A stretch of DNA of 64,000 bases, from contig CAWFDF010000003.1 of assembly GCA_963814585.1 (NCBI GenBank), forward strand, positions 352,001 to 416,000, in the 5' to 3' direction. The notes beneath the pieces are model-generated. The model was not told where the DNA came from. It worked only from the letters and a program-made list of their open reading frames with translations, and made no database searches. The DNA comes from an uncultured delta proteobacterium (GTDB taxonomy: Bacteria > Myxococcota > Myxococcia > Myxococcales > Anaeromyxobacteraceae). The position numbers were made by a program, and so were the translations under genes. Each line of letters opens with the position of its first letter. The first letter of the stretch is position 1. Below are positions 1 through 64,000 of the stretch, piece after piece.

Positions 1-50
1 GACAGCGCCAGTTCCAGGGCTCGGGCTCGGCCCGCCCCGGGCCTGCCGGC

Positions 51-599
51 TCACGGTGAGGGACGAGGTGCGGCCGGCCGGGCGCCCGGGGCCGGGGGGT
101 CGATCCGGTCCTCGACGCGTGAGGCGGCGTCCGGATCGACGCGCCGGAGCAGGTCCAGCTCCAGCTCGTGGTCGCGCAGCGTCACGCCGTCCGTGCCGAA
201 CTCGTCGAGGTTTCGCTTGATCATGGTGAGGACCACGCGCAGTCCTCCGGCGTCCGGCTCCGCCTCGGCGCGCCACCGCAGCCCGTCCTGGTTCCAGCCC
301 GTCTCCAGCACCCGCCCGCCGGTCGCGGTGGAGCGGGTCTCCTTGGCGGCCGACGAGAACCTCGCCATGGTCCCGGGTGCCTGGCGGACCGCCGCGGCGT
401 CCTGGCCGGCCAGCGCCAGCCCTCGGTCGGCCAGCAGCCGCTGCACCTCCGGCCAGACCAGCTCCTGGGGCTGGCCGTAGCGGAAGGCCTCCATCTCCGC
501 TCGAAGCACCCTGGAGCGGGCGCGGTACTCGGAGAGCGAGGCGCAGCCCGGCCCGAGGAGGGCGAGGACGGCGAGGAGCCAGGCGGGGTGACGGGGCAT
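51..599 (-). CDS. Hypothetical lipoprotein (~182 aa)
   Basis: C-terminal part of ORF 51..2123; ATG at 599 gives MPRHPAWLLAVLALLGPGC, a signal peptide with lipobox-like Cys. Confidence 0.7.
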   Translation of the reverse strand: MPRHPAWLLAVLALLGPGCASLSEYRARSRVLRAEMEAFRYGQPQELVWPEVQRLLADRGLALAGQDAAAVRQAPGTMARFSSAAKETRSTATGGRVLETGWNQDGLRWRAEAEPDAGGLRVVLTMIKRNLDEFGTDGVTLRDHELELDLLRRVDPDAASRVEDRIDPPAPGARPAAPRPSP

Positions 600-767
600 G
601 GTGTGGCTCCTGACCGGTTCGAGCGGGCCTGGCAGTCTACCGCGACCGCGACCCTCCCACGAGACCGTTCCGGTGCCGAGCCGCGTCCGGGAGGCCGGCC
701 GGATCCGGCCGGCGGGAATCCAGGGCGTCTGGTGGCCGCCGGCGCCGAAGGCGGGGAGAATCTGGCC

Positions 768-1979
768 ATGGAGGGGAGCCCCAGCGAGCGCCGCGACGCC
801 CGGAGGTGGAGGGCGGTGCTCGGCCTGGCCCTGGCGTGCAGCCTCCACCCGGCCGAGGGGCTGGCGGCGCCGGATGCGACGGCGCCCGCCGCGAACCTCG
901 ACGCGGCCCAGGCGCAGGAGCCGGACGCGCCGCAGGCCCCCGTGCCCACCGCACCGCCCGGCAAGGAGCCGGGCGCCGACGAGGAGGTCCCCGTCGACCA
1001 GGCCAGGCCGATCGAGGCGGAAGCCGCCGCCACCGAGCCGGCCTGGATCGACGAGAGACATGCCGAGGTGGAGCATCGACTCGGCAAGCTCGTCGACGCC
1101 TTCGATCGCTTCTTCGGCGACGAGCGGCAGCTGGACGTGGAGTCGCCCCGGACCCGCCTCCGGCTCAAGAGCTACGTGAGGACCGCGCAGGACCGGGACT
1201 TCGCCTGGGCCGCCGCGGCCGCCGTCTCGGTCCGCCTGCCCCGGCTCCAGCGCTGGCTCCGCAACGCCAGGCTGGTGCTGACCAGCGAGGACGCCGGCGT
1301 CGGCGTCCCCGTGGCCCCATCGGTCGACGGCCCGCCCGGAGAGACGACCCCACCGGTCGTCCCGCCGCCGCGGACCGCCGAGTCCATCCCGGGGACCCGC
1401 GGCCGCGCCGACCTCCGCTTCGACCTCCTCCGCCGGGAGAACCTGATCCTCGACACCGGCGTCGGCGTCAGCTTCGCCTGGCCGGCGGTTCCCTACGCGC
1501 GCCTCCGCGGCCACCTCCGGCACGGGCTCGGCGCCGGCTTCATGCTCCGCGCCACCCAGAACCTCTTCGTGGAGGCGTGGGGGCGCGGTCCCGGGACCAC
1601 CACCGACCTGGTGCTGGACCGGTTCTTCGGCACCGCGCTGCGCCTGCGCTGGGAGGGGCATGGCCTCTTCGCCCGGACCACCCGCGGCGTGGAGTGGAGC
1701 ACGCTGGTCGCCGCCGAGTGGAAGGTCCATCGCCGCACCGGCCTCGGCGCCGGGGTGAGCGCCGCCGGCTTCGGGACGCCGGAGCCGGGCCTGGACGTCT
1801 GGCGGACCTGGGTCAGCGTCCGGCAGGACCTCTGGAGCGGCTGGATCTTCGCCGAGCTGGAGCCGGAGGTGGCCTGGCCCCGGCCCGCCGGGATGCCCCG
1901 GGACCAGGTCCTGGCGGTGACGCTGCGGCTCGAGGTGGTGATCGACGCCCACCCGGACGCGGAGGGCAAGGCCAGGTGA
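768..1979 (+). CDS. Hypothetical exported protein, probable outer-membrane beta-barrel
   Basis: Signal-like hydrophobic N-terminus, Pro/Ala linker, then alternating amphipathic strands rich in Trp/Phe/Arg; start inferred. Confidence 0.6.
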   Translation: MEGSPSERRDARRWRAVLGLALACSLHPAEGLAAPDATAPAANLDAAQAQEPDAPQAPVPTAPPGKEPGADEEVPVDQARPIEAEAAATEPAWIDERHAEVEHRLGKLVDAFDRFFGDERQLDVESPRTRLRLKSYVRTAQDRDFAWAAAAAVSVRLPRLQRWLRNARLVLTSEDAGVGVPVAPSVDGPPGETTPPVVPPPRTAESIPGTRGRADLRFDLLRRENLILDTGVGVSFAWPAVPYARLRGHLRHGLGAGFMLRATQNLFVEAWGRGPGTTTDLVLDRFFGTALRLRWEGHGLFARTTRGVEWSTLVAAEWKVHRRTGLGAGVSAAGFGTPEPGLDVWRTWVSVRQDLWSGWIFAELEPEVAWPRPAGMPRDQVLAVTLRLEVVIDAHPDAEGKAR

Positions 1980-2022
1980 TCGCAGCCGGCCCTCCCGTCC
2001 CCGGCTCGCGTATGATCGCCCG

Positions 2023-2652
2023 GTGCTCCCGCTCCTCGCCGCCCTCGGCCTGGCCACCGCGCCGGTGACGCCGGCCGTCCTGGTCGACGTGCACGCGCGG
2101 CTCCCCGACGCCCTCCTCGACATCCGCTACGCCACCGCCGACAACTTCACCGGCCGGCCGCTCTACCCGGTGGCGCGCTGCCTGCTCCGCGCCGAGGTGG
2201 CCGACCGGCTGACGCGAGCCGCTGCGGCGCTGCGGCAGCAGGGCTTCCGGCTGGTGCTCCTCGACTGCTACCGGCCGCTCTCGGTGCAGCGCGAGCTCTG
2301 GAGGGCGATGCCGAGGCGGGGCTACGTGGCCAATCCTGCCACCGGCTCGCACCACAACCGGGCCGCGGCCGTGGACCTCTCCCTGGCCGACCTCTCGGGG
2401 ACGCCGGTGGAGATGCCGACCGGCTACGACGCCTTCGGCCCGGCCGCCCGCGCCTGGGCCACCGAGGGGGTGTCCCGGACCGCCCGGCGCCACCGCGACG
2501 CCCTGCGCCTGGCCATGAGCGCGGCCGGCTTCGCGGTGAACCCCATGGAGTGGTGGCACTTCGACGCCCCCGGCGCGGCGGCGAAGCCGCTCCTCGACCT
2601 GCCGCTCGATGGGCCGCTGGCCACGGGCCCTCCACCGGGGGCGAATCCGTGA
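2023..2652 (+). CDS. ddpX: D-alanyl-D-alanine dipeptidase (VanX/DdpX, M15D) with signal peptide
   Basis: Motifs DIRYATADNF, DCYRP, SHHNRAAAVDL (SxHxxxxxxD), EMPTGYD, EWWHFD. Confidence 0.92.
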   Translation: MLPLLAALGLATAPVTPAVLVDVHARLPDALLDIRYATADNFTGRPLYPVARCLLRAEVADRLTRAAAALRQQGFRLVLLDCYRPLSVQRELWRAMPRRGYVANPATGSHHNRAAAVDLSLADLSGTPVEMPTGYDAFGPAARAWATEGVSRTARRHRDALRLAMSAAGFAVNPMEWWHFDAPGAAAKPLLDLPLDGPLATGPPPGANP

Positions 2653-4397
2653 CCGTGGCCCGCCGCCTCCCGGGCCTGGAGGACGCCGAGCTGGAGCGGC
2701 GCTGCGCCACGGCGCTGGCCGGCCGTCGTGGCGCCGTCTTCACGCCCCCATCCGAGGCCCGGCTGCTGGCCGCCTTCTCGCTGGCCGAGCTGGCGGCGCG
2801 GCGCGGTGGCCCGTCGGTGGCGGCGTCGCTGCGCGCGCTCCTCTCCGGCCGGCCCTCCCCGGCGCTGGGGAGCGCCCTGGACGGCGCCCGGGTCCTCGAC
2901 TTCGCCTGCGGCGCCGGGGCCCTGCTGGTGGCTGCGGAGCGGCTGGCCGGCCGCCACGGGGCCCGGCTCACGCTCCTCGGGCTCGACGTGGCGCCGCTGG
3001 CGGTCCGGACCGCCGCCGAGCGGCTGGCGGCGCTGGGGGCTGGCGCCAGGCTCCGGCGCGCCGACGCCGTCTCCGCCCGCTGGCCGGTGGCCGATCTGGT
3101 GCTCGGCAACCCGCCCTTCCTGCGCCACGAGTCGCTCCCGGCCGCCCAGAAGGCCCGGGCCGCGGCGCGGAGCGGGCTGCCGCGCCAGGCCGACCTCTCG
3201 GCCCACCTGGCCGCGCTGGCGCTTCGCCACGCGCCCGTCGTCGGGCTGGTGCTGCCGCGCTCGCTCGGCACCAGCCGATTGGCCGCCCGGCTCTGGTCCG
3301 GGGCCGCGGCGCGCGGCGGCTTCACGCTGCGGCTGCGTTCCCGCGCCGCCGGCAGCTTCGCCGCCTCGGTCGACACCTGGCTCACCTGCTGGGTCGCGGG
3401 AGCGCCGGAGCGCGCGCCGGCGGAGGCCGGGGTGCCGCTCGACGAGCTCTCCGACGAGGAGCTGGTGAGTCTGGCGGCGCCGGACGACGCCCCCCAGGAC
3501 ACCGGCGCCGCCCGCCTGCGCCGCTCCGGCCAGCCCCGGCCTCCGCCCGCCGGCGTGCCGCTCTCCGGGCTGTGCCTGGTCCGCTTCGGGGTGAAGACCG
3601 GCTGCAACGAGTTCTTCCACCTCGCGCCCCTCGGCGGCGGCCGCTACCGCTCGGCGGGGCTGGGTGAGGTCAGGCTCGAGGACGGCGACGCGACGCCGCT
3701 GCTCTTCTCGCTCAAGGAAGCCCGGGCCCCGGAGCGGTGCCAGCCGTCACGGCTCCTCTTCCGGCCCGGCGTCGCGCCCTCGCGGGCGGCGCTCGACTGG
3801 ATCGCCCGCGGCGAGGAGGCCGGTGTCCACCTCCGCCCCACCTGCGCCGGCCGGAGGCCCTGGTGGGCGGTGGCCCCCGGGCGCGCTCCAGCGCCGCTCC
3901 TCTACCCGGCCAAGCTGGGCGCCCGGGCCTTCGCCGTCCTGAACCGGGCCGGGCTGCTCGAGGACAAGAAGTGGCACGCCCTCTTCCCGATCGGCATCGA
4001 GCCGTGGGTGCTCTCCCTGGTGCTGTCGGCCACGCCGGTCCGGCTCGCCATCGACGAGGGGGCGCGCCAGCTGACCGGCGCGCAGGCCATCGCCGACGTC
4101 GACTGCCGCGTGCTGGCGTCGGCGCCGGTCCCGACCCGGGAGGCGCTGGCGAGGATCGCGGGGCCGCTGGCCTCGCTGCGTGGCCGGCTGGCCGGCGACG
4201 AGGTGACCACCGACCTCCCCGCCATGCTGGCGCGGCCGGCACAGCGAGAGCTGGACGAGCTGGTGGGGGGCGCCCTCGGCCTGGCGCGCCGCGAGGTGGA
4301 GCGGCAGAGCGCCGCCCTGCTGGCGCGGGTGGCCGCCCGGCTCGAGCACGGCGCGGCGGTACGGGCCCGGGTCGCGTCCGGGACGTCCCGGCGGTGA
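2649..4397 (+). CDS. Gamma-class N6-adenine DNA methyltransferase (Eco57I/TaqI-like), no endonuclease domain
   Basis: Motif X GAVFTP, motif I DFACGAG, motif IV GNPPF, TRD-like C-terminal half (RFGVKTGCNEFF); GTG overlaps ddpX stop (GTGA). Confidence 0.75.
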   Translation: MTVARRLPGLEDAELERRCATALAGRRGAVFTPPSEARLLAAFSLAELAARRGGPSVAASLRALLSGRPSPALGSALDGARVLDFACGAGALLVAAERLAGRHGARLTLLGLDVAPLAVRTAAERLAALGAGARLRRADAVSARWPVADLVLGNPPFLRHESLPAAQKARAAARSGLPRQADLSAHLAALALRHAPVVGLVLPRSLGTSRLAARLWSGAAARGGFTLRLRSRAAGSFAASVDTWLTCWVAGAPERAPAEAGVPLDELSDEELVSLAAPDDAPQDTGAARLRRSGQPRPPPAGVPLSGLCLVRFGVKTGCNEFFHLAPLGGGRYRSAGLGEVRLEDGDATPLLFSLKEARAPERCQPSRLLFRPGVAPSRAALDWIARGEEAGVHLRPTCAGRRPWWAVAPGRAPAPLLYPAKLGARAFAVLNRAGLLEDKKWHALFPIGIEPWVLSLVLSATPVRLAIDEGARQLTGAQAIADVDCRVLASAPVPTREALARIAGPLASLRGRLAGDEVTTDLPAMLARPAQRELDELVGGALGLARREVERQSAALLARVAARLEHGAAVRARVASGTSRR

Positions 4398-4417
4398 CGG
4401 CCGCCGCCGGAGCGCGG

Positions 4418-5965
4418 CTACGGCGCCCCGCGACGGAGCCGGCCCGCCACCCGGAGCGCGTCCTCGTTGACCGCGGCGGTCAGCGTGCGACCCTTGTCGC
4501 CCGCCACCACCTTCTCGATGGCGGCGGCCAGCTCCGCCCCCCTGGCCCCCGGCGGCGCACGGCGCGACAGCCAGTCGAGGCCGAGCACCGCGTGGTAGCG
4601 GGCGGCCAGCTCGGCGTCGGTCTCCACGGGCCTCACCAGCGCCTCCACCAGAGAGCCGGCCTGCGCGGCGTCGCCGGCGCGGCCCACCTCCAGCGCGGCG
4701 CGGCCGCGCACCGCCGCGCTGGGGTCGCCGAGCTTCCCGGCCCAGCAGGTCACCGCCCCGGCGCAGGCGCGAGCCGCGTCGAGCCGGGCCACCATGCCGT
4801 CCAGGGCGGCCTGGCGCGTGGCCGGGCAGCCCGAGCCGCAGCCGCGCGCCGCGCCGGCCACCAGCTCGCGCTCGGCCTCGCCGCCGATGAGCGAGAGGGC
4901 GTCGAGCGGCCCCTGGCGGGCGTCGAGGTCGCCGCCGGTCGCCGCGGCCCGCAGCGGCGCCAGCGCCGACGGGTCGCCGATGCGGGCCAGCGCCTCCGCG
5001 TACCGGTCGCGGGCGCTGGGATCCCTGGCCTTGTCGAGCAGCGCGCCGATGGGGGCCACGCCCGGCACCGCGCGGAGCCGCCCCAGCGACTCGGCGGCGA
5101 AGACCCGGACCAGGAGCTGCGCGGTGGGCTTGGCGTCGGTGTACCCGAGCGCCTCGAGGAGCGCCGGCACCGCGCCGGGGCCGCCCACGTCACCGAGCAC
5201 CTGGGCCGCCTTGGCCCGCAGCGCGGCCGGGTGGATCCCCCTGGCCCCGGCCCAGCGCGACAGCTCGGCGTCCCGACCCGCCACCACCGCCGCCAGCGGC
5301 GCCGACATCGGCGCGCCGATCTGCGAGGCCGCGAACGCCGCCTCGGCGAAGTAGAAGTTCCCCGGCCGCTCGACGTAGAGCATCCGCAGCACCGACGGCA
5401 CCGCCCGCGGATCGCCGATCCGCCCCAGCGCCAGCAGCGCCTTCTTGATGGCGAACGGCTCCCCCTGCTCGTCGCCGACCACCGCCAGCAGCGCGTCGAC
5501 GCCGGCCGGATCGCCGATGGCCCCGAGCGCGTCGATGGCGGCCACCTGCGTGAAGGGGTCGCGGGAGGAGGTGAGCTTCGCCAGCGCCCCGACGGCCTCG
5601 CGGGCGCGCAGGACGCCGAGCGCCGTGGCGATCTTCTGGTTGGCGTCGTTGACGTCGCGCTCCGGCTTCCCGGAGGCGTCGATGGCCTCGAGGAGCGGCC
5701 TCACCGCGGCCGGGTCTCCGATCTCGCCGAGGATGACGGCCGCCTCGGCGCGGGCCCGGGGCGCCTGCTTGAGCACCTCGGTGAGCGGCCTGACGGCGGC
5801 CTTCCGGTCCCCGGGCGCGGTGCGGGCCTGCTGCAGCGCCGCCAGCTTCTCGTCGATCCGGTTGCGCGACGCGGCCCGCTCCGCCCACCCGGCGGCGTCC
5901 TTCGGGTCGAAGCACGCGGTGAGCAGGGCGAGCGCGGCGATGGCGACGGGGTGGAGGTGGCGCAT
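4418..5965 (-). CDS. HEAT/PBS-lyase-repeat lipoprotein
   Basis: Lipobox LLTAC; many repeats of type AxxALGxIGDPxAV. Confidence 0.85.
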   Translation of the reverse strand: MRHLHPVAIAALALLTACFDPKDAAGWAERAASRNRIDEKLAALQQARTAPGDRKAAVRPLTEVLKQAPRARAEAAVILGEIGDPAAVRPLLEAIDASGKPERDVNDANQKIATALGVLRAREAVGALAKLTSSRDPFTQVAAIDALGAIGDPAGVDALLAVVGDEQGEPFAIKKALLALGRIGDPRAVPSVLRMLYVERPGNFYFAEAAFAASQIGAPMSAPLAAVVAGRDAELSRWAGARGIHPAALRAKAAQVLGDVGGPGAVPALLEALGYTDAKPTAQLLVRVFAAESLGRLRAVPGVAPIGALLDKARDPSARDRYAEALARIGDPSALAPLRAAATGGDLDARQGPLDALSLIGGEAERELVAGAARGCGSGCPATRQAALDGMVARLDAARACAGAVTCWAGKLGDPSAAVRGRAALEVGRAGDAAQAGSLVEALVRPVETDAELAARYHAVLGLDWLSRRAPPGARGAELAAAIEKVVAGDKGRTLTAAVNEDALRVAGRLRRGAP

Positions 5966-6065
5966 GCTGGTTCCCCTTGTGGCCGGGGATAGTACCCCGC
6001 GGACGGGTCCCGAGGCCACGGCAGGGCGCTCGACGAGGGCGCCGTCTTCCGCGTATACGCAGGCG

Positions 6066-6998
6066 ATGCGCCTCGTCTTCCTGGGCACGCCCGAGTTCGC
6101 CGTCCCGACCGTGGAGGCGCTGGCCCGGGCCGGCCACCAGGTCCTGGCGGTGGTCGCCCAGCCGGACCGGCCCGCCGGGCGCGGCCAGGCGCTCCAGGCG
6201 CCGGCCACCAAGGCCTGGGCGCTGGCGCACGGCGTCCCGGTGCTCCAGCCCGAGAAGGTGCGCGACGGCGCGCTGGCGGCCGCGCTCGCGGCGCTGAGGC
6301 CGGAGGCGCTGGTGGTGACCGCCTACGGCCGCATCCTCGGACGCGACCTGCTGACGCTGGCACCGCTCGGCGCCATCAACGTCCACGCCTCGATCCTCCC
6401 CCGCTGGCGCGGGGCCGCGCCCATCCAGTGGGCGGTGGCCTCCGGTGACGCCGAGACCGGCGTCACCGTCATGCAGATGGACGAGGGGCTCGACACCGGT
6501 GACATGCTGCTGGTCCGGACGCTGGCCATCGGCGCCGAGGAGACGGCGGAGGCGCTGGCCCCGCGGCTGGCGGCGCTGGGCGGAGCGGCGATCGTCGAGG
6601 CCCTGCCGCTGCTGGAGGCCGGGGCGCTGGTGCCGGTGAGGCAGCCGGCGGGCGCGGTGACGCTGGCCCCCATCCTCACCAGGGCCCACGGACGCCTCGA
6701 CTTCACGCGGCCGGCCGCCGAGCTGGCCTGGCGCATCCGCGGCTTCACCCCCTGGCCCGGCGCCTTCACGTCGCTCGCCGGCAAGGTGCTGAAGGTCCAC
6801 CGCGCCGCCCCGGTGCCGGGCGTCGTCGATCCCGGCGCGCCCGGCACGGTGGAGGTGGCCGCCGGATCGCTCCGGGTGGCCTGCGGCGGCGGCACCGCGC
6901 TCGAGCTGCTCGAGGTCCAGCCGGAGGGGAGGAAGCGGATGGCGGCGCGCGACTGGGTGAACGGCCTGCCGCCGGGCCGGCTGGTGCTGGGCGCGTGA
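6066..6998 (+). CDS. fmt: Methionyl-tRNA formyltransferase
   Basis: MRLVFLGTPEFA, QPDRPAGRG, INVHASILPRWRGAAPI, MDEGLDTGD. Confidence 0.97.
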   Translation: MRLVFLGTPEFAVPTVEALARAGHQVLAVVAQPDRPAGRGQALQAPATKAWALAHGVPVLQPEKVRDGALAAALAALRPEALVVTAYGRILGRDLLTLAPLGAINVHASILPRWRGAAPIQWAVASGDAETGVTVMQMDEGLDTGDMLLVRTLAIGAEETAEALAPRLAALGGAAIVEALPLLEAGALVPVRQPAGAVTLAPILTRAHGRLDFTRPAAELAWRIRGFTPWPGAFTSLAGKVLKVHRAAPVPGVVDPGAPGTVEVAAGSLRVACGGGTALELLEVQPEGRKRMAARDWVNGLPPGRLVLGA

Positions 6999-8362
6999 TG
7001 GCGCCGGCGGTCACGGCCCGCGCCATCGCCTTCGACGTGCTGCTGCGCGTCGAGGAGGGAGGCGCCTACGCCTCGCGCGCGCTCGACGCCGCCCTCTCCA
7101 GGGCCGGGGCGCTGCCGTCACGCGAGGCGGGCCTGGCCACCTCGCTGGTCTACGGCACGCTGCGCCGCGCCCTCCAGCTCGACGCCGCGCTGGCCCCGCA
7201 CTGCTCCCGGCCGCTGGCGCAGCTCGATCCGGCGGCGCGGGTCCTGCTGCGCCTGGGTGCCTACCAGCTGCTGGTGCTGCAGACGCCGCCGCACGCCGCC
7301 GTCGGCGAGACGGTGGAGCTGGCCAAGGGGACCGCGCATGGCCGCGCCGCCGGCTTCGTCAACGCCGTGCTGCGGGCCCTGCTCCGGGCCGGGCCGCCGC
7401 CGGCGCCGCCGCCGCTGGCCTCGGATCCGGCCGGCCACGTCGCCGCCGCCGAGTCGCTGCCGCGCTGGCTCGCCGAGGAGTGGGTGGCCTGGCTGGGGGC
7501 CGGCGAGGCGCTGGCGCTGGCCGCGGCCATGAACGAGCCGGCACCGCTCACCGTCCGCTCGCCGCGTCCGGCCGAGCTGCTGGAGCGGGCCCGCGCCGCC
7601 GGGCTCGACGCCCGGCGCTGCGCCGGCTCTCCGGACGGGCTCACGCTGGGTGGCGGATCGGTGGCCGATCTCACCCGGGCCGCGGCCGGGCTGCCGTTCC
7701 AGGTGCAGGACGAGGGGGCGCAGGCGGCCGTGCTGCTGGCCGCCGGCCACCTGCGTGGCCGGACCGCCCGCGTGCTGGACGCCTGCGCCGCCCCGGGCGG
7801 CAAGGCCTTCCACCTCGCCGAGCTGCTGGGGCCCGGGTCGGAGGTGGTGGCCGTCGAGCTCCACCCCCGCAAGGCCGAGGCGCTCCGGCAGGAGGCGCGC
7901 CGTCGCTCCCTCCCCGTGACCGTGATCTGCGCCGACGCCGCCCGGCCCATCCCGGGGCTGGAGCCGGGCAGCTTCGACGCCGTGCTGGTCGACGCGCCGT
8001 GCGCCGGGCTGGGGACGCTGCGGCGCCACCCGGAGCTGAAGCAGCGGCGGCAGGCCGGGGACCTGCCCCGGCTGGCGTCGCTGCAGCTGGCCATCCTGCG
8101 GGCCATGGCCGGTTACGCCCGGCCCGGCGCGCCGGTGACCTACGCCATCTGCTCGCTCTCCCGCGCCGAGGGGCCGGAGGTGGTGGCGGCGCTGCTGGCC
8201 GAGGGGTGGCGGCGGGATCCGGCCCCTCCCGACGTGGCCCGCTCCATGCTCGACGCGGATGGCGACCTCCTGACCCTGCCGCACCGCCACGGAGCCGACG
8301 GCTTCTACGCCGCCAGGATCGTCCGGACCACCGCTCCGACCGCCGATCCTGTCCGAGAGTAA
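6995..8362 (+). CDS. rsmB: 16S rRNA m5C967 methyltransferase (NusB-like N-terminal domain)
   Basis: QDEG, DACAAPGGK, DAPCAGLG, YAICSL; follows fmt. Confidence 0.93.
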   Translation: MMAPAVTARAIAFDVLLRVEEGGAYASRALDAALSRAGALPSREAGLATSLVYGTLRRALQLDAALAPHCSRPLAQLDPAARVLLRLGAYQLLVLQTPPHAAVGETVELAKGTAHGRAAGFVNAVLRALLRAGPPPAPPPLASDPAGHVAAAESLPRWLAEEWVAWLGAGEALALAAAMNEPAPLTVRSPRPAELLERARAAGLDARRCAGSPDGLTLGGGSVADLTRAAAGLPFQVQDEGAQAAVLLAAGHLRGRTARVLDACAAPGGKAFHLAELLGPGSEVVAVELHPRKAEALRQEARRRSLPVTVICADAARPIPGLEPGSFDAVLVDAPCAGLGTLRRHPELKQRRQAGDLPRLASLQLAILRAMAGYARPGAPVTYAICSLSRAEGPEVVAALLAEGWRRDPAPPDVARSMLDADGDLLTLPHRHGADGFYAARIVRTTAPTADPVRE

Positions 8363-8521
8363 GGATCGGAGGAGGGGCCGGAAGGTCCGCGGCGCGAGCG
8401 GATTCGCGCAAGCCCCCGGGATCCCGGGGCCGCGCCACGGCAGGATGGGACGCGCCTCGGCCGGGCTGCTCCGCGCCTTCCACCGCCCCCTGGCTCCCCC
8501 GGGTCGACTACACTCCACGCC

Positions 8522-9196
8522 ATGGCGCCCCCCATCCGCATCGCCCCCTCCCTGCTCTCCGCCGACTTCGGCCGCCTCGCCGACGAGGTGCGCGCCGTCG
8601 AGTCTGCCGGCGCCGACTGGATCCACGTCGACGTGATGGACGGGCGCTTCGTCCCCAACATCACCATCGGGCCGCTGGTCGTCGAGGCCGTCCGCAAGGT
8701 CACCCGCCTCCCCATCGACGCGCACCTCATGATCGTCGAGCCCGAGAGGTACGTGGAGGCCTTCGCCAGGGCGGGCGCCGACCTCATCAGCGTGCACGCC
8801 GAGGCCTCGCCCCACCTCCACCGGACGCTGCAGGCCATCCGCGCCGCCGGGGCCCGGCCGGCGGTGGCCCTCAACCCCTCCACCGGCCTGGAGGCCGTCG
8901 AGTACGTGCTCGGCGACTGCGAGATGGTCCTGCTCATGACGGTGAACCCCGGCTTCGGCGGGCAGCGGTACATCGACGCCTGCACCGACAAGGTCCGCCG
9001 GCTGCGCGCCATGGCCGACGCCCGGCAGCAGCCGCTCGAGGTGCAGGTGGACGGTGGCATCAAGGCCGAGTCCATCGGCGCCGTGGCCGCGGCCGGCGCC
9101 AACGTCTTCGTGGCCGGGACCGCGGTCTTCGGCCAGCGCGACTATCGCCAGGCCATCGCCGGCCTGCGCGCCGCCGCGGGCCGGCGCAGCGGATGA
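8522..9196 (+). CDS. rpe: Ribulose-phosphate 3-epimerase
   Basis: IAPSLLSADF, HVDVMDGRFVPN, MTVNPGFGGQ, VDGG. Confidence 0.97.
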   Translation: MAPPIRIAPSLLSADFGRLADEVRAVESAGADWIHVDVMDGRFVPNITIGPLVVEAVRKVTRLPIDAHLMIVEPERYVEAFARAGADLISVHAEASPHLHRTLQAIRAAGARPAVALNPSTGLEAVEYVLGDCEMVLLMTVNPGFGGQRYIDACTDKVRRLRAMADARQQPLEVQVDGGIKAESIGAVAAAGANVFVAGTAVFGQRDYRQAIAGLRAAAGRRSG

Positions 9197-10656
9197 ACCT
9201 CTCGGCCGCCATCGCCATCGCCGCCGGCGCGGTGGCGGGCTACGTCGGCCTCCTGGCGAGCCGGTTCGCCCGGGCGCCGGGCTGGGGCGAGCAGCGCTGG
9301 TTCTCCCTCATCGCCTTCTGCGCCTCCGCCTACGCCTACGGCAACGTGGCCACCTCGCTCGGCTGGCCCGATGCCACGGTGGTGGCGCTCTCCCGCCTCC
9401 AGCTCGCCTCGGTGCTGGTGCAGGCCTGGGCCTGGCTCCGGTACGTCGACGCCTGCGCCTGGCGCCACCCCGGACCCGGCGAGCGGCGCGGCGTCGGGCT
9501 GCTCCTCGTCCTCGCCGCCTGCTCGCTCCTGCCCGGCGTCGCCTACGACGGCACGGTGGTCGGGCACGCCGTCCCCTGGTTCTCCAGCGCCTACCGTGAC
9601 GCCGTCCCGACGGCGGCCGGCACCGGCCTGTTCATCGTCGCCTTCGGCTCGGCCCTGGTGGTCCTCGCCCGGCTGGTCGCCGCCTGGCGGCGGGGCCTGC
9701 CGCACGCGGCGCTCCACGCCCTGTCCTTCGCCGCGCTGCTGGCCTTCGGCGTCAACGACGGGCTGGTGGCCAGCGGCCTCTTCTCGGGCCTCTACCTCCT
9801 CGACGTCGGCTTCGTGATCCCGATCGGCGTCATGGCCTTCTCGCTGACGCAGCGCTTCGTCGAGGACTCCCGGGCCCTCCACGCCCTGCGGCAGCGGCTC
9901 GAGGCGCTGGTCGAGGCCCGGACCGGGGCGCTGGTGGAGGCGCGGGAGGCGCTCCACCAGGCCGAGAAGCTGGCCTCGCTGGGCCAGTTCGCCGCCGGCA
10001 TGGCCCACGAGGTGAACAACCCCGCCTCGGTGGTCACCTCCGGCCTGGCCTACCTGGAGCGGGGCCTCGCCGCCGGAGCGCCGCCACCCGACGCCCACCA
10101 GGCCACCGTCGAGGCGCTGGCCGCCATGCAGCGGATCAACGGCCTGGTGCGCCGGCTGGTCGACGCCGGCCGGCTCGCCTCGGTCCCCGCGGCCAGCGGG
10201 ACCACCCCGGTCCGGGGCGTCATCGAGCAGGCCCTCGACGACGCCCGGGCCCGGAGCGGCGAGCGGGTCGAGTTCCGGCTGGAGGGGAGGCCCGACCAGC
10301 ACGCCGGCCTGCGGCCAGAGGTCCTGGCGCAGGTCCTCTCGGCGCTCCTCCACAACGCGGCCGAGTCCATCCCGGCCGGACGCCCGGGACGGGTGTCGGT
10401 CGCGGTGAGGGCGGCCGAGGACGGCCGGTTCGAGCTCACCGTCACCGACGACGGCGAGGGCATGCCGCCGGGGGTGCTGCGCCGCGCCTTCGAGCCCTTC
10501 TTCAGCACCAAGGGGGAGGGCCATGGGAGCGGCCTGGGACTCCCGGTGGCCCGCGCGCTCGTCGAGAGCCTGGGCGGCGAGCTGCGGCTGGAGTCCACCC
10601 CGCAGCTGGGGACCACCGCGATCCTGGCCCTGCCCGAGGCGCCGCCGCCGCCTTGA
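9193..10656 (+). CDS. Membrane sensor histidine kinase with multi-TM N-terminus
   Basis: About 7 hydrophobic segments, H-box AHEVNNP, N-box LLHNA, DDGEG, EPFFSTK, GSGLGL; ATGA overlap with rpe. Confidence 0.9.
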   Translation: MNLSAAIAIAAGAVAGYVGLLASRFARAPGWGEQRWFSLIAFCASAYAYGNVATSLGWPDATVVALSRLQLASVLVQAWAWLRYVDACAWRHPGPGERRGVGLLLVLAACSLLPGVAYDGTVVGHAVPWFSSAYRDAVPTAAGTGLFIVAFGSALVVLARLVAAWRRGLPHAALHALSFAALLAFGVNDGLVASGLFSGLYLLDVGFVIPIGVMAFSLTQRFVEDSRALHALRQRLEALVEARTGALVEAREALHQAEKLASLGQFAAGMAHEVNNPASVVTSGLAYLERGLAAGAPPPDAHQATVEALAAMQRINGLVRRLVDAGRLASVPAASGTTPVRGVIEQALDDARARSGERVEFRLEGRPDQHAGLRPEVLAQVLSALLHNAAESIPAGRPGRVSVAVRAAEDGRFELTVTDDGEGMPPGVLRRAFEPFFSTKGEGHGSGLGLPVARALVESLGGELRLESTPQLGTTAILALPEAPPPP

Positions 10657-10657
10657 A

Positions 10658-10736
10658 GGCGCCGCTCACCTGGCACGATCCCTGCTGCGGCGCACGCTGC
10701 CTGGCTGCGATGGGCCCAGGCCGAGCGAGGGGCGCC
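10658..10736 (+). repeat. Short (79 bp) internally deleted copy of a MITE/REP-like element
   Basis: 10676-10706 is the exact reverse complement of 11891-11921; 10712-10740 matches the reverse complement of 11756-11784 at 27/29; GGCGCC at both ends. Confidence 0.8.
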
Positions 10737-11139
10737 GTGAAGCCGGGGCCCGCCGGCGCTCGCGCCGCAGCCGCTCCACCCGGACCGGCGCCACGCCCCG
10801 CTCGACGATGCCGATGGCCGCCGCCGCGGCCCGGGAGAGATCGACCACCCGGCCGCGCACGAAGGGCCCGCGGTCGTTGACCGTCACCACCACGCTCCGC
10901 CCGTGCGCCTGCTCGATGACGCGCAGCCGCGTGCCGAACGGCAGGGAGCGGTGGGCGCAGGTGAGGGCGGCCGGATCGTAGCGGACGCCGCTGGCGGTGA
11001 GGCGGCCATTGAAGGAGTCGGCGTAGAAGCTGGCCAGCCCCTCCTCGGCGCCTCCGGTCGCGTCACCTCCGGCGCGGGGTCCGTGCCCGCACCCCGTGGC
11101 CAGCGCCAGCGCCACCGCGGCCAGCCCGGCCCGGCTCAC
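10666..11139 (-). CDS. rlpA: RlpA-family septal ring lytic transglycosylase lipoprotein
   Basis: Lipobox LATGC; GLASFY, AHRSLPFGT, VTVNDRGPF, VVDLSRAAA; C-terminal tail reads through the repeat. Confidence 0.9.
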   Translation of the reverse strand: MSRAGLAAVALALATGCGHGPRAGGDATGGAEEGLASFYADSFNGRLTASGVRYDPAALTCAHRSLPFGTRLRVIEQAHGRSVVVTVNDRGPFVRGRVVDLSRAAAAAIGIVERGVAPVRVERLRRERRRAPASRRPSLGLGPSQPGSVRRSRDRAR

Positions 11140-11759
11140 CGCGATCCGCCCAGCGCCCGCCGCACCTCGGGGTGGACCGCGAGCAGCTGGAGCGCCTCGG
11201 CCAGCAGCGTCCGCCCCGGCTCCACCTTGAACCAGGTGGAGGCGCCCGACGGGTGCGGGAGCGGGATCACCTGCACCGCGTGGCCGTGCCAGGTGACGTC
11301 GAAGGTCCGCCCGATCACCCCGGCGAGCGGCCGGGGGCCCAGCACCTCGCCGATGGCGAGCCGGCCGATCGGCACGATCAGGCGCGGCCTGAGGATGTCC
11401 AGCTCGCCCACGATGAAGGGACGCCAGCGCTCGATCTCGGCGGGGGTCGGCACGCGGTCGCCGCCGCCCCGGGCCTTGCCGGGGAAGCCGCGGGCCACCG
11501 CCGAGATGTAGAAGGCGTCCCGCACCTCCGCCTCGCCGGCGCCGGTGGCCTGCTCCAGCCAGCGGAAGAGGGTCTTGCCCGCGGTCCAGGCGAAGGGCCG
11601 GCCCAGCCTGGCCTCGTGCGGACCCGGCGCCTGGCCGAGCAGGAAGACGCCGCTCACCACTGGCGGCCCGTGAACGGTGGGGCCGAAGCCGCGCGGCCGG
11701 AAGGCCGCCATCCTGCGGTGCAGCGCCCCCAGGGCCACCTCGGCCTGGCGCCGGGTCAC
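11136..11759 (-). CDS. Uracil-DNA glycosylase family protein
   Basis: GQAPGPHE, PFAWTAGKTL, PLPHPSG; start uncertain (GTG 11759). Confidence 0.85.
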   Translation of the reverse strand: MTRRQAEVALGALHRRMAAFRPRGFGPTVHGPPVVSGVFLLGQAPGPHEARLGRPFAWTAGKTLFRWLEQATGAGEAEVRDAFYISAVARGFPGKARGGGDRVPTPAEIERWRPFIVGELDILRPRLIVPIGRLAIGEVLGPRPLAGVIGRTFDVTWHGHAVQVIPLPHPSGASTWFKVEPGRTLLAEALQLLAVHPEVRRALGGSR

Positions 11760-11939
11760 GGCGCCCCTCGCTTGGCCCGGGCCCGTGGCGAGGCACACGA
11801 TGCCGTCGGCGAGCCGGGTCGCACGACGACGGAGCAGCGGAAGCGGGCTGGTGGCCCGCTGAGCAGCGGACGGAGGAGTCCGCCCGGCGTAGCCAGGCAG
11901 CGTGCGCCGCAGCAGGGATCGGGCCGAGCGAGTGGCGCC
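11760..11939 (-). repeat. Long (180 bp) copy of the MITE/REP-like element with imperfect ~19-bp terminal inverted repeats
   Basis: 11760-11778 ggcgcccctcgcttggccc pairs with 11921-11939 gggccgagcgagtggcgcc; internal hairpins; shares both ends with 10658-10736. Confidence 0.75.
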
Positions 11940-11940
11940 A

Positions 11941-12870
11941 TCAGGCCCGCCACGGCTCCTCGCGGACCGAGTGGATCCACCCCTCGCAGCGGGGCACGTC
12001 GTGGGGCACGCCCTGGAAGCCGTCGGCCGCCGCCGCCGCCGCGCCCACCGCCGACAGCAGCGCGGCGAGGTGGTCGCCGGTCCCGTCCTCGATGATGGGG
12101 GCGGCCTGCTCCATCTGGAACTCGATCCGGGCCGCGCTCCGCAGCACGCGCAGCAGGGTGGCCCGGGCCGAGCGGCGCGATCCGGCCGAGGCGTCGTCGC
12201 GGAAGTCGCAGCGGCCGCAGAGCGCCCGGGCCACGTGCACCGGCCGCACCTCGACGATGGTGGCGCCGCGCTGGCGCGGCGGATCCCAGGGCACGAAGGC
12301 GGCGTCGAGCCTGGCCATCGTCACCAGGCCGAAGAAGGTGCGCCGCAGCGCTCGCGGCGCGGTGGGCGGCAGCGGCTCGGCCCGGTAGCAGTCGGTGACC
12401 CGGCGCTGATCGCGCCCCAGCTCGGCGCGCAGCCGCGAGGCCGCGCCGCTGAAGTCCCCGGTCTCGCCGAGGAAGCGCTCCTCGAGGTGCTTGCCCAGCA
12501 CCGCCGGGCCCCGCAGGGCCTGGCGCAGCAGGCCGAGCTGCCGCACGTGGGTCTCGGGCAGGGAGAGCGGGAAGTCGACGCCGACCACCAGCCGCCCCTC
12601 GGCCCAGCGCAGCTGCTCCTCGAGCCAGGCCGGGAACCGGCTCCTCACGTCGCGCCGTCCCGGCGCGTCGCCGAACGGGCGCCAGAGCCGCGCCAGCCGG
12701 GCCCGGTCGCGCTCGCAGTCGAGGCTGGCGGCGACGATCTTGTTGCCGGCCCCCTCGACGCCGCTCCAGGCCAGGCCGATGAAGGTGCCCCGCGCCGGCA
12801 GCGCCAGCCGGGGGGGCTGGGCGCGGCCGAAGACGGCGCTGGCGCCACCTGGCTCCTGATCGTCGGCCAC
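11941..12870 (-). CDS. DUF429-like predicted RNase H-fold protein
   Basis: FIGLAWSG, VGVDFPLSLP, IVEVRP, DHLAALL..A, EGWI pattern. Confidence 0.6.
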   Translation of the reverse strand: MADDQEPGGASAVFGRAQPPRLALPARGTFIGLAWSGVEGAGNKIVAASLDCERDRARLARLWRPFGDAPGRRDVRSRFPAWLEEQLRWAEGRLVVGVDFPLSLPETHVRQLGLLRQALRGPAVLGKHLEERFLGETGDFSGAASRLRAELGRDQRRVTDCYRAEPLPPTAPRALRRTFFGLVTMARLDAAFVPWDPPRQRGATIVEVRPVHVARALCGRCDFRDDASAGSRRSARATLLRVLRSAARIEFQMEQAAPIIEDGTGDHLAALLSAVGAAAAAADGFQGVPHDVPRCEGWIHSVREEPWRA

Positions 12871-12879
12871 GCTTCGCGT

Positions 12880-13539
12880 TTACTGCCGGCGCGGGAGGGA
12901 GTCAACGAGCCGCCCCGAATGGTCGGACGCCTCCCGGGCGCTCCCGGCGTGACGGGGCCGTCCGCGGCGCAGCCTCGCCAGCAGCAGGATCCCGATCACC
13001 GCCGCGAAGACCGCCGGCTTGAGCCGGTCGGCCTTGACGCGCCAGGCGAAGTGGACGACGCCGAGCAGGGCCGCCGCGTAGGCCAGGCGGTGGAGCGCCT
13101 TCCAGCGGGCGAAGCCGAGCCGTCGCACCCAGCCGTCGGTCGAGGTGATCGCCAGCGGCAGGAGCAGCAGCAGCGTGGCGAGCCCCACGGTGATGAAGGG
13201 GCGCTTCACCACGTCGGCGCCCACCGCCCGCAGGTCGAAGAACTGGTCGACGCCGAGGTACCAGGAGAAGTGGAGCGCGCCGTAGGCGAAGGCGGTGACC
13301 CCGAGGAGCCGCCGCAGCCGGAGCGGCCATCCGATCCCGGTCCAGAGCCGCAGCGGCGTCGGCGCCAGCGAGAGGGCCAGGAAGGTGAGCGTCCAGAACC
13401 CCAGCCGGTTGAGCACCGCCTCGATGGGGTTGGCACCGAGCCGGTGGCGGGCCGCGTCGGCGAGCAGGAGCGTCAGCGGCGCCAGGGCCGCGACCCACCC
13501 CGCCGACCGCACCCACCGGATCCTGGCCGCGCTCTCCAC
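12880..13539 (-). CDS. msrQ: Heme-binding membrane subunit of methionine sulfoxide reductase
   Basis: LGANPIE, RRLLG, YGALH, KRPFITVG, LAITS, WKALHRLAY; downstream of msrP. Confidence 0.92.
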   Translation of the reverse strand: MESAARIRWVRSAGWVAALAPLTLLLADAARHRLGANPIEAVLNRLGFWTLTFLALSLAPTPLRLWTGIGWPLRLRRLLGVTAFAYGALHFSWYLGVDQFFDLRAVGADVVKRPFITVGLATLLLLLPLAITSTDGWVRRLGFARWKALHRLAYAAALLGVVHFAWRVKADRLKPAVFAAVIGILLLARLRRGRPRHAGSAREASDHSGRLVDSLPRRQ

Positions 13540-13541
13540 GA

Positions 13542-14480
13542 TCAGTACAGGGTGCGCGGATCGAGGCCGGCGTAGAGCGGGGCCACCTCGGCGTAGCCGT
13601 TGTAGGGGAGGGTCTTGCGCTTGAGGAACTCGCCGATGCGCCGCTCCCGGTCCTGGGCCCAGCGCGGGTGATCCACGGCCGGGTTGACGTTGCCGTAGAA
13701 GCCGTACTCCCGCGGCGCCATCCGGCTCCAGCTGGTGGGCGGCTGGCGCTCGGTCAGGGTGATGCGGACGATCGACTTGATGCCCTTGAAGCCGTACTTC
13801 CACGGCACCACCAGCCGGAGCGGCGCCCCGTTCTGCCCAGGGAGGACGCGGCCGTAGAGCCCGACCGCCAGCAGCGTGAGCGGGTGGGTCGCCTCGTCGA
13901 TGCGCAGCCCCTCCACGTAGGGCCAGTCGAGCACGGCGCGGCGCTGGCCGGGCAGCTGGGCCGGGTCGAGCAGCGTCTGGAAGGCCACGAACCGGGCCTT
14001 CGAGGTCGGCTCGACCTGGCGGAGCAGGTCGCCGAGCGGGAAGCCGACCCAGGGGATCACCATCGACCAGGCCTCGACGCAGCGCATCCGGTAGACCCGC
14101 TCCTCGAGCGGGAAGCGCCTCCAGAGCGCGTCGACGTCGAGGGTGAGCGGCCTCCTCACCTCGCCGTCGACGGTCACCGTCCAGGGGCGCGGCCGCAGCG
14201 CGCCGGCGCGCCGGGCCGGATCCTCCTTCTCGGTCCCCAGCTCGTAGAAGTTGTTGTAGGTGGTGACGTCGTCCCACGGCGTGAGGGCATCGCCGCCGGC
14301 CTGCTCCACCCGCCTGGCCACCGGCAGCGCCTCGCCGGTCGGCTGGCCCGCCACGGTCCGGCCGGGCCAGGCCAGCGAGAGCGCCCCGGCCGCACCCAGC
14401 TTGAGGAAGTCCCGGCGCCCGAGCCAGAGCCTCTCCGGCGTCGCCTCCGCCTCCTTCATGTCCGATCGCCAGCGCGCCAT
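13542..14480 (-). CDS. msrP: Molybdoenzyme catalytic subunit of methionine sulfoxide reductase
   Basis: Tat motif [48 protein letters not shown]. Confidence 0.96.
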
Positions 14481-14559
14481 GGTCCACCTCTCGCGTCCTG
14501 GGCGAGTTCTAACCAGGGGGCGCCGGCCACGCCGCGGTCACGTCCCGCCGACCCGGATC

Positions 14560-15270
14560 TCACACCGACAGGTACCGCGCCTGGACCTCCGGGTCCCGCT
14601 CCAGCTCCGCCCGCGTCCCCTCGAACTTCACCGCCCCCTTCTCGAGGACCACGCCGCGATCGCAGAGCCCCAGCGCGAACCGGGCGTTCTGCTCGGCCAG
14701 CAGCACCGGCAGGCTGCCCCGGAGCCGCCGCACCACCCCGCCCAGCTCGGACACGATGATGGGGGCGAGCCCCTCGGAGGGCTCGTCGAGGAGGAGGAGC
14801 CTGGGGTTCCCGCACAGCGCCCGGGCGATGGAGAGGAGCTGCTGCTGGCCCCCGGAGAGCGCCCCGCCCTTCCGCTTTCGGAGCGGGGCCAGCAGGGGGA
14901 ACTCCTCGAAGACGCGACCGGGCGTCCAGGCCGGGCCGCCGCGGGCCGGCAGCGTGGCGACCTCCAGGTTCTCGTCGACGGTGAGGCCGGCGAAGACGCG
15001 CCGGTCCTCCGGGACCCAGGCCAGCCCGTCACGGACGTTCTCGTGGACCGCCCGGCCGGCCAGGCTGCGCCCGAGGAAGCGCACCTCCCCGGCCGAAGGA
15101 GGCGAGAGCCCGAGGATGCCGCGGATGGTGGTCGACTTCCCGGCGCCGTTGCGGCCGAGGAGGGCCACCACCTCGCCCTCCCGGACGTCGAGCGAGATCC
15201 CGTGGAGCACGTGGCTCTGCCCGTAGTGGACGTGCAGCCCGCGGACCTCCAGCATCGCCGGTCCGCTCAT
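14560..15270 (-). CDS. Branched-chain amino acid-type ABC transporter ATP-binding protein (LivF-like)
   Basis: GRNGAGKST, LSGGQQQ, LLLDEPSEGLAP, AEQN. Confidence 0.92.
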   Translation of the reverse strand: MSGPAMLEVRGLHVHYGQSHVLHGISLDVREGEVVALLGRNGAGKSTTIRGILGLSPPSAGEVRFLGRSLAGRAVHENVRDGLAWVPEDRRVFAGLTVDENLEVATLPARGGPAWTPGRVFEEFPLLAPLRKRKGGALSGGQQQLLSIARALCGNPRLLLLDEPSEGLAPIIVSELGGVVRRLRGSLPVLLAEQNARFALGLCDRGVVLEKGAVKFEGTRAELERDPEVQARYLSV

Positions 15271-16022
15271 GGGGTCGTCCCCAGGTACGCCTCGCGGACC
15301 GCGTGGTTCGCCTTGATCTCCTCGGGCGTGCCCTCCGCGAGCAGTGCCCCCTGGTGCAGCACGAAGATTCGGCGGGCCAGCCCGAACACCACCTTCATGT
15401 CGTGCTCGGTCACGAAGAAGGTGGTCCCCAGCCGCGCCGCCAGCTCGCGGATGAGCGCGATCATCCGGTCGGTCTCCTCGGGGTTCATCCCCGCGGTCGG
15501 CTCGTCGAGGAGGACCAGCCGGGGCGCCCGGGCCAGCACGATGGCCATCTCCACCAGCCGCTTGTCTCCGTAGGCGAGGGTGGCGGTGACCCGGTGGGCC
15601 TGGCCGAGGAGCCCGACCGTGTCGAGCACCTCCTCGGCCCGGCGCCTGGCCTCCTTCTCGGCCGCCAGCCGGCCCAGGAAGCGCCACCCGCGGCCGCGCT
15701 CCAGCAGGAGCGGCACCAGCACGTTCTCGAGGACGGTGAGGCTGGGGAAGACGTTGGTGATCTGGAAGGAGCGGGCCAGGCCATGGCCCACCAGGCGGTG
15801 GGCCGGCACGCCGGTCACGTCGCCGCCGTCGAGCAGCACCGCGCCCCGGGTCGGCGGGAACCGGCCCGAGATCACGTTGTAGAAGGTGGTCTTCCCGGCG
15901 CCGTTGGGGCCGATGAGGGCGGAGAGCTCGCCCCGCTCCACCGAGAGCGACACGCCCTGGAGGGCGGCGAACTTCCCGAAGTGGCGGGTCAGGTCCCGGA
16001 CCTCGAGCAGGGCCGCGCTCAC
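15267..16022 (-). CDS. ABC transporter ATP-binding protein (LivG-like)
   Basis: GPNGAGKTT, LAYGDKR, LDEPTAG, EHDM, VREAYLG. Confidence 0.92.
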   Translation of the reverse strand: MSAALLEVRDLTRHFGKFAALQGVSLSVERGELSALIGPNGAGKTTFYNVISGRFPPTRGAVLLDGGDVTGVPAHRLVGHGLARSFQITNVFPSLTVLENVLVPLLLERGRGWRFLGRLAAEKEARRRAEEVLDTVGLLGQAHRVTATLAYGDKRLVEMAIVLARAPRLVLLDEPTAGMNPEETDRMIALIRELAARLGTTFFVTEHDMKVVFGLARRIFVLHQGALLAEGTPEEIKANHAVREAYLGTTP

Positions 16023-16990
16023 GGCGACCTCCGGCGGAGCTTCCCGGCGAGGTCGGTGGCCGACCCGAGGATGCCCCTGGGGAGGAGGATGACGATGGGG
16101 ACGAGCAGCGCCCCGAGGACGATCATCCAGTTCTGGGTGTAGGCGGTCACCGCCTGCTCCAGCCCGTAGAAGGCGGCCGCGCCCACCAGCGGCCCGAGGA
16201 AGGTGCCGGCGCCGCCGAGGACGGTCATCAGCACCGGGCGCGCCGAGAAGGACCAGTGCGCCATGTCCGGCGTGGCGATCCGGTTGAAGATGGCGAAGAG
16301 GACGCCGGCCAGGCCGGACACCGCCGCCGAGAGGACGAAGGCGGCGAGGCGCAGGCGCGCCACGCTGCCGCCCACGAAGGCGATCCGTTCCCGGTTCTCG
16401 CGGGAGGCCTGGAGGAGCAGCCCGAAGGGCGAGGCCACGATGCGCCGGAGGAGGAGCACCACCGCCACCGCCACGGCGAGGGCCAGCAGGTACATGTTGC
16501 GGGGGCGCGCCAGGGCCACCTCGACGAAGACCAGGCCGAGCCTCGGCACGCCGAAGCCGGTGAGCCCGTCCGAGCCGCCGGTCACCTCCCGCCAGTTCCA
16601 GGCGACGGCGTTGAGCATCATCCCCAGCCCGAGCGTGAGGATGGAGAAGTAGATCTCGTCGCGCCGCACCGCCAGGGCGCCGAGGGGGAGCGCCAGCAGC
16701 GCCGCGGCGACGGTGCCGCCGAGGAGCACCAGCCAGACGCTCTGCACGCCGTGAAGGAGGAGGAAGGCCGCGGCGTAGGCCCCGGCCCCGAAGAAGGCCG
16801 CCTGCCCGAAGGAGAGGAGACCGGCGTAGCCGAAGAGCAGGTTGAAGCCGAGCGCGAAGGTCCCGAGGATCAGGATCTCGGTCGCCACCAGGAGCGCGTA
16901 GCTCGGCAGGAAGAAGGCGAGCACCACCAGGGCGGCCACGGCCCCGGCGGCGAGGAGGCGGGTGGCGGCGGCGCGCCCGGGCCCGCCCAC
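16019..16990 (-). CDS. ABC transporter permease (LivM-like)
   Basis: GYAGLLSFGQAAFFGAGAY, YFSILTL, TGGSDG, VLGGAGTFLGP; start approximate. Confidence 0.9.
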   Translation of the reverse strand: MGGPGRAAATRLLAAGAVAALVVLAFFLPSYALLVATEILILGTFALGFNLLFGYAGLLSFGQAAFFGAGAYAAAFLLLHGVQSVWLVLLGGTVAAALLALPLGALAVRRDEIYFSILTLGLGMMLNAVAWNWREVTGGSDGLTGFGVPRLGLVFVEVALARPRNMYLLALAVAVAVVLLLRRIVASPFGLLLQASRENRERIAFVGGSVARLRLAAFVLSAAVSGLAGVLFAIFNRIATPDMAHWSFSARPVLMTVLGGAGTFLGPLVGAAAFYGLEQAVTAYTQNWMIVLGALLVPIVILLPRGILGSATDLAGKLRRRSP

Positions 16991-16992
16991 CC

Positions 16993-17850
16993 TCAGGCCT
17001 CCCCGAAGAGCCCGCGGGGGCGGAGCACCAGGATCACCGTGAGGAGCAGGTACGGCACCGCCATCTGCGCCCGCGGCATCACCTGGGTGCCGAAGGCCTC
17101 GAGCAGCCCGAGCAGGAGGGCGCCGGCGAAGGCGCCGGGGAAGGACCCCAGCCCCCCCACCACCACCACGATGAAGCTCTCGATGATGACCCGCTCCCCC
17201 ATGGCCGGGCCGACGCTCTGGTAGGGCGCCGCCAGGGCGCCCCCCAGCGCCGCCAGCGCCGTCCCGAAGACGAACACCCCGGTGAAGAGGCGCGGGACCG
17301 CGATGCCTACGCCCGAGGCCATCTCCCGGTCGGAGGCTGCCGCCCGGATGATCCGTCCCCAGCGCGAGTGGCTGAAGAAGGCCCAGAGCCCGCCCCCCAC
17401 GACCGGGCCGAGCAGCACCAGGAAGAGCCGGTAGACGGGGAAGCTGTAGCCGGCCACCGCCACCGATCCCGACAGCAGCGCCGGAGGGTCGACCACGTGG
17501 TTGCCCGGGCCCCACAGGAGCCGGACCCCGTCCTCGAGCACGAGGAGGAGCGCGAAGGTGAGGAGGAGCTGGTAGGAGACGTCGCGCCCGTAGACCCGCC
17601 GGAGCAGGCCGGACTCGATCACCGCGCCGATGAGGCCGACCACCAGCGGGGCCGCCAGGAGCCCCCACCAGAACGAGCCGGTCCACCTGGCGACCGCCAT
17701 GCACGCGTAGGCCCCGACCATGAAGAGCGCGCCGTGGGCGAAGTTGAGGACCCCGGCCACCCCGAAGATGGTGGTGAGCCCCATGGCGATGAGGAAGAGC
17801 AGCATCCCCCAGGAGAGGCCGTTGAGGGCGTTGATGAGGACGAGGTCCAT
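16993..17850 (-). CDS. ABC transporter permease (LivH-like)
   Basis: NGLSWGMLLFLIAMGLT, NFAHG, VVVGGLGSFPGA, RPRGLFG; own ATG at 17850. Confidence 0.9.
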   Translation of the reverse strand: MDLVLINALNGLSWGMLLFLIAMGLTTIFGVAGVLNFAHGALFMVGAYACMAVARWTGSFWWGLLAAPLVVGLIGAVIESGLLRRVYGRDVSYQLLLTFALLLVLEDGVRLLWGPGNHVVDPPALLSGSVAVAGYSFPVYRLFLVLLGPVVGGGLWAFFSHSRWGRIIRAAASDREMASGVGIAVPRLFTGVFVFGTALAALGGALAAPYQSVGPAMGERVIIESFIVVVVGGLGSFPGAFAGALLLGLLEAFGTQVMPRAQMAVPYLLLTVILVLRPRGLFGEA

Positions 17851-17906
17851 CGGGGTCCGCCCCTGCCGCCGGCCCACGCGCGGGGCCGGCGGAGGGCGAG
17901 GCGGGC

Positions 17907-19128
17907 CTAGCGCTTCGGCATCTTGCAGGTCGAGGGCGGGGTGATTCTCGCTGCCGGAGAACGTCCTCGTCGGCTTGAGGATCCGGATGTCGTACCCCTT
18001 GTCGGCCGCGGTCACGCCCCAGGTGCCGTCCTGGACCGCCTGGTGGTCCTCGGGCCGGATGGTGATCCTGCCGACCGGGACCTCGAGCGAGAGCCCCTCG
18101 AGCGCCTGGGCGATGGCCCTCTTGTCGGTGCCCTTGGCCTTCTCGGCGGCCGCCTTGTAGGTCATGACCGCGGCGTAGGCGCCGTGGGCGTTGTAGGAGG
18201 GGGAGGCGCCGAACCGCTTCTTGTAGCGCTCGACGAACCCCTTGTTGAGCGCCGAGTCGTTGGCCAGGAACCAGTAGCGCGTCCCCACCCAGAGGCCGGT
18301 CGGCATCTTGTCCTTGAGCGCCTCCAGGACCTCGGTGGCGGCACCGAGGGTGAAGAGCAGGTGCTTCTTCTTCTGGAAGAAGCCGAGGTCGGTCGCCTGC
18401 TTGACGAAGTCGATGAGGTTCCCGCCCCAGAGCGAGATGATGACGCCGTCGGCGTCGGAGGCCATCACCTTGGTGATGTAGGGGGAGAAGTCGGTCGTCT
18501 TGGTGGGGGGGAAGGCGGCGTCGGCATCCGCGAGGAAGGTGGCATCGGGCTTCCGGCGTCCCAGCTCGGCCTTGAAGAACTCCCAGGACTGGTGACCGAA
18601 GGCGTAGTCGGGGCCGACCGTGGTCCAGCGCCTGGCGGGCAGATCCTGGGCGAGCCGGGCGGCGATCCCGATGTTCTGGGGCAGGGAGAGGGAGATGCGG
18701 TAGGTCCAGGCGTTGCACTTCTCGCCGGTGACGTGGGGCGTCGCGGCGTGGGTGATGATCAGCGGGGTCTCCAGCTCGGGCATGATCGGCGCCACGCCCT
18801 CGGCGGTGCCGGAGGAGTCGAGCCCGATCACCGCGTCCACGCCGTCGTCGTAGACCAGCTTGCGGACCACCCGGATGCCGACGTCGGCCTTGCCGGCCTC
18901 GTCCTCGAAGAAGGGCACCACCTTGCGGCCGAGGATGCCACCCTGCTGATTGACCTCCTCCACGGCCAGCTCGGCCCCCTGCTTGGCGAACTGGCCGTAG
19001 ACCGCCAGCGGGCCGGACATGATGTAGGCGAAGCCGAGCTTGACCGGCTTCTCGGCGGCGGCGGCGGGAGAGGCGAGGAGAACCGAGGCGGCGAGCAGGA
19101 CCGCGGACAGCGCGTGACGGGGACGCAT
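17907..19128 (-). CDS. ABC transporter substrate-binding protein (LivJ/K family); +1 frameshift near 17945 makes it appear fused to LivH
   Basis: Signal peptide, SGPLAVYG, EVNQQGGILG, DYAFG; removing one base restores ...FSGSEITPPSTCKMPKR and a TAG at 17909-17907. Confidence 0.85.
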
Positions 19129-19323
19129 CTGAAACCCTCCTGTGGCTCGTGAGTGAGACGACCTCTTCTCTCACGGAGGTCGTTTCACGGGGCGTCACAG
19201 AAGGGTCAAGGGTCGGGCATGGCGGCAACGGTGCGGCTGCGCGCACGCCCTTGCGGTGAAGGACCGCACCCTTCGGGGTCTGCCGGGACATGGTGCCGCG
19301 CCCCAGTGGCCCGGGACGTGTCG

Positions 19324-20316
19324 TCATCGCTTCCTGGCGGCGCGGCACTGGTCGCGCGCCGCCTTGACCTCGTCGAACCAGGCGGCCGGCACCACCCCGC
19401 CCCGCACCACCGGCCAGGCCTTCTCCATCGCCTGGCGCCACGGCCCGGCCTCGACGCTCACCACCTGCAGCCCCTGCTTCTTCATGGCGGTGACCGCGTC
19501 GACGTTGAGCTTGCGCACCTCGGCGTCGACCTTCACCCCCAGCTCCACGGCGATGGCCTGGAGCTTGGCCCGCAGGTCCGGGGCGATCTTCTCCCAGGCG
19601 TCCTTGCGCACGATGGTGGCGCCGTAGATGTAGCCCCAGGGCAGGTCCACCATGTGGTCGGCCTTCTCGAAGAGCCGGGTGGTGAGGATGTAGAGCGGCA
19701 CGTTGGTGATGCAGTTGATCATCCCGGTCTGCAGCGACGGGACCACGTCGGTGGAGGAGAGCACCACCGGGCGGAAGCCGGCGGCCCGCCAGGCGTCGAC
19801 GCTCTTGGGATCGCCCTCCCAGGCGAAGACCTTGGCGTCGGCGGCGGCCATCTCGGCGGGCGTGCGGTGGGGCCGGTCGCAGAACATCGACATGGCGCCG
19901 ATGCGGCTCCACTGGAGCACCACGAAGCCCTTGGCCTCGAAGGCCGCCTCGAGCCTGGCCCGCATCTTCTGGAAGGCGCACTCGACGTCGGCCTCGCCGT
20001 CGAAGAACATGGGCAGCGAGAGCATCTGCGGCTCGGGCATGATGTCGTGCATGCCGATGTTCGAGATGGAGGAGGCCTGCAGCTGGTTGATCCCCATCTT
20101 GCGGACCATGTCCCCCTCGCTCCCCTGGGTGCCGCCGGCGTAGACGCGCAGCTTCACCTGGCCGGCCGAGGCCTGCTCCCAGCGCTGCCCCAGCTCCTTG
20201 AGGATCTCGTGCCAGGTGGAGCCGGCCGGCGCCAGCGTCCCCAGCTTGATGGTGACCTGGGCCTGCGCCGTCGAGGCGAGGAGGACGGCGATCGCGGCGG
20301 CGAGGGGCTTCTTCAC
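19324..20316 (-). CDS. dctP: TRAP transporter substrate-binding protein DctP (TPAT P-component)
   Basis: IKLGTLAPAGSTW, VYAGGTQGSE, VPSLQTGMI; adjacent to a TatT-like gene. Confidence 0.88.
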   Translation of the reverse strand: MKKPLAAAIAVLLASTAQAQVTIKLGTLAPAGSTWHEILKELGQRWEQASAGQVKLRVYAGGTQGSEGDMVRKMGINQLQASSISNIGMHDIMPEPQMLSLPMFFDGEADVECAFQKMRARLEAAFEAKGFVVLQWSRIGAMSMFCDRPHRTPAEMAAADAKVFAWEGDPKSVDAWRAAGFRPVVLSSTDVVPSLQTGMINCITNVPLYILTTRLFEKADHMVDLPWGYIYGATIVRKDAWEKIAPDLRAKLQAIAVELGVKVDAEVRKLNVDAVTAMKKQGLQVVSVEAGPWRQAMEKAWPVVRGGVVPAAWFDEVKAARDQCRAARKR

Positions 20317-20365
20317 GGGGTGCTCCTTGGGTCCGGGGACGGTGTGGCGGGCCGGCGGCGCCGCG

Positions 20366-21274
20366 TCAGAGGAAGAGGTCGTCGACGTGGTCGAGCAGCA
20401 GCCGGGCCTTGCGCTGGGCCAGGGTGTTGGCGAGGCGGAAGCGCGGCGCGGCGTCGACGTCGGCGCGCAGCACCTCCTCGAGGAGGGCGGTGAAGGCGGC
20501 CCGGTCCTGCACCTGCACCAGCTGCCCCTCGGCCAGGGAGACGCTCGGACCGAGCTTCTGATTCATGGAGAGGGCCAGCGCCCGCTCGTAGTGGGCCCGG
20601 ACCCGGGCCGGCCCGCCCCCCTCCTGCTCGGTGCGGCTGGCGTCGTAGGCGACGAAGAACTCGTGGATCGAGCCATCTCCCCAGGCCTCGTCGAGCGCCA
20701 GGGCCCGCTCCATCATGGCGACGGGCGCGGGGAGCTCGGCCACCAGCCCGAGATCGGCCTTGGCGCTGACGATGGCCAGGGTCCAGGCCGAGGCCGTCCA
20801 GTAGAGGGCCGGGACGTCCTCCTGGCTGGCCGTGGCGAGCGCTCCGGGCAGGTCGCGCACCGTCCTGAGGCGCCTCCCCATCCCGTCGCGCTGCTCGTCG
20901 AGCGCCCGCAGCCCGTAGTCGCGGGCCCGCAGGAAGAGCCGGCGGGCCCGGGCCCGCTCCTGCTTGGCGGCCGCCAGGCGACCCTCCAGGTCGGCGGCGT
21001 CGGCGTCGGCGGCCACGAAGGCGTAGGCGTACTGGGTGTACCCGCTGCAGAGCGCCAGCAGCAGCTTCTCGTTGCCGGGGTCGGAGGAGAGCACCGACTC
21101 CATGGTCTTGAGCCCGAACGGCACCGCGTCGCGGACCAGCTCGGGGTCGTCGTCGCTGGCGTAGGTGTCGCCGCCGCTGGTGAGGGCGTTGGCGGCCACC
21201 CGGGCGGCCAGCCCGGCGCAGCCCGACGCGGTGAGCGAGACCAGGGCGGCGGCGAGGACGGTGGAGCGCAGCAT
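20366..21274 (-). CDS. TRAP transporter TatT-component lipoprotein
   Basis: Lipobox LTASGC; DDDPELVRDAVPFGLK, YTQYAYAFV, ALYWTA..W, GGGPARVRAHYERAL; start could be 21307. Confidence 0.85.
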   Translation of the reverse strand: MLRSTVLAAALVSLTASGCAGLAARVAANALTSGGDTYASDDDPELVRDAVPFGLKTMESVLSSDPGNEKLLLALCSGYTQYAYAFVAADADAADLEGRLAAAKQERARARRLFLRARDYGLRALDEQRDGMGRRLRTVRDLPGALATASQEDVPALYWTASAWTLAIVSAKADLGLVAELPAPVAMMERALALDEAWGDGSIHEFFVAYDASRTEQEGGGPARVRAHYERALALSMNQKLGPSVSLAEGQLVQVQDRAAFTALLEEVLRADVDAAPRFRLANTLAQRKARLLLDHVDDLFL

Positions 21275-21302
21275 CGACCTGATCCCCGAGCAGTTCGTGG
21301 TA

Positions 21303-21332
21303 CTCATAGGCCCCCCGCCGGGCGGGGGTCAA
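21303..21332 (-). promoter_or_regulatory. Possible sigma70-type promoter for tatT-dctP with a palindrome in the spacer
   Basis: Minus strand TTGACC-N18-TATGAG; palindrome cccccgcc-g-ggcggggg at 21312-21328. Confidence 0.35.
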
Positions 21333-21344
21333 ATACATCCTCCC

Positions 21345-23204
21345 GTGAACACCGCACCCATCACCGGGCCCGAGGCCGACCACCCCAAGCCTGGCACCCG
21401 CCTCGAGCGGGCCCTGGTCACGGTGCTGCTGCTGGCCATGATCGCGCTGCCGGCCGCCTCCGCGCTGTCGCGCCGCTTCCTCGGACGCGACCTGCCGGGC
21501 GCCTCGGTCCTGGCCCAGCACATCACCCTCTGGGTCGGCTTCCTCGGGGCACTGCTGGCCACCGCCTCGGAGCGCCACCTCGGCCTCTCCACGCTGGGCG
21601 TCCTGCCCGACGGCCCGCCGCGCCGTGCCCTCCACGCCTTCGGCCAGATCACCAGCGCCGCCGCCTGCGCGCTGCTGGCGTGGGCCTCCATCCGGCTGGT
21701 CGAGGTGGAGTGGGGCAGCCAGGGCATGGTGGCCTTCGGCATCCGGGTGGCGTGGAGCCAGCTGGTGATGCCGCTCGGCTTCGCCGTCATGGCGCTGCGC
21801 TTCGCCTGGATGGCCGGGGCCTGCCCGCTGAAGCGGGGCCCCTGGTGCTGGATCCCGCGCGGGCTGGCGCTGGCCGCCATCCCCGCCATCTTCCTGCTGG
21901 GCCGGGCCACGCCCTCCCCCGCGCTGGTGACGCTGCTGCTGCTGGTGACGCTGGCGGCCTTCCTGGTCGGCGCCCCGGTCTTCGTGGCCATGAGCGGGGT
22001 GGCCATGGCGCTCTTCTTCCGCGACGGCGGCGCCGGGGCCATCGCCGCCGTCCCCACCGCCACCTTCAACCTGGTCTCCTCCTCCACCCTCCCCGCCATC
22101 CCGCTCCTCACCGTGGCCGGCTACGTGCTGGCCGAGGGCGGCGCGGCCCGGCGGCTGGTGCGCGCCTACAAGGGGATGTTCGGCTGGATGCCGGGCGGCG
22201 TGGCGGTGATGGCCACCAGCGTGTGCGCGGTCTTCACCACCTTCACCGGCGCCTCGGGCGTGACCATCCTGGCGGTGGGCGGCCTGCTGCTCCCGGCGCT
22301 GCTCGAGGACCGGTACCCGGAGGGCTTCTCGCTCGGGCTGGTGACCGCCTCCGGCTCGCTCGGCCTGCTCTTCCCACCTTCACTCCCCGTCATCCTCTAT
22401 GCGGTGGTGGCCGGCGCCGCCATCGACCAGCTCTTCATCGGCGGGCTGCTCCCCGGCATCCTCATGATCCTGCTGGTGGCCGCCTACGGGGTCTGGACCG
22501 GGGTCCGCGCCGGCGCCCCGCGCCAGTCCTTCGACCCGCGCGAGGCGTGGCGGGCCATCTGGGACGCCAAGTGGGACCTCGGCCTGCCGCTGCTGGTGGT
22601 GGTGGCGGTCGGCGGCGGGTACGCCACCGTGGTGGAGGCCTCGGCGCTGGCGGCGGCCTACTCGATCGCGGTCGAGCTGGTGATCTTCCGCGAGATCAAG
22701 CCGCTCCGCGACCTGCCCGGGGTCCTCTCCAGCGCCGCCACCCTGGTGGGCTCGGTGGTGCTGCTGCTCGGCACGGCGCTCGGCGTCACCAGCTGGTTCG
22801 TCGACGCCGAGATCCCCACCCGGCTGGTGGAGTGGATGACCACCCACGTGCAGAGCCCGGCCCTCTTCCTGCTCATGCTCAACGGCGTGCTGCTGGTCCT
22901 GGGGAGCGTGCTGGAGATCTACTCGGCCATCGTGGTGCTGGCCCCGCTGGTGGCGCCGCTCGGGGTGGCCTACGGGATCGAGCCCATCCACCTGGGCGTG
23001 GTCTTCCTCGCCAACCTGGAGCTGGGCTTCCTCTTCCCGCCCATGGGGCTCAACCTCTTCCTCTCGGCGCAGCGCTTCCAGAGGCCGCTGCCCCAGCTCT
23101 ACCGCCACGCCTTCCCCTTCCTGCTCATCATGTCGGCGGGCGTGCTGGCCATCACCTACCTGCCCATCCTCACCACCGGCGTGGTGCAGCTCTTCGACCG
23201 GTAG
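21345..23204 (+). CDS. Fused TRAP small+large permease (DctQ-DctM)
   Basis: N-terminal 4-TM DctQ-like part (TLWVGFLGA, RHL), then DctM motifs AIPLL, SGSLGLLFPPSLP, IHLGVVF, PPMGLNLF; start approximate. Confidence 0.9.
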   Translation: MNTAPITGPEADHPKPGTRLERALVTVLLLAMIALPAASALSRRFLGRDLPGASVLAQHITLWVGFLGALLATASERHLGLSTLGVLPDGPPRRALHAFGQITSAAACALLAWASIRLVEVEWGSQGMVAFGIRVAWSQLVMPLGFAVMALRFAWMAGACPLKRGPWCWIPRGLALAAIPAIFLLGRATPSPALVTLLLLVTLAAFLVGAPVFVAMSGVAMALFFRDGGAGAIAAVPTATFNLVSSSTLPAIPLLTVAGYVLAEGGAARRLVRAYKGMFGWMPGGVAVMATSVCAVFTTFTGASGVTILAVGGLLLPALLEDRYPEGFSLGLVTASGSLGLLFPPSLPVILYAVVAGAAIDQLFIGGLLPGILMILLVAAYGVWTGVRAGAPRQSFDPREAWRAIWDAKWDLGLPLLVVVAVGGGYATVVEASALAAAYSIAVELVIFREIKPLRDLPGVLSSAATLVGSVVLLLGTALGVTSWFVDAEIPTRLVEWMTTHVQSPALFLLMLNGVLLVLGSVLEIYSAIVVLAPLVAPLGVAYGIEPIHLGVVFLANLELGFLFPPMGLNLFLSAQRFQRPLPQLYRHAFPFLLIMSAGVLAITYLPILTTGVVQLFDR

Positions 23205-23240
23205 CGGCCCACCCTCGCCGGGGGCGCGCTCCCTCGGCCG

Positions 23241-25073
23241 CTACCTGGCCGCCGGCCGCTCCTCCGGGCGGACCTGCCCCAGCACCGCGGCCAGGTCGGC
23301 ATCGGCCAGGGTCTCGCGCTCCAGCAGCTGCCGGGCCCCGGCGTCGAGCAGGTCCCGGTTGTGCTCCAGCAGCCGGCGGGCCCGAAGGAAGGCGGCGTCG
23401 ACCAGGTCGCGCACCGCCATGTCGATCTCGCGGGCGGTGTCCTCGGCGTAGCGGCGCGGCCCCTCCAGGCCCTGGCCGAGGAAGCCCTGCGGCTCGCTCT
23501 CGTAGGAGACCGGGCCGAGCCGCTCGCCCATGCCGAAGCGGGTCACCATGGAGCGGGCGATGTCGGTGGCCTTGGCGATGTCGTCGGCGGCGCCGGTGGA
23601 GAGGTGACCGAAGACCAGGTGCTCGGCGGCGCGGCCGCCCATCAGCACCGTCATCTTGCCGGCCAGCTCGTCGCGGGTCATGAGGAAGCGGTCCTCGGTG
23701 GGGCGCTGGATGGTGTAGCCGAGCGCGCCGACGCCGCGCGGGATGATGGAGATCTTGTGGACCGGGTCGCTGCCCGGCACCGCGCCGGCCACCAGCGCGT
23801 GGCCCAGCTCGTGGTGGGCCACGATCTCCCGCTCCCTGGGGTTGAGGAGCCGGTTCTTCTTCTCCAGGCCGGCCACGATCCGCTCGATGGCCAGGTTGAA
23901 GTCGTTCATGCCGACCTGGTCGGCGCCGCGCCGGGTGGCCACCAGGGCCGCCTCGTTCACCAGGTTGGCGAGGTCGGCGCCGGTGAAGCCGGGGGTGAGC
24001 GCCGCCACCTGCTCCAGCTTCACCTCGGCGTCGAGCTGCACCTTCCGGGCGTGCACCTCCAGGATCTGCACGCGCCCGTGCCGGTCGGGCCGGTCCACCA
24101 GCACCTGCCGGTCGAAGCGGCCGGCGCGCAGCAGCGCCGGATCGAGGATCTCCGGCCGGTTGGTGGCGGCCAGCAGGACCAGGCCGCTGCTGGCGTCGAA
24201 GCCGTCCAGCTCCACCAGCAGCTGGTTGAGCGTCTGCTCCTTCTCGTCGTGGCCGCCGCCCAGGCCCTGGATGGAGGCGCGGGCCCGGCCCAGGGCGTCG
24301 AGCTCGTCGATGAAGATGATGGCCGGGGCCTTCTTCCGCGCCTGCTCGAAGAGGTCGCGCACCCGGGCGGCGCCGACGCCCACGAACATCTCCACGAACT
24401 CGGAGCCGGAGATGGAGAAGAAGGGGACGCCGGCCTCGCCGGCCACCGCCTTGGCCAGCAGCGTCTTGCCGGTGCCGGGCGGGCCGACCAGCAGCACGCC
24501 CTTGGGCATGCGGGCCCCGAGGCGGCCGTAGCTCTTCGGGTCCTTGAGGAACGAGACCACCTCCTGCAGCTCGGCCTTGGCCTCGTCCACGCCGGCCACG
24601 TCGGCGAAGGAGGTCCTGGTGTCGGTCTCCACGTAGACCTTGGCCTTCGACTTGCCGATGGCCATCAGCCCGCCGCCGGGGCCGCCCTGGCCGGCCATGC
24701 GCCGCGCCAGGAACATCCAGACGCCGAAGAAGAGGAGGACCGGGAGGATCCAGGAGAGCAGCATGGACAGGACGTTGCTCTCCAGCCGGCCCGAGTAGGT
24801 CACGCCGGCCTCGTCCAGCTCGCGGGCGATGTCGGCGTCGACGCGGGTGGTGACGAAGCGGCTCTTCCCCTCCAGGGGGGCCTTGAGCATCCCCTCGATC
24901 CGGTCCGGCCCGATCACCACCTTCTCCACCTGCTTGTCGCGCACCAGCCGCTGGAACTGGGAGTAGGGGAGGTTGGCCACCGCCTGCGAGCGGGCCCAGA
25001 GGTCCTGCAGCAGCAGGACGCCGAGGACGGCCAGCGAGACGTAGAAGAGGTTGAAGCGGGTCCTGGAGGTCAT
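23241..25073 (-). CDS. ftsH: ATP-dependent zinc metalloprotease FtsH (paralog)
   Basis: Two TMs, [40 protein letters not shown]. Confidence 0.97.
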
Positions 25074-25192
25074 GGCGCGGTCACCGCAGGGGGCGCGACG
25101 GCCTCGCCGGGGCGCCCTCTGGCAGAGATAACCATCCGGCCCGCCGCGGCAACCGGGGAAAGAGGGGGCGCCCCGTGGCGGGGCGCGCGGGC

Positions 25193-26380
25193 TCAGCCGC
25201 CGCGGCGCCGCTTCTCCAGCTGCCGGAAGGTGGCGCCGATGGTGGCGAGGAAGCTCCCCAGGAAGGACTCGAAGCGCCCGATCTCGTCCTGCTCCGACCG
25301 GGAGATGGTCCCGCCGATCTCGTAGTCGCCCCCGGCCAGGCGGGTCGAGGCGTCCTCCATGGCCCGGGTCATCCGCTCCAGCCGCCGGAACACCAGCCGC
25401 TCCAGCACCAGGAGGATGACCCCGAACACGGCCAGGGCCAGCAGGCCGATGAGGACGATGACGCGGAGCTGCTCCCCGCGCAGCTTCTCGCGCAGCGCGC
25501 CCACGTCGTGGACCACGAAGAGGCCCCCGACGGTGCGCCCGGCGGCGTCGTGCACCGGCACCACGCCCCGGACCAGCTGCCTGACCCCCCCCTTGCCGAA
25601 GCGCTCGATGAAGCGGCCGCCCTCGGGGATCTGGCGCACGTCCCCGATGGCCCCGGGGACCAGGACGTCCGGGCTGGTCGCCTCGACGGTGACGACCTCC
25701 GGGTCGTCGCTCCAGTTGTTCCGGCCCACGCCCCGCGCCGCGGCCCAGGCGCTCTCCTCGAGGAACCCCTTGTGCATGACCAGGGCGAAGTCGTCGCCGG
25801 TCTCCCGCTTCAGGCGCGCCAGGAAGCCCTCGATCCCCTCCCCCAGCTCCACGTAGCCCTGGATCCGTCCCTTCAGGACGACCGGGCGCACCACCCGGAA
25901 CGCCAGCGCCGTCCGGTCGAGCTCGATGCCGGAGGCGGCCACCCCGGTCCGGATGGCGGCATCCAGCGCCATGAGACGCACCAGGTCGCCGGACAGCTCG
26001 GGGCGGTGGACCCGGAGGAAGCAGGTGCGCGCCGGCTCCGGCTCGATGAACGTCCAGAGGCCGATGCCGTGCTGGTGCTTCAGCTCCCGGAGCACCGGCG
26101 CGGTCGCCTCCAGCAGGCCGGCGCGGTCGCGCTGGGCCAGCAGCGCGGTGAAGACCGGGTTGAGGAGCAGCGCGTCGAGCGTGGCGGAGAGCTTCTCGAC
26201 CTCGCGCTGCTCCATGTCGGCGAGGGCCTTGGCGGCGGACCGGACCGACCGCTCGGCCTCGTAGTGCATGTCGTCGTGGTAGTTGCTGTAGGCCATCCAG
26301 GCGTTCACCAGGGCGACCACGCCGAGGCAGACCACCACGGCGCCGGCGAGCTTCAGCTTGATGGAGAGCGTGCGGATCAA
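25193..26380 (-). CDS. Membrane protein: TM - Cache-like periplasmic sensor - TM - HAMP, no output domain
   Basis: Two TMs around ~280 aa (FLRVHRPELSGD), HAMP (RRLERMTRAM...QDEIGRF), stop ~25 aa later; TTGA overlap with upstream gene. Confidence 0.75.
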   Translation of the reverse strand: MIRTLSIKLKLAGAVVVCLGVVALVNAWMAYSNYHDDMHYEAERSVRSAAKALADMEQREVEKLSATLDALLLNPVFTALLAQRDRAGLLEATAPVLRELKHQHGIGLWTFIEPEPARTCFLRVHRPELSGDLVRLMALDAAIRTGVAASGIELDRTALAFRVVRPVVLKGRIQGYVELGEGIEGFLARLKRETGDDFALVMHKGFLEESAWAAARGVGRNNWSDDPEVVTVEATSPDVLVPGAIGDVRQIPEGGRFIERFGKGGVRQLVRGVVPVHDAAGRTVGGLFVVHDVGALREKLRGEQLRVIVLIGLLALAVFGVILLVLERLVFRRLERMTRAMEDASTRLAGGDYEIGGTISRSEQDEIGRFESFLGSFLATIGATFRQLEKRRRGG

Positions 26381-26964
26381 TCCTGGAGACCCTCGCCCAG
26401 CACGGCGCGGGCGGCCTCGCGGAGCCGGCCGACGCTGGCCGGCTCGTCGAGGGAGTCGGGCTCCACGAAGTCCAGCGCGAACCCGGCCCGGATGGCGATC
26501 TCGCCGCGGACCCGGAAGCGATCCAGCTTCCTCCGCTCGATGGCGGCGTCGATGAGCTGGACGAGCCGGTGGAGGCTCCCCAGCTCGGCCACCACCTGCG
26601 ACGTCCTGGCGGGCGCCGCGGGCCGGGTCTTCAGCAGCTTCTCGAGCTTGGGCGCCGCCACCGCCGCCGAGATGAGGAGCGGCTGCAGGCTCACCGCCTT
26701 GTCGCAGAGGAAGAGGAGGTGCGCCCCGGCCAGCGGCCTGACCAGGATGCGCGCCTCGCCGAAGCGCAGGTCGATCAGCCCCACCGCCCCGCAGGTGGCG
26801 GTCAGTCCCGCCGAGCCGTCGGCCAGCACCTGGGCCGCCTCCAGCAGCTTCGAGGCGGGGACCGTCCTGCGGAAGGCGTGGGCCAGGATGCGGCCGTCCG
26901 GGTCGGTGACCATGCAGCCCACCACGCCCGGAACCATGATGAGCGGCCTGAGCAAGGCATTCAT
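26377..26964 (-). CDS. Roadblock/LC7 (MglB-like) domain protein with extra C-terminal helical domain
   Basis: VPGVVGCMVTDPDGRILA at the N-terminus, beta-rich Roadblock pattern. Confidence 0.75.
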   Translation of the reverse strand: MNALLRPLIMVPGVVGCMVTDPDGRILAHAFRRTVPASKLLEAAQVLADGSAGLTATCGAVGLIDLRFGEARILVRPLAGAHLLFLCDKAVSLQPLLISAAVAAPKLEKLLKTRPAAPARTSQVVAELGSLHRLVQLIDAAIERRKLDRFRVRGEIAIRAGFALDFVEPDSLDEPASVGRLREAARAVLGEGLQD

Positions 26965-26986
26965 GGCGTCCTCCCCCCGGCCCGGC

Positions 26987-27706
26987 TCAGCGCCCGCCGA
27001 GGGTCTTGCGGACCTCGGCCTCCACGGTCCGGACGGCGGCCTCTCCGCGGACCAGCACGCTCAGGCAGTGGCCGGGCGCCGTGAAGAGCAGCAGGTGCTG
27101 GTCGGCCCCCTCCACCGTCGCCGAGAGGAGGTCGCCGGCCTGGAAGATCGAGCCGAGCTGCTTCCCCACCATGGCCAGGTAGAGGCCGCCCCCGGCCAGC
27201 ACCTCGGCCTCGTGGGCGTCGTCGGCCAGGGGGACGCCGTCCGTCCGCTCCAGCACCGCCGCTGTGACGCCGGGGATTTGTCGCAGCCGCTCCAGCGGGG
27301 CGGTCGTGGCCCTGGCGGACGGCTCCGCCGGGGCCGGATCCGGGACCGGCTCCAGCACCGCCCCCTCCTCGTCGATGAGCCGGTGGGCCTCGAGGAGCAG
27401 GAACTGCCAGTTCTTGCTGATGGTGGAGCGCGTGCTGGAGACGTTGGGCTGCAAGCTGAACCGCCCGCCCGTCCACTTCATGATGGCGTAGAAGGCCTCG
27501 TCGCCGAGGCGGGCCCCCTGCTCGGCGTGGATGATCTGGCCGTCGCGGAAGAAGATCAGGCCGGAGCGCCGGCCGGCCTGCACCGTGATGCAGCCCGAGA
27601 ACCGGCTCTGGACGCAGAGCTGGATGAGGTCGGCCAGGCCCAGGCCGGAGACCTCGCCCTCGAAGCCCTCCGGCAGTGCCCGGCGTAGCTCGTTCGGTGC
27701 TGCCAT
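26987..27706 (-). CDS. DUF4388 (PatA_N-like) + Roadblock/LC7 fusion protein
   Basis: FEGEVSGLGLADLIQL, GLIFFRDGQIIHA, W..GRF, LLLEAHRLIDE; then LRQIPGVTAAVL..TDG. Confidence 0.8.
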   Translation of the reverse strand: MAAPNELRRALPEGFEGEVSGLGLADLIQLCVQSRFSGCITVQAGRRSGLIFFRDGQIIHAEQGARLGDEAFYAIMKWTGGRFSLQPNVSSTRSTISKNWQFLLLEAHRLIDEEGAVLEPVPDPAPAEPSARATTAPLERLRQIPGVTAAVLERTDGVPLADDAHEAEVLAGGGLYLAMVGKQLGSIFQAGDLLSATVEGADQHLLLFTAPGHCLSVLVRGEAAVRTVEAEVRKTLGGR

Positions 27707-27932
27707 GACGGTGCTCCCCCCGCCACCCGGCGACATCCTGACGCCAGGTGGATTTCCGGCTGATCTCGCACCATTCCGCACGAGCACCGACAGGACAAGT
27801 ACCCGATCAACGGGACCTCGCAGCCCGCACCTGCGTCATCTTGATCTTGCTGCCGTTTTCAGCCCGGCCGGGGGGTGGCAGCCCACGTTCCGGTTGGGGC
27901 TGCACCCTTCGGGGCCCTCCGGGAGCCGCCGA

Positions 27933-29633
27933 TCAGACCGCGGCGGTGTACCGGGCCTCGATGGCCTGGACGACCCGCCGGCGGCGCTCCTCCACGGTCA
28001 GCAGGGGATCCGACTCCACCACCGCGATCGCGTCGGCCAGGTCGCCGTCGCTCATGGCGTCGCGGACCCATCGCGAGTAGTCACCGCGACGCAGGTGGTG
28101 GAGCCAGGTGGCGTCGTCGACCTGCCCGGCGGCCTCGATGAAGGCGACCAGGTTGCGGGCGGTGACCTCCCCCTGTCCCGCCTCACCCCTGAAGACGAAG
28201 CTCTTCGGGCCGAGATCCCCCTCGGCATACTTGCGCAGGTGACGAAGCCGCTCGGAGCGGGCCCGGACCACCGCGAGGGGCGCGGGCTGCTGGCCCCCGC
28301 GGCGGTGCCAGGCCAGCGCCTCGCCGAGCACGCCGCTCGAGGGGATCTCCCCCTCCGGGCCCGGCACGCCGGCGGCCCGGACGTAGGCGCCCAGGGTCTC
28401 CGCCGGCGAGGGACCGCAGGCCACCACCACGTCCACCCGCTGGAGCACCGCGGGCACCAGGCTCCCCGGGTCCACCGTCACCAGCACCAGCTCGGACGGC
28501 AGCGGGGTGCAGGCGGTGCACTCCCTGGGGAGGAGGTGATGGGCCTCGTCCACCACGATCCAGTGGGGGTGGCCCTTCTGGGCTCGCAGCATCATCAGCC
28601 GGGGCATGAGCTGCTGGAAGAAGCCCGGACGCTCGGCGAGCGGCATCCCGATCAGGTTGACCACCACGCTGCTGGGGACGTGGTCGAGCAGGGCGATCAC
28701 CTCGGGGATCACCGGCGGGCGGAGCCGGCTCCCGGTGGTGATCAGTCCGGGCAGCGTGTCGTAGTCGCCCTCGGGGTCGATGACGCAGACCTGGTAGGCG
28801 TGGTCGACGAGCTGCTCGATCAGGCCGGCGGCGAAGGTGGACTTGCCCCCGCCCGAGGGGCCCGCCACCAGCAGCGTGAACTCGCGCGGGTGGACCCACC
28901 ACGGCGTGCCGTCGGCGAGCGTCCCGAGCAGGAGCTCCTGCTCCTCGCGCCCCGCCAGGCGCTGGCGCAGGTCGTCCGCGAGCAGCTCGTCCGCCAGCTC
29001 CACCACGCCGGCGCCGTCGGCGCCCGCCGTGGTGAAGGCCGCCTCCTCCTTGAGCCCTGGGATGGCGTTGGCGGTGGCCACGGCGCAGTCGCACATGGCG
29101 AAGAAGGAGTGGTCGTTGGCGGCGTCGCCGATCCCCACCACCTCGTGGCGGGAGAGACCCAGCGCCCGCAGCGCCGTCGCCAGGCCGGTCCCCTTGTTGA
29201 CGTGGGGCGGCAGGACCATCACGGCGTCGCCGTTGAAGACGATCTGCAGCTCCAGGCCCAGCTCGTAGATGGCCTCGAGCACCGTGGCCTCGTGCGGGTG
29301 GACGGTCGCGACCAGGACGCGCCCCACGTCGAGCGGCCGGACGCCGCGCCGCCGCAGCATCTGCGTGAAGTGGGCCGGGACGGGCCGGCACTGCAGCTCG
29401 GTCCTGCCGGTGGCCGGCCAGTGGATGACGGCGCCGTTCTCCAGGATCAGGCCGTCGAAGAGGTCGAGGCGCGGCTGGACCTGGAGGAGGTCCTCCAGCC
29501 TCCGGCCGGAGACCAGCAGGAGCCGGCGCCCCGAGGCCCGCACGCGCCCCAGGGCCTCGGCGGTGGCGGCCGCCATCCGGCCGTGGCTGGCGAGGGTGCC
29601 GTCGAAGTCGGTGGCCAGGGCCAGGTAGCGCAT
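27933..29633 (-). CDS. HAD-IIB hydrolase fused to a P-loop ATPase (HerA/DUF87-like)
   Basis: DFDGTL, VNKG, GDAAND; GPSGGGKS, IDPEGDY, VVDEAHH; C-terminal HLRRGDYSRW. Confidence 0.85.
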   Translation of the reverse strand: MRYLALATDFDGTLASHGRMAAATAEALGRVRASGRRLLLVSGRRLEDLLQVQPRLDLFDGLILENGAVIHWPATGRTELQCRPVPAHFTQMLRRRGVRPLDVGRVLVATVHPHEATVLEAIYELGLELQIVFNGDAVMVLPPHVNKGTGLATALRALGLSRHEVVGIGDAANDHSFFAMCDCAVATANAIPGLKEEAAFTTAGADGAGVVELADELLADDLRQRLAGREEQELLLGTLADGTPWWVHPREFTLLVAGPSGGGKSTFAAGLIEQLVDHAYQVCVIDPEGDYDTLPGLITTGSRLRPPVIPEVIALLDHVPSSVVVNLIGMPLAERPGFFQQLMPRLMMLRAQKGHPHWIVVDEAHHLLPRECTACTPLPSELVLVTVDPGSLVPAVLQRVDVVVACGPSPAETLGAYVRAAGVPGPEGEIPSSGVLGEALAWHRRGGQQPAPLAVVRARSERLRHLRKYAEGDLGPKSFVFRGEAGQGEVTARNLVAFIEAAGQVDDATWLHHLRRGDYSRWVRDAMSDGDLADAIAVVESDPLLTVEERRRRVVQAIEARYTAAV

Positions 29634-29764
29634 CGGGCGTCCCGCTCGCCCATCAAGCTACGCCGCCGCGCGGCGACCGGCCGTGGTCTCGCGGGGGTCG
29701 CGCGGAGGGGTGCGGCGGGGCGTCAGGCCGGCCCGCGCGGCCGCCATGGCGGCCGAGGCTGCGA

Positions 29765-31638
<1,874 letters not shown>

Positions 31639-31642
<4 letters not shown>

Positions 31643-34203
31643 GAGATCACCCTCGCGGCGGCGACGCTCGCCGCCTCTTCGGCCTGGCTGGCCAGCAGGG
31701 CCCGCACCTCGGCCGTGGTCCGGCACCTGAGCACGTCGGTGGCGAGCCCGGCGCACTCGTGCAGCCGCCACCGGGACAGCGTGGCCTTGACCCCCACGAT
31801 GGACGGCACGCTCACCGAGAGCTCGTCCACGCCCAGGCCCACCAGCAGGGGCACCGCCAGGGCATCGGAGGCGAGCCCGCCGCACACCCCCACCCACTTT
31901 CCGTACTCGTGCGCCCCCTCCACCGTCATGGCGATGAGCCGCAGCACCGCCGGGCTCAGGGCGTCGGCGTTCCTGGCCAGCTGCGGGTGGCCGCGGTCGG
32001 TGGCCAGGGTGTACTGGGTGAGGTCGTTGGTGCCGACCGAGAAGAAGTCCACCTCGCGGGCCAGCAGCTCCACGATCACCGCCGCCGACGGCACCTCGAT
32101 CATGACGCCGACCTTGACGGCCCGCTGGATGGTCTTCTGTTCCTCGGCCAGGATCTGCTTGGCGGCCCGCAGCTCCTCGAGCGAGGAGATCATGGGGAAC
32201 ATGAGGTGCAGGTTTCCCGCCGGCGCCGATCGCAGCACGGCCCGCAGCTGGGCCCGGAACAGGTCCGGGTAGGCCAGGCTGACGCGGATGCCGCGCAGCC
32301 CGAGGAAGGGGTTCTGCTCCTTCGGCATGGGCAGGTAGGGGAGCGGCTTGTCCCCGCCCACGTCCAGCGTTCGCAGGACGAACCGCCGCTCCGGGCCCAG
32401 CACCCCGGCGATGGCGGTGTAGGCCTCGGCCTGCTCGTCCTCGCTGGGGGCCGACTCGCGTCCGAAGAAGAGGAACTCCGAGCGCAGCAGGCCGACCCCC
32501 TCGGCGCCCTGGGCGATGGCCTCGCGGGCGTCCCCCAGGTTGCGGATGTTGGCGACCACCTCGACGCGGTGCCCGTCGCGGGTGCGGCCGGGCCCGATCG
32601 CGGCCGCGGCGTCGGCCTCCCGCTGGGCCGCCTGGGAGGCGATGCGCTGGCGCACCAGCTTGACCTGGACCTCGTCGGGGCTCACCCGCAGGGTGCCGAG
32701 GGTGCCGTCGACCACCACCCGCTCCCCATTCGGCAGCTGGAGGGCGGCCTCGTCGATCCCGCACACCGCCGGAATGCCGAGCGACCGGGCCAGGATGGCA
32801 ACGTGGCTGGTCGACCCGCCGGTGGTGGTGCAGAAGCCGACGATCCGCGTCCGGTCGAACTCGGCTGTCTCGGTGGGCGTCAGCTCGTCGGCGACGAGGA
32901 TCGAGCCCTCGGGGACCTCGACCTGGGCCTGGCTGATGCCGGCCAGCAGCGCCAGCAGCCGGCTGCCGATGTCACGCAGGTCGGCCGCCCGCTCGCGCAT
33001 GAGCGGGCTCTCGAGCTTCTCCAGCCGCCCGGCGTGCTGGGTGTAGGCCTCGCGCCACGCGAAGGCGGCGCTCTTTCCCTGGCCGAGCAGGGCGTCGGTG
33101 ATCTCGATGAGATCGGGGTCCTCGAGGAGCGCGATCTGCACCTCGAGGATCTGGGCCTTGGACCCATCGGCGATGTGGCGCCGCAGCGCATCGACCTGGC
33201 GCGCCGCCTCGCGGACCGCCGCGGCGAACCGCGCCCGCTCCTGCTCGAGCCCCTCGCCGTCGGGCGGGACCTCGATGGCGGCGTGTCGATGCTGGAAGAC
33301 CCGGCCCACGGCGAGGCCGGGCGAGGCCGGCACGCCGGTGAGATCCCCCGGGGAGGAGCTGACCACCCGCAGCTCCGGCGCGGCCCGTGGGAGGGCCGGA
33401 CGCTCCGCCAGGACCTCGCCGGCCGCCTCGCCGCAGCCCTCGGCGACCACCTGGACCAGGCGCTTCACCGCCGCCCGGGCGTCCCCGCCGGTGGCCTCGA
33501 ACCGGAGCTGCTCGCCCTTCCTGGTGGAGAGGCCCATGATGGCCACCACGGACTTGGCGTTGACGGTGTCCTGCCCGCGCCGGAGGCGGATGGTGGCGGT
33601 GTACTTCTTGGCCTCCCCGGCCAGCACCGCGGCCGGCCGGGCGTGCAGCCCGACCTCGTTGACCACCTCGACAGGCTCCGAGAGCACCGCCTCGCCCTCG
33701 CCCACCGCGACCGCGCCGCGGACGCCCTTCAGCTCGAGCCGGAGCAGCACCGTCTGGCCGGCCACGGCCAGGCCGTGGGCCGGCACCAGGCGCGCCACCC
33801 GCTCGCCGTCGGTGACGATCACCGCCGTGAGGAGGCTGCGGGCCCTGCGGGCCACGGCCTCCGGTTCGAAGCGCAGCACCACCTGGCCGCGCTCGACCCG
33901 GTCGCCGAGCGCGACCGCCGGGGTGAAGCCGGCGCCCGCCAGGGTGACCGTGTCGAGCCCGACGTGGACCAGCACCTCGACGCCCTCGTCGGTGGTGATG
34001 GCGAGCGCGTGGTGGGCGGCGTGGAACTGGCTGACGGCGCCGGATACGGGGGCCAGCACCTCGCAGGAGGTCGGATCGATCGCCACCCCGTCGCCGACCA
34101 TCTTCCTCGCGAACACCGGGTCCGGGACCGAGTCGAGCGGGACGATGACGCCGGAGAGCGGCGCCAGGATGTCCAAACCGGGGGTTGCTGGCATGGCTCC
34201 CAC
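31639..34203 (-). CDS. Multiphosphoryl transfer protein EIIA(Glc)-HPr-EI
   Basis: [19 protein letters not shown]; HPr [51 protein letters not shown]; start 34203 or 34194. Confidence 0.95.
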
Positions 34204-34244
34204 ACTTCCAGTCTAGCGGCGATGGGAATCGGCGGCGAGGTCGC

Positions 34245-35471
34245 TCACCGGAACTGGTAGAGGATCCGGAGGCGGACCGACTTGAGGGCGTTCTCGTACT
34301 CGCTGTTGGCGTCGGCGTCCTGGATGTGCGCCAGCGCCCAGCCGTAGACTGCCTTGACGCTCAGCCCCTCGATGGGCAGCCGGAAGAGGTAGGAGACGAA
34401 GGCCTGGTACTGCCAGTTCTCCTCCCCCTTGGCGTTCTTCTGGGTGGTGCGGTGGTAGCCGGCGCCGAAGGAGTTCTTCCAGAAGGCCAGGTCGACCCAG
34501 CCGCCCACGCTGGTCTTGTCGTAGGTCTGGGCCGCGTTCACGAGGCCGCTGATGTCGGTGACGTCCACCGTGGCGTGGGAGGCGTCCACGCCGGCGGTGA
34601 CGTAGGGGAAGATGTACTGCAGCCGGGCGCCATAGCCCTGGGCGGTGGTCTCGACCTTGTCGCCGGCCTTCACCGGCGTCTGGGTCAGGTACTCGTAGCC
34701 GCCCACGAGCTGCAGGCGGCCGAGGTGGAGGTCGACGGCCGGCCGGATGCCGAGGCTGTTCTGCTCCGTCTCGAACCCGTACACGCCTGCCAGCTCGAAG
34801 CTGAGCCAGTCGGTGGGGCGGAGGTGGAAGGCGGCCTGCCCGGGCCCGTTGGTCTGGCCGCGGGTGAAGTCGACCAGGTACAGCCGCGGTCCGCCGGAGG
34901 CGCCGGCCTCCTCGGCCGAGTAGAGCTCGATGCCCTGGCCGCGGTAGTAGATCTCCCAGGCGAGCAGGCGGCCGACCTGCAGGTCCCAGAGCGGGGTCCC
35001 GACCTGGAGGTAGACGTCCTGGACGTGGGACTCGCCGTACTTCCCGTCGGCGAAGTCGTTCACCAGCGCCAGCAGCTCCAGCTTGGCGAGGGCGGTGAGG
35101 TTGCCGAAGGTGCGCGAGTAGGTGGCGCCCAGCACGAAGCGGCCGGTCATGTACTCGGTGTTCTGGTTGGGCAGGCCGGGCTGGGTGTTGTCCCGGTTCA
35201 TGTAGCCGGTGTCCACCCAGAACTCCCCGTAGAGGCGGAGAGGGACGGCCGGCCTGGTCGGCAGGTACCAGCCCGCCATCGGGGACAGCTCCGCGGCGGC
35301 CTGGGCCACCGGGATGGCGCGTCCCTCGGTCGGCACGGCCTGGGCGGTCGGTTCGGCGGGCGGCACCGCGGGTGCGGTCGTCTCCTGGGCCATGACCGTG
35401 CCGGCCAGGCCCAGCCACAGGGCGGCGGTGAGCGGCATCCAAGGCGTGCCTGCGATCTTCTCGATCTTCAC
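34245..35471 (-). CDS. Outer-membrane beta-barrel, putative carbohydrate porin
   Basis: Signal peptide, Tyr/Trp/Phe-rich amphipathic strands, C-terminal LRILYQFR; sits between GH3 and PTS genes. Confidence 0.7.
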   Translation of the reverse strand: MKIEKIAGTPWMPLTAALWLGLAGTVMAQETTAPAVPPAEPTAQAVPTEGRAIPVAQAAAELSPMAGWYLPTRPAVPLRLYGEFWVDTGYMNRDNTQPGLPNQNTEYMTGRFVLGATYSRTFGNLTALAKLELLALVNDFADGKYGESHVQDVYLQVGTPLWDLQVGRLLAWEIYYRGQGIELYSAEEAGASGGPRLYLVDFTRGQTNGPGQAAFHLRPTDWLSFELAGVYGFETEQNSLGIRPAVDLHLGRLQLVGGYEYLTQTPVKAGDKVETTAQGYGARLQYIFPYVTAGVDASHATVDVTDISGLVNAAQTYDKTSVGGWVDLAFWKNSFGAGYHRTTQKNAKGEENWQYQAFVSYLFRLPIEGLSVKAVYGWALAHIQDADANSEYENALKSVRLRILYQFR

Positions 35472-35502
35472 GTGGTCCTCGATCCGGTCGAGCCGCGGCC
35501 GG

Positions 35503-37827
35503 TCACTGGATGGTGAACGAACCCGTCTGCAGGTTCGGGTCGGTGGTGCTCGACGACGGGCCGACGTAGAGCTGGTAGGCCATCTTCTCGACGGTCATCC
35601 TCTGGGCCGCGACGCTCCAGTAGGCGAGGTCCGCCCCCTTGACCTGGAACGTGACGGTCTGCTTGGTACCCGGGGCGAGGTCGGCGACACGGGCGAAGGC
35701 CTTGAGCTCCTTCTTGGGGCGCCCCCAGGTGTCGGCCACCGAGGTGTTGTCGAAGCCGACGTAGAGCTGGGCCACCTCGGAGCCAGCCACCGGCCCGGTG
35801 TTCTGCACGTCCACCTTGACGGTGAGCGTCCCGATCTCGGACAGGGGGGAGTTGACCACCTGGAGGTTGGAGTAGGCGAAGGTCGTGTAGGAGAGGCCGT
35901 AGCCGAACGGGTACCGCGGGGCCTTGCCCTGCCGCTCCAGCCAGCGGTAGCCGTGGTAGTAGCCGTAGCTCACGTCTCCGGTGGTGGTGTTGTCGAAGGG
36001 CGGCAGGTCGGACTCGGCCATCGGGAAGCTCTGGACCAGCTTGCCGCTCGGGTTCACGTCGCCAAAGACGATCTCACCGAGCGCGGTCCCCTCCTTCATG
36101 CCCGCGAACCAGGCCATCACCACCGCGTCGGCGCCGGCCAGCCAGGGATCGACGATGATGGCGCCGCCGCTCTTCAGCACCACGATCACCTTGAGCGCCG
36201 GGTTGGCGGTCTTGAGCGCCACCGCGTTGGCGATGTTGGTGAGGTCGCGCGCCGGGAGCGACATGCTGACCCGGTCCTTCCACTCCCCCTCCTCGCCGCT
36301 GGAGGATCTGGCCAGGTCCGCGGGGAAGTAGGCGGCCACCACCACCACCGCGTCCGAGTCCTGGATGGCGGCCTCGTTGCCGGCCACGTTCTCGAAGGTG
36401 AGCGCGCACTTGGCCACGCCGCCGCAGGAGGTCGTCGAGGTGTTGGTGGCGCCGAGGGCGGCGCTCAGCCCCTCCCACGGCGTGATCACCAGCTCGCCGT
36501 CCACCACCTTGGCGTCGGAGGAGCCCTTGTCCCCCATGTTCTCGGCGTTCGAGAACTTCCCGACCAGGGCGATCTTGGCCGTGGTGGTGCGGGACAGCGG
36601 CAGGACGTCGTCGCCGAGGGCGGCGGTCGGGCCGTTCTTGAGGAGGGTGATCCCCTCGCGAGCCGACTGCAGCGCCAGCGCCTGGGTGGCGTCCGACTTG
36701 GTCAGCCACGGCGTCCAGGCCACGGGGTGGGCGATGAGGCCGAAGTGCACCTTCGAGTAGAGGATGCGCAGCACGGCCTCGTCGACCAGCTTGACGTCCA
36801 CCTGGCCCTGGGCCAATGCCTGCACCAGCCGGCTCCCGTAGTAGTAGGTGCAGTCGAAGATGCTCGGGCAGACCCCCTCGCTGAAGGGCATCTCGATGTC
36901 GAGACCGGCCACCGGCGAGGTGAGCGTCTTCCCCTTGGCGAACCAGTCGGAGACCACCCAGCCCTGGTAGCCCCAGCCGGTCTTGAGGATGTCGCGGACC
37001 AGGTCGGTGTTCTCGCCGCTGTAGCTGCCGTTGACGCGGTTGTAGGAGGACATGACGCAGGAGACGCCCGCCTCGGTGGCCTTCCTGAAGTGCGGCAGGT
37101 AGACCTCGCGCAGGGTCCGCTCGTCCAGGACCGCGTTGACGTAGATGCGGGTGTCCTCGATGTTGTTGGCGGCGAAGTGCTTGGCGCAGGGCTGCACCCG
37201 GTAGGCGGACTGGATGACCTGGCCCGGATCGGCGGGGTCGGCCACGGCCGGGTCGTACTGGGCCCCGGTGATGAAGGACGACCCCATGGCCCCGAGCAGG
37301 AAGGAGTCCTCGCCATAGGACTCCTGGGCCCGGCCCCAGCGCGGGTGGGAGACCTGGTTGATGGTGGGGGCGAGCAGGATGTGGCGCCCGAGGTAGCGCA
37401 TCTCGTCGGCCATGCCCTTGCCGATCCTCCGCTCCAGCTCCAGGTCCCAGGAGGCGGCCCGGGCCGCGGCCACCGGGTAGACGGTGGTGCCGTAGGTGGA
37501 GTTGTACCAGCGCACGCCGCGGGGCCCGTCCATGAAGAGGAAGCCGGGGATGCCGAGCCGGGTATTCGTCCCCTGGTCGAACATGTTGTTGGGGTTGAAG
37601 GTCAGCCCACTCATCTGCTGGACCTTCTCCTCCACCGACATGGACCGCAGCAGGGAGAGGGCGGTCGTCACCTCGGCGTCGTTGCAGTCGAGCCCGACCT
37701 TGACCGCGGCCGGATCGCAGGAGGTCTCCTGGTTGGTGGGGCCCTTGGGGGACGGGCAGCCGGTGCCCGACAGGACGACCCAGGCGAGGAGGCTGGCCCT
37801 GGCCACGGCGTGGACGGTCTTCTTCAT
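35503..37827 (-). CDS. GH3 beta-glucosidase lipoprotein with C-terminal Fn3-like domain
   Basis: Lipobox LSGTGC; DGPRG, PRWGRAQESYGED, KHFAAN, MSSYN, nucleophile VSDW, YPFGYGLSYT, PKKELKAF. Confidence 0.95.
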   Translation of the reverse strand: MKKTVHAVARASLLAWVVLSGTGCPSPKGPTNQETSCDPAAVKVGLDCNDAEVTTALSLLRSMSVEEKVQQMSGLTFNPNNMFDQGTNTRLGIPGFLFMDGPRGVRWYNSTYGTTVYPVAAARAASWDLELERRIGKGMADEMRYLGRHILLAPTINQVSHPRWGRAQESYGEDSFLLGAMGSSFITGAQYDPAVADPADPGQVIQSAYRVQPCAKHFAANNIEDTRIYVNAVLDERTLREVYLPHFRKATEAGVSCVMSSYNRVNGSYSGENTDLVRDILKTGWGYQGWVVSDWFAKGKTLTSPVAGLDIEMPFSEGVCPSIFDCTYYYGSRLVQALAQGQVDVKLVDEAVLRILYSKVHFGLIAHPVAWTPWLTKSDATQALALQSAREGITLLKNGPTAALGDDVLPLSRTTTAKIALVGKFSNAENMGDKGSSDAKVVDGELVITPWEGLSAALGATNTSTTSCGGVAKCALTFENVAGNEAAIQDSDAVVVVAAYFPADLARSSSGEEGEWKDRVSMSLPARDLTNIANAVALKTANPALKVIVVLKSGGAIIVDPWLAGADAVVMAWFAGMKEGTALGEIVFGDVNPSGKLVQSFPMAESDLPPFDNTTTGDVSYGYYHGYRWLERQGKAPRYPFGYGLSYTTFAYSNLQVVNSPLSEIGTLTVKVDVQNTGPVAGSEVAQLYVGFDNTSVADTWGRPKKELKAFARVADLAPGTKQTVTFQVKGADLAYWSVAAQRMTVEKMAYQLYVGPSSSTTDPNLQTGSFTIQ

Positions 37828-37893
37828 GAGTCTCTCGATCGCCTGGGATGGATGGAGGGGGCCGGCGGCGGCGAGGCCGCCGGCCTGGCAAGA

Positions 37894-40386
37894 TCAGAAC
37901 ATGTTGGTCGGAATGCCGAATCCCTTGACGAAGGTCGCGTGCTGGCCGTCGCCGGGGAGGTCCGACACCTGGGACGCGGCCGCCGCGTCGGAGAGCGGCA
38001 GCCCGACCGGCAGCGTGCCCCGCCCGTTGACGATGCCGAAGGCCACGTCGAGGAAGATCTTGTCGGTGATGTTGGGCGGCGTGGTCCCGTTCCACTGCAC
38101 GTAGAGGCCGCTCACCCCCATGGCCAGGATCTCGCTCACCACCGATGGCCTTCCGGCGTCCACGCCGACGATGATCTGGGCCTGCGAGGGCGAGGTGGGG
38201 TGGGCCTGGTTCCAGGCGGTGATGGCGTCGCGCGCGGCGATGACGGGCTGCAGCGCCGAGGCGTTGGCGCTGCCGGCGTACTCCAGCGACTGCAGCGGGT
38301 AGGAGAAGCTCCCGCTGTCCGGGTCCACGGTGAACGGCGCCGCGAGGCGGATGAAGACGTAGTCGGAGAGGGCCATCCGCTCGGCGTCCGTGGTCACCGG
38401 CACCGTCTTCACCGAGGAGGTGCCGTTGGTCATGGTGCCGTAGCCGGTGGAGACCGAACCGACGTAGTTCGAATCGAAGTCGCCGGCGATGAAGTAGTCG
38501 CAGCCGGCGGCGATGTAGGGTGAGCCGGGAGGCGCGGGGAGCACCTTGAGCGTGCCGTTGCCGGCGTTCCCCGGGTCCCCGGTCTGCGTGCCGTCGCCGG
38601 AGCCATTGAGCCAGCCCATCGGCTTGGCGGCGTTGACGAGGAGCACCATGCCCCGGTTCCCGGCGTCGAGGCCACCGTTGAGGGCCGTGTCGCTGTTCAC
38701 CAGCGCCGGCGCCATGTTCGGGTCGACGTAGGGGTTCTCGAAGAGCCCGAGCCGGAAGGCCAGCGCCAGCGCCCGTCTTGCCGAGGCGTCGATCTGGGCG
38801 TCGGAGATGTCACCGGCGGTCCGGGCCGCCGCGACCGGCGTGACGTCGGCCAGGCCGCCGAACTGGTCGACGCCGGCGTCCACCGCCTTGGCGAGGCGCT
38901 GGGCCTGGGTCAGCCCCTCCACGCCCCACGGGGCGCCGAACCCGGAGGCCGTGGGCGGGATCACCTCGTTGTCGAGAACGCCCCAGGGGGCCAGCACCAG
39001 GCCGCCGAAGGCGTAGGAGCCGCGCAGGGCGTCGGTGAGGAGCTTGGCGTTGAACGAGGCGCCCACCTGCTCGATGGTGGACCCGTCGAGGACGCCGGCC
39101 AGGCCGGTCCAGGTGCCCCTCTCGGGGACGCCGTGGGCCGGCATGACGCCGGCCACGCCGGCGGTGATGGCCCTGGCGAACGGCGCCAGGTGGGCGTCGA
39201 CGGCGTTGCCCGGGTAGCCGACCAGCCGGCCCTTGGCCAGCTTGGCGTCCCAGCCGCCCTTGGCCGGGCCGGCCCCAGGGAAGGAGTTGACCACGCAGGC
39301 GAGGCTGGTCGGGCCCAGGGTGTCTCCCTGGGCCGCCTTCACGAAGGCCTCGACCCGGTTGGCCACAGCCACGGAGTCCTCACCGTAGGTGAACTGCGAG
39401 CCGAACCAGCGTGGCTCGGTGGCCAGGTTGGCCGAGGGGCCGAGCAACATGCGGACGCCGATGGCCCGGAACTCCTGCGAGACCACCTGGCCGAACAGCT
39501 GGATCAGGGCCAGGTCGTCGCTGGCAGCGAGCGAGAGCTCGCTCGGCCACTTCGAGAAGTCCCTGGCCTTGACCCGGCCGTTGCCCGAGGAGTGGGCCGG
39601 CTGGCTGGAGATGACGAAGGGGACGCCGAGGGTGGTGGCCTCGCAGGCCTCCTGGACGGCGTTGGCCCAGGTGGCGCGCGGCCTGGGCTGCGTGCTGGTG
39701 GCGGTGGAGAGGCCGAAGCGGACGCCACTGGTGATGAGGGAGAGTGTTGCAGGCAGGAGCACGTTGGTGTCGGCCAGCGAGGGGTGGAGCTGCAGCGCCA
39801 TCCTCTGGTCGACCGTCATACGGCCGGCCAGATCGGTGGCCCGTGCGTCGGCGGTTTGGGTCCAGTCCTCGTAGGGCTGGAGGGCGCTGTCGTTGTTCAG
39901 GTCCCTGAACTGCAGGTCCACCGGGCACTCCACCAGGGCATTCCCGGCCACGCTGGCGAAGGCGGTGGTGAAGGTCCTGACGGTCTTGCCCGACGAGGGC
40001 CTCACCGCCAGCACCGGCTGCGCGGCGACGAGCTCCGCCTTCCGGGTCACGTTGGCGGCCTTGTCGCACTCCGCGAGCACCACGGCCGAGAAGGTCGCGC
40101 CGATGACCTTGTCGGCGTCCATCGTGATGGTTGCGGGGCTCGTGCTCCCGGTCAGCGCGCCAGTCCAGGCGGAGAACTGGTAACCGCCAGCCGGCGTGGC
40201 CGTGACGGTCACCACGGTGCCTGCGGTGTAGGTCCCACCCGACGGGTTGAGTGTGATGGTCCCGTTGGACGGGGTCGTCACCGTGAGGACGTACTGCACC
40301 GCCGGGGTGCTGTCGCCGCCACCGCAGGCCGCCATGCCAAGCAGGAGGGCCGCCGCAACCGTCCTTCCGAGAGCTCTCGTCGTCAT
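37894..40386 (-). CDS. GH3-fold lipoprotein with N-terminal bacterial repeat domain; predicted catalytically inactive
   Basis: Lipobox LGMAAC; repeat YVLTV..GGTYTAGT..F..WTG; FRDLNND..PYEDW, LGLFENPY; nucleophile position reads LAPW. Confidence 0.85.
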   Translation of the reverse strand: MTTRALGRTVAAALLLGMAACGGGDSTPAVQYVLTVTTPSNGTITLNPSGGTYTAGTVVTVTATPAGGYQFSAWTGALTGSTSPATITMDADKVIGATFSAVVLAECDKAANVTRKAELVAAQPVLAVRPSSGKTVRTFTTAFASVAGNALVECPVDLQFRDLNNDSALQPYEDWTQTADARATDLAGRMTVDQRMALQLHPSLADTNVLLPATLSLITSGVRFGLSTATSTQPRPRATWANAVQEACEATTLGVPFVISSQPAHSSGNGRVKARDFSKWPSELSLAASDDLALIQLFGQVVSQEFRAIGVRMLLGPSANLATEPRWFGSQFTYGEDSVAVANRVEAFVKAAQGDTLGPTSLACVVNSFPGAGPAKGGWDAKLAKGRLVGYPGNAVDAHLAPFARAITAGVAGVMPAHGVPERGTWTGLAGVLDGSTIEQVGASFNAKLLTDALRGSYAFGGLVLAPWGVLDNEVIPPTASGFGAPWGVEGLTQAQRLAKAVDAGVDQFGGLADVTPVAAARTAGDISDAQIDASARRALALAFRLGLFENPYVDPNMAPALVNSDTALNGGLDAGNRGMVLLVNAAKPMGWLNGSGDGTQTGDPGNAGNGTLKVLPAPPGSPYIAAGCDYFIAGDFDSNYVGSVSTGYGTMTNGTSSVKTVPVTTDAERMALSDYVFIRLAAPFTVDPDSGSFSYPLQSLEYAGSANASALQPVIAARDAITAWNQAHPTSPSQAQIIVGVDAGRPSVVSEILAMGVSGLYVQWNGTTPPNITDKIFLDVAFGIVNGRGTLPVGLPLSDAAAASQVSDLPGDGQHATFVKGFGIPTNMF

Positions 40387-40593
40387 GGTCCTCTCCTCGC
40401 CTTTCCCCGGGATCCGCCCGGGATGTTCCCTGGAGCTGCACCCCGTCCCGAGTCCGCCACCCACCCGGCAGGAACACCAGCCCGGTGGGCACCGGACTCG
40501 CGGAGAGGGCGGCCAGGCCGGGGTCCGCGCTGGACCCCGGCGTTGCGCGCCTTCTCCATCCGCGGGAACGTCCCGCGGTTCGAGTCCCTCGGC

Positions 40594-43407
40594 CTAGTTG
40601 TTCGGGAGGTTTCCGCCCGCGCCGAGCGAGTAGGTCGGGGCCACCGAGTCGGCCGGGACGTCCTCGAACTGCGCCTCCACCGCCGCGTCCGAGCTGGGGA
40701 TCTCGATGGGGAGGCGGGCCGCCCCGTAGGTCCAGCCGGCGATCGGGTTCCTGTTGAAGACGAAGTCGAGGATGGCCCGGTCATAGGCGCCGAAGTCCGC
40801 GACGATCGAGTCCACGCCCACGTGGGCCGTGGGTGTCCCGGTGGTGACCACCGTGGCGTTCACGTTGGCCGGGTTCGACACCAGGGGGTAGCTCCCCGCC
40901 ACGCCCAGGGTCTCGTCGAGCGTGGTGAGCCCGTTGACGAACGGCTTCAGGATGGCCGCCCGGTCGAGGTGGGCCACCAGCACGATCTTGAGGCTCGGGT
41001 TGACCGGCGCGATGACGTTGCCATCGGCCAGGGCGTAACCGTCACGGGCGCGGAACAGGTCGATGACCCGGTTGCGGTCCCTGATGGCGGGGTTGATGGT
41101 GCTGTCGTTCGAGCCGCTCGGGAGCGGACCGTCGAAGGAGAGCGGCACCCCGGCGTCGAGGCCGCTGTACGCTCCCTTGCGCGCCGTGATGCGGACCACC
41201 GCGAGGTCGGCCCCCACCAGCGTGTTGGTGGAGACGATGGGGATGGTGAAGCCGTTGGTCCCGGCCACGCCGCTCCCGGCCACCGCGTAGTTGTAGTCCG
41301 AGAGCATGGCGCTGTACTGGTCCGCGCCCGCCAGCCCGTCGACGACGCCGTCGAAGTAGACCTCGACCGTGCCGTCCTTGTCCGAGTCCGAGCTGAACTC
41401 GTTCAGGTCAGGCGCGCCGGTGGTGCCGCCGGCGACGTCGATGTACCGGGACTGGGAGATGGGCAGGCGGCCGGCGTTGGAGGTGGCGGCGTTCCTGAGC
41501 AGCACCAGGGCCTTCTTCTGGGCGTCGAAGCCGGCCTGCAGGGTCGCCGTGGAGCGGACGGTGGCGGTGGCGACGGCCGGGTCCGCGTAGGGGTTCTCGA
41601 AGAGACCGAGCCTGAAGGTCATCTCGAGGATCTTGGTCGCGGCGCCGTCGATGTCGGCGGTCGTGAGCAGGCCCTGGTCGAAGGCAGCCTGGACGAGGGT
41701 GTGGGAGTCATTGCCGAGCTGGTGCGAGCCGGATCGCACGAACGAGGCCGCCTTCTCGGGTCCGGTGAACATCTCCAGGCCCCAGGCCGAGTTGCCGGCC
41801 GAGCCCCAGTCACCGGTGATCATCCCGTCGAAGCCCAGGGTCTGCTTGAGGTAGGTCTGGATGAGCCGGTCCGAGTGGGAGGCCCCGACCTGCTCGGGAT
41901 CCCACTCCGGGACCTTGAAGATCGAGTAGCAGGGCATGACCGCGGCCGAGCCGGCCGCGATGGCCGCCTTGAACGGGATCTGGTGGTACTCGAACATCCC
42001 GCCCGGGAAGACGTTGAACTTCCCCGGAGCGGAGTGGCTGTCCTTGCCGTCCTCGTCGGCGCCGGCGCCGGGGTAGTGCTTCATGGTGGCGGCGATGCCG
42101 TTGCGAAGCCCGCCGCCACCGCGGCCGCCCTGGAAGCCCTCGATCTCCGCCTTGACGTGCTTGGCGGCGTGGTGGGCGTTCTCGCCGAAGAGGTTCTGGA
42201 CCCGGGCCCAGCGGGGCTCGGTGGCGATGTCGGCCATGGGGCCGAGCTGCCAGCGGAAGCCCATGGCCATGAACTCGGCGCGGATGGTGTTGCCGAAGGC
42301 GAAGGTGGCGTCGGTGTTGTTGATGGCGCCCATGCCGAAGGGCTGCGGCCAGTGGGACACCTGGATGGTGGGGTTGCCGGACCCGTTGTTGCCGCACATC
42401 GTCTGGGCGCCGCTGGTCCCGTTGGTGCACGTGCTGATCGAGTGGACCGGGTCGGCGGTGACCACGAACGGGATGGCGAGGGGCAGCCCCTCGGCGAGCG
42501 CCTGGACGTTGTTGAGGTAGGTGGTGTACTGGGCCGGGGTGATGGTCCCGAGGCGGATGAGCGCCTGGCGGCGATGGTCGACGGAGATCGTGTTGACTGC
42601 CGACTGGATGTTGCCGCTGGCCGTGCCGCTGCCGATGCTGCTGCTCTCGGACATGAGGCCGACCTTCTGGGGAATGCCCATCTGCTTCACGAGGTTCTGG
42701 GCACGGCAGATCTCGAGGAGCCGCCAGTCCTCGTACGGGTCAAGGCTGCCGTTCTTGTTGAGGTCACGGAACTTGAGGCCGTCCACGGTGAGCTCGGTGA
42801 CCGCGGTGTAGGGCACGTCGGTGACCCCGGTGCCCGGGTTGTAGGTGTACGGCACGCCGCCGTTGAGGGGCTGGCCGCCATACGCCGCGGCGTAGCCGAG
42901 CACCGGCTGCTGCGTGTAGACGATGGCGTTGCAGTCCGCGACCGTCGGAGGCTGCGGCGGGACCATGGCGCTCAGGATGCAGCCGCCGCCGTAGCAGGAC
43001 CAGCCGGTGGGGCAGAAGCCGGCCTGGTTGGTGGAGCTGCAGATGTCGGCATCCGGGACGCAGCCGCCCATGAAGCAGGACTCGCCGGCGACGGCGCAGG
43101 CGCCGTTCGGCTCGGAGGTGCTGCACGCCACGGGGGTCGGCACGGCCGACTCGAGAATGCAGCCGCCCCCGAAGCAGGCGAAGCCTGCGGGGCAGGTGCC
43201 GCTCGAGTTGGTCGCGCTGCAGAGGCTGGCCGAGGCCACGCAGGTGCCCTGGAAGCAGGACTGGCCCGAGGCGCAGGTGCCGCTGGTGTAAGAGGGGCTG
43301 CAGGCCGGGATCTCGTTGGTGACCGTGGTGGTGTCGGTCCCGGAACAGGCGGTTCCCAGCAGAACCAGGGCTACGGCGGCTGGAAGGATCCTTCGGAAAG
43401 CCTTCAC
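40594..43407 (-). CDS. GH3 glycosidase lipoprotein with four N-terminal Cys-rich repeats
   Basis: Lipobox LGTAC; FRDLNKNGSLDPYEDW, ADPVH, EPRWAR, KHYPG, MPCYS, nucleophile TGDW. Confidence 0.92.
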   Translation of the reverse strand: MKAFRRILPAAVALVLLGTACSGTDTTTVTNEIPACSPSYTSGTCASGQSCFQGTCVASASLCSATNSSGTCPAGFACFGGGCILESAVPTPVACSTSEPNGACAVAGESCFMGGCVPDADICSSTNQAGFCPTGWSCYGGGCILSAMVPPQPPTVADCNAIVYTQQPVLGYAAAYGGQPLNGGVPYTYNPGTGVTDVPYTAVTELTVDGLKFRDLNKNGSLDPYEDWRLLEICRAQNLVKQMGIPQKVGLMSESSSIGSGTASGNIQSAVNTISVDHRRQALIRLGTITPAQYTTYLNNVQALAEGLPLAIPFVVTADPVHSISTCTNGTSGAQTMCGNNGSGNPTIQVSHWPQPFGMGAINNTDATFAFGNTIRAEFMAMGFRWQLGPMADIATEPRWARVQNLFGENAHHAAKHVKAEIEGFQGGRGGGGLRNGIAATMKHYPGAGADEDGKDSHSAPGKFNVFPGGMFEYHQIPFKAAIAAGSAAVMPCYSIFKVPEWDPEQVGASHSDRLIQTYLKQTLGFDGMITGDWGSAGNSAWGLEMFTGPEKAASFVRSGSHQLGNDSHTLVQAAFDQGLLTTADIDGAATKILEMTFRLGLFENPYADPAVATATVRSTATLQAGFDAQKKALVLLRNAATSNAGRLPISQSRYIDVAGGTTGAPDLNEFSSDSDKDGTVEVYFDGVVDGLAGADQYSAMLSDYNYAVAGSGVAGTNGFTIPIVSTNTLVGADLAVVRITARKGAYSGLDAGVPLSFDGPLPSGSNDSTINPAIRDRNRVIDLFRARDGYALADGNVIAPVNPSLKIVLVAHLDRAAILKPFVNGLTTLDETLGVAGSYPLVSNPANVNATVVTTGTPTAHVGVDSIVADFGAYDRAILDFVFNRNPIAGWTYGAARLPIEIPSSDAAVEAQFEDVPADSVAPTYSLGAGGNLPNN
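42976..43305 (-). repeat. Four tandem 4-Cys protein repeats (CS-x5-G-x-C-x2/3-G-x2-C-F/Y-x-G-x-C)
   Basis: CSPSYTSGTCASGQSCFQGTC, CSATNSSGTCPAGFACFGGGC, CSTSEPNGACAVAGESCFMGGC, CSSTNQAGFCPTGWSCYGGGC. Confidence 0.9.
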
Positions 43408-43520
43408 GACGACCTCCTCGATGACTGTGGGTACGAGACGCTCCTGCGGGTTGAGAGACGGGCGAGGGCACGGCGCTGCTCAGAGTCGCAGCACACGATG
43501 CCCGGGTGCTGCGCGGTGCG

Positions 43521-43556
43521 CTTCCGTGTTCTTGCCTCCGACTTGTGCGTTCTTGC
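43521..43556 (-). promoter_or_regulatory. Putative AraC-family operator: GCAAGAAC-N4-AAG direct repeat with 21-bp period
   Basis: Plus strand cttccgtgttcttgc (43521-43535) and cttgtgcgttcttgc (43542-43556), upstream of the GH3 operon. Confidence 0.6.
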
Positions 43557-43775
43557 GGCTGGGCCGAAGGGCATGCGCGATGGCGCGCCGCGCCTTCCAG
43601 CGCGCCGCGCCCACCGGTCACACCCATGGCGGCAACGGGCCGCAGAGCGCGGTCGACACCTGGAGTGCCACGTGCTTCCCGGGCCCTGGCCTGGCCTTCC
43701 TCGTCTTTTCGGGCTGGTGGGGTGCGGACTCGTGCCGCAGTGCGCGACGGAAGCCCCACAGTCCAATTGTCACAC

Positions 43776-43805
43776 CCCGTACAGGCTCCTCCCGTACAGG
43801 CTCCT
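43776..43805 (+). repeat. Perfect 15-bp tandem duplication (cccgtacaggctcct x2)
   Basis: 43776-43790 equals 43791-43805. Confidence 0.9.
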
Positions 43806-43844
43806 CCTTGTCGGTCGTCGAAGCCATGGGCTACGTTCCGCGCG

Positions 43845-44750
43845 ATGGGAATGACGACGCAGCTGGCAGGGCTCCTGCCGAGGGTCTCCGGCGACGGATC
43901 GGTGCGTGGCCTGGCCGACCTGCCAGGAGCCCGGGCCGCCTTCGCGCGGGACTGGGGCGGCGTCCGGGCGATCCAGCTCCACCTCGACCCGCAGGACGTT
44001 CCCGAGGGCTACCTGCTCAGCAACCTGGTCTCCATGAACCTCGGCCGGGAGTCGCTCTGTGACTCCAGCATCGAGGGGCGCGGCTGGCAGACCTACCGCA
44101 CCCCGCACCACGGGGTGACGGTCATCCCGGCCGGCCTGCCCTTCGCCACCCGGGCCAGGGAGGGCAGTGACTACCTTCTCGTCGAGCTGCTGCCCGAGTT
44201 CGTGTCGCGGGTCCTCGGCGCCGGGGGCGGGGAGAGCGTGCTGCCGACCGTGCTCGGCGTCCGGGACACCTTCGCCGAGCACGTGCTGCTGGCGCTGGCC
44301 GAGGAGGGGCGTCGCGAGACCCAGTCGACGGTCCTGGCCGAGAGCCTCGGGACCGCGCTGGTCACCCACCTCGCGGAGCGCCGGGTGGTCGCCGCCCCGG
44401 CCCCGCCCCCGCCGGCCATGCCGTCGCTCCCCAGCCACACGCTCCGCAGCGTCCTGGAGTTCGTGTCAAGGAACCTCGATACGCCGCTCTCGCTGGAGCG
44501 GCTCGCGGCGGTGGCCGGCATGGACCTGTACCGCTTCGCGCGCGCCTTCAAGCAGAGCACCGGGTCGTCGCCCCACCACTACGTGCTGGAGACGCGCATC
44601 CTGCGGGCCAAGGAGCTGCTGCGCGATCGGGCCATCTCGATCACCGAGATCGCCTACCGGACCGGCTTCGCCAGCCCCAGCCACTTCTCGGTGACCTTCC
44701 GGCGGATCACCAAGGTGGCGCCGCGCGCCTTCCGCGACGGCGCGGAGTAG
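43845..44750 (+). CDS. AraC-family transcriptional regulator
   Basis: LSLERLAAVAGMDLYRFARAFKQSTG, SITEIAYRTGFASPSHFS; divergent from the GH3 operon. Confidence 0.93.
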   Translation: MGMTTQLAGLLPRVSGDGSVRGLADLPGARAAFARDWGGVRAIQLHLDPQDVPEGYLLSNLVSMNLGRESLCDSSIEGRGWQTYRTPHHGVTVIPAGLPFATRAREGSDYLLVELLPEFVSRVLGAGGGESVLPTVLGVRDTFAEHVLLALAEEGRRETQSTVLAESLGTALVTHLAERRVVAAPAPPPPAMPSLPSHTLRSVLEFVSRNLDTPLSLERLAAVAGMDLYRFARAFKQSTGSSPHHYVLETRILRAKELLRDRAISITEIAYRTGFASPSHFSVTFRRITKVAPRAFRDGAE

Positions 44751-44767
44751 GTCCAGGCCGCTTCGCC

Positions 44768-45469
44768 TCAGGGCCCGACCAGCCGGAGCACCAGCTCCAG
44801 GCCGTGCTCGACCCCGTGGGTGCGGGGCAGGAGCAGCGTGCGGATGCCGAGGCGGGCCGCGCCGGCGTCATCGGTGGCGTTGTCGCCGACCATGAGCGCG
44901 CGGGCGGGCGGGACGCCCAGCGCCTCCAGGGCCCGCTGGAAGATCGGGCCGTGGGGCTTCACCGCGCCGACCTCGAAGGAGAGGATGACCGCGTCGAAGA
45001 GGTCTCCCATCCCGCTGCGCTCCAGCACGCCCCGCACGTCGACACCCACGTTGGAGATGAGGGCCAGCTTGAGGCCGCGTGCCTTGAGCGCCCGCAGGGT
45101 GGGCAGCGCGTCGTCGTAGGGAATCCAGGTCTCCAGCATGACCTCGTAGAGCGCCTGGGCCAGCTGGTCGTCCACCTCGGGGACCCGTTCCATCAGCGCG
45201 TCGTAGACCTCCCGGTGGCGCCTGGGCGACAGGTCGCGCTCGTTGTGCGGATCGACCTCGAGAACGTGCTCCCAGATGCGGTCCACCCAGGCCGCCAGCC
45301 GCCCGGCGCGCTCCGGCCCCAGCGAGTCCTGCACCGTCCCGGCGCGCCCGGCGTGCCGCCAGGCCAGCTCCAGCCAGGCGCGAGGGTCTCCCTGATCCAC
45401 CAGCGTGGAGTGGAAGTCGAAGAGCACGGCCTCGATGGCGTCCGGCGTGTCGAGCGAGCGCAGGGTCAT
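44768..45469 (-). CDS. HAD-IA family hydrolase
   Basis: LFDFHSTL, LISN, KP..PIF, MVGDNATDD. Confidence 0.88.
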   Translation of the reverse strand: MTLRSLDTPDAIEAVLFDFHSTLVDQGDPRAWLELAWRHAGRAGTVQDSLGPERAGRLAAWVDRIWEHVLEVDPHNERDLSPRRHREVYDALMERVPEVDDQLAQALYEVMLETWIPYDDALPTLRALKARGLKLALISNVGVDVRGVLERSGMGDLFDAVILSFEVGAVKPHGPIFQRALEALGVPPARALMVGDNATDDAGAARLGIRTLLLPRTHGVEHGLELVLRLVGP

Positions 45470-45485
45470 CCGTCACCTCGCCCGC

Positions 45486-46076
45486 CTACGGCGACATCCC
45501 CGGCCCCCAGGCCATCTCCCACTGCCTCCCGGGCCTCGCGCTCGGTGCGGAGACGATGGTCCGCTCCAGCGCGCCCTGCACGCAGCGCGCCGCGTTCTCG
45601 TCGAGGGCGACCGGGTCCGCGCCGCTGGCCTCCTCGGTCCCGGCGCCGGCCGGCTCCACCCGCACCTCCAGCACCCGCACCCGCTGGTCCAGGGTCTCGA
45701 GGGTGAGGAAGAGGGTGGCGTCACGCAGCCGGCAGGCCTCGATGCGGCCGTCGAGATCCTTCAGCCCGGCGAAGACCTCCCGGCGCAGGGGCTCGAGCGC
45801 CTCGAGCCGCTCGCGAGGGTCCAGCGGCAGATCGGGCGGCCTCGGCGCCTCCACCGCTGGCCGGGGCGGCGGCGGGAGAGGCCGGGCCTCGCGGACCGGC
45901 TCCGGCGCGGGCGGAGCCGCGACGGGTGGCGGCTCGGAGGGCGCTGCGCGAGGAGCTTCGACGGGTGCCGGCCGGGTCGGCCGGGTCGGCTCCGGCCACA
46001 GCACGTAGAGCGAGCCGGCCGTGAAGAGGATCGCGACTCCACCCAGTCCAAGCTGGCGCCAATGCCCGGTGGTCAC
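45486..46076 (-). CDS. Hypothetical membrane-anchored protein with Pro-rich linker and two-Cys C-terminal domain
   Basis: GTG after ggaggg; N-terminal TM, Pro-rich stalk, IEAC...ARCV. Confidence 0.6.
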   Translation of the reverse strand: MTTGHWRQLGLGGVAILFTAGSLYVLWPEPTRPTRPAPVEAPRAAPSEPPPVAAPPAPEPVREARPLPPPPRPAVEAPRPPDLPLDPRERLEALEPLRREVFAGLKDLDGRIEACRLRDATLFLTLETLDQRVRVLEVRVEPAGAGTEEASGADPVALDENAARCVQGALERTIVSAPSARPGRQWEMAWGPGMSP

Positions 46077-46223
46077 GTCCCCTCCCCTTCCCACATCGAG
46101 AATCGGCCCAGCGCTCGCCGGCCCCCAGCACCGACGGTGGCGAAGGTACGCTCGCCTCGCCCCGTTGCCAACCGCTCCGGACACCGCTCCGGCGGTCGCT
46201 GAACGGACGGCTGACCAAGAACT

Positions 46224-46345
46224 TCACGGCGTCGCCGTTGAAGCCGATCTGCAGCTCCAGGTCCAGCTCGCGGATGGCCTCGAGCGCCGTGGCGGCCTCC
46301 ATCCGGCCGTGGCTGGTGCGGGTGCCGTCGAGGTCGGTGGCCAGG
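46224..46345 (-). pseudogene. Internally deleted remnant of the 5' end of the HAD-ATPase gene (27933..29633)
   Basis: Matches 29219-29288 (65/70) joined to 29563-29619 (53/57); translates LATDLDGTRTSHGRMEAAT-ALEAIRELDLELQIGFNGDAV. Confidence 0.88.
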
Positions 46346-46392
46346 ATTCGGCGGGTTCCCACAGGACGTGAGAGGCTTCGGCGGGAGGGACG

Positions 46393-47622
46393 ATGGCCGG
46401 CGAGGACCCGGAGGACGGGAAGACGAGGGCGCACCGGCCCGGCGCGCTGGATCCGCGGCTGCCGCCCACCGTGGTGGGCCTCGGGCTGGTGAGCCTGCTC
46501 ACCGACGCCTCGAGCGAGGCCATCTTCCCGCTCCTCCCGGCCTTCCTGGCGACGCTGGGCGCCTCCAACGCCTTCATCGGCCTGGTCGAGGGCGCCGCCG
46601 AGCTGGTCGCCAACGTCCTCAAGTACCTGGTCGGCCTGGCCGCCGATCGACGAACGCGCCTGAAGCCGCTGGTGCTCCTCGGCTACGGGGTCTCGACCAT
46701 GGCCCGGCCACTCATGGCCCTCGCGGCCCTGCCCTGGCACGTGCTCGCGGTGCGCCTGCTCGACCGGGTGGGCAAGGGCGTCCGCACCAGCCCGCGCGAC
46801 GCCCTCATCGCTGGCGCGACCTCGCCAGCCATCCGGGGGAGGGCCTTCGGCTTCCACCGCGCCATGGATCACGCCGGCGCGGCGCTCGGCACGCTGCTCG
46901 GGGCCGGGCTCCTCTGGTGGCTGGGCGCGGGCGGCAACCAGCCGGCCAGCGGCGAGCAGCTTCGCACCGTCTTCCTCTGGGCGGCCGTGCCCGGCGGGCT
47001 GGCGATGGTCGCCCTGGCCCTCACCCGCGAGCCACCGCGACCGCCGCCGGCCGCGGGACCGCCGTCCGCCTCGGGTCACATGCCGCCGGCGTTGCGGCGC
47101 GCGCTGCTCCCCCTCGGGCTCTTCGCCTTCGCCAACGCCACCGACGCCTTCATCCTGGTGAAGCTGGCGCGGATGGGCGCGCCGACCGTCCTCGCCCCGC
47201 TCCTCTGGCTCGCGCTCCACGTCATCAAGGCCGGGACCGCCACGGCCGGCGGGCGCCTCGCCGACCGGCACGGGCGGCGCAACGCGCTGGCGCTCGGCTG
47301 GACGGTCTACGCGGTCACCTGGTCGGCCGTCGGCCTCGCAGAGACCGTGCCGCTCCTCTTCGTCCTCGCCGCCATCTACGGCACCTCGCACGGCCTCGTG
47401 GAGGGAGCCGAGCGCGCGCTGGTGGCCGACCTCGCGGCCGGGAGCGGCGCCGGGAGGGCCTTCGGCGCCTACAACATGCTGACCGGGTTCAGCGCGCTGG
47501 CAGCCAGCACGGCCTTCGGCCTGGCCTGGGACCGCCTCGGCGGTGCGGTCGCCTTCGCCGGCTCGGGCGCCGTCGCGCTGGTCGCGGCGGTGGCGCTGCT
47601 GGCGCTGGTGCCGCGGCGCTGA
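46393..47622 (+). CDS. MFS transporter
   Basis: About 12 TMs; VSLLTDASSE, DRVGKGVRTSPRDALIA, GRLADRHGRR. Confidence 0.92.
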   Translation: MAGEDPEDGKTRAHRPGALDPRLPPTVVGLGLVSLLTDASSEAIFPLLPAFLATLGASNAFIGLVEGAAELVANVLKYLVGLAADRRTRLKPLVLLGYGVSTMARPLMALAALPWHVLAVRLLDRVGKGVRTSPRDALIAGATSPAIRGRAFGFHRAMDHAGAALGTLLGAGLLWWLGAGGNQPASGEQLRTVFLWAAVPGGLAMVALALTREPPRPPPAAGPPSASGHMPPALRRALLPLGLFAFANATDAFILVKLARMGAPTVLAPLLWLALHVIKAGTATAGGRLADRHGRRNALALGWTVYAVTWSAVGLAETVPLLFVLAAIYGTSHGLVEGAERALVADLAAGSGAGRAFGAYNMLTGFSALAASTAFGLAWDRLGGAVAFAGSGAVALVAAVALLALVPRR

Positions 47623-47640
47623 AGGCCGGCGCGCCGGGGC

Positions 47641-49251
47641 TCACATCTCCGGCGCCGGCGCGCTGGACTTCGGCTCCGGCAGCTCGGCCAGCGTCGCCTC
47701 GGTGAGGAGCAGCACGCTGGCGACCGAGACGGCGTTCTCCAGGGCCAGCCGCACCACCTTGGTGGCGTCGATGATCCCCTCCTGGACCAGGTCGACCCAG
47801 GTGCCGTGGGCGGCGTCGAAGCCCTGGTTGCCCGCGCCCTCCCGCATCCGCTGCACCACCACCGCGGCGTCGGCGCCGGAGTTCATGGCGATCTGCCGGG
47901 TGGGCACGGTGAGCGCGTGCGCCAGGATGACGAGCCCGGTCCGCTCGTCGCCGCTGCAGGTGGCCGCCTCCCGCTCCAGGGCCTCGACGGCTCGCAGCAG
48001 CACCAGGCCGGCGCCCGGGACGATCCCCTCCGCCACCGCCGCCTTGGTGGCGCTGATGGCGTCCTCGAAGGCCTCCTTGCGGCTCTTCAGCTCGGCCTCG
48101 GTGGGGGCGCCGACGTGGATCACCGCCACCCCACCGGTGAGCTTCCCCAGCCGCTCCTGCAGCTTCTCCTTGTCGTAGTCGCTCTTGGCCTCGCGGATCT
48201 CGCGCCGCAGCTGCTCGGTACGATCGACGATGGCCGTGTGGTCGCCCTTGCCGCCGATGATGGTCGTGGTCTCGCGGGCCACCACCACGCGGCGGGCGCT
48301 CCCCAGGTCGGCCAGACCGAGGGCCTCGAGCTTGGCGCCCAGCTGCTCCGAGACCACCCGCCCGCCGGTGAGCACGGCCAGGTCCTCCAGCAGGTCGCGG
48401 CGCCGGTCCCCGAAGCCCGGCGCCTTGACCGCCGCGCAGGCCAGCGTGGCCCGCAGCTTGTTGACCACCAGCGTGGCCAGCACGTCCCCCTCGACCTCCT
48501 CGGCGACGATGAGGAGCGGCCGGCCGGTCTTGAGGACCTCCTCGAGGATGGGGACGACGTCCTTCATGGCCGCGATGCGGCGGTCGGTGAGCAGGACGAA
48601 GGCGTCCTCCAGGACGCACTCCATCCGCTCGGGGTTGGTGACGAAGTAGGGGGAGAGGTAGCCGCGGTCGAACTGCATCCCCTCCACCACCTCCAGGGTG
48701 GTCTCGGTGCCCTTGGCCTCCTCGACCGAGATGACCCCCTCGCCACCCACCCGCTCCACGGCATCGGCGACCAGGTCGCCCATGGTGGCGTCGTTGTGGG
48801 CGGAGACGGTGGCGACCTGGGCCTTCTCCTTGCGGCTCCCCACCGGCCGCGACTGGGCCTTGAGGCTCGCCACCGCCACGCGGGCGCCGCGATCGAGGCC
48901 GCGCTTCAGGTCGATGGCGCTGGCGCCGGCCGCCACGTTCTTCAGCCCCTCGGCGTAGATGGCGTGAGCCAGCAGGGTGGAGGTGGTGGTGCCGTCGCCC
49001 ACCGTCTGCCCGGTCCGCTCGGCGGCCTGGCGCATCATCCGGGCGCCCAGGTTCTCGGTGGGGTCGTCGAGCTCCAGCTCCTTGGCGATGGTCACCCCGT
49101 CGTTGCAGACGATGGGCTCGCCCCAGCGCTTGTCGATGAGGACGCACTTGGACTTCGGCCCCAGGGTCACGCGCACGGCGTTGGCGAGCTTGCTGGCGCC
49201 CCGCAGCACGGCGTCGCGCGCCTCGTCCGCGAAGAGCAGTTGGCGCTTCAT
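47641..49251 (-). CDS. groEL: Chaperonin GroEL paralog (no adjacent groES, no GGM tail)
   Basis: VTLGPK, NDGVTIAKE, GDGTTT, EGMQFDRGYLSPYF, KAPGFGDRR. Confidence 0.96.
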   Translation of the reverse strand: MKRQLLFADEARDAVLRGASKLANAVRVTLGPKSKCVLIDKRWGEPIVCNDGVTIAKELELDDPTENLGARMMRQAAERTGQTVGDGTTTSTLLAHAIYAEGLKNVAAGASAIDLKRGLDRGARVAVASLKAQSRPVGSRKEKAQVATVSAHNDATMGDLVADAVERVGGEGVISVEEAKGTETTLEVVEGMQFDRGYLSPYFVTNPERMECVLEDAFVLLTDRRIAAMKDVVPILEEVLKTGRPLLIVAEEVEGDVLATLVVNKLRATLACAAVKAPGFGDRRRDLLEDLAVLTGGRVVSEQLGAKLEALGLADLGSARRVVVARETTTIIGGKGDHTAIVDRTEQLRREIREAKSDYDKEKLQERLGKLTGGVAVIHVGAPTEAELKSRKEAFEDAISATKAAVAEGIVPGAGLVLLRAVEALEREAATCSGDERTGLVILAHALTVPTRQIAMNSGADAAVVVQRMREGAGNQGFDAAHGTWVDLVQEGIIDATKVVRLALENAVSVASVLLLTEATLAELPEPKSSAPAPEM

Positions 49252-49433
49252 GGACAGAGCTTGAGCCAACCCGCGGCGGCGAGCGTGGTGAAGGCGGGTT
49301 CGCGCCTTGGTGTCGGACCTCTCCGCGCGCGTCAGCGCGCCGCGCCGCCATCGGGTGGCGGTTCGGACTCCCCGGCGGCGCGCACCTCGTGGTACGGGTG
49401 GCGTCGGGGGCGGCTGGAGGCCGCGCGAGCTGC

Positions 49434-50837
49434 ATGGGACCACTGCGAACCGCCGCGCCGCTCGTGCAGCTGGCCATCGTGGCCCTGGCCCTCTCCTGCA
49501 GCGTGACCCCGGAGGCCGCCACCCCGGATCCAGGCCCGGGTCCCGACGCCAGCCGCATCACGGGGACGATCGCGGACGCCGCCGGCACCGGCACGCCCGG
49601 CGTGACGGTGACGCTGGCCGGGGCCTCGCTGGCCACGGCCACCACCGATCAGGGCGGCAGGTACGCGTTCCTCGGCCTCCCCGACGGGCCCTTCCAGGTG
49701 ACGCCGGCCAGGACCGGATACACCTTCTCCCCGTCGAGCCGGACGGTCACCGTGCAGGGGAGCGAGGCCGCGGCGCAGGACTTCACCGCCACCCGGACGG
49801 GTGGAGCGGGTGGCGGCGGCCCTCTCCTCAGCTGGCTGCGCCCCGTCCACGTCTCCGGGGGGGTGGCCTCGCGGTGCAACGACGGGAAGTACGGGCAGGA
49901 CTTCTACGGGGTCGGGACCGGCGTCGACAACCGCTGGTCCTCGGGCTCCCCGGCCTGGTGCGCCATCCACCTCGGGACCACCACGGCGACCACGGTGCTG
50001 GTGGGGCTTTCGGACGAGACCGGGGCCGACGGCATCGAGGGGACCCCGGGCTTCGCCGACTACGCGCTGCAGGCGAGCGCCGACTCCACCGACGGGGCCG
50101 ACGGCACCTGGAGCCCGCCGATCGCGGTGACCGGGAATCGATTCGCCTACCGAGAGCACCTGGTCGGCTTCGCCGGGATGCAGTGGATCCGGATCTCCAT
50201 CGCGGCGCCGGCCACCGCGAGCCTCGACGATCTCGAGGTCTGGGACGTCTCGGATGCCGCGGCCGACGCCCTGGCCTGGGTGGGAGACTCGATCACCGCC
50301 CGCTGCTCGGCGCGAAGCGGCGGTTTCGGCGCCGACCCGTCGTTCCAGGCCGCGGTGCTGGCGGCCGCGCCGCCACATTACCCGCTGCAGATCGGCGCGG
50401 GCGCCGTGGGCGTCACCGCCAGGGACGTCGTCTCCGGAAGCCCATCGCGCCTGGACACCTACCTCTCGCTCTTCCCGCACGTGAGGTTCTGGGGGATCGC
50501 CCTCGGCACCAACGACGCCGCCAACGACGTCCCCAGCGCCACCTTCCAGGCCAGCCTGCAGGCCCTGGTGGATCGGGTCAGGGCCGGCGGGCACGTGCCC
50601 ATCATCGCCCGCATCCCGTACACGTCCGACCCGGCCTATGGCGCCCAGGTGGCCCGCCTCAACGGCGTGGTGGACGCCGTCACCGCCCTCAACGGCCTCA
50701 CGCCCGGGCCCGACCTGTACACCCTCTTCCAGCAGCACCAGGCCGCCTACTACGACTCGGACCCGGTGCACCCGAACAAGGACGGCTGCACGGCCTGGCA
50801 GCGGGCCTGGGCGCAGGTGCTGGTGCCGCTCCTGTGA
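49434..50837 (+). CDS. Lipoprotein: carboxypeptidase-regulatory-like domain + discoidin/CBM-like domain + SGNH/GDSL hydrolase
   Basis: Lipobox LALSC; ATTDQGGRYAF; VGDSIT, LGTND, DPVHPN. Confidence 0.82.
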   Translation: MGPLRTAAPLVQLAIVALALSCSVTPEAATPDPGPGPDASRITGTIADAAGTGTPGVTVTLAGASLATATTDQGGRYAFLGLPDGPFQVTPARTGYTFSPSSRTVTVQGSEAAAQDFTATRTGGAGGGGPLLSWLRPVHVSGGVASRCNDGKYGQDFYGVGTGVDNRWSSGSPAWCAIHLGTTTATTVLVGLSDETGADGIEGTPGFADYALQASADSTDGADGTWSPPIAVTGNRFAYREHLVGFAGMQWIRISIAAPATASLDDLEVWDVSDAAADALAWVGDSITARCSARSGGFGADPSFQAAVLAAAPPHYPLQIGAGAVGVTARDVVSGSPSRLDTYLSLFPHVRFWGIALGTNDAANDVPSATFQASLQALVDRVRAGGHVPIIARIPYTSDPAYGAQVARLNGVVDAVTALNGLTPGPDLYTLFQQHQAAYYDSDPVHPNKDGCTAWQRAWAQVLVPLL

Positions 50838-50905
50838 GGCCCGGCCGCCAGGCGAGTGACGCGCGTGGCCGCCCTGCGCCGAGCCGCGTGTGGTAGGCGT
50901 GACGC

Positions 50906-52210
50906 ATGGGACACCTCGGGCGCCTCAAGTCGGAGTACCGCGACCTCGCCGATCGGCTGCAGGCCGGGCCGGTGGCCTACCCGGAGCCGGACGACCCGGC
51001 CGCCCGCGAGGGCTGGCGGGAGATCCTCGAGATCCTCTACACCCCCGAGGAGGCGGCGCTGGCGGCGCGGCTGCCGGTTCGTCCCATGTCGCTGGAGAAG
51101 CTCGCGGCCCGGGTGGGCCTCCCGGCCGAGGCGCTGCGCCCCCGGCTCGAGGCCATGGCCGACAAGGGGCTGGTGATGGACCTGGTCCATGCCGGCACCG
51201 GCCGCACCGCCTGGTTCCTCTCGCCGCCGGTGGTCGGCTTCTTCGAGTACTCGCTGATGCGCGCCTCCGACTCGGTCCCCAAGAAGCGGATGGCCGAGGC
51301 CCTCCACGCCTACACCCACGGCGACGAGGCCTTCGCCCGCGAGGCCTTCGGCGGCGCCACCGTCATCGGCCGGGCCCTGGTCCACGAGACGGCGCTGGCC
51401 GACGACCCGCTCCCCGAGGTGCTCGACTGGCAGCGGGCCACCGGCGTGATCGGCGACGCCCGCGCCTGGGCGGTCTCGCTCTGCTACTGCCGGCACAAGG
51501 CCGAGCACCTCGGCGAGGCCTGCGGCGCCCCCATGGACAACTGCCTCTCGGTCAACGGCGGCGCCGAGTTCGTCGTCCGGCGCGGCTTCGGCCGGGCCGT
51601 CGGGAAGGGCGAGGCGCTGGAGCTGCTGGCCCGCTCGCGCGAGGCCGGGCTGGTGCAGATCGCCGACAACGTCCAGCACCGCCCCACCTTCGTCTGCAAC
51701 TGCTGCGGCTGCTGCTGCGAGCAGCTGCAGGGGGCCAACCGCTGGGGGCTGGCCTCGGTCAACCCCAGCGGCTTCGCGCCCCGCCGCGAGGCGGCCTCCT
51801 GCAACGGCTGCTCCCGCTGCGCCCGGGCCTGCCCGGTGGCGGCCATCCAGATGGTGCCGGAGCGGCAGGCCGGGAAGCCGAGGAACGGCCTGGCGCCCGC
51901 CATCGACGGGGCCCGCTGCATCGGCTGCGGGGTCTGCGCCACCGCCTGCCACCAGGGGGCGCTGAGGATGGAGGAGGGGGGCTCGCCTCGCCAGGTGCCG
52001 GCCACCGCCGTGGAGCGGATGGTCCGCATGGCCATCGAGCGCGGGCGGCTGGCCGACCTGCTCTTCGACGAGGGGGCCGGGGCGGGGAGCCGCTTCCTGC
52101 ACCACGCGGTGCGGGCCCTCACCAACCTCCCGGTGGCGTCGAGGGCCATGGCCAGCGAGCAGGTGACGTCGCGCTTCGTGAGGGCCGCGCTGGCCGGGTT
52201 CAAGGGGTAG
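50906..52210 (+). CDS. Cys-rich iron-sulfur protein with 2x[4Fe-4S] ferredoxin domain
   Basis: CYCRH, CNCCGCCC, CNGCSRCARACP, CIGCGVCATAC. Confidence 0.88.
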   Translation: MGHLGRLKSEYRDLADRLQAGPVAYPEPDDPAAREGWREILEILYTPEEAALAARLPVRPMSLEKLAARVGLPAEALRPRLEAMADKGLVMDLVHAGTGRTAWFLSPPVVGFFEYSLMRASDSVPKKRMAEALHAYTHGDEAFAREAFGGATVIGRALVHETALADDPLPEVLDWQRATGVIGDARAWAVSLCYCRHKAEHLGEACGAPMDNCLSVNGGAEFVVRRGFGRAVGKGEALELLARSREAGLVQIADNVQHRPTFVCNCCGCCCEQLQGANRWGLASVNPSGFAPRREAASCNGCSRCARACPVAAIQMVPERQAGKPRNGLAPAIDGARCIGCGVCATACHQGALRMEEGGSPRQVPATAVERMVRMAIERGRLADLLFDEGAGAGSRFLHHAVRALTNLPVASRAMASEQVTSRFVRAALAGFKG

Positions 52211-53377
52211 ATGGAGGCCGACCTGCCGGCGCACCGGGAGCTCTGCCTGCGCTGCCGGCGGCCGGGGCGGGCCTGCTGGTGCCCGCACCTGCGCCCGGTG
52301 GAGAGCGCCACCCGGGCCTGCATCCTCCAGCACCTGGGCGAGCGCAAGACCGCCATCGGCACCGCCCGCATGGCCCACCTCTCGCTGCCCAACTCCGAGC
52401 TGCACCTGGGGGTCTGCTTCGAGGACCACCCGCGGGTGCGGGAGGTGGCGGCGGCGCCGGGAACCGCGCTGCTCTTCCCGGGGGAAGGGGCGCTGGACCC
52501 GGCCACGCTGCGGGCCCGGCCGCCGGCCACGGTGATCGTGGTGGACGGCACCTGGTCGCAGGCGCGCCAGGTCATCAAGCGGAACCCCTTCCTGCAGGCC
52601 CTGCCGCGCCTGGCCTTCACGCCGGAGCGGCCCAGCAACTACCGGATCCGGGCCGAGCCATCGGCGGCGTGCGTCTCCACCATCGAGGCGCTCGTCCACC
52701 TGCTGGGCGCGGTGGAGGGCGCGCCGGAGCGGTTCCGGCCCATCCTCGAGGCCTTCGACCGGATGATCGACCTGCAGATCGCCGAGCGCGAGCGGCGCAC
52801 CGGCCCGCCGCGGCGGCGGGCCCGGCCGCGGGCGCGGCGCCCTCGCGTCGACGTGACGGTGGCGGCGCTGCGGTCGAGGTCGCCCGACGTGGTCGCCATC
52901 TACGCCGAGGCCAACGCCTGGGCGACCGGCAGCCCGGTCGAGGGCGAGGCCGAGCTGATCCAGCTGGTGGCCGCCCGGCCGCACACCGGCGAGAGGTTCG
53001 AGGCGGTGCTGGCGCCGCGGCGGCCGCTGGGTCCGGGCGTGGCCTCGCACCTCGAGCTGGCCGGCGCCCGGCTGACGGGCGGGGAGCCGGCGGTCCGGGC
53101 GCTGGAGCGCTTCGAGGCCTTCCTGCGACCGGGCGACCTCTACTGCGGCTGGGGGCCGTACGCGCTCGGGCTGCTCGAGGCCGAGGGAGCTCCGCGGCGC
53201 GACTTCGCCGACCTCCGCCTGGCCTGCGCCCGCCTGCTGGCGCGGCGTCCGGGCGGGGTCGAGCAGGCGGTGCGGCTGCTGGGCCGGACCGAGCTGCCAC
53301 CGCCCGCCGGGTCCGGCCGGGCGGGGCGGCGGCTGGCCTCGCTGCTGGAGGTCCATCGCCTGCTGCTGGAGCGGTAG
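52211..53377 (+). CDS. DTW-domain protein (TapT-like tRNA aminocarboxypropyltransferase) with degenerate exonuclease-like C-terminal domain
   Basis: CLRC..ACWC, LQHLGE, LLFPG, VDGTWSQA, YRIRAEP, STIEA. Confidence 0.85.
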   Translation: MEADLPAHRELCLRCRRPGRACWCPHLRPVESATRACILQHLGERKTAIGTARMAHLSLPNSELHLGVCFEDHPRVREVAAAPGTALLFPGEGALDPATLRARPPATVIVVDGTWSQARQVIKRNPFLQALPRLAFTPERPSNYRIRAEPSAACVSTIEALVHLLGAVEGAPERFRPILEAFDRMIDLQIAERERRTGPPRRRARPRARRPRVDVTVAALRSRSPDVVAIYAEANAWATGSPVEGEAELIQLVAARPHTGERFEAVLAPRRPLGPGVASHLELAGARLTGGEPAVRALERFEAFLRPGDLYCGWGPYALGLLEAEGAPRRDFADLRLACARLLARRPGGVEQAVRLLGRTELPPPAGSGRAGRRLASLLEVHRLLLER

Positions 53378-53381
53378 CGCG
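53303..53381 (+). repeat. 79-bp direct repeat, copy 1 (3' end of the DTW gene)
   Basis: 73/79 identical to 54145-54223. Confidence 0.92.
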
Positions 53382-53411
53382 AGCGCGGCTCGCTCGGCAG
53401 TGGCCCGCGCA

Positions 53412-54098
53412 TCACCTGGCCGCCGGCGCGACCTTCCACTCGATGCAGTGGCCCCACGGGCAGGCGAGACCCGGCGAGCACTCGGCGGACCAGGTGCACT
53501 TCTCCCCGAACCGCCTGGAAGGCGACAGCTTGGCCGGCGCCGGCGGGCGCGGTGACCGGCAGTCCGCCAGGGCCCATGTCACGAGCTGCGGGGTCGGCTG
53601 CGCCTCGGCGGCCTCCAGGCACCGCGCCTGCGCCTCGCTCTCGGACCGGGCCGCCTCCCGCGCCGCCCGGGCCGGGTCCAGGCAGTCCTCCACCATCGAC
53701 TGCTGCGGAGCGTAGGCGTTCGGCAGGGACTCGCCCTTCCTCAGGGCGAAGTGGAGGGTCTCCGGCTCGTTGTGGTACCAGGCGCCGGTGGCGGCGTCGA
53801 AGATGACCGGGAAGATGCCGCAGAGGATGTCCAGCAGGAGCCACCCCGCGCCGAGCGTGCTGTAGGTGGCGGCGGCGGCCGGCTGGTGATCGGGCATGCG
53901 CAGCTCGACGACGTAGCTGTTCCTGGACGGCAGCGTGAGCGTGACCGGCGTGTAGCCGCTGGGGACGCCGTTCACGTACACGGGAGCGCAGACCGGCTCC
54001 GAGGTCACCCGGATGCTGGACTGGTCCCCCTTGAACACCGTGGCGCAACTCGTCGATGCCAGGAGCAGCGCAGCCAGCCAGCGGTGTCCAGTTCGCAC
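53412..54098 (-). CDS. PEGA-domain lipoprotein with Cys-rich C-terminus
   Basis: LASTSC-ATVFKG, VTSEP..A.VYVNG..GYTP, DAATGAW, CTWSAECSPGLACPWGHC. Confidence 0.75.
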   Translation of the reverse strand: MRTGHRWLAALLLASTSCATVFKGDQSSIRVTSEPVCAPVYVNGVPSGYTPVTLTLPSRNSYVVELRMPDHQPAAAATYSTLGAGWLLLDILCGIFPVIFDAATGAWYHNEPETLHFALRKGESLPNAYAPQQSMVEDCLDPARAAREAARSESEAQARCLEAAEAQPTPQLVTWALADCRSPRPPAPAKLSPSRRFGEKCTWSAECSPGLACPWGHCIEWKVAPAAR

Positions 54099-54144
54099 GG
54101 TCTCGGCCTCCGTGAGGAATGTACCACCGTCCACCCCGCTGTCC

Positions 54145-54223
54145 CCCGCGGGGTCCGGGAGGGCGGGGCGGCGGCTGGCCGCGCTGCTGGAGGTCCATCG
54201 CCTGCTGCTGGGTCGGTAGCGCG
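54145..54223 (+). repeat. 79-bp direct repeat, copy 2 (orphan DTW 3' end)
   Basis: Still encodes GRAGRRLAALLEVHRLLLGR-stop. Confidence 0.92.
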
Positions 54224-54237
54224 GTAGAGTGCCCGGC

Positions 54238-55107
54238 ATGCCAGGCCGCACGCAGAAGAAGGGGGCCGAGGCGGCGCGCGAGCTCGCTCCGGGCCAGTCT
54301 CCGGAGCTCCTCAAGGCCCTCCACATCCTCACCCGCGACGGCCATCTCAACGCCGACAGCCTGCGCAAGCTCAAGCAGGTGAACCACCTGGCCCGGCTGC
54401 TGGCGCCGGCGCTCGACGACGTGCTCACGCGCTTCGGCGACCCGGTGGTGGTCGACTGCGGCGCCGGCAAGAGCTACCTCGGCTTCGTCCTCTACGAGCT
54501 CTTCCTGAAGCAGGCGGGGAAGGGGACGCTCCACGCCATCGAGTCGCGCGGCGAGCTGGTGGAGCAGGCGCGGGCGCTGGCGGCCCGCCTCGGCTTCACC
54601 CGCATGCGCTTCGAGCAGTCCGAGATCGGCGCGGCGGCGCCGCCGGCCCGGGTCCACCTGGTCACGGCGCTCCACGCCTGCGACACCGCCACCGACGACG
54701 CGCTGGCGCTCGCCATCCGCCACGGGGCCGACCACGTGGCGGTGGTGCCGTGCTGCCAGGCCGAGGTGGCCGCCCAGCTCGGCCGCGCCGAGGCGCCGTC
54801 CCCCCTGCTGGCCTCGCTCTTCGAGCACGCCTGGCACCGGCGCGAGTTCGGCTCGCACCTCACCAACGTGGTCCGGGCGCTGGCGCTCACGGCCAGCGGC
54901 TACTCGGTGACGGTGACCGAGCTGGCTGGCTGGGAGCACTCGCTCAAGAACGAGCTGATCCTGGGCAAGAAGGTCCGGGCTGGCGACGCCCGGGCCCGGG
55001 CCAGGCTCCTGGCGCTCTGCGAGGCGGCCGGGGTGAAGCCGAAGCTGGTGCGGCTGCTCTGGCCGAAGGGCGAGGCGGCCACCGGCCCGGCCGCCGAGGG
55101 CTCGTAG
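54238..55107 (+). CDS. SAM-dependent methyltransferase (Methyltransf_32-like)
   Basis: KLKQVNH, DCGAGKSYLGF, ALHACDTATD, VPCCQ, EHSLKN. Confidence 0.88.
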   Translation: MPGRTQKKGAEAARELAPGQSPELLKALHILTRDGHLNADSLRKLKQVNHLARLLAPALDDVLTRFGDPVVVDCGAGKSYLGFVLYELFLKQAGKGTLHAIESRGELVEQARALAARLGFTRMRFEQSEIGAAAPPARVHLVTALHACDTATDDALALAIRHGADHVAVVPCCQAEVAAQLGRAEAPSPLLASLFEHAWHRREFGSHLTNVVRALALTASGYSVTVTELAGWEHSLKNELILGKKVRAGDARARARLLALCEAAGVKPKLVRLLWPKGEAATGPAAEGS

Positions 55108-55235
55108 CACGGCCCACGCCGCGCAGCGCAGGGTGGGCTGGCCGCACGGCGTCGGGCTCAGGCCGGCTCGCGGGTGCGGGAGGCGGTGTCCGGGAGGCGG
55201 TTGACCGGCCGCCGCACCGGTGGGACGCTCCGGCC

Positions 55236-55565
55236 ATGCGCACGCCAGCCGCCTTCGCCCTCGCCGTCACCCTCCTCGCCCTGGGAGCGGCTCCGGCCGC
55301 GGCCGATGACGGCACCATCAAGCTGGTGCTGGAGGTCGGCCAGAAGGCCACCGTGGGTGGCGCCAGCGGGAAGTGCGACGACGTGAGCGTCGCCACCATC
55401 ACGCTGGACGCGCAGGCCGTCATCACCGCGCTCAGGCCGGGCAGGACCACCTGCTCGGCCCGGGTGGGCGGGCTCCTCCGCGTCTACGACGTCAAGGTCG
55501 TGGCCCCGGCGCCCGGCGGCGATCCCACAGCGCCGGCCAGGCCCGGCGACGCCACGGGGCGGTAG
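55236..55565 (+). CDS. Small secreted Ig-like protein (resembles pilus-formation N-terminal domains)
   Basis: Signal peptide ending AAA-DD; CDDVSVA, ITALRPGRTTC. Confidence 0.6.
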   Translation: MRTPAAFALAVTLLALGAAPAAADDGTIKLVLEVGQKATVGGASGKCDDVSVATITLDAQAVITALRPGRTTCSARVGGLLRVYDVKVVAPAPGGDPTAPARPGDATGR

Positions 55566-55593
55566 GTCCACGGCCGGGGAGCCGCGGGCACCT

Positions 55594-57193
<1,600 letters not shown>

Positions 57194-57242
57194 GGGGAGG
57201 CGGGTTCTAGCGGATGGCGGGCCGGACCGGAAGCCCCGTCCC

Positions 57243-59099
57243 CTACTTCCCGAACACCTTCAAGATCCTGGGCGCGGCGGCGGAGAACCTGGCCTCGCCG
57301 TCCGGCAGCGGCCGGTCGAAGGGATCGGTGATGGTGACGCCGCCGAAGCCGGCGTCGATGCCGCTGAAGGCCACCTTGAGATCCTTCCCGATGGCGGCGA
57401 ACTTCGGCTCCCAGCCGACCGTGGTGAGCACGAACCGGTCCTCCGGCGCCTCGAACATCGACAGCCCGGCGGCGTAGCTCTCGGCCGGGTGGGTATCCCC
57501 CAGCAGGGACAGCAGCGTCGGCACCACGTCGGCGTGGCTGGTCGGTGCGTCGCGCCGACCCACCGGCACGCCCTCGCCCATCACCACCATGGGGACGTGG
57601 AGCTGCTGCACCGTGAGCGCCGAGCCGTGGCCGACGTGCCCCTGCTCCCGCATCTCCTCACCGTGGTCGCCGGTGACGATCACCAGCGGCTTGCGGCCGC
57701 GCCTCAGCTCCATCCAGGTGAGGAACTCGTCCACCTTCATGTCGGCCTCGAAGGCCGAGTTGCGGGCGCGGTTGAGGATGAGGTCGCCGGGGGCCTCGCT
57801 GGCCTTGAGGATCCCCTGGCCGTTCCAGACCGGCGAGAACTTCGCCGCCCGCTCGGGGTAGGTGTAGTTGAAGTGGGTCCCCACGAAGAAGAGGAAGAGG
57901 AAGACCGGCTTGTCCCCGGCCTGCTCCACGAAGCGGCGCCCTTCCCTCAGCATGGCCGCGTCGGTCTGCTCCGGGTTGAGGTCCTTCGGCCAGTCGGTCT
58001 CCAGCGACTGCGTCACGTCGCCGAAGACCTGCTCGCGCAGCCCCATCCAGTCGACCGACGAGGCGGCCAGGAACTTGGACTGGTAGCCGTTGGCGGAGAA
58101 GGCGCGGAAGAGGAGCGGCTTGCGGCCGGCCCCGACCACGGCGTCGAGCTTGTGGGCCTCGAGCCCGAAGATCAGGCCGAAGACCGTGAAGTAGGTGGTC
58201 GGCGCCAGCGCGTAGTGCCGCTCGAAGACGGTGCCCCCGGCGGCGGCCCGCGCCGAGAGCAGCGGCATGACCTGCGGGTCGAGGTAGTCGGCCCGGGCGC
58301 TCTCCAGCAGGACGAAGACCACGTCGGGCGTCCTGGTGAACTTCACCGAGGCCGGGTCGATGCCGGGCGGCAGCTTCACCGCGCTCTCTCCCGAGAGCCC
58401 CTGGAGCGGGCTGCCCAGCACGGCCCGGCCGGTCAGCTTCTCCCAGAACTTCCCCATCCGGACCGGCACCTGCAGCGGCAGGGCCTGGCCGGCCGCGAAG
58501 ACGCCCGGCCCGCCGAAGAAGGCGACGCTGGCCGAGTAGACCCGCTCGCCGGCGGCCAGCAGCAGCAGCGCCAGCGCCACCTTCCAGACCGGCTTCGGGG
58601 AGGTGAAGCGCCGCAGGAACCAGGTGCCGACCACCACCTCGGCGACCAGCCAGCCCAGCCCCTGGGCCAGAAACCATGCCACGTCGGACGCGGGGATCCC
58701 GGTCTCGCGAAGCGCGCTGGGCTGGATGGCCACGCGCAGGAAGAACCCGTTGATGTGGAACCCGACCGCCGCGTAGGTGCGGGCGTCGATGGCCAGCACC
58801 AGGGTGGCCAGGGCGGTCAGGACCGGGAAGCTCCAGCGGAAGAGCCGGCGCGAGACCGAGAGCGGCAGGGCCACGGCCCAGAGCGCCACCGAGAGTGTCA
58901 GCGCCTGGACCGCGAAGGCCGGGTAGAGCAGCCTCTGGAAGCCCTCGGGGACGGCGCGCAGCGCCTGGGCGATGGGGCCGGAGTAGAGCCAGAGGAAGGC
59001 CGGGACGTGGAGGACCGCCCACACCAGCCCGGGCCACCGGGGGGAGTGTCCACCGGCCGGGGCGGGCTGGTCCAGGTCCTCGGTGTCTTGGAAGGCCAT
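57243..59099 (-). CDS. Membrane sulfatase-like protein (YejM/PbgA-LTA synthase superfamily)
   Basis: About 5 N-terminal TMs, GFHING, LLESARAD, THFNY, TGDHGEE, GHGS, TSHADVVPTL. Confidence 0.82.
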   Translation of the reverse strand: MAFQDTEDLDQPAPAGGHSPRWPGLVWAVLHVPAFLWLYSGPIAQALRAVPEGFQRLLYPAFAVQALTLSVALWAVALPLSVSRRLFRWSFPVLTALATLVLAIDARTYAAVGFHINGFFLRVAIQPSALRETGIPASDVAWFLAQGLGWLVAEVVVGTWFLRRFTSPKPVWKVALALLLLAAGERVYSASVAFFGGPGVFAAGQALPLQVPVRMGKFWEKLTGRAVLGSPLQGLSGESAVKLPPGIDPASVKFTRTPDVVFVLLESARADYLDPQVMPLLSARAAAGGTVFERHYALAPTTYFTVFGLIFGLEAHKLDAVVGAGRKPLLFRAFSANGYQSKFLAASSVDWMGLREQVFGDVTQSLETDWPKDLNPEQTDAAMLREGRRFVEQAGDKPVFLFLFFVGTHFNYTYPERAAKFSPVWNGQGILKASEAPGDLILNRARNSAFEADMKVDEFLTWMELRRGRKPLVIVTGDHGEEMREQGHVGHGSALTVQQLHVPMVVMGEGVPVGRRDAPTSHADVVPTLLSLLGDTHPAESYAAGLSMFEAPEDRFVLTTVGWEPKFAAIGKDLKVAFSGIDAGFGGVTITDPFDRPLPDGEARFSAAAPRILKVFGK

Positions 59100-59199
59100 G
59101 CGGAGGGCACCCTAGCCAATGTCGGCGCGCTGCGCCAACCGCCGAGGACCGGCCCGGCCGTGGTAATCAGGGAGGCAGTTCCCTCGTGAACGAGCCTCG

Positions 59200-59937
59200 A
59201 TGACGCCACCCCTCCTCTCCCGCCTCGGCTGGGCCCGGACCGCCACCCCCGTCCACGGCCACGAGGTCACCACCGTGGAGCTCCCTGGCCACGGTCCGGT
59301 GCGCCTGGCGCGATGGCTCCACCCCGACGCCCGCCGGGCGCCGGCGACCCTGGAGGCGGAGCGCATCGCGGCCCTGCGCGCCCACCTCCGGCCGGGGGAC
59401 GTGGCGGTGGTGATCGGCGCCGCCGGAGGCGCTGAGGCCCTCGAGCTCGGGCTGGCCGTCGGCCGGGAGGGCGCGGTGGTGGCCCTCGAGGCCGACCGGG
59501 ACGTCTTCCCGGTGCTGGCCGCCAACGGCGCCCTCAACCGCGACCAGGTCCAGCTGCTCCCCCACCTCGTCGCCGTGGCCCGCCCCGACGCGCCTCCGCC
59601 ACCCTTCGGCGTCCCGGCCCAGCCGCTGGAGCCGTTCCTGCGGACCCGGCACGCCGACCTGATCGATCGTCTCCGCTGGATCTCGATCCGCTTCGGCGCC
59701 AACGGCCCGTCGCTGTTCGAGGCCGTCCGCCCGCTGCTGGTCTCCTGCCGGCCGGTGCTGCGCTGCGCGATGGGCCGGACCGCCCGCCGTTCGCAGCGGC
59801 AGGCGCTGCTCACCGCCCTCGGCGAGCTGGGGTACCGCCTGGAGCGATTCGCCGGGAACGGCGCGGGCCCTGGCGAGCCGATCACCGCCGCCAACGTGAT
59901 GCGCTGGAAGCAGCTCGACGCGCTGGCCGTGCCTTGA
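59200..59937 (+). CDS. FkbM-like methyltransferase fold, degenerate
   Basis: LRPGDVAVVIGAAGG, GAVVALEAD..FPVLAAN; lacks the usual DIGA Asp and KIDxEG. Confidence 0.5.
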   Translation: MTPPLLSRLGWARTATPVHGHEVTTVELPGHGPVRLARWLHPDARRAPATLEAERIAALRAHLRPGDVAVVIGAAGGAEALELGLAVGREGAVVALEADRDVFPVLAANGALNRDQVQLLPHLVAVARPDAPPPPFGVPAQPLEPFLRTRHADLIDRLRWISIRFGANGPSLFEAVRPLLVSCRPVLRCAMGRTARRSQRQALLTALGELGYRLERFAGNGAGPGEPITAANVMRWKQLDALAVP

Positions 59938-59949
59938 GGAGGACGTCGC

Positions 59950-60573
59950 ATGGTCGATCAGCCCGCCCGCTCCCGCCTCGGTGACGTCCTGGTCGACGCC
60001 CGGGTGCTGACCGGCGAGCAGCTCGAGCGCGCCCTCGCCGAGCAGCGGGCCTGGGGCGGCCGGCTCGGCCAGATCCTGCTCAACCTCGGGCTCGTGGAGG
60101 AGTGGACGCTGGCCTCGGCGATCGCCCGGCAGCTCGGGCTCCGGCTGGTCGACCTCGACCGGATGACCTTGACGGCGAACGTCAGCCAGCTCCTGCCCCT
60201 GGGGGTGGCCGAGCGGTACGGGGTCATGCCGCTGGGGCGGCGCGAGGAGCCGCGGCGGCTGCTGCTGGCGTGCTTCGATCCGACCATGGTCGAGGCGCTG
60301 ACCGAGGCGCGGCGAGCCTCCGGCCTCCACGTCGAGGCCTACGTCGCCACCTCCTCCGCCATCGAGCGGGCCATCCGCCGCGTCTACTACGGCGAGGCCT
60401 CTCCCGAGGCCATCCCCGGCTCCGGCGCCTTCAGCATCACCCGCAACACCCGCGACCCCTCCGCGGGCGGCACCATGACCGAAGACGTGATGGAGCGGGT
60501 CGCCGAGCTGGAGCGCGAGGTGGAGAAGCTGAAGCAGCTGGTCGACACGCTCATCCGGCCCAGGCCGCGCTGA
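59950..60573 (+). CDS. Stand-alone MshEN/T2SSE_N domain protein with C-terminal coiled coil
   Basis: RLGDVLVDARVLTGEQLERALAEQ + RLGQILLNLGLVEEWTLASAIARQ; no ATPase domain. Confidence 0.85.
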   Translation: MVDQPARSRLGDVLVDARVLTGEQLERALAEQRAWGGRLGQILLNLGLVEEWTLASAIARQLGLRLVDLDRMTLTANVSQLLPLGVAERYGVMPLGRREEPRRLLLACFDPTMVEALTEARRASGLHVEAYVATSSAIERAIRRVYYGEASPEAIPGSGAFSITRNTRDPSAGGTMTEDVMERVAELEREVEKLKQLVDTLIRPRPR

Positions 60574-60577
60574 TCCC

Positions 60578-61594
60578 ATGACCTCCCCGCGGCCCGGCCG
60601 GAGGCCCGGCGCCAGCCCCGAGCGCCGCGCCGGCGAGGACGCGCCGCCGGGCGCGCCCATCTTCGCCGCCTGCGCCCCCGGCCTCGAGCCGGTGCTGGCC
60701 GCGGAGCTGCGCGAGCTCGGCCTCGACGCCTCCGAGACCCCGGGCGGCGCCGACGTCCGCGGCGAGGACGCGGCGGCGCTCGTCTGCCTCGCCTCGCGCG
60801 TCGCCGAGACGGTCCGGATCCGCGTCTTCGACGGGAGGGGCGACGGCTTCGACGCCGCCCGCGCCGCGGCGCGGCGCCGCTTCGGCGAGGGCGCCGTCCT
60901 CCACGTCCGCCGGTCCAGCGGCCGCCTGTCGCTCTCGGTGGACGCGGCCGGCGAGCCGCTGCACCGCCGTGGCTGGCGCGCCCGCATCGGCGCGGCGCCG
61001 CTGCGCGAGACCCTGGCCGCCGCGCTGCTGCGGGTCGCCGGCTGGAACGGCGACCGCCCCTTCCTCGACCCCATGTGCGGCTCGGGCACGCTGGCCATCG
61101 AGGCGGCGCTCCTGGCGGCGCGGCGCGCCCCCGGCCTGGACCGGACCTTCGCCTTCGAGCGCTTCCCCGGCCACGACGCCCGCCGCACCGCCCGGCTCCG
61201 CGAGCGGCTCCGCGCCGAGGCCCGGCCGGTCACCGTCCCCATCCACGCCTCCGACCGGAACATGGGGGTGCTGCGGCTGGCCCAGAAGAACGCCGCCGCG
61301 GCCGGCGTCGAGGCGGTGGTGCGCTTCCAGCGGGCCGATGCCGCCACCGTCCTGCCGCCGCCCGGAGGCGCGGGGCTGTGCGCCGTCAACCCGCCCTTCG
61401 GCGTGCGGCTCGACGAGGACGCGGCCGGCGCCTGGCGCGCGCTCGGCCAGCTGGCGCTGCGCCTCCCCGGCTGGGCCCTGGTGGTGCTCGGTCCCGACCG
61501 TGGCCTGGAGCGGCTGCTGCCGCTCCCTCCGCGCCAGGCCATCCCCGTCCGCAACGGCGGGCTGGCTTGCCAGGTCCTCTCGTTCCAGCTCTGA
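60578..61594 (+). CDS. RlmL/THUMP-family RNA methyltransferase
   Basis: CAPGLE, LHRRGWR, APLRETLAAA, DPMCGSGT, NPPFG. Confidence 0.85.
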   Translation: MTSPRPGRRPGASPERRAGEDAPPGAPIFAACAPGLEPVLAAELRELGLDASETPGGADVRGEDAAALVCLASRVAETVRIRVFDGRGDGFDAARAAARRRFGEGAVLHVRRSSGRLSLSVDAAGEPLHRRGWRARIGAAPLRETLAAALLRVAGWNGDRPFLDPMCGSGTLAIEAALLAARRAPGLDRTFAFERFPGHDARRTARLRERLRAEARPVTVPIHASDRNMGVLRLAQKNAAAAGVEAVVRFQRADAATVLPPPGGAGLCAVNPPFGVRLDEDAAGAWRALGQLALRLPGWALVVLGPDRGLERLLPLPPRQAIPVRNGGLACQVLSFQL

Positions 61595-61697
61595 TCCGCT
61601 GGCCTGGGCCGGCGTGCCGGGGACGGGCGGGCCGGCGCCGGCGGCGCGGATCCTCGATCGCCCAGGAGCCGATGGCGACCACCAGGGAGTCGTCCGA

Positions 61698-61907
61698 TCA
61701 GGACGCGGCCAGCTCCACCGGGTGCTCCACGCCTCCGGCCAGGTCCCGCACCAGGATGTTGCCGCGCGCCCTGATACCGGTGTCGGCGAGCTCCTCGCGG
61801 AACATCGCCACCGCCTCGCGCTCGTCCCAGGCGCGGACGTGGCCCGACAGGCGTCTGGTGCCGGTGACCAGGGTGCAGCGGTAGATCTTCTCGCGAGGCG
61901 TGGACAT
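61698..61907 (-). CDS. Small hypothetical protein (69 aa)
   Basis: ATG after ggaaggga; protein-like composition; fills the gap between genes. Confidence 0.6.
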   Translation of the reverse strand: MSTPREKIYRCTLVTGTRRLSGHVRAWDEREAVAMFREELADTGIRARGNILVRDLAGGVEHPVELAAS

Positions 61908-62147
61908 GGTCCCATCCCTTCCTGGCTGGAAGGTAGCCGAGAGCCGTGTGACGGCGAGGTGACGAGTCCGGAACGAATCCGTGCCTGGGCCCGGCCGAGC
62001 CGGAAGCCGTCCCGCTGACGAAGGGTGCCGGGACTCCGGTGCGCGGGAGACGGCCCAGGTGCCGGGCGGGCGTCCCCGGGCCCTTCACACGAAGTTCGCA
62101 CGCTGGCCCCGGTCCCGACACGCCGACCCGGTATCCAGGGTCCAGCG

Positions 62148-62750
62148 ATGGAAGCCAACCGAGAGCAGCACGTCGTCCAGCCGCTGGTGATGGCCGAACC
62201 GGCCACCGCCGCCGGTGCCGTCACGTTGCCGGCCGGAGCCTTCACCCGGCTGCTCGCCTGGGACCAGGCGACCCTCCTTGCGGCGCGCCGGTGGCGCACC
62301 CCGTGGCGGACCGTGGTGGCGCGCGCGCTCACCCGCGTCGGTGACGCGAGTGGCTGGACGCTGGTCGGGCTGGCCTTCTTCGCGACGTCCACGCCGCTCG
62401 GGACCGCGCTGGGGCTTCGGCTGGCCGTCGCCGCCGGCGTCGCCACCGCCCTGTCGCAGGCGCTGAAGCGGCTCCTCCAGCGCACCCGCCCGGATCTCGC
62501 CATCGCCGGTTTCGTCCCCGAGGCCGCCAATCCGGACCGCTTCAGCTTCCCGTCCGGCCACACCTGCGCCGCCTTCGCCGTGGCGCTGGCCTTCAGCGGC
62601 GCCCCTCTCGGCCTCGGGCCGCTGTTCCTCGCCCTGGCCGTCGGCATCGGCGCCTCGCGCGTCTACCTCGGCGCGCACTACCCGCTCGACGTGGCCGCCG
62701 GCGCCCTGCTCGGAGGCCTGGCCGGACTGGTGACGCACCTGCTCGCCTGA
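62148..62750 (+). CDS. PAP2-family phosphatase
   Basis: KRLLQRTRP, SFPSGH, SRVYLGAHYPLDV. Confidence 0.92.
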   Translation: MEANREQHVVQPLVMAEPATAAGAVTLPAGAFTRLLAWDQATLLAARRWRTPWRTVVARALTRVGDASGWTLVGLAFFATSTPLGTALGLRLAVAAGVATALSQALKRLLQRTRPDLAIAGFVPEAANPDRFSFPSGHTCAAFAVALAFSGAPLGLGPLFLALAVGIGASRVYLGAHYPLDVAAGALLGGLAGLVTHLLA

Positions 62751-62768
62751 GCCGGCGTCGGACAGGCA

Positions 62769-62797
62769 CCCCCGGGCGTCGAGCCGACGCCCGGGGG
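62769..62797. terminator. GC-rich hairpin between convergent genes (probable terminator)
   Basis: cccccgggcgtcg-agc-cgacgcccggggg, perfect 13-bp stem; no U-tract. Confidence 0.55.
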
Positions 62798-62868
62798 CCT
62801 GGCCGGTCGGCCACGTCGGCGGCGGCCCGTCCGCACCCGGGGGAGGCCTCGGGGCCGCGCCGGATCGT

Positions 62869-63075
62869 TCAGTTGGCGGCGGTCACCGGCCTGGCCTCGG
62901 CCTTCTTGACCTCCACCTTGGTGGGCCGGTTCTCCGACTTCGCCGTGGCCACCTTGGCCGGAGCCGCCTTGGCGTCGCTCTCGGCGGTCTTCGACTTCAT
63001 CCCCTCGCAAGCGAGCGCGGGGGTGGCGAGGGCCACGACGGCGGCCGCGGCAGCGAGCTTGAGCGCGAGCTTCAT
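62869..63075 (-). CDS. Small secreted Lys/Ala-rich protein (68 aa)
   Basis: RBS aaggag; signal peptide ending PALA-C. Confidence 0.7.
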   Translation of the reverse strand: MKLALKLAAAAAVVALATPALACEGMKSKTAESDAKAAPAKVATAKSENRPTKVEVKKAEARPVTAAN

Positions 63076-63373
63076 GGTCTGCTCCTTCGGTGCGACGCGC
63101 GTGCGCCCCGGGATGGGAGCGACCGGCGGTCGCCGGCGTCGAGACGCCGTGGAGAGGGCTTGTGGTCGGGTCCGCTCCTCCGCAACCTGGACGCCGGCCC
63201 CCCGACGGGGCGATCCCAGCCGCTTCGGGGGTATCGGATGCTGACGCTCCAAGGGGGAGCCGACGGGCGAAGCGTGGCGAGCCGGGGCTCCATGGCTCCC
63301 CTCAGGTGGCCCGTTGCCTGCGGCGGCGCTCGCTGCCAGGCCGAGCCGGGCCCTGGCCCGGCGAGGGGCGCCG

Positions 63374-64000
63374 TCAGGCGTCGTAGCGGATGTCGCCGGC
63401 GCCGGTCGCGTCATACCCCGGGATCGACCCGATCTCGGTTCGGAAGGGGCGTCCCTGAGCCACCTCGCAGAGCCGGACCACCCGGGTGTCGCCCAGATCG
63501 CGCGCCTTGACGATGAGACCGTAGGATTCGGTCGCCAGCGGCAGGAAGGCCAGCCCGGCGCGCTCGCCCCAGGCCCGGGACGCCAGGCCCACCTCGGCCT
63601 GGCCCGCCGCGACCGCGAGCACCACGTCCAGCTGCGAGTCGAGGGTGATGGCCTTCCTGTGGATCCTGGCCGCATCCAGGCCCGCCGCCCGGAGCGCGTC
63701 CTCGAGGTGGCCGCGGGTGCCGGCGCTGGGCGGGCGTGAGGCGAGGCGGCGCGTCGCCAGGTCCTTCAGACGGATCGGCCGCGCACCCTTCGGGGAGACG
63801 AGCCCGATCTCGCGCTGCACCAGGTGCACCCTTGCGACCCGCTCATCGCCCACGTGGCTCGGGAAGCTGCCTGCGTGGGCACCGGCCGCGAGCACGGCCC
63901 GGCAGCGGAGCAGGTCGATGGCGGTCCCGGTGTCGGCCTGGACGAGGCCGAGGAGTGGTGGCCCCGTGGCGCCGGCCATGCGGAGCAGCACCCGGATGAC
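63374..64000 (-). CDS. Molybdate-binding PBP-like domain protein (probable regulator), 5' end beyond the window
   Basis: AHAGS, REIGLV, RPPSAGTR, AVAAGQAEVG, FLPLATESYGL, IPGYD. Confidence 0.75.
   Translation of the reverse strand, partial: VIRVLLRMAGATGPPLLGLVQADTGTAIDLLRCRAVLAAGAHAGSFPSHVGDERVARVHLVQREIGLVSPKGARPIRLKDLATRRLASRPPSAGTRGHLEDALRAAGLDAARIHRKAITLDSQLDVVLAVAAGQAEVGLASRAWGERAGLAFLPLATESYGLIVKARDLGDTRVVRLCEVAQGRPFRTEIGSIPGYDATGAGDIRYDA

Follow-up and report, generated by a model that had tools for sequence, protein, structure and literature searches.

The locus and its gene products

The window analysed here, a 64,000-nt stretch of DNA, contains a conserved gene row. Its products are three lipoproteins of GH3 fold, a porin with 16 strands, and all components of a glucose PTS. 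One of the lipoproteins, P0001, is predicted to be a pseudoenzyme and is the subject of this study.

29765..31642, minus strand: glucose-specific PTS EIICB (PtsG, TIGR02002) with a second, Cys-less EIIB-like tail
31639..34203, minus strand: PTS EIIA(Glc)-HPr-EI fusion
34245..35471, minus strand: 16-stranded porin of 408 aa with a long conserved loop 3 (residues 169-210)
35503..37827, minus strand: GH3-B, a BglB-like lipoprotein with an Fn3 domain; motifs intact (SDW, KHF, PRWGR, EGEWKDR)
37894..40386, minus strand: P0001, putative GH3 pseudoenzyme lipoprotein of the SN243/9UL7 clade, 830 aa
40594..43407, minus strand: GH3-A, an SN243-type, Cys-repeat lipoprotein; motifs intact (Asp533, Asp456-His458, Lys443-His444, Arg402, Arg285)
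43851..44750, plus strand: AraC-family regulator, divergent, likely to control the operon

Both flanking GH3 proteins carry their catalytic motifs and are predicted to be active, as the sequence-only reading of this DNA had proposed. The EIICB protein scored 649 bits against TIGR02002 (cut-off 592) and 494 bits against the NagE model (cut-off 553). GlcNAc was considered as the imported sugar and rejected, because the score exceeds the cut-off of the glucose model and falls below that of NagE, and because a search of this genome, which is 92% complete, recovered neither nagA nor nagB. The porin barrel has no plug; its best structural matches were PorB, VhChiP, and Omp32 (Z 25-26, with VhChiP at 25.5 level with the other two), and TonB receptors gave Z 12-14. 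An earlier suggestion that P0001 acts at the barrel in place of SusD was not upheld, since the barrel is a 16-stranded general or substrate porin rather than a TonB-dependent SusC, and neither a SusD nor a TPR fold was found in P0001 by structure comparison or Pfam. With no SusC-type transporter as partner, P0001 therefore does not qualify as a SusD equivalent in a strict sense. The operon contains no gene for SusD or for a solute-binding protein.

Scans of positions 29000-45000 were uninformative, with no sigma-70 sites and six terminator-like sites (3.2 expected). Three metatranscriptome runs yielded nine short contig pieces, one of them on the pseudoenzyme gene (153 nt, 16 differences, depth 2), too little to show expression.

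Domain architecture of P0001

The following features were mapped outside the active site.

40324..40326, minus strand: lipobox Cys21, putatively lipidated, after a signal peptide (40386-40327)
40084..40293, minus strand: InlB B-repeat spacer, residues 32-101 (PF18998, 55 bits)
39868..39903, minus strand: EF-hand-like loop DLNNDSALQPYE, residues 162-173, with Ca binding suggested by the motif
38515..38625, minus strand: conserved domain-2 segment K588-Y624 (KPxGWLNGxGDGTQTGDKGNAGNG, then VLPAPPGEPY)

The open reading frame has no internal stops, and the 830-aa length, lipobox, EF-hand-like loop, and C-terminal domain recognized previously were all borne out. The only Pfam matches were PF18998 and PF00933 (79.1 bits, cut-off 27); PF01915, the domain of the GH3 type that takes its acid/base Glu from domain 2, was not matched. 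The predicted structure (pLDDT 91.1) has a full GH3 fold, in which residues 134-828, the whole body of the protein, superpose on the (beta/alpha)8 and alpha/beta sandwich domains of GH3 structures. The closest structure was 9UL7 (Z 52.1, rmsd 2.2, 589 residues aligned). P0001 contains the N-terminal DLNxNGxLDPYEDW loop of the SN243/9UL7 clade, and the EF-hand-like loop is common to SN243 and 9UL7, and is therefore a clade trait.

The pseudoenzyme family comprises more than 100 full-length members with 47-76% identity. Whole-protein searches of genome contigs returned mostly matches to the InlB repeat, with family members at 2 of 74 loci, and family loci made up 3 of 80 in a metagenome search. 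The lipobox Cys is present in 98% of the family rows that span its column, and a count that takes in partial proteins finds the lipobox pattern in 83 of 108 rows. The spacer is variable, other members having Cys-rich or Gly/Asp linkers instead of the InlB B-repeat, and that of member P0070 matches PF04706/PF23416. Such variation in the length and kind of the N-terminal spacer would not necessarily be tolerated in a tight, fixed complex.

Loss of catalytic and sugar-binding residues

The active-site positions of P0001 and their composition in the family are as follows.

38986..38988, minus strand: Pro467 (CCC codon) at the catalytic nucleophile position; P102, A5, D1 of 108
39241..39249, minus strand: Asp380-Ala-Lys382 dyad; Asp kept in 104/108, acid/base His replaced by R98, K8, C2 of 108
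39283..39288, minus strand: Asn367-Ser368 in place of SN243 Lys318-His319; K in 6/108, H in 54/108
39400..39402, minus strand: Gly329 in place of the SN243 Arg272 equivalent; G38, N22, L10 of 106
39601..39603, minus strand: Gln262 in place of the Asp that, from GH3 structures, we take to bind O4/O6; E63, A11, D8 of 105

Five motif changes relative to GH3-A had been noted (ADPVH to SQPAH, PRWAR to PRWFG, KHYPG to NSFPG, MPCY to MPAH, and GDW to APW), and the alignment supporting them is unambiguous. The CCC codon at 38988-38986 was confirmed; Pro467 aligns with the SN243 nucleophile Asp415, just after strand E463-466 of the model. Among the five, the change of the nucleophile is family-wide, whereas the Tyr-to-His change is specific to this strain, position 418 being His in P0001 and Tyr in 93/108 members. 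A sixth and more important change had been missed. Lys382 (39243-39241) takes the place of the acid/base His in the Asp-His dyad of SN243 type (GKDSH), and His occurs at this position in 0/108 family members. The motif KH(F/I)PG(H/L/G)GX6D(S/T/P)H of the SN243/9UL7 clade is not matched by P0001, which reads NSFPGAGPAKGGWDAK. The equivalent of SN243 Arg136 (Arg285 in GH3-A) is Thr228, in a locally gappy alignment.

No member of the family keeps more than five of the eight catalytic and binding residues, 99/108 keep at most three, and 107/108 have no acid at or beside the nucleophile position. By comparison, the nucleophile Asp and the acid/base His are both kept in 121/121 members of the GH3-A family, and among 135 other representatives of the clade, 134 rows span the site, 132 with D and 125 with H. 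In SN243, the D415A mutant is inactive and H333A lowers kcat 80-fold (10.1101/2022.04.25.489410); its sugar hydroxyls are bound by Lys318, His319, Arg272, and Arg136. Judged by these residues, the pseudoenzyme is very probably non-hydrolytic.

Origin and selective constraint

The pseudoenzyme clade has one origin in the tree (support 100/99). Its nearest intact relatives are P0364 and P0367 (99/95), and GH3-A is not its sister. In P0365 and P0435, two outlying relatives, the nucleophile is still present and the acid/base His is absent, indicating that the site was rebuilt in steps; in the clade, the loss of His preceded that of Asp. A reversal to Asp in the Asp-bearing P0079, which is nested in one tree, was considered and rejected, because closer outgroups place P0079 in the earliest branch.

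Pairwise dN/dS values were 0.36-0.63 for the pseudoenzyme (12 pairs) and 0.38-0.73 for GH3-A (9 pairs), which are rough estimates at a GC3 of 95%; they lie below 1, as the sequence-only reading had asked, and resemble those of intact neighbours. The entropy of domain 1 was 1.26 bits, compared with 1.29 bits in GH3-A, and by these sequence measures the pseudoenzyme family is as conserved as its intact neighbour. Neutral decay, in which a redundant glycosidase merely rides in the operon, could be suspected from the patchy distribution of the family (15/401 genomes), from an operon that is frameshifted from the pseudoenzyme gene downstream in one genome (G165), and from the truncation of one of four extra gene copies (in G195). 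The downstream intact-type genes of G165 are broken too, and the damage is therefore not specific to the pseudoenzyme. Against decay stand the number of full-length members at their level of identity, the same two substitutions fixed clade-wide, dN/dS below 1, and conservation equal to that of GH3-A; this explanation is in the main refuted, and its residual probability is negligible. With Asp at the nucleophile position in only 1/108 homologs, the loss of catalytic residues is, by the alignment, a family-wide trait and not strain decay. The proposal of a retained, non-catalytic role is supported by this family-wide loss, by the single origin, by dN/dS below 1, and by the conserved gene company described below.

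The rebuilt pocket

The pocket rim was assigned by alignment to SN243 and by strand positions. Its former binding positions (228, 262, 329, 367, and 368) have entropies of 1.8-3.0 bits, among the highest of all pocket positions, whereas R237, R271, E283, R382, L383, K385, and P467 are almost invariant (0.08-0.51 bits), as would fit a remodelled surface better than a retained sugar site. The family has fixed Arg271, Phe332, Arg/Lys382, Leu383, Lys385, and Pro467 as new rim residues, together with the long domain-2 segment, of which the PxPxGxPY part was inherited from intact relatives. Comparison with GH3-A had pointed to His201 and the PAPPG motif as family-specific, and this was rejected because other intact relatives carry both.

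The emptied and widened pocket might serve a lectin-like protein, whose ligand, an oligosaccharide or a charged glycan, would be passed to the hydrolases or the porin; in function, though not in fold, it would resemble SusD or a surface glycan-binding protein. Replacement of Lys, Arg, and Asp by small residues would open the pocket; Tyr418, Trp327, and Phe332 are conserved along with three new basic residues; the operon encodes neither SusD nor a solute-binding protein; and known pseudoglycosidases such as YKL-39 retain glycan binding (PMC7828330). However, the residues equivalent to the sugar-hydroxyl binders of SN243 are lost and variable, the opposite of what is expected of a lectin that has lost its catalytic residue alone, and the barrel is a diffusion porin. 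Furthermore, PtsG requires no binding protein. The high variability of the -1 binding residues argues against glucose binding there, and the combination of freely varying ancestral sugar-binding residues with fixed new rim residues favours docking or scaffolding over a lectin role, which is somewhat unlikely but by no means negligible. His201, Asp206, Asp380, and Tyr418 remain conserved near the pocket, and may leave room for a ligand site.

The same residues could belong to a repurposed enzyme or an allosteric sensor, with His201, Asp206, Arg271, Asp380, Arg382, and Tyr418 either building a new site for different chemistry or detecting product to modulate the active GH3s. These six positions are conserved at 86-99%, and the stepwise rebuilding seen through P0365 and P0435 fits such a history. 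However, an acid is missing at and beside the nucleophile in all members but one, position 262 is Gln in P0001, and His201 is frequent in intact relatives as well. We know of no GH3 enzyme in which Arg for His, or Pro for Asp, is a catalytic substitution. This reading is quite unlikely.

Gene company and candidate partners

The pseudoenzyme gene was found in 15/401 genomes of the phylum, immediately upstream of GH3-B in 15/15, followed by the porin and the glucose PTS; in three genomes it overlaps GH3-B by 4 bp. The porin is present in 14 of the 15 carriers (the contig ends in the fifteenth) and in 0 of the other 386 genomes. Among the 92 genomes of the host's family, eight carry the pseudoenzyme gene, and the same eight carry the porin. 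GH3-A-type genes occur in the same 15/401 genomes, directly upstream of the pseudoenzyme in 13 of 14 visible cases. Thus, the expectation that the pseudoenzyme always co-occurs with the Cys-repeat GH3 and the barrel holds in that it keeps company with the two GH3s, the barrel, and the PTS, and fails in that G330 lacks an adjacent GH3-A, having only one unlinked and divergent subtype, and that two genomes (G195 and G198) have extra tandem pseudoenzyme copies flanked, for ~9 kb in both directions, by neither an intact GH3 nor a porin nor a PTS. Some copies therefore persist outside the operon, which would suit a partner-independent protein of the lectin kind. The tie to GH3-A is looser than that to the downstream GH3-B.

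The correlation of protein distances with the pseudoenzyme was highest for GH3-B (r 0.81), followed by GH3-A (0.57) and the porin (0.50), with 0.92 for the EI-EIIC control; these values derive from 9 related loci (36 non-independent pairs) and are confounded by adjacency. Gene order points weakly to GH3-B as the partner, and co-inheritance as a single operon accounts for the co-occurrence without physical contact. Complex prediction for the porin (residues 76-408) and the pseudoenzyme (165-830) gave a score of 0.00 in both runs, with controls not folded, and speaks neither for nor against binding.

An obligate heterodimer, in which the pseudoenzyme is the inactive half paired with GH3-A and derives from an ancestral homodimer, would agree with the shared distribution and adjacency of the two genes and with the crystallization of ligand-bound SN243 as a dimer. 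It is very unlikely, given that the two proteins are not sisters and the nearest intact relatives of the pseudoenzyme lie elsewhere, that G330 lacks an adjacent GH3-A, that GH3-A is duplicated in four genomes without a matching operon copy, and that the residual distance correlation is -0.45.

Proposed function

The preferred reading, to which we assign a probability of about 0.45, is that the pseudoenzyme is a structural accessory or scaffold subunit in a module that harvests glucosides at the outer membrane. By what is known of their family, GH3-A and GH3-B would be outer-membrane exo-glycosidases that act on beta-glucosides or gluco-oligosaccharides and free glucose, the porin would let the sugar through, and PtsG would import and phosphorylate the glucose. 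Through its rebuilt face, the pseudoenzyme could dock to a partner, with GH3-B the likeliest candidate, and thereby keep the hydrolases together or next to the porin, so that the released glucose would be captured.

No report of the GH3 pseudoenzyme family or of this porin/GH3/PTS operon was found in the literature searched, at listing level and mostly outside subscription journals. GH3 is among the largest glycosidase families, and pseudoglycosidases have been described mainly in eukaryotes. More than 100 members of the present family carry the database labels 'beta-glucosidase' or 'GH3', and CAZyme counts for such genomes are therefore inflated. In myxobacteria and relatives, the family is also a marker of an undescribed operon for glucoside uptake (porin, three lipoproteins of GH3 fold, and glucose PTS), and the surviving intermediates, with His lost first and Asp later, offer a clean case of the transition from enzyme to pseudoenzyme. 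Apart from the porin, all parts are soluble lipoprotein domains, and the set is hence open to direct activity, binding, and complex assays.

Comparison with known systems

The Vibrio chitoporin route consists of a porin, a periplasmic glycosidase, and a PTS. The present operon resembles it in the match of the porin fold to VhChiP, followed by hydrolases and a PTS, and differs in its glucose-type PTS, in that nagA and nagB were not detected in the 92%-complete genome, and in the dead GH3 of the set. In Bacteroidota, SusC is a 22-stranded TonB-dependent transporter paired with SusD. The SusC/SusD utilisome likewise unites in a single locus a lipoprotein without catalytic function, lipoproteins that are glycosidases, and a barrel of the outer membrane, whereas here the barrel is a plugless 16-stranded porin, a glucose PTS serves as the inner step, and the lipoprotein is of GH3 fold. 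A utilisome without SusC/SusD, in Myxococcota and at least one spirochaete-labelled genome, in which a dead GH3 lipoprotein is the organizing subunit that brings two active GH3s together on a diffusion porin, with glucose channelled to the PTS, is a rather doubtful extension of the scaffold reading.

The GH3 beta-glucosidase 9UL7 was the best match to P0001 in sequence (E 3.5e-78) as well as in structure, but retains KHFPG, DAH, and the TDW nucleophile, and its solved chain lacks a lipoprotein spacer. The SN243 beta-glucuronidase (GH3; PDB 7QE1/7QE2; 10.1101/2022.04.25.489410) shares the fold (Z 48.8, rmsd 2.4, 605 aligned), the EF-hand-like loop, the dyad Asp, and the signal-anchored design of a cell-surface enzyme; in contrast, SN243 is an active enzyme with a membrane anchor at its C-terminus, and P0001 has lost the equivalents of Asp415, His333, Lys318, Arg272, and Arg136. 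In YKL-39 (GH18), klotho (GH1), and CyRPA (GH33), as in P0001, a glycosidase fold is under selection without catalysis. These proteins are eukaryotic and belong to other GH families, whereas P0001 is a bacterial GH3 protein in a sugar-uptake operon, and YKL-39 retains sugar-binding residues that the P0001 family does not. Klotho binds a protein partner through its dead pocket (PMC7828330), as is proposed here for P0001.

Loss of Catalytic Residues in a Full-Length GH3 Protein

The gene at 37894-40386 (minus strand) translates into an 830-residue open reading frame with no internal stops. Its Pfam domains, and the neighbor with which it was compared, are:

Residues 32-101, minus strand: InlB B-repeat (Pfam)
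Residues 238-541, minus strand: GH3 N-terminal domain (Pfam)
40594-43407, minus strand: GH3-A, the Cys-repeat GH3 lipoprotein encoded upstream

The closest solved structures by sequence were the β-glucosidase 9UL7 (E = 3.5e-78) and the β-glucuronidase SN243 (E = 1.5e-56). Structure comparison of the AlphaFold2 model (mean pLDDT 91.1) gave Z = 52.1 and an rmsd of 2.2 over 589 residues for 9UL7, and Z = 48.8 for SN243. Its fold and descent place the protein in the SN243 clade of GH3.

The SN243 study identifies Asp415 as the nucleophile and an Asp331-His333 dyad as the acid/base; the D415A mutant was inactive and H333A lowered kcat 80-fold (10.1101/2022.04.25.489410). A sequence-only reading had reported five altered active-site motifs, and all five were found in the alignment. 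Pro467 (codon 38988-38986, minus strand) pairs with SN243 Asp415, directly after strand 463-466 of the model. The dyad, present in GH3-A as GKDSH, reads GWDAK, with the Asp retained and Lys382 in place of His, a change that the earlier reading had overlooked. Both catalytic residues are, therefore, absent. The equivalent of SN243 Arg136 is absent too, in a locally gappy alignment. The protein lacks the Asp nucleophile and the dyad His used in GH3 catalysis of the SN243 type, and carries the sequence hallmarks of a pseudoenzyme.

A Conserved Family and Its Descent

Among the best 120 of 1124 matches to the pseudoenzyme were 107 family members (47-85% identity), nine intact relatives, and four InlB-repeat matches. 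The members, named β-glucosidase or GH3 in databases, are labeled as Anaeromyxobacteraceae, Archangium, Myxococcota, Deltaproteobacteria, and one Spirochaetes genome. Loss of the nucleophile is conserved: with the query included (n = 108), the position is Pro in 102 (101-103 by MAFFT alignment), Ala in five (one a frameshifted protein), and Asp in just one. The acid/base His is replaced by Arg (98), Lys (8), or Cys (2). The changes of the Tyr and of the His of KH, although real in this protein, proved not to be family traits, since the Tyr is retained in 93/108 and the His of KH in 54/108. All five residues (Asp, His, Lys, Arg, Tyr) are present in 121/121 sequences of the GH3-A set, made up of GH3-A and its best 120 matches. 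A profile search covering 1.84 billion proteins supplied 135 other clade representatives; of the 134 that cover the site, 132 have the nucleophile Asp and 125 the His.

A domain-1 tree built from 54 selected sequences (15 family, 8 GH3-A, 31 others) recovers the family as a single clade (support 100/99), to which GH3-A is a distant relative and not a sister. The sister proteins P0365 and P0435 retain the nucleophile without the His, and intact P0364 and P0367 lie next out (99/95). The first split within the family separates P0079 (Asp) and P0087 (Ala), in which the His is likewise gone, from the later Pro group (99/87). These intermediates suggest that the acid/base His was lost first and the nucleophile afterwards, an order that is likely rather than certain because an earlier tree, built without close outgroups, nested P0079.

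Nei-Gojobori dN/dS ratios, each pair taken against this genome (comparisons shorter than 250 codons, and genome G165 with its frameshifts, omitted), were 0.36-0.63 for the pseudoenzyme (12 pairs), 0.38-0.73 for GH3-A (9), 0.25-0.47 for GH3-B, the downstream GH3 (12), and 0.38-0.95 for the porin (12); they are rough, because a GC3 of 95-98% makes dS too low. The expectation of a pseudoenzyme ratio below 1 was thus borne out. Mean domain-1 column entropy was 1.26 bits, versus 1.29 for GH3-A, and it is highly improbable that the gene is simply decaying.

Another GH3 subfamily (loci L168, L169, L170, L183, L188, L191, L194, and L197-L201) retains KHFPG and the TDW nucleophile, with the dyad His replaced by Ser or Thr (GKDTS, GVDGS, GVDGT); it may use a Glu acid/base instead. 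Two of its genes stand together in L168 and L194.

The Operon

The remaining genes of the locus are:

35503-37827, minus strand: GH3-B, BglB-like with Fn3, motifs intact by sequence
34245-35471, minus strand: barrel, 16 strands in the model
31639-34203, minus strand: EIIA-HPr-EI
29765-31642, minus strand: EIICB, passing the glucose model
Divergent to the operon: AraC gene

EIICB scored 649 against the glucose model (cut-off 592) and failed the NagE model (494; cut-off 553); neither nagA nor nagB turned up in the genome, which is 92% complete. The barrel, with a long conserved loop 3, matched PorB, chitoporin, and Omp32 (Z 25-26); it is a porin rather than a TonB-dependent transporter. The suggestion that the pseudoenzyme acts there in place of SusD is not supported in that form, and the protein has neither the SusD fold nor its partner.

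The EIICB C-terminal tail (29765-30100, minus strand) holds a second EIIB-like domain without the phospho-accepting Cys (AVALSRLRV versus DACITRLRV), a second pseudo-domain of the operon. Of the 12 operon EIICB proteins inspected, 10 have the Cys-less motif; of the other two, one ends at a contig edge and one gave no pattern match. Just 5′ of AraC lies a perfect 15-nt tandem repeat (43776-43805), a possible operator; the 207 bp separating GH3-A from the pseudoenzyme gene contain three hairpins (40449-40584), possibly RNA-stability or attenuation elements. In relatives, a HAD hydrolase and a small unknown protein accompany the locus, and a phosphofructokinase gene adjoins it in two; here, EIICB is followed by a HAD-ATPase fusion. 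These neighbors (window 44768-46184 and 27933-29633; L106:1100-2296, L121:5730-6776) are consistent with glucose-phosphate handling. Further away, 49389-50837 (plus strand) encodes an SGNH/GDSL hydrolase that resembles a secreted protein or lipoprotein and carries a carboxypeptidase-regulatory-like domain, beside a presumably chaperonin-like gene (47641-49251).

Co-occurrence Across Genomes

A survey of 401 phylum genomes (E 1e-60, two candidates scored per genome) matched 23: 15 with a family member and 8 with a weaker domain-1 match, all intact in the seven checked. GH3-A-type genes occur in the same 15 genomes; 14 of these also have the porin, which was found in no other phylum genome. GH3-B orthologues occur in 14 carriers, plus two other genomes with distant 46-47% matches; in the 15th carrier, which is fragmented, the GH3-B start is visible next to the pseudoenzyme gene. 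Across all 92 genomes of the bacterial family, gene and porin share the same eight. GH3-B immediately follows the pseudoenzyme gene in 15/15 (with a 4-bp overlap in three), the porin comes next in 14/14 where visible, and GH3-A immediately precedes the pseudoenzyme gene in 13/14. Because the genomes are related and the operon is inherited whole, what co-occurrence demonstrates is a common pathway and not contact.

The proposal that the pseudoenzyme always accompanies the Cys-repeat GH3 and the barrel holds for these genomes with exceptions. An obligate heterodimer with GH3-A would fit the shared 15 genomes, but is improbable: G330 has GH3-A only as an unlinked, divergent subtype. A fixed partnership is also opposed by genomes G195 and G198, each with two more tandem copies (one copy truncated) at another locus, near which no intact GH3, porin, or PTS was found. 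Loci L116:7316-10699 and L117:8901-13921 carry two tandem, more divergent copies, one in L116 being only the C-terminal 267 residues; we take the flanking genes to be grpE/dnaK and a chemotaxis cluster.

Frameshifts in G165 (L118:503-11154) affect the pseudoenzyme gene and the GH3-B, porin, and PTS genes downstream, with both GH3-A copies and AraC intact; they reflect either decay or long-read errors. In four relatives outside the bacterial family (L110:15968-18247, L113:1602-3953, L114:1512-3758, L120:7315-9669), the position that AraC occupies in the window is taken by a response regulator and, next to it upstream of the operon, a fusion of a PtsG-like EIICB with a histidine kinase (HisKA + HATPase). 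Pfam and NCBIfam matches verify two of the fusions and one sigma-54 regulator. The fusion looks like a transporter-derived glucose sensor; a literature search found no report of one.

Proposed Role and Comparison with Known Pseudoglycosidases

Residues nearly fixed in the family and rare in intact relatives are Arg237, Arg271, Phe332, Arg382, Leu383, Lys385, and Ala466-Pro467. Aligned to SN243, Arg271 maps to the counterpart of its mobile loop (His190-Ala202), and residues 382-385 map to the former His loop; a long Gly/Asp-rich segment (588-624) is conserved too. From this pattern, the old pocket may have been remade as a docking face. On the favored reading, the pseudoenzyme would be an accessory subunit that keeps the active GH3s together or next to the porin, so that glucose freed from β-glucosides could be captured by the porin and PtsG. 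We give this holding role in glucose capture a probability of about 45%. Distance correlations over nine loci (GH3-B, r = 0.81; GH3-A, 0.57; porin, 0.50; EI-EIIC control, 0.92), together with gene order and the stop-start overlap, point weakly to GH3-B as the partner. New chemistry or sensing at the altered site is a rather improbable alternative.

Literature searches of titles and abstracts, with subscription journals thinly covered, found no report of a GH3 pseudoenzyme or of such an operon. Judged from sequence, this is a real and conserved family of GH3 pseudoenzymes, and it stands in a predicted glucoside-uptake operon for which no earlier description was found. The pseudoglycosidases treated in one review are eukaryotic GH18, GH1, and GH33 proteins (PMC7828330), whereas this family is bacterial and GH3. 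The lectin-type YKL-39 keeps its sugar-binding residues, according to the same review (PMC7828330). Glycan binding at the remade site is somewhat unlikely here: unlike YKL-39, the pseudoenzyme family varies where SN243 has its sugar-binding residues (1.8-3.0 bits at 228, 262, 329, 367, and 368).
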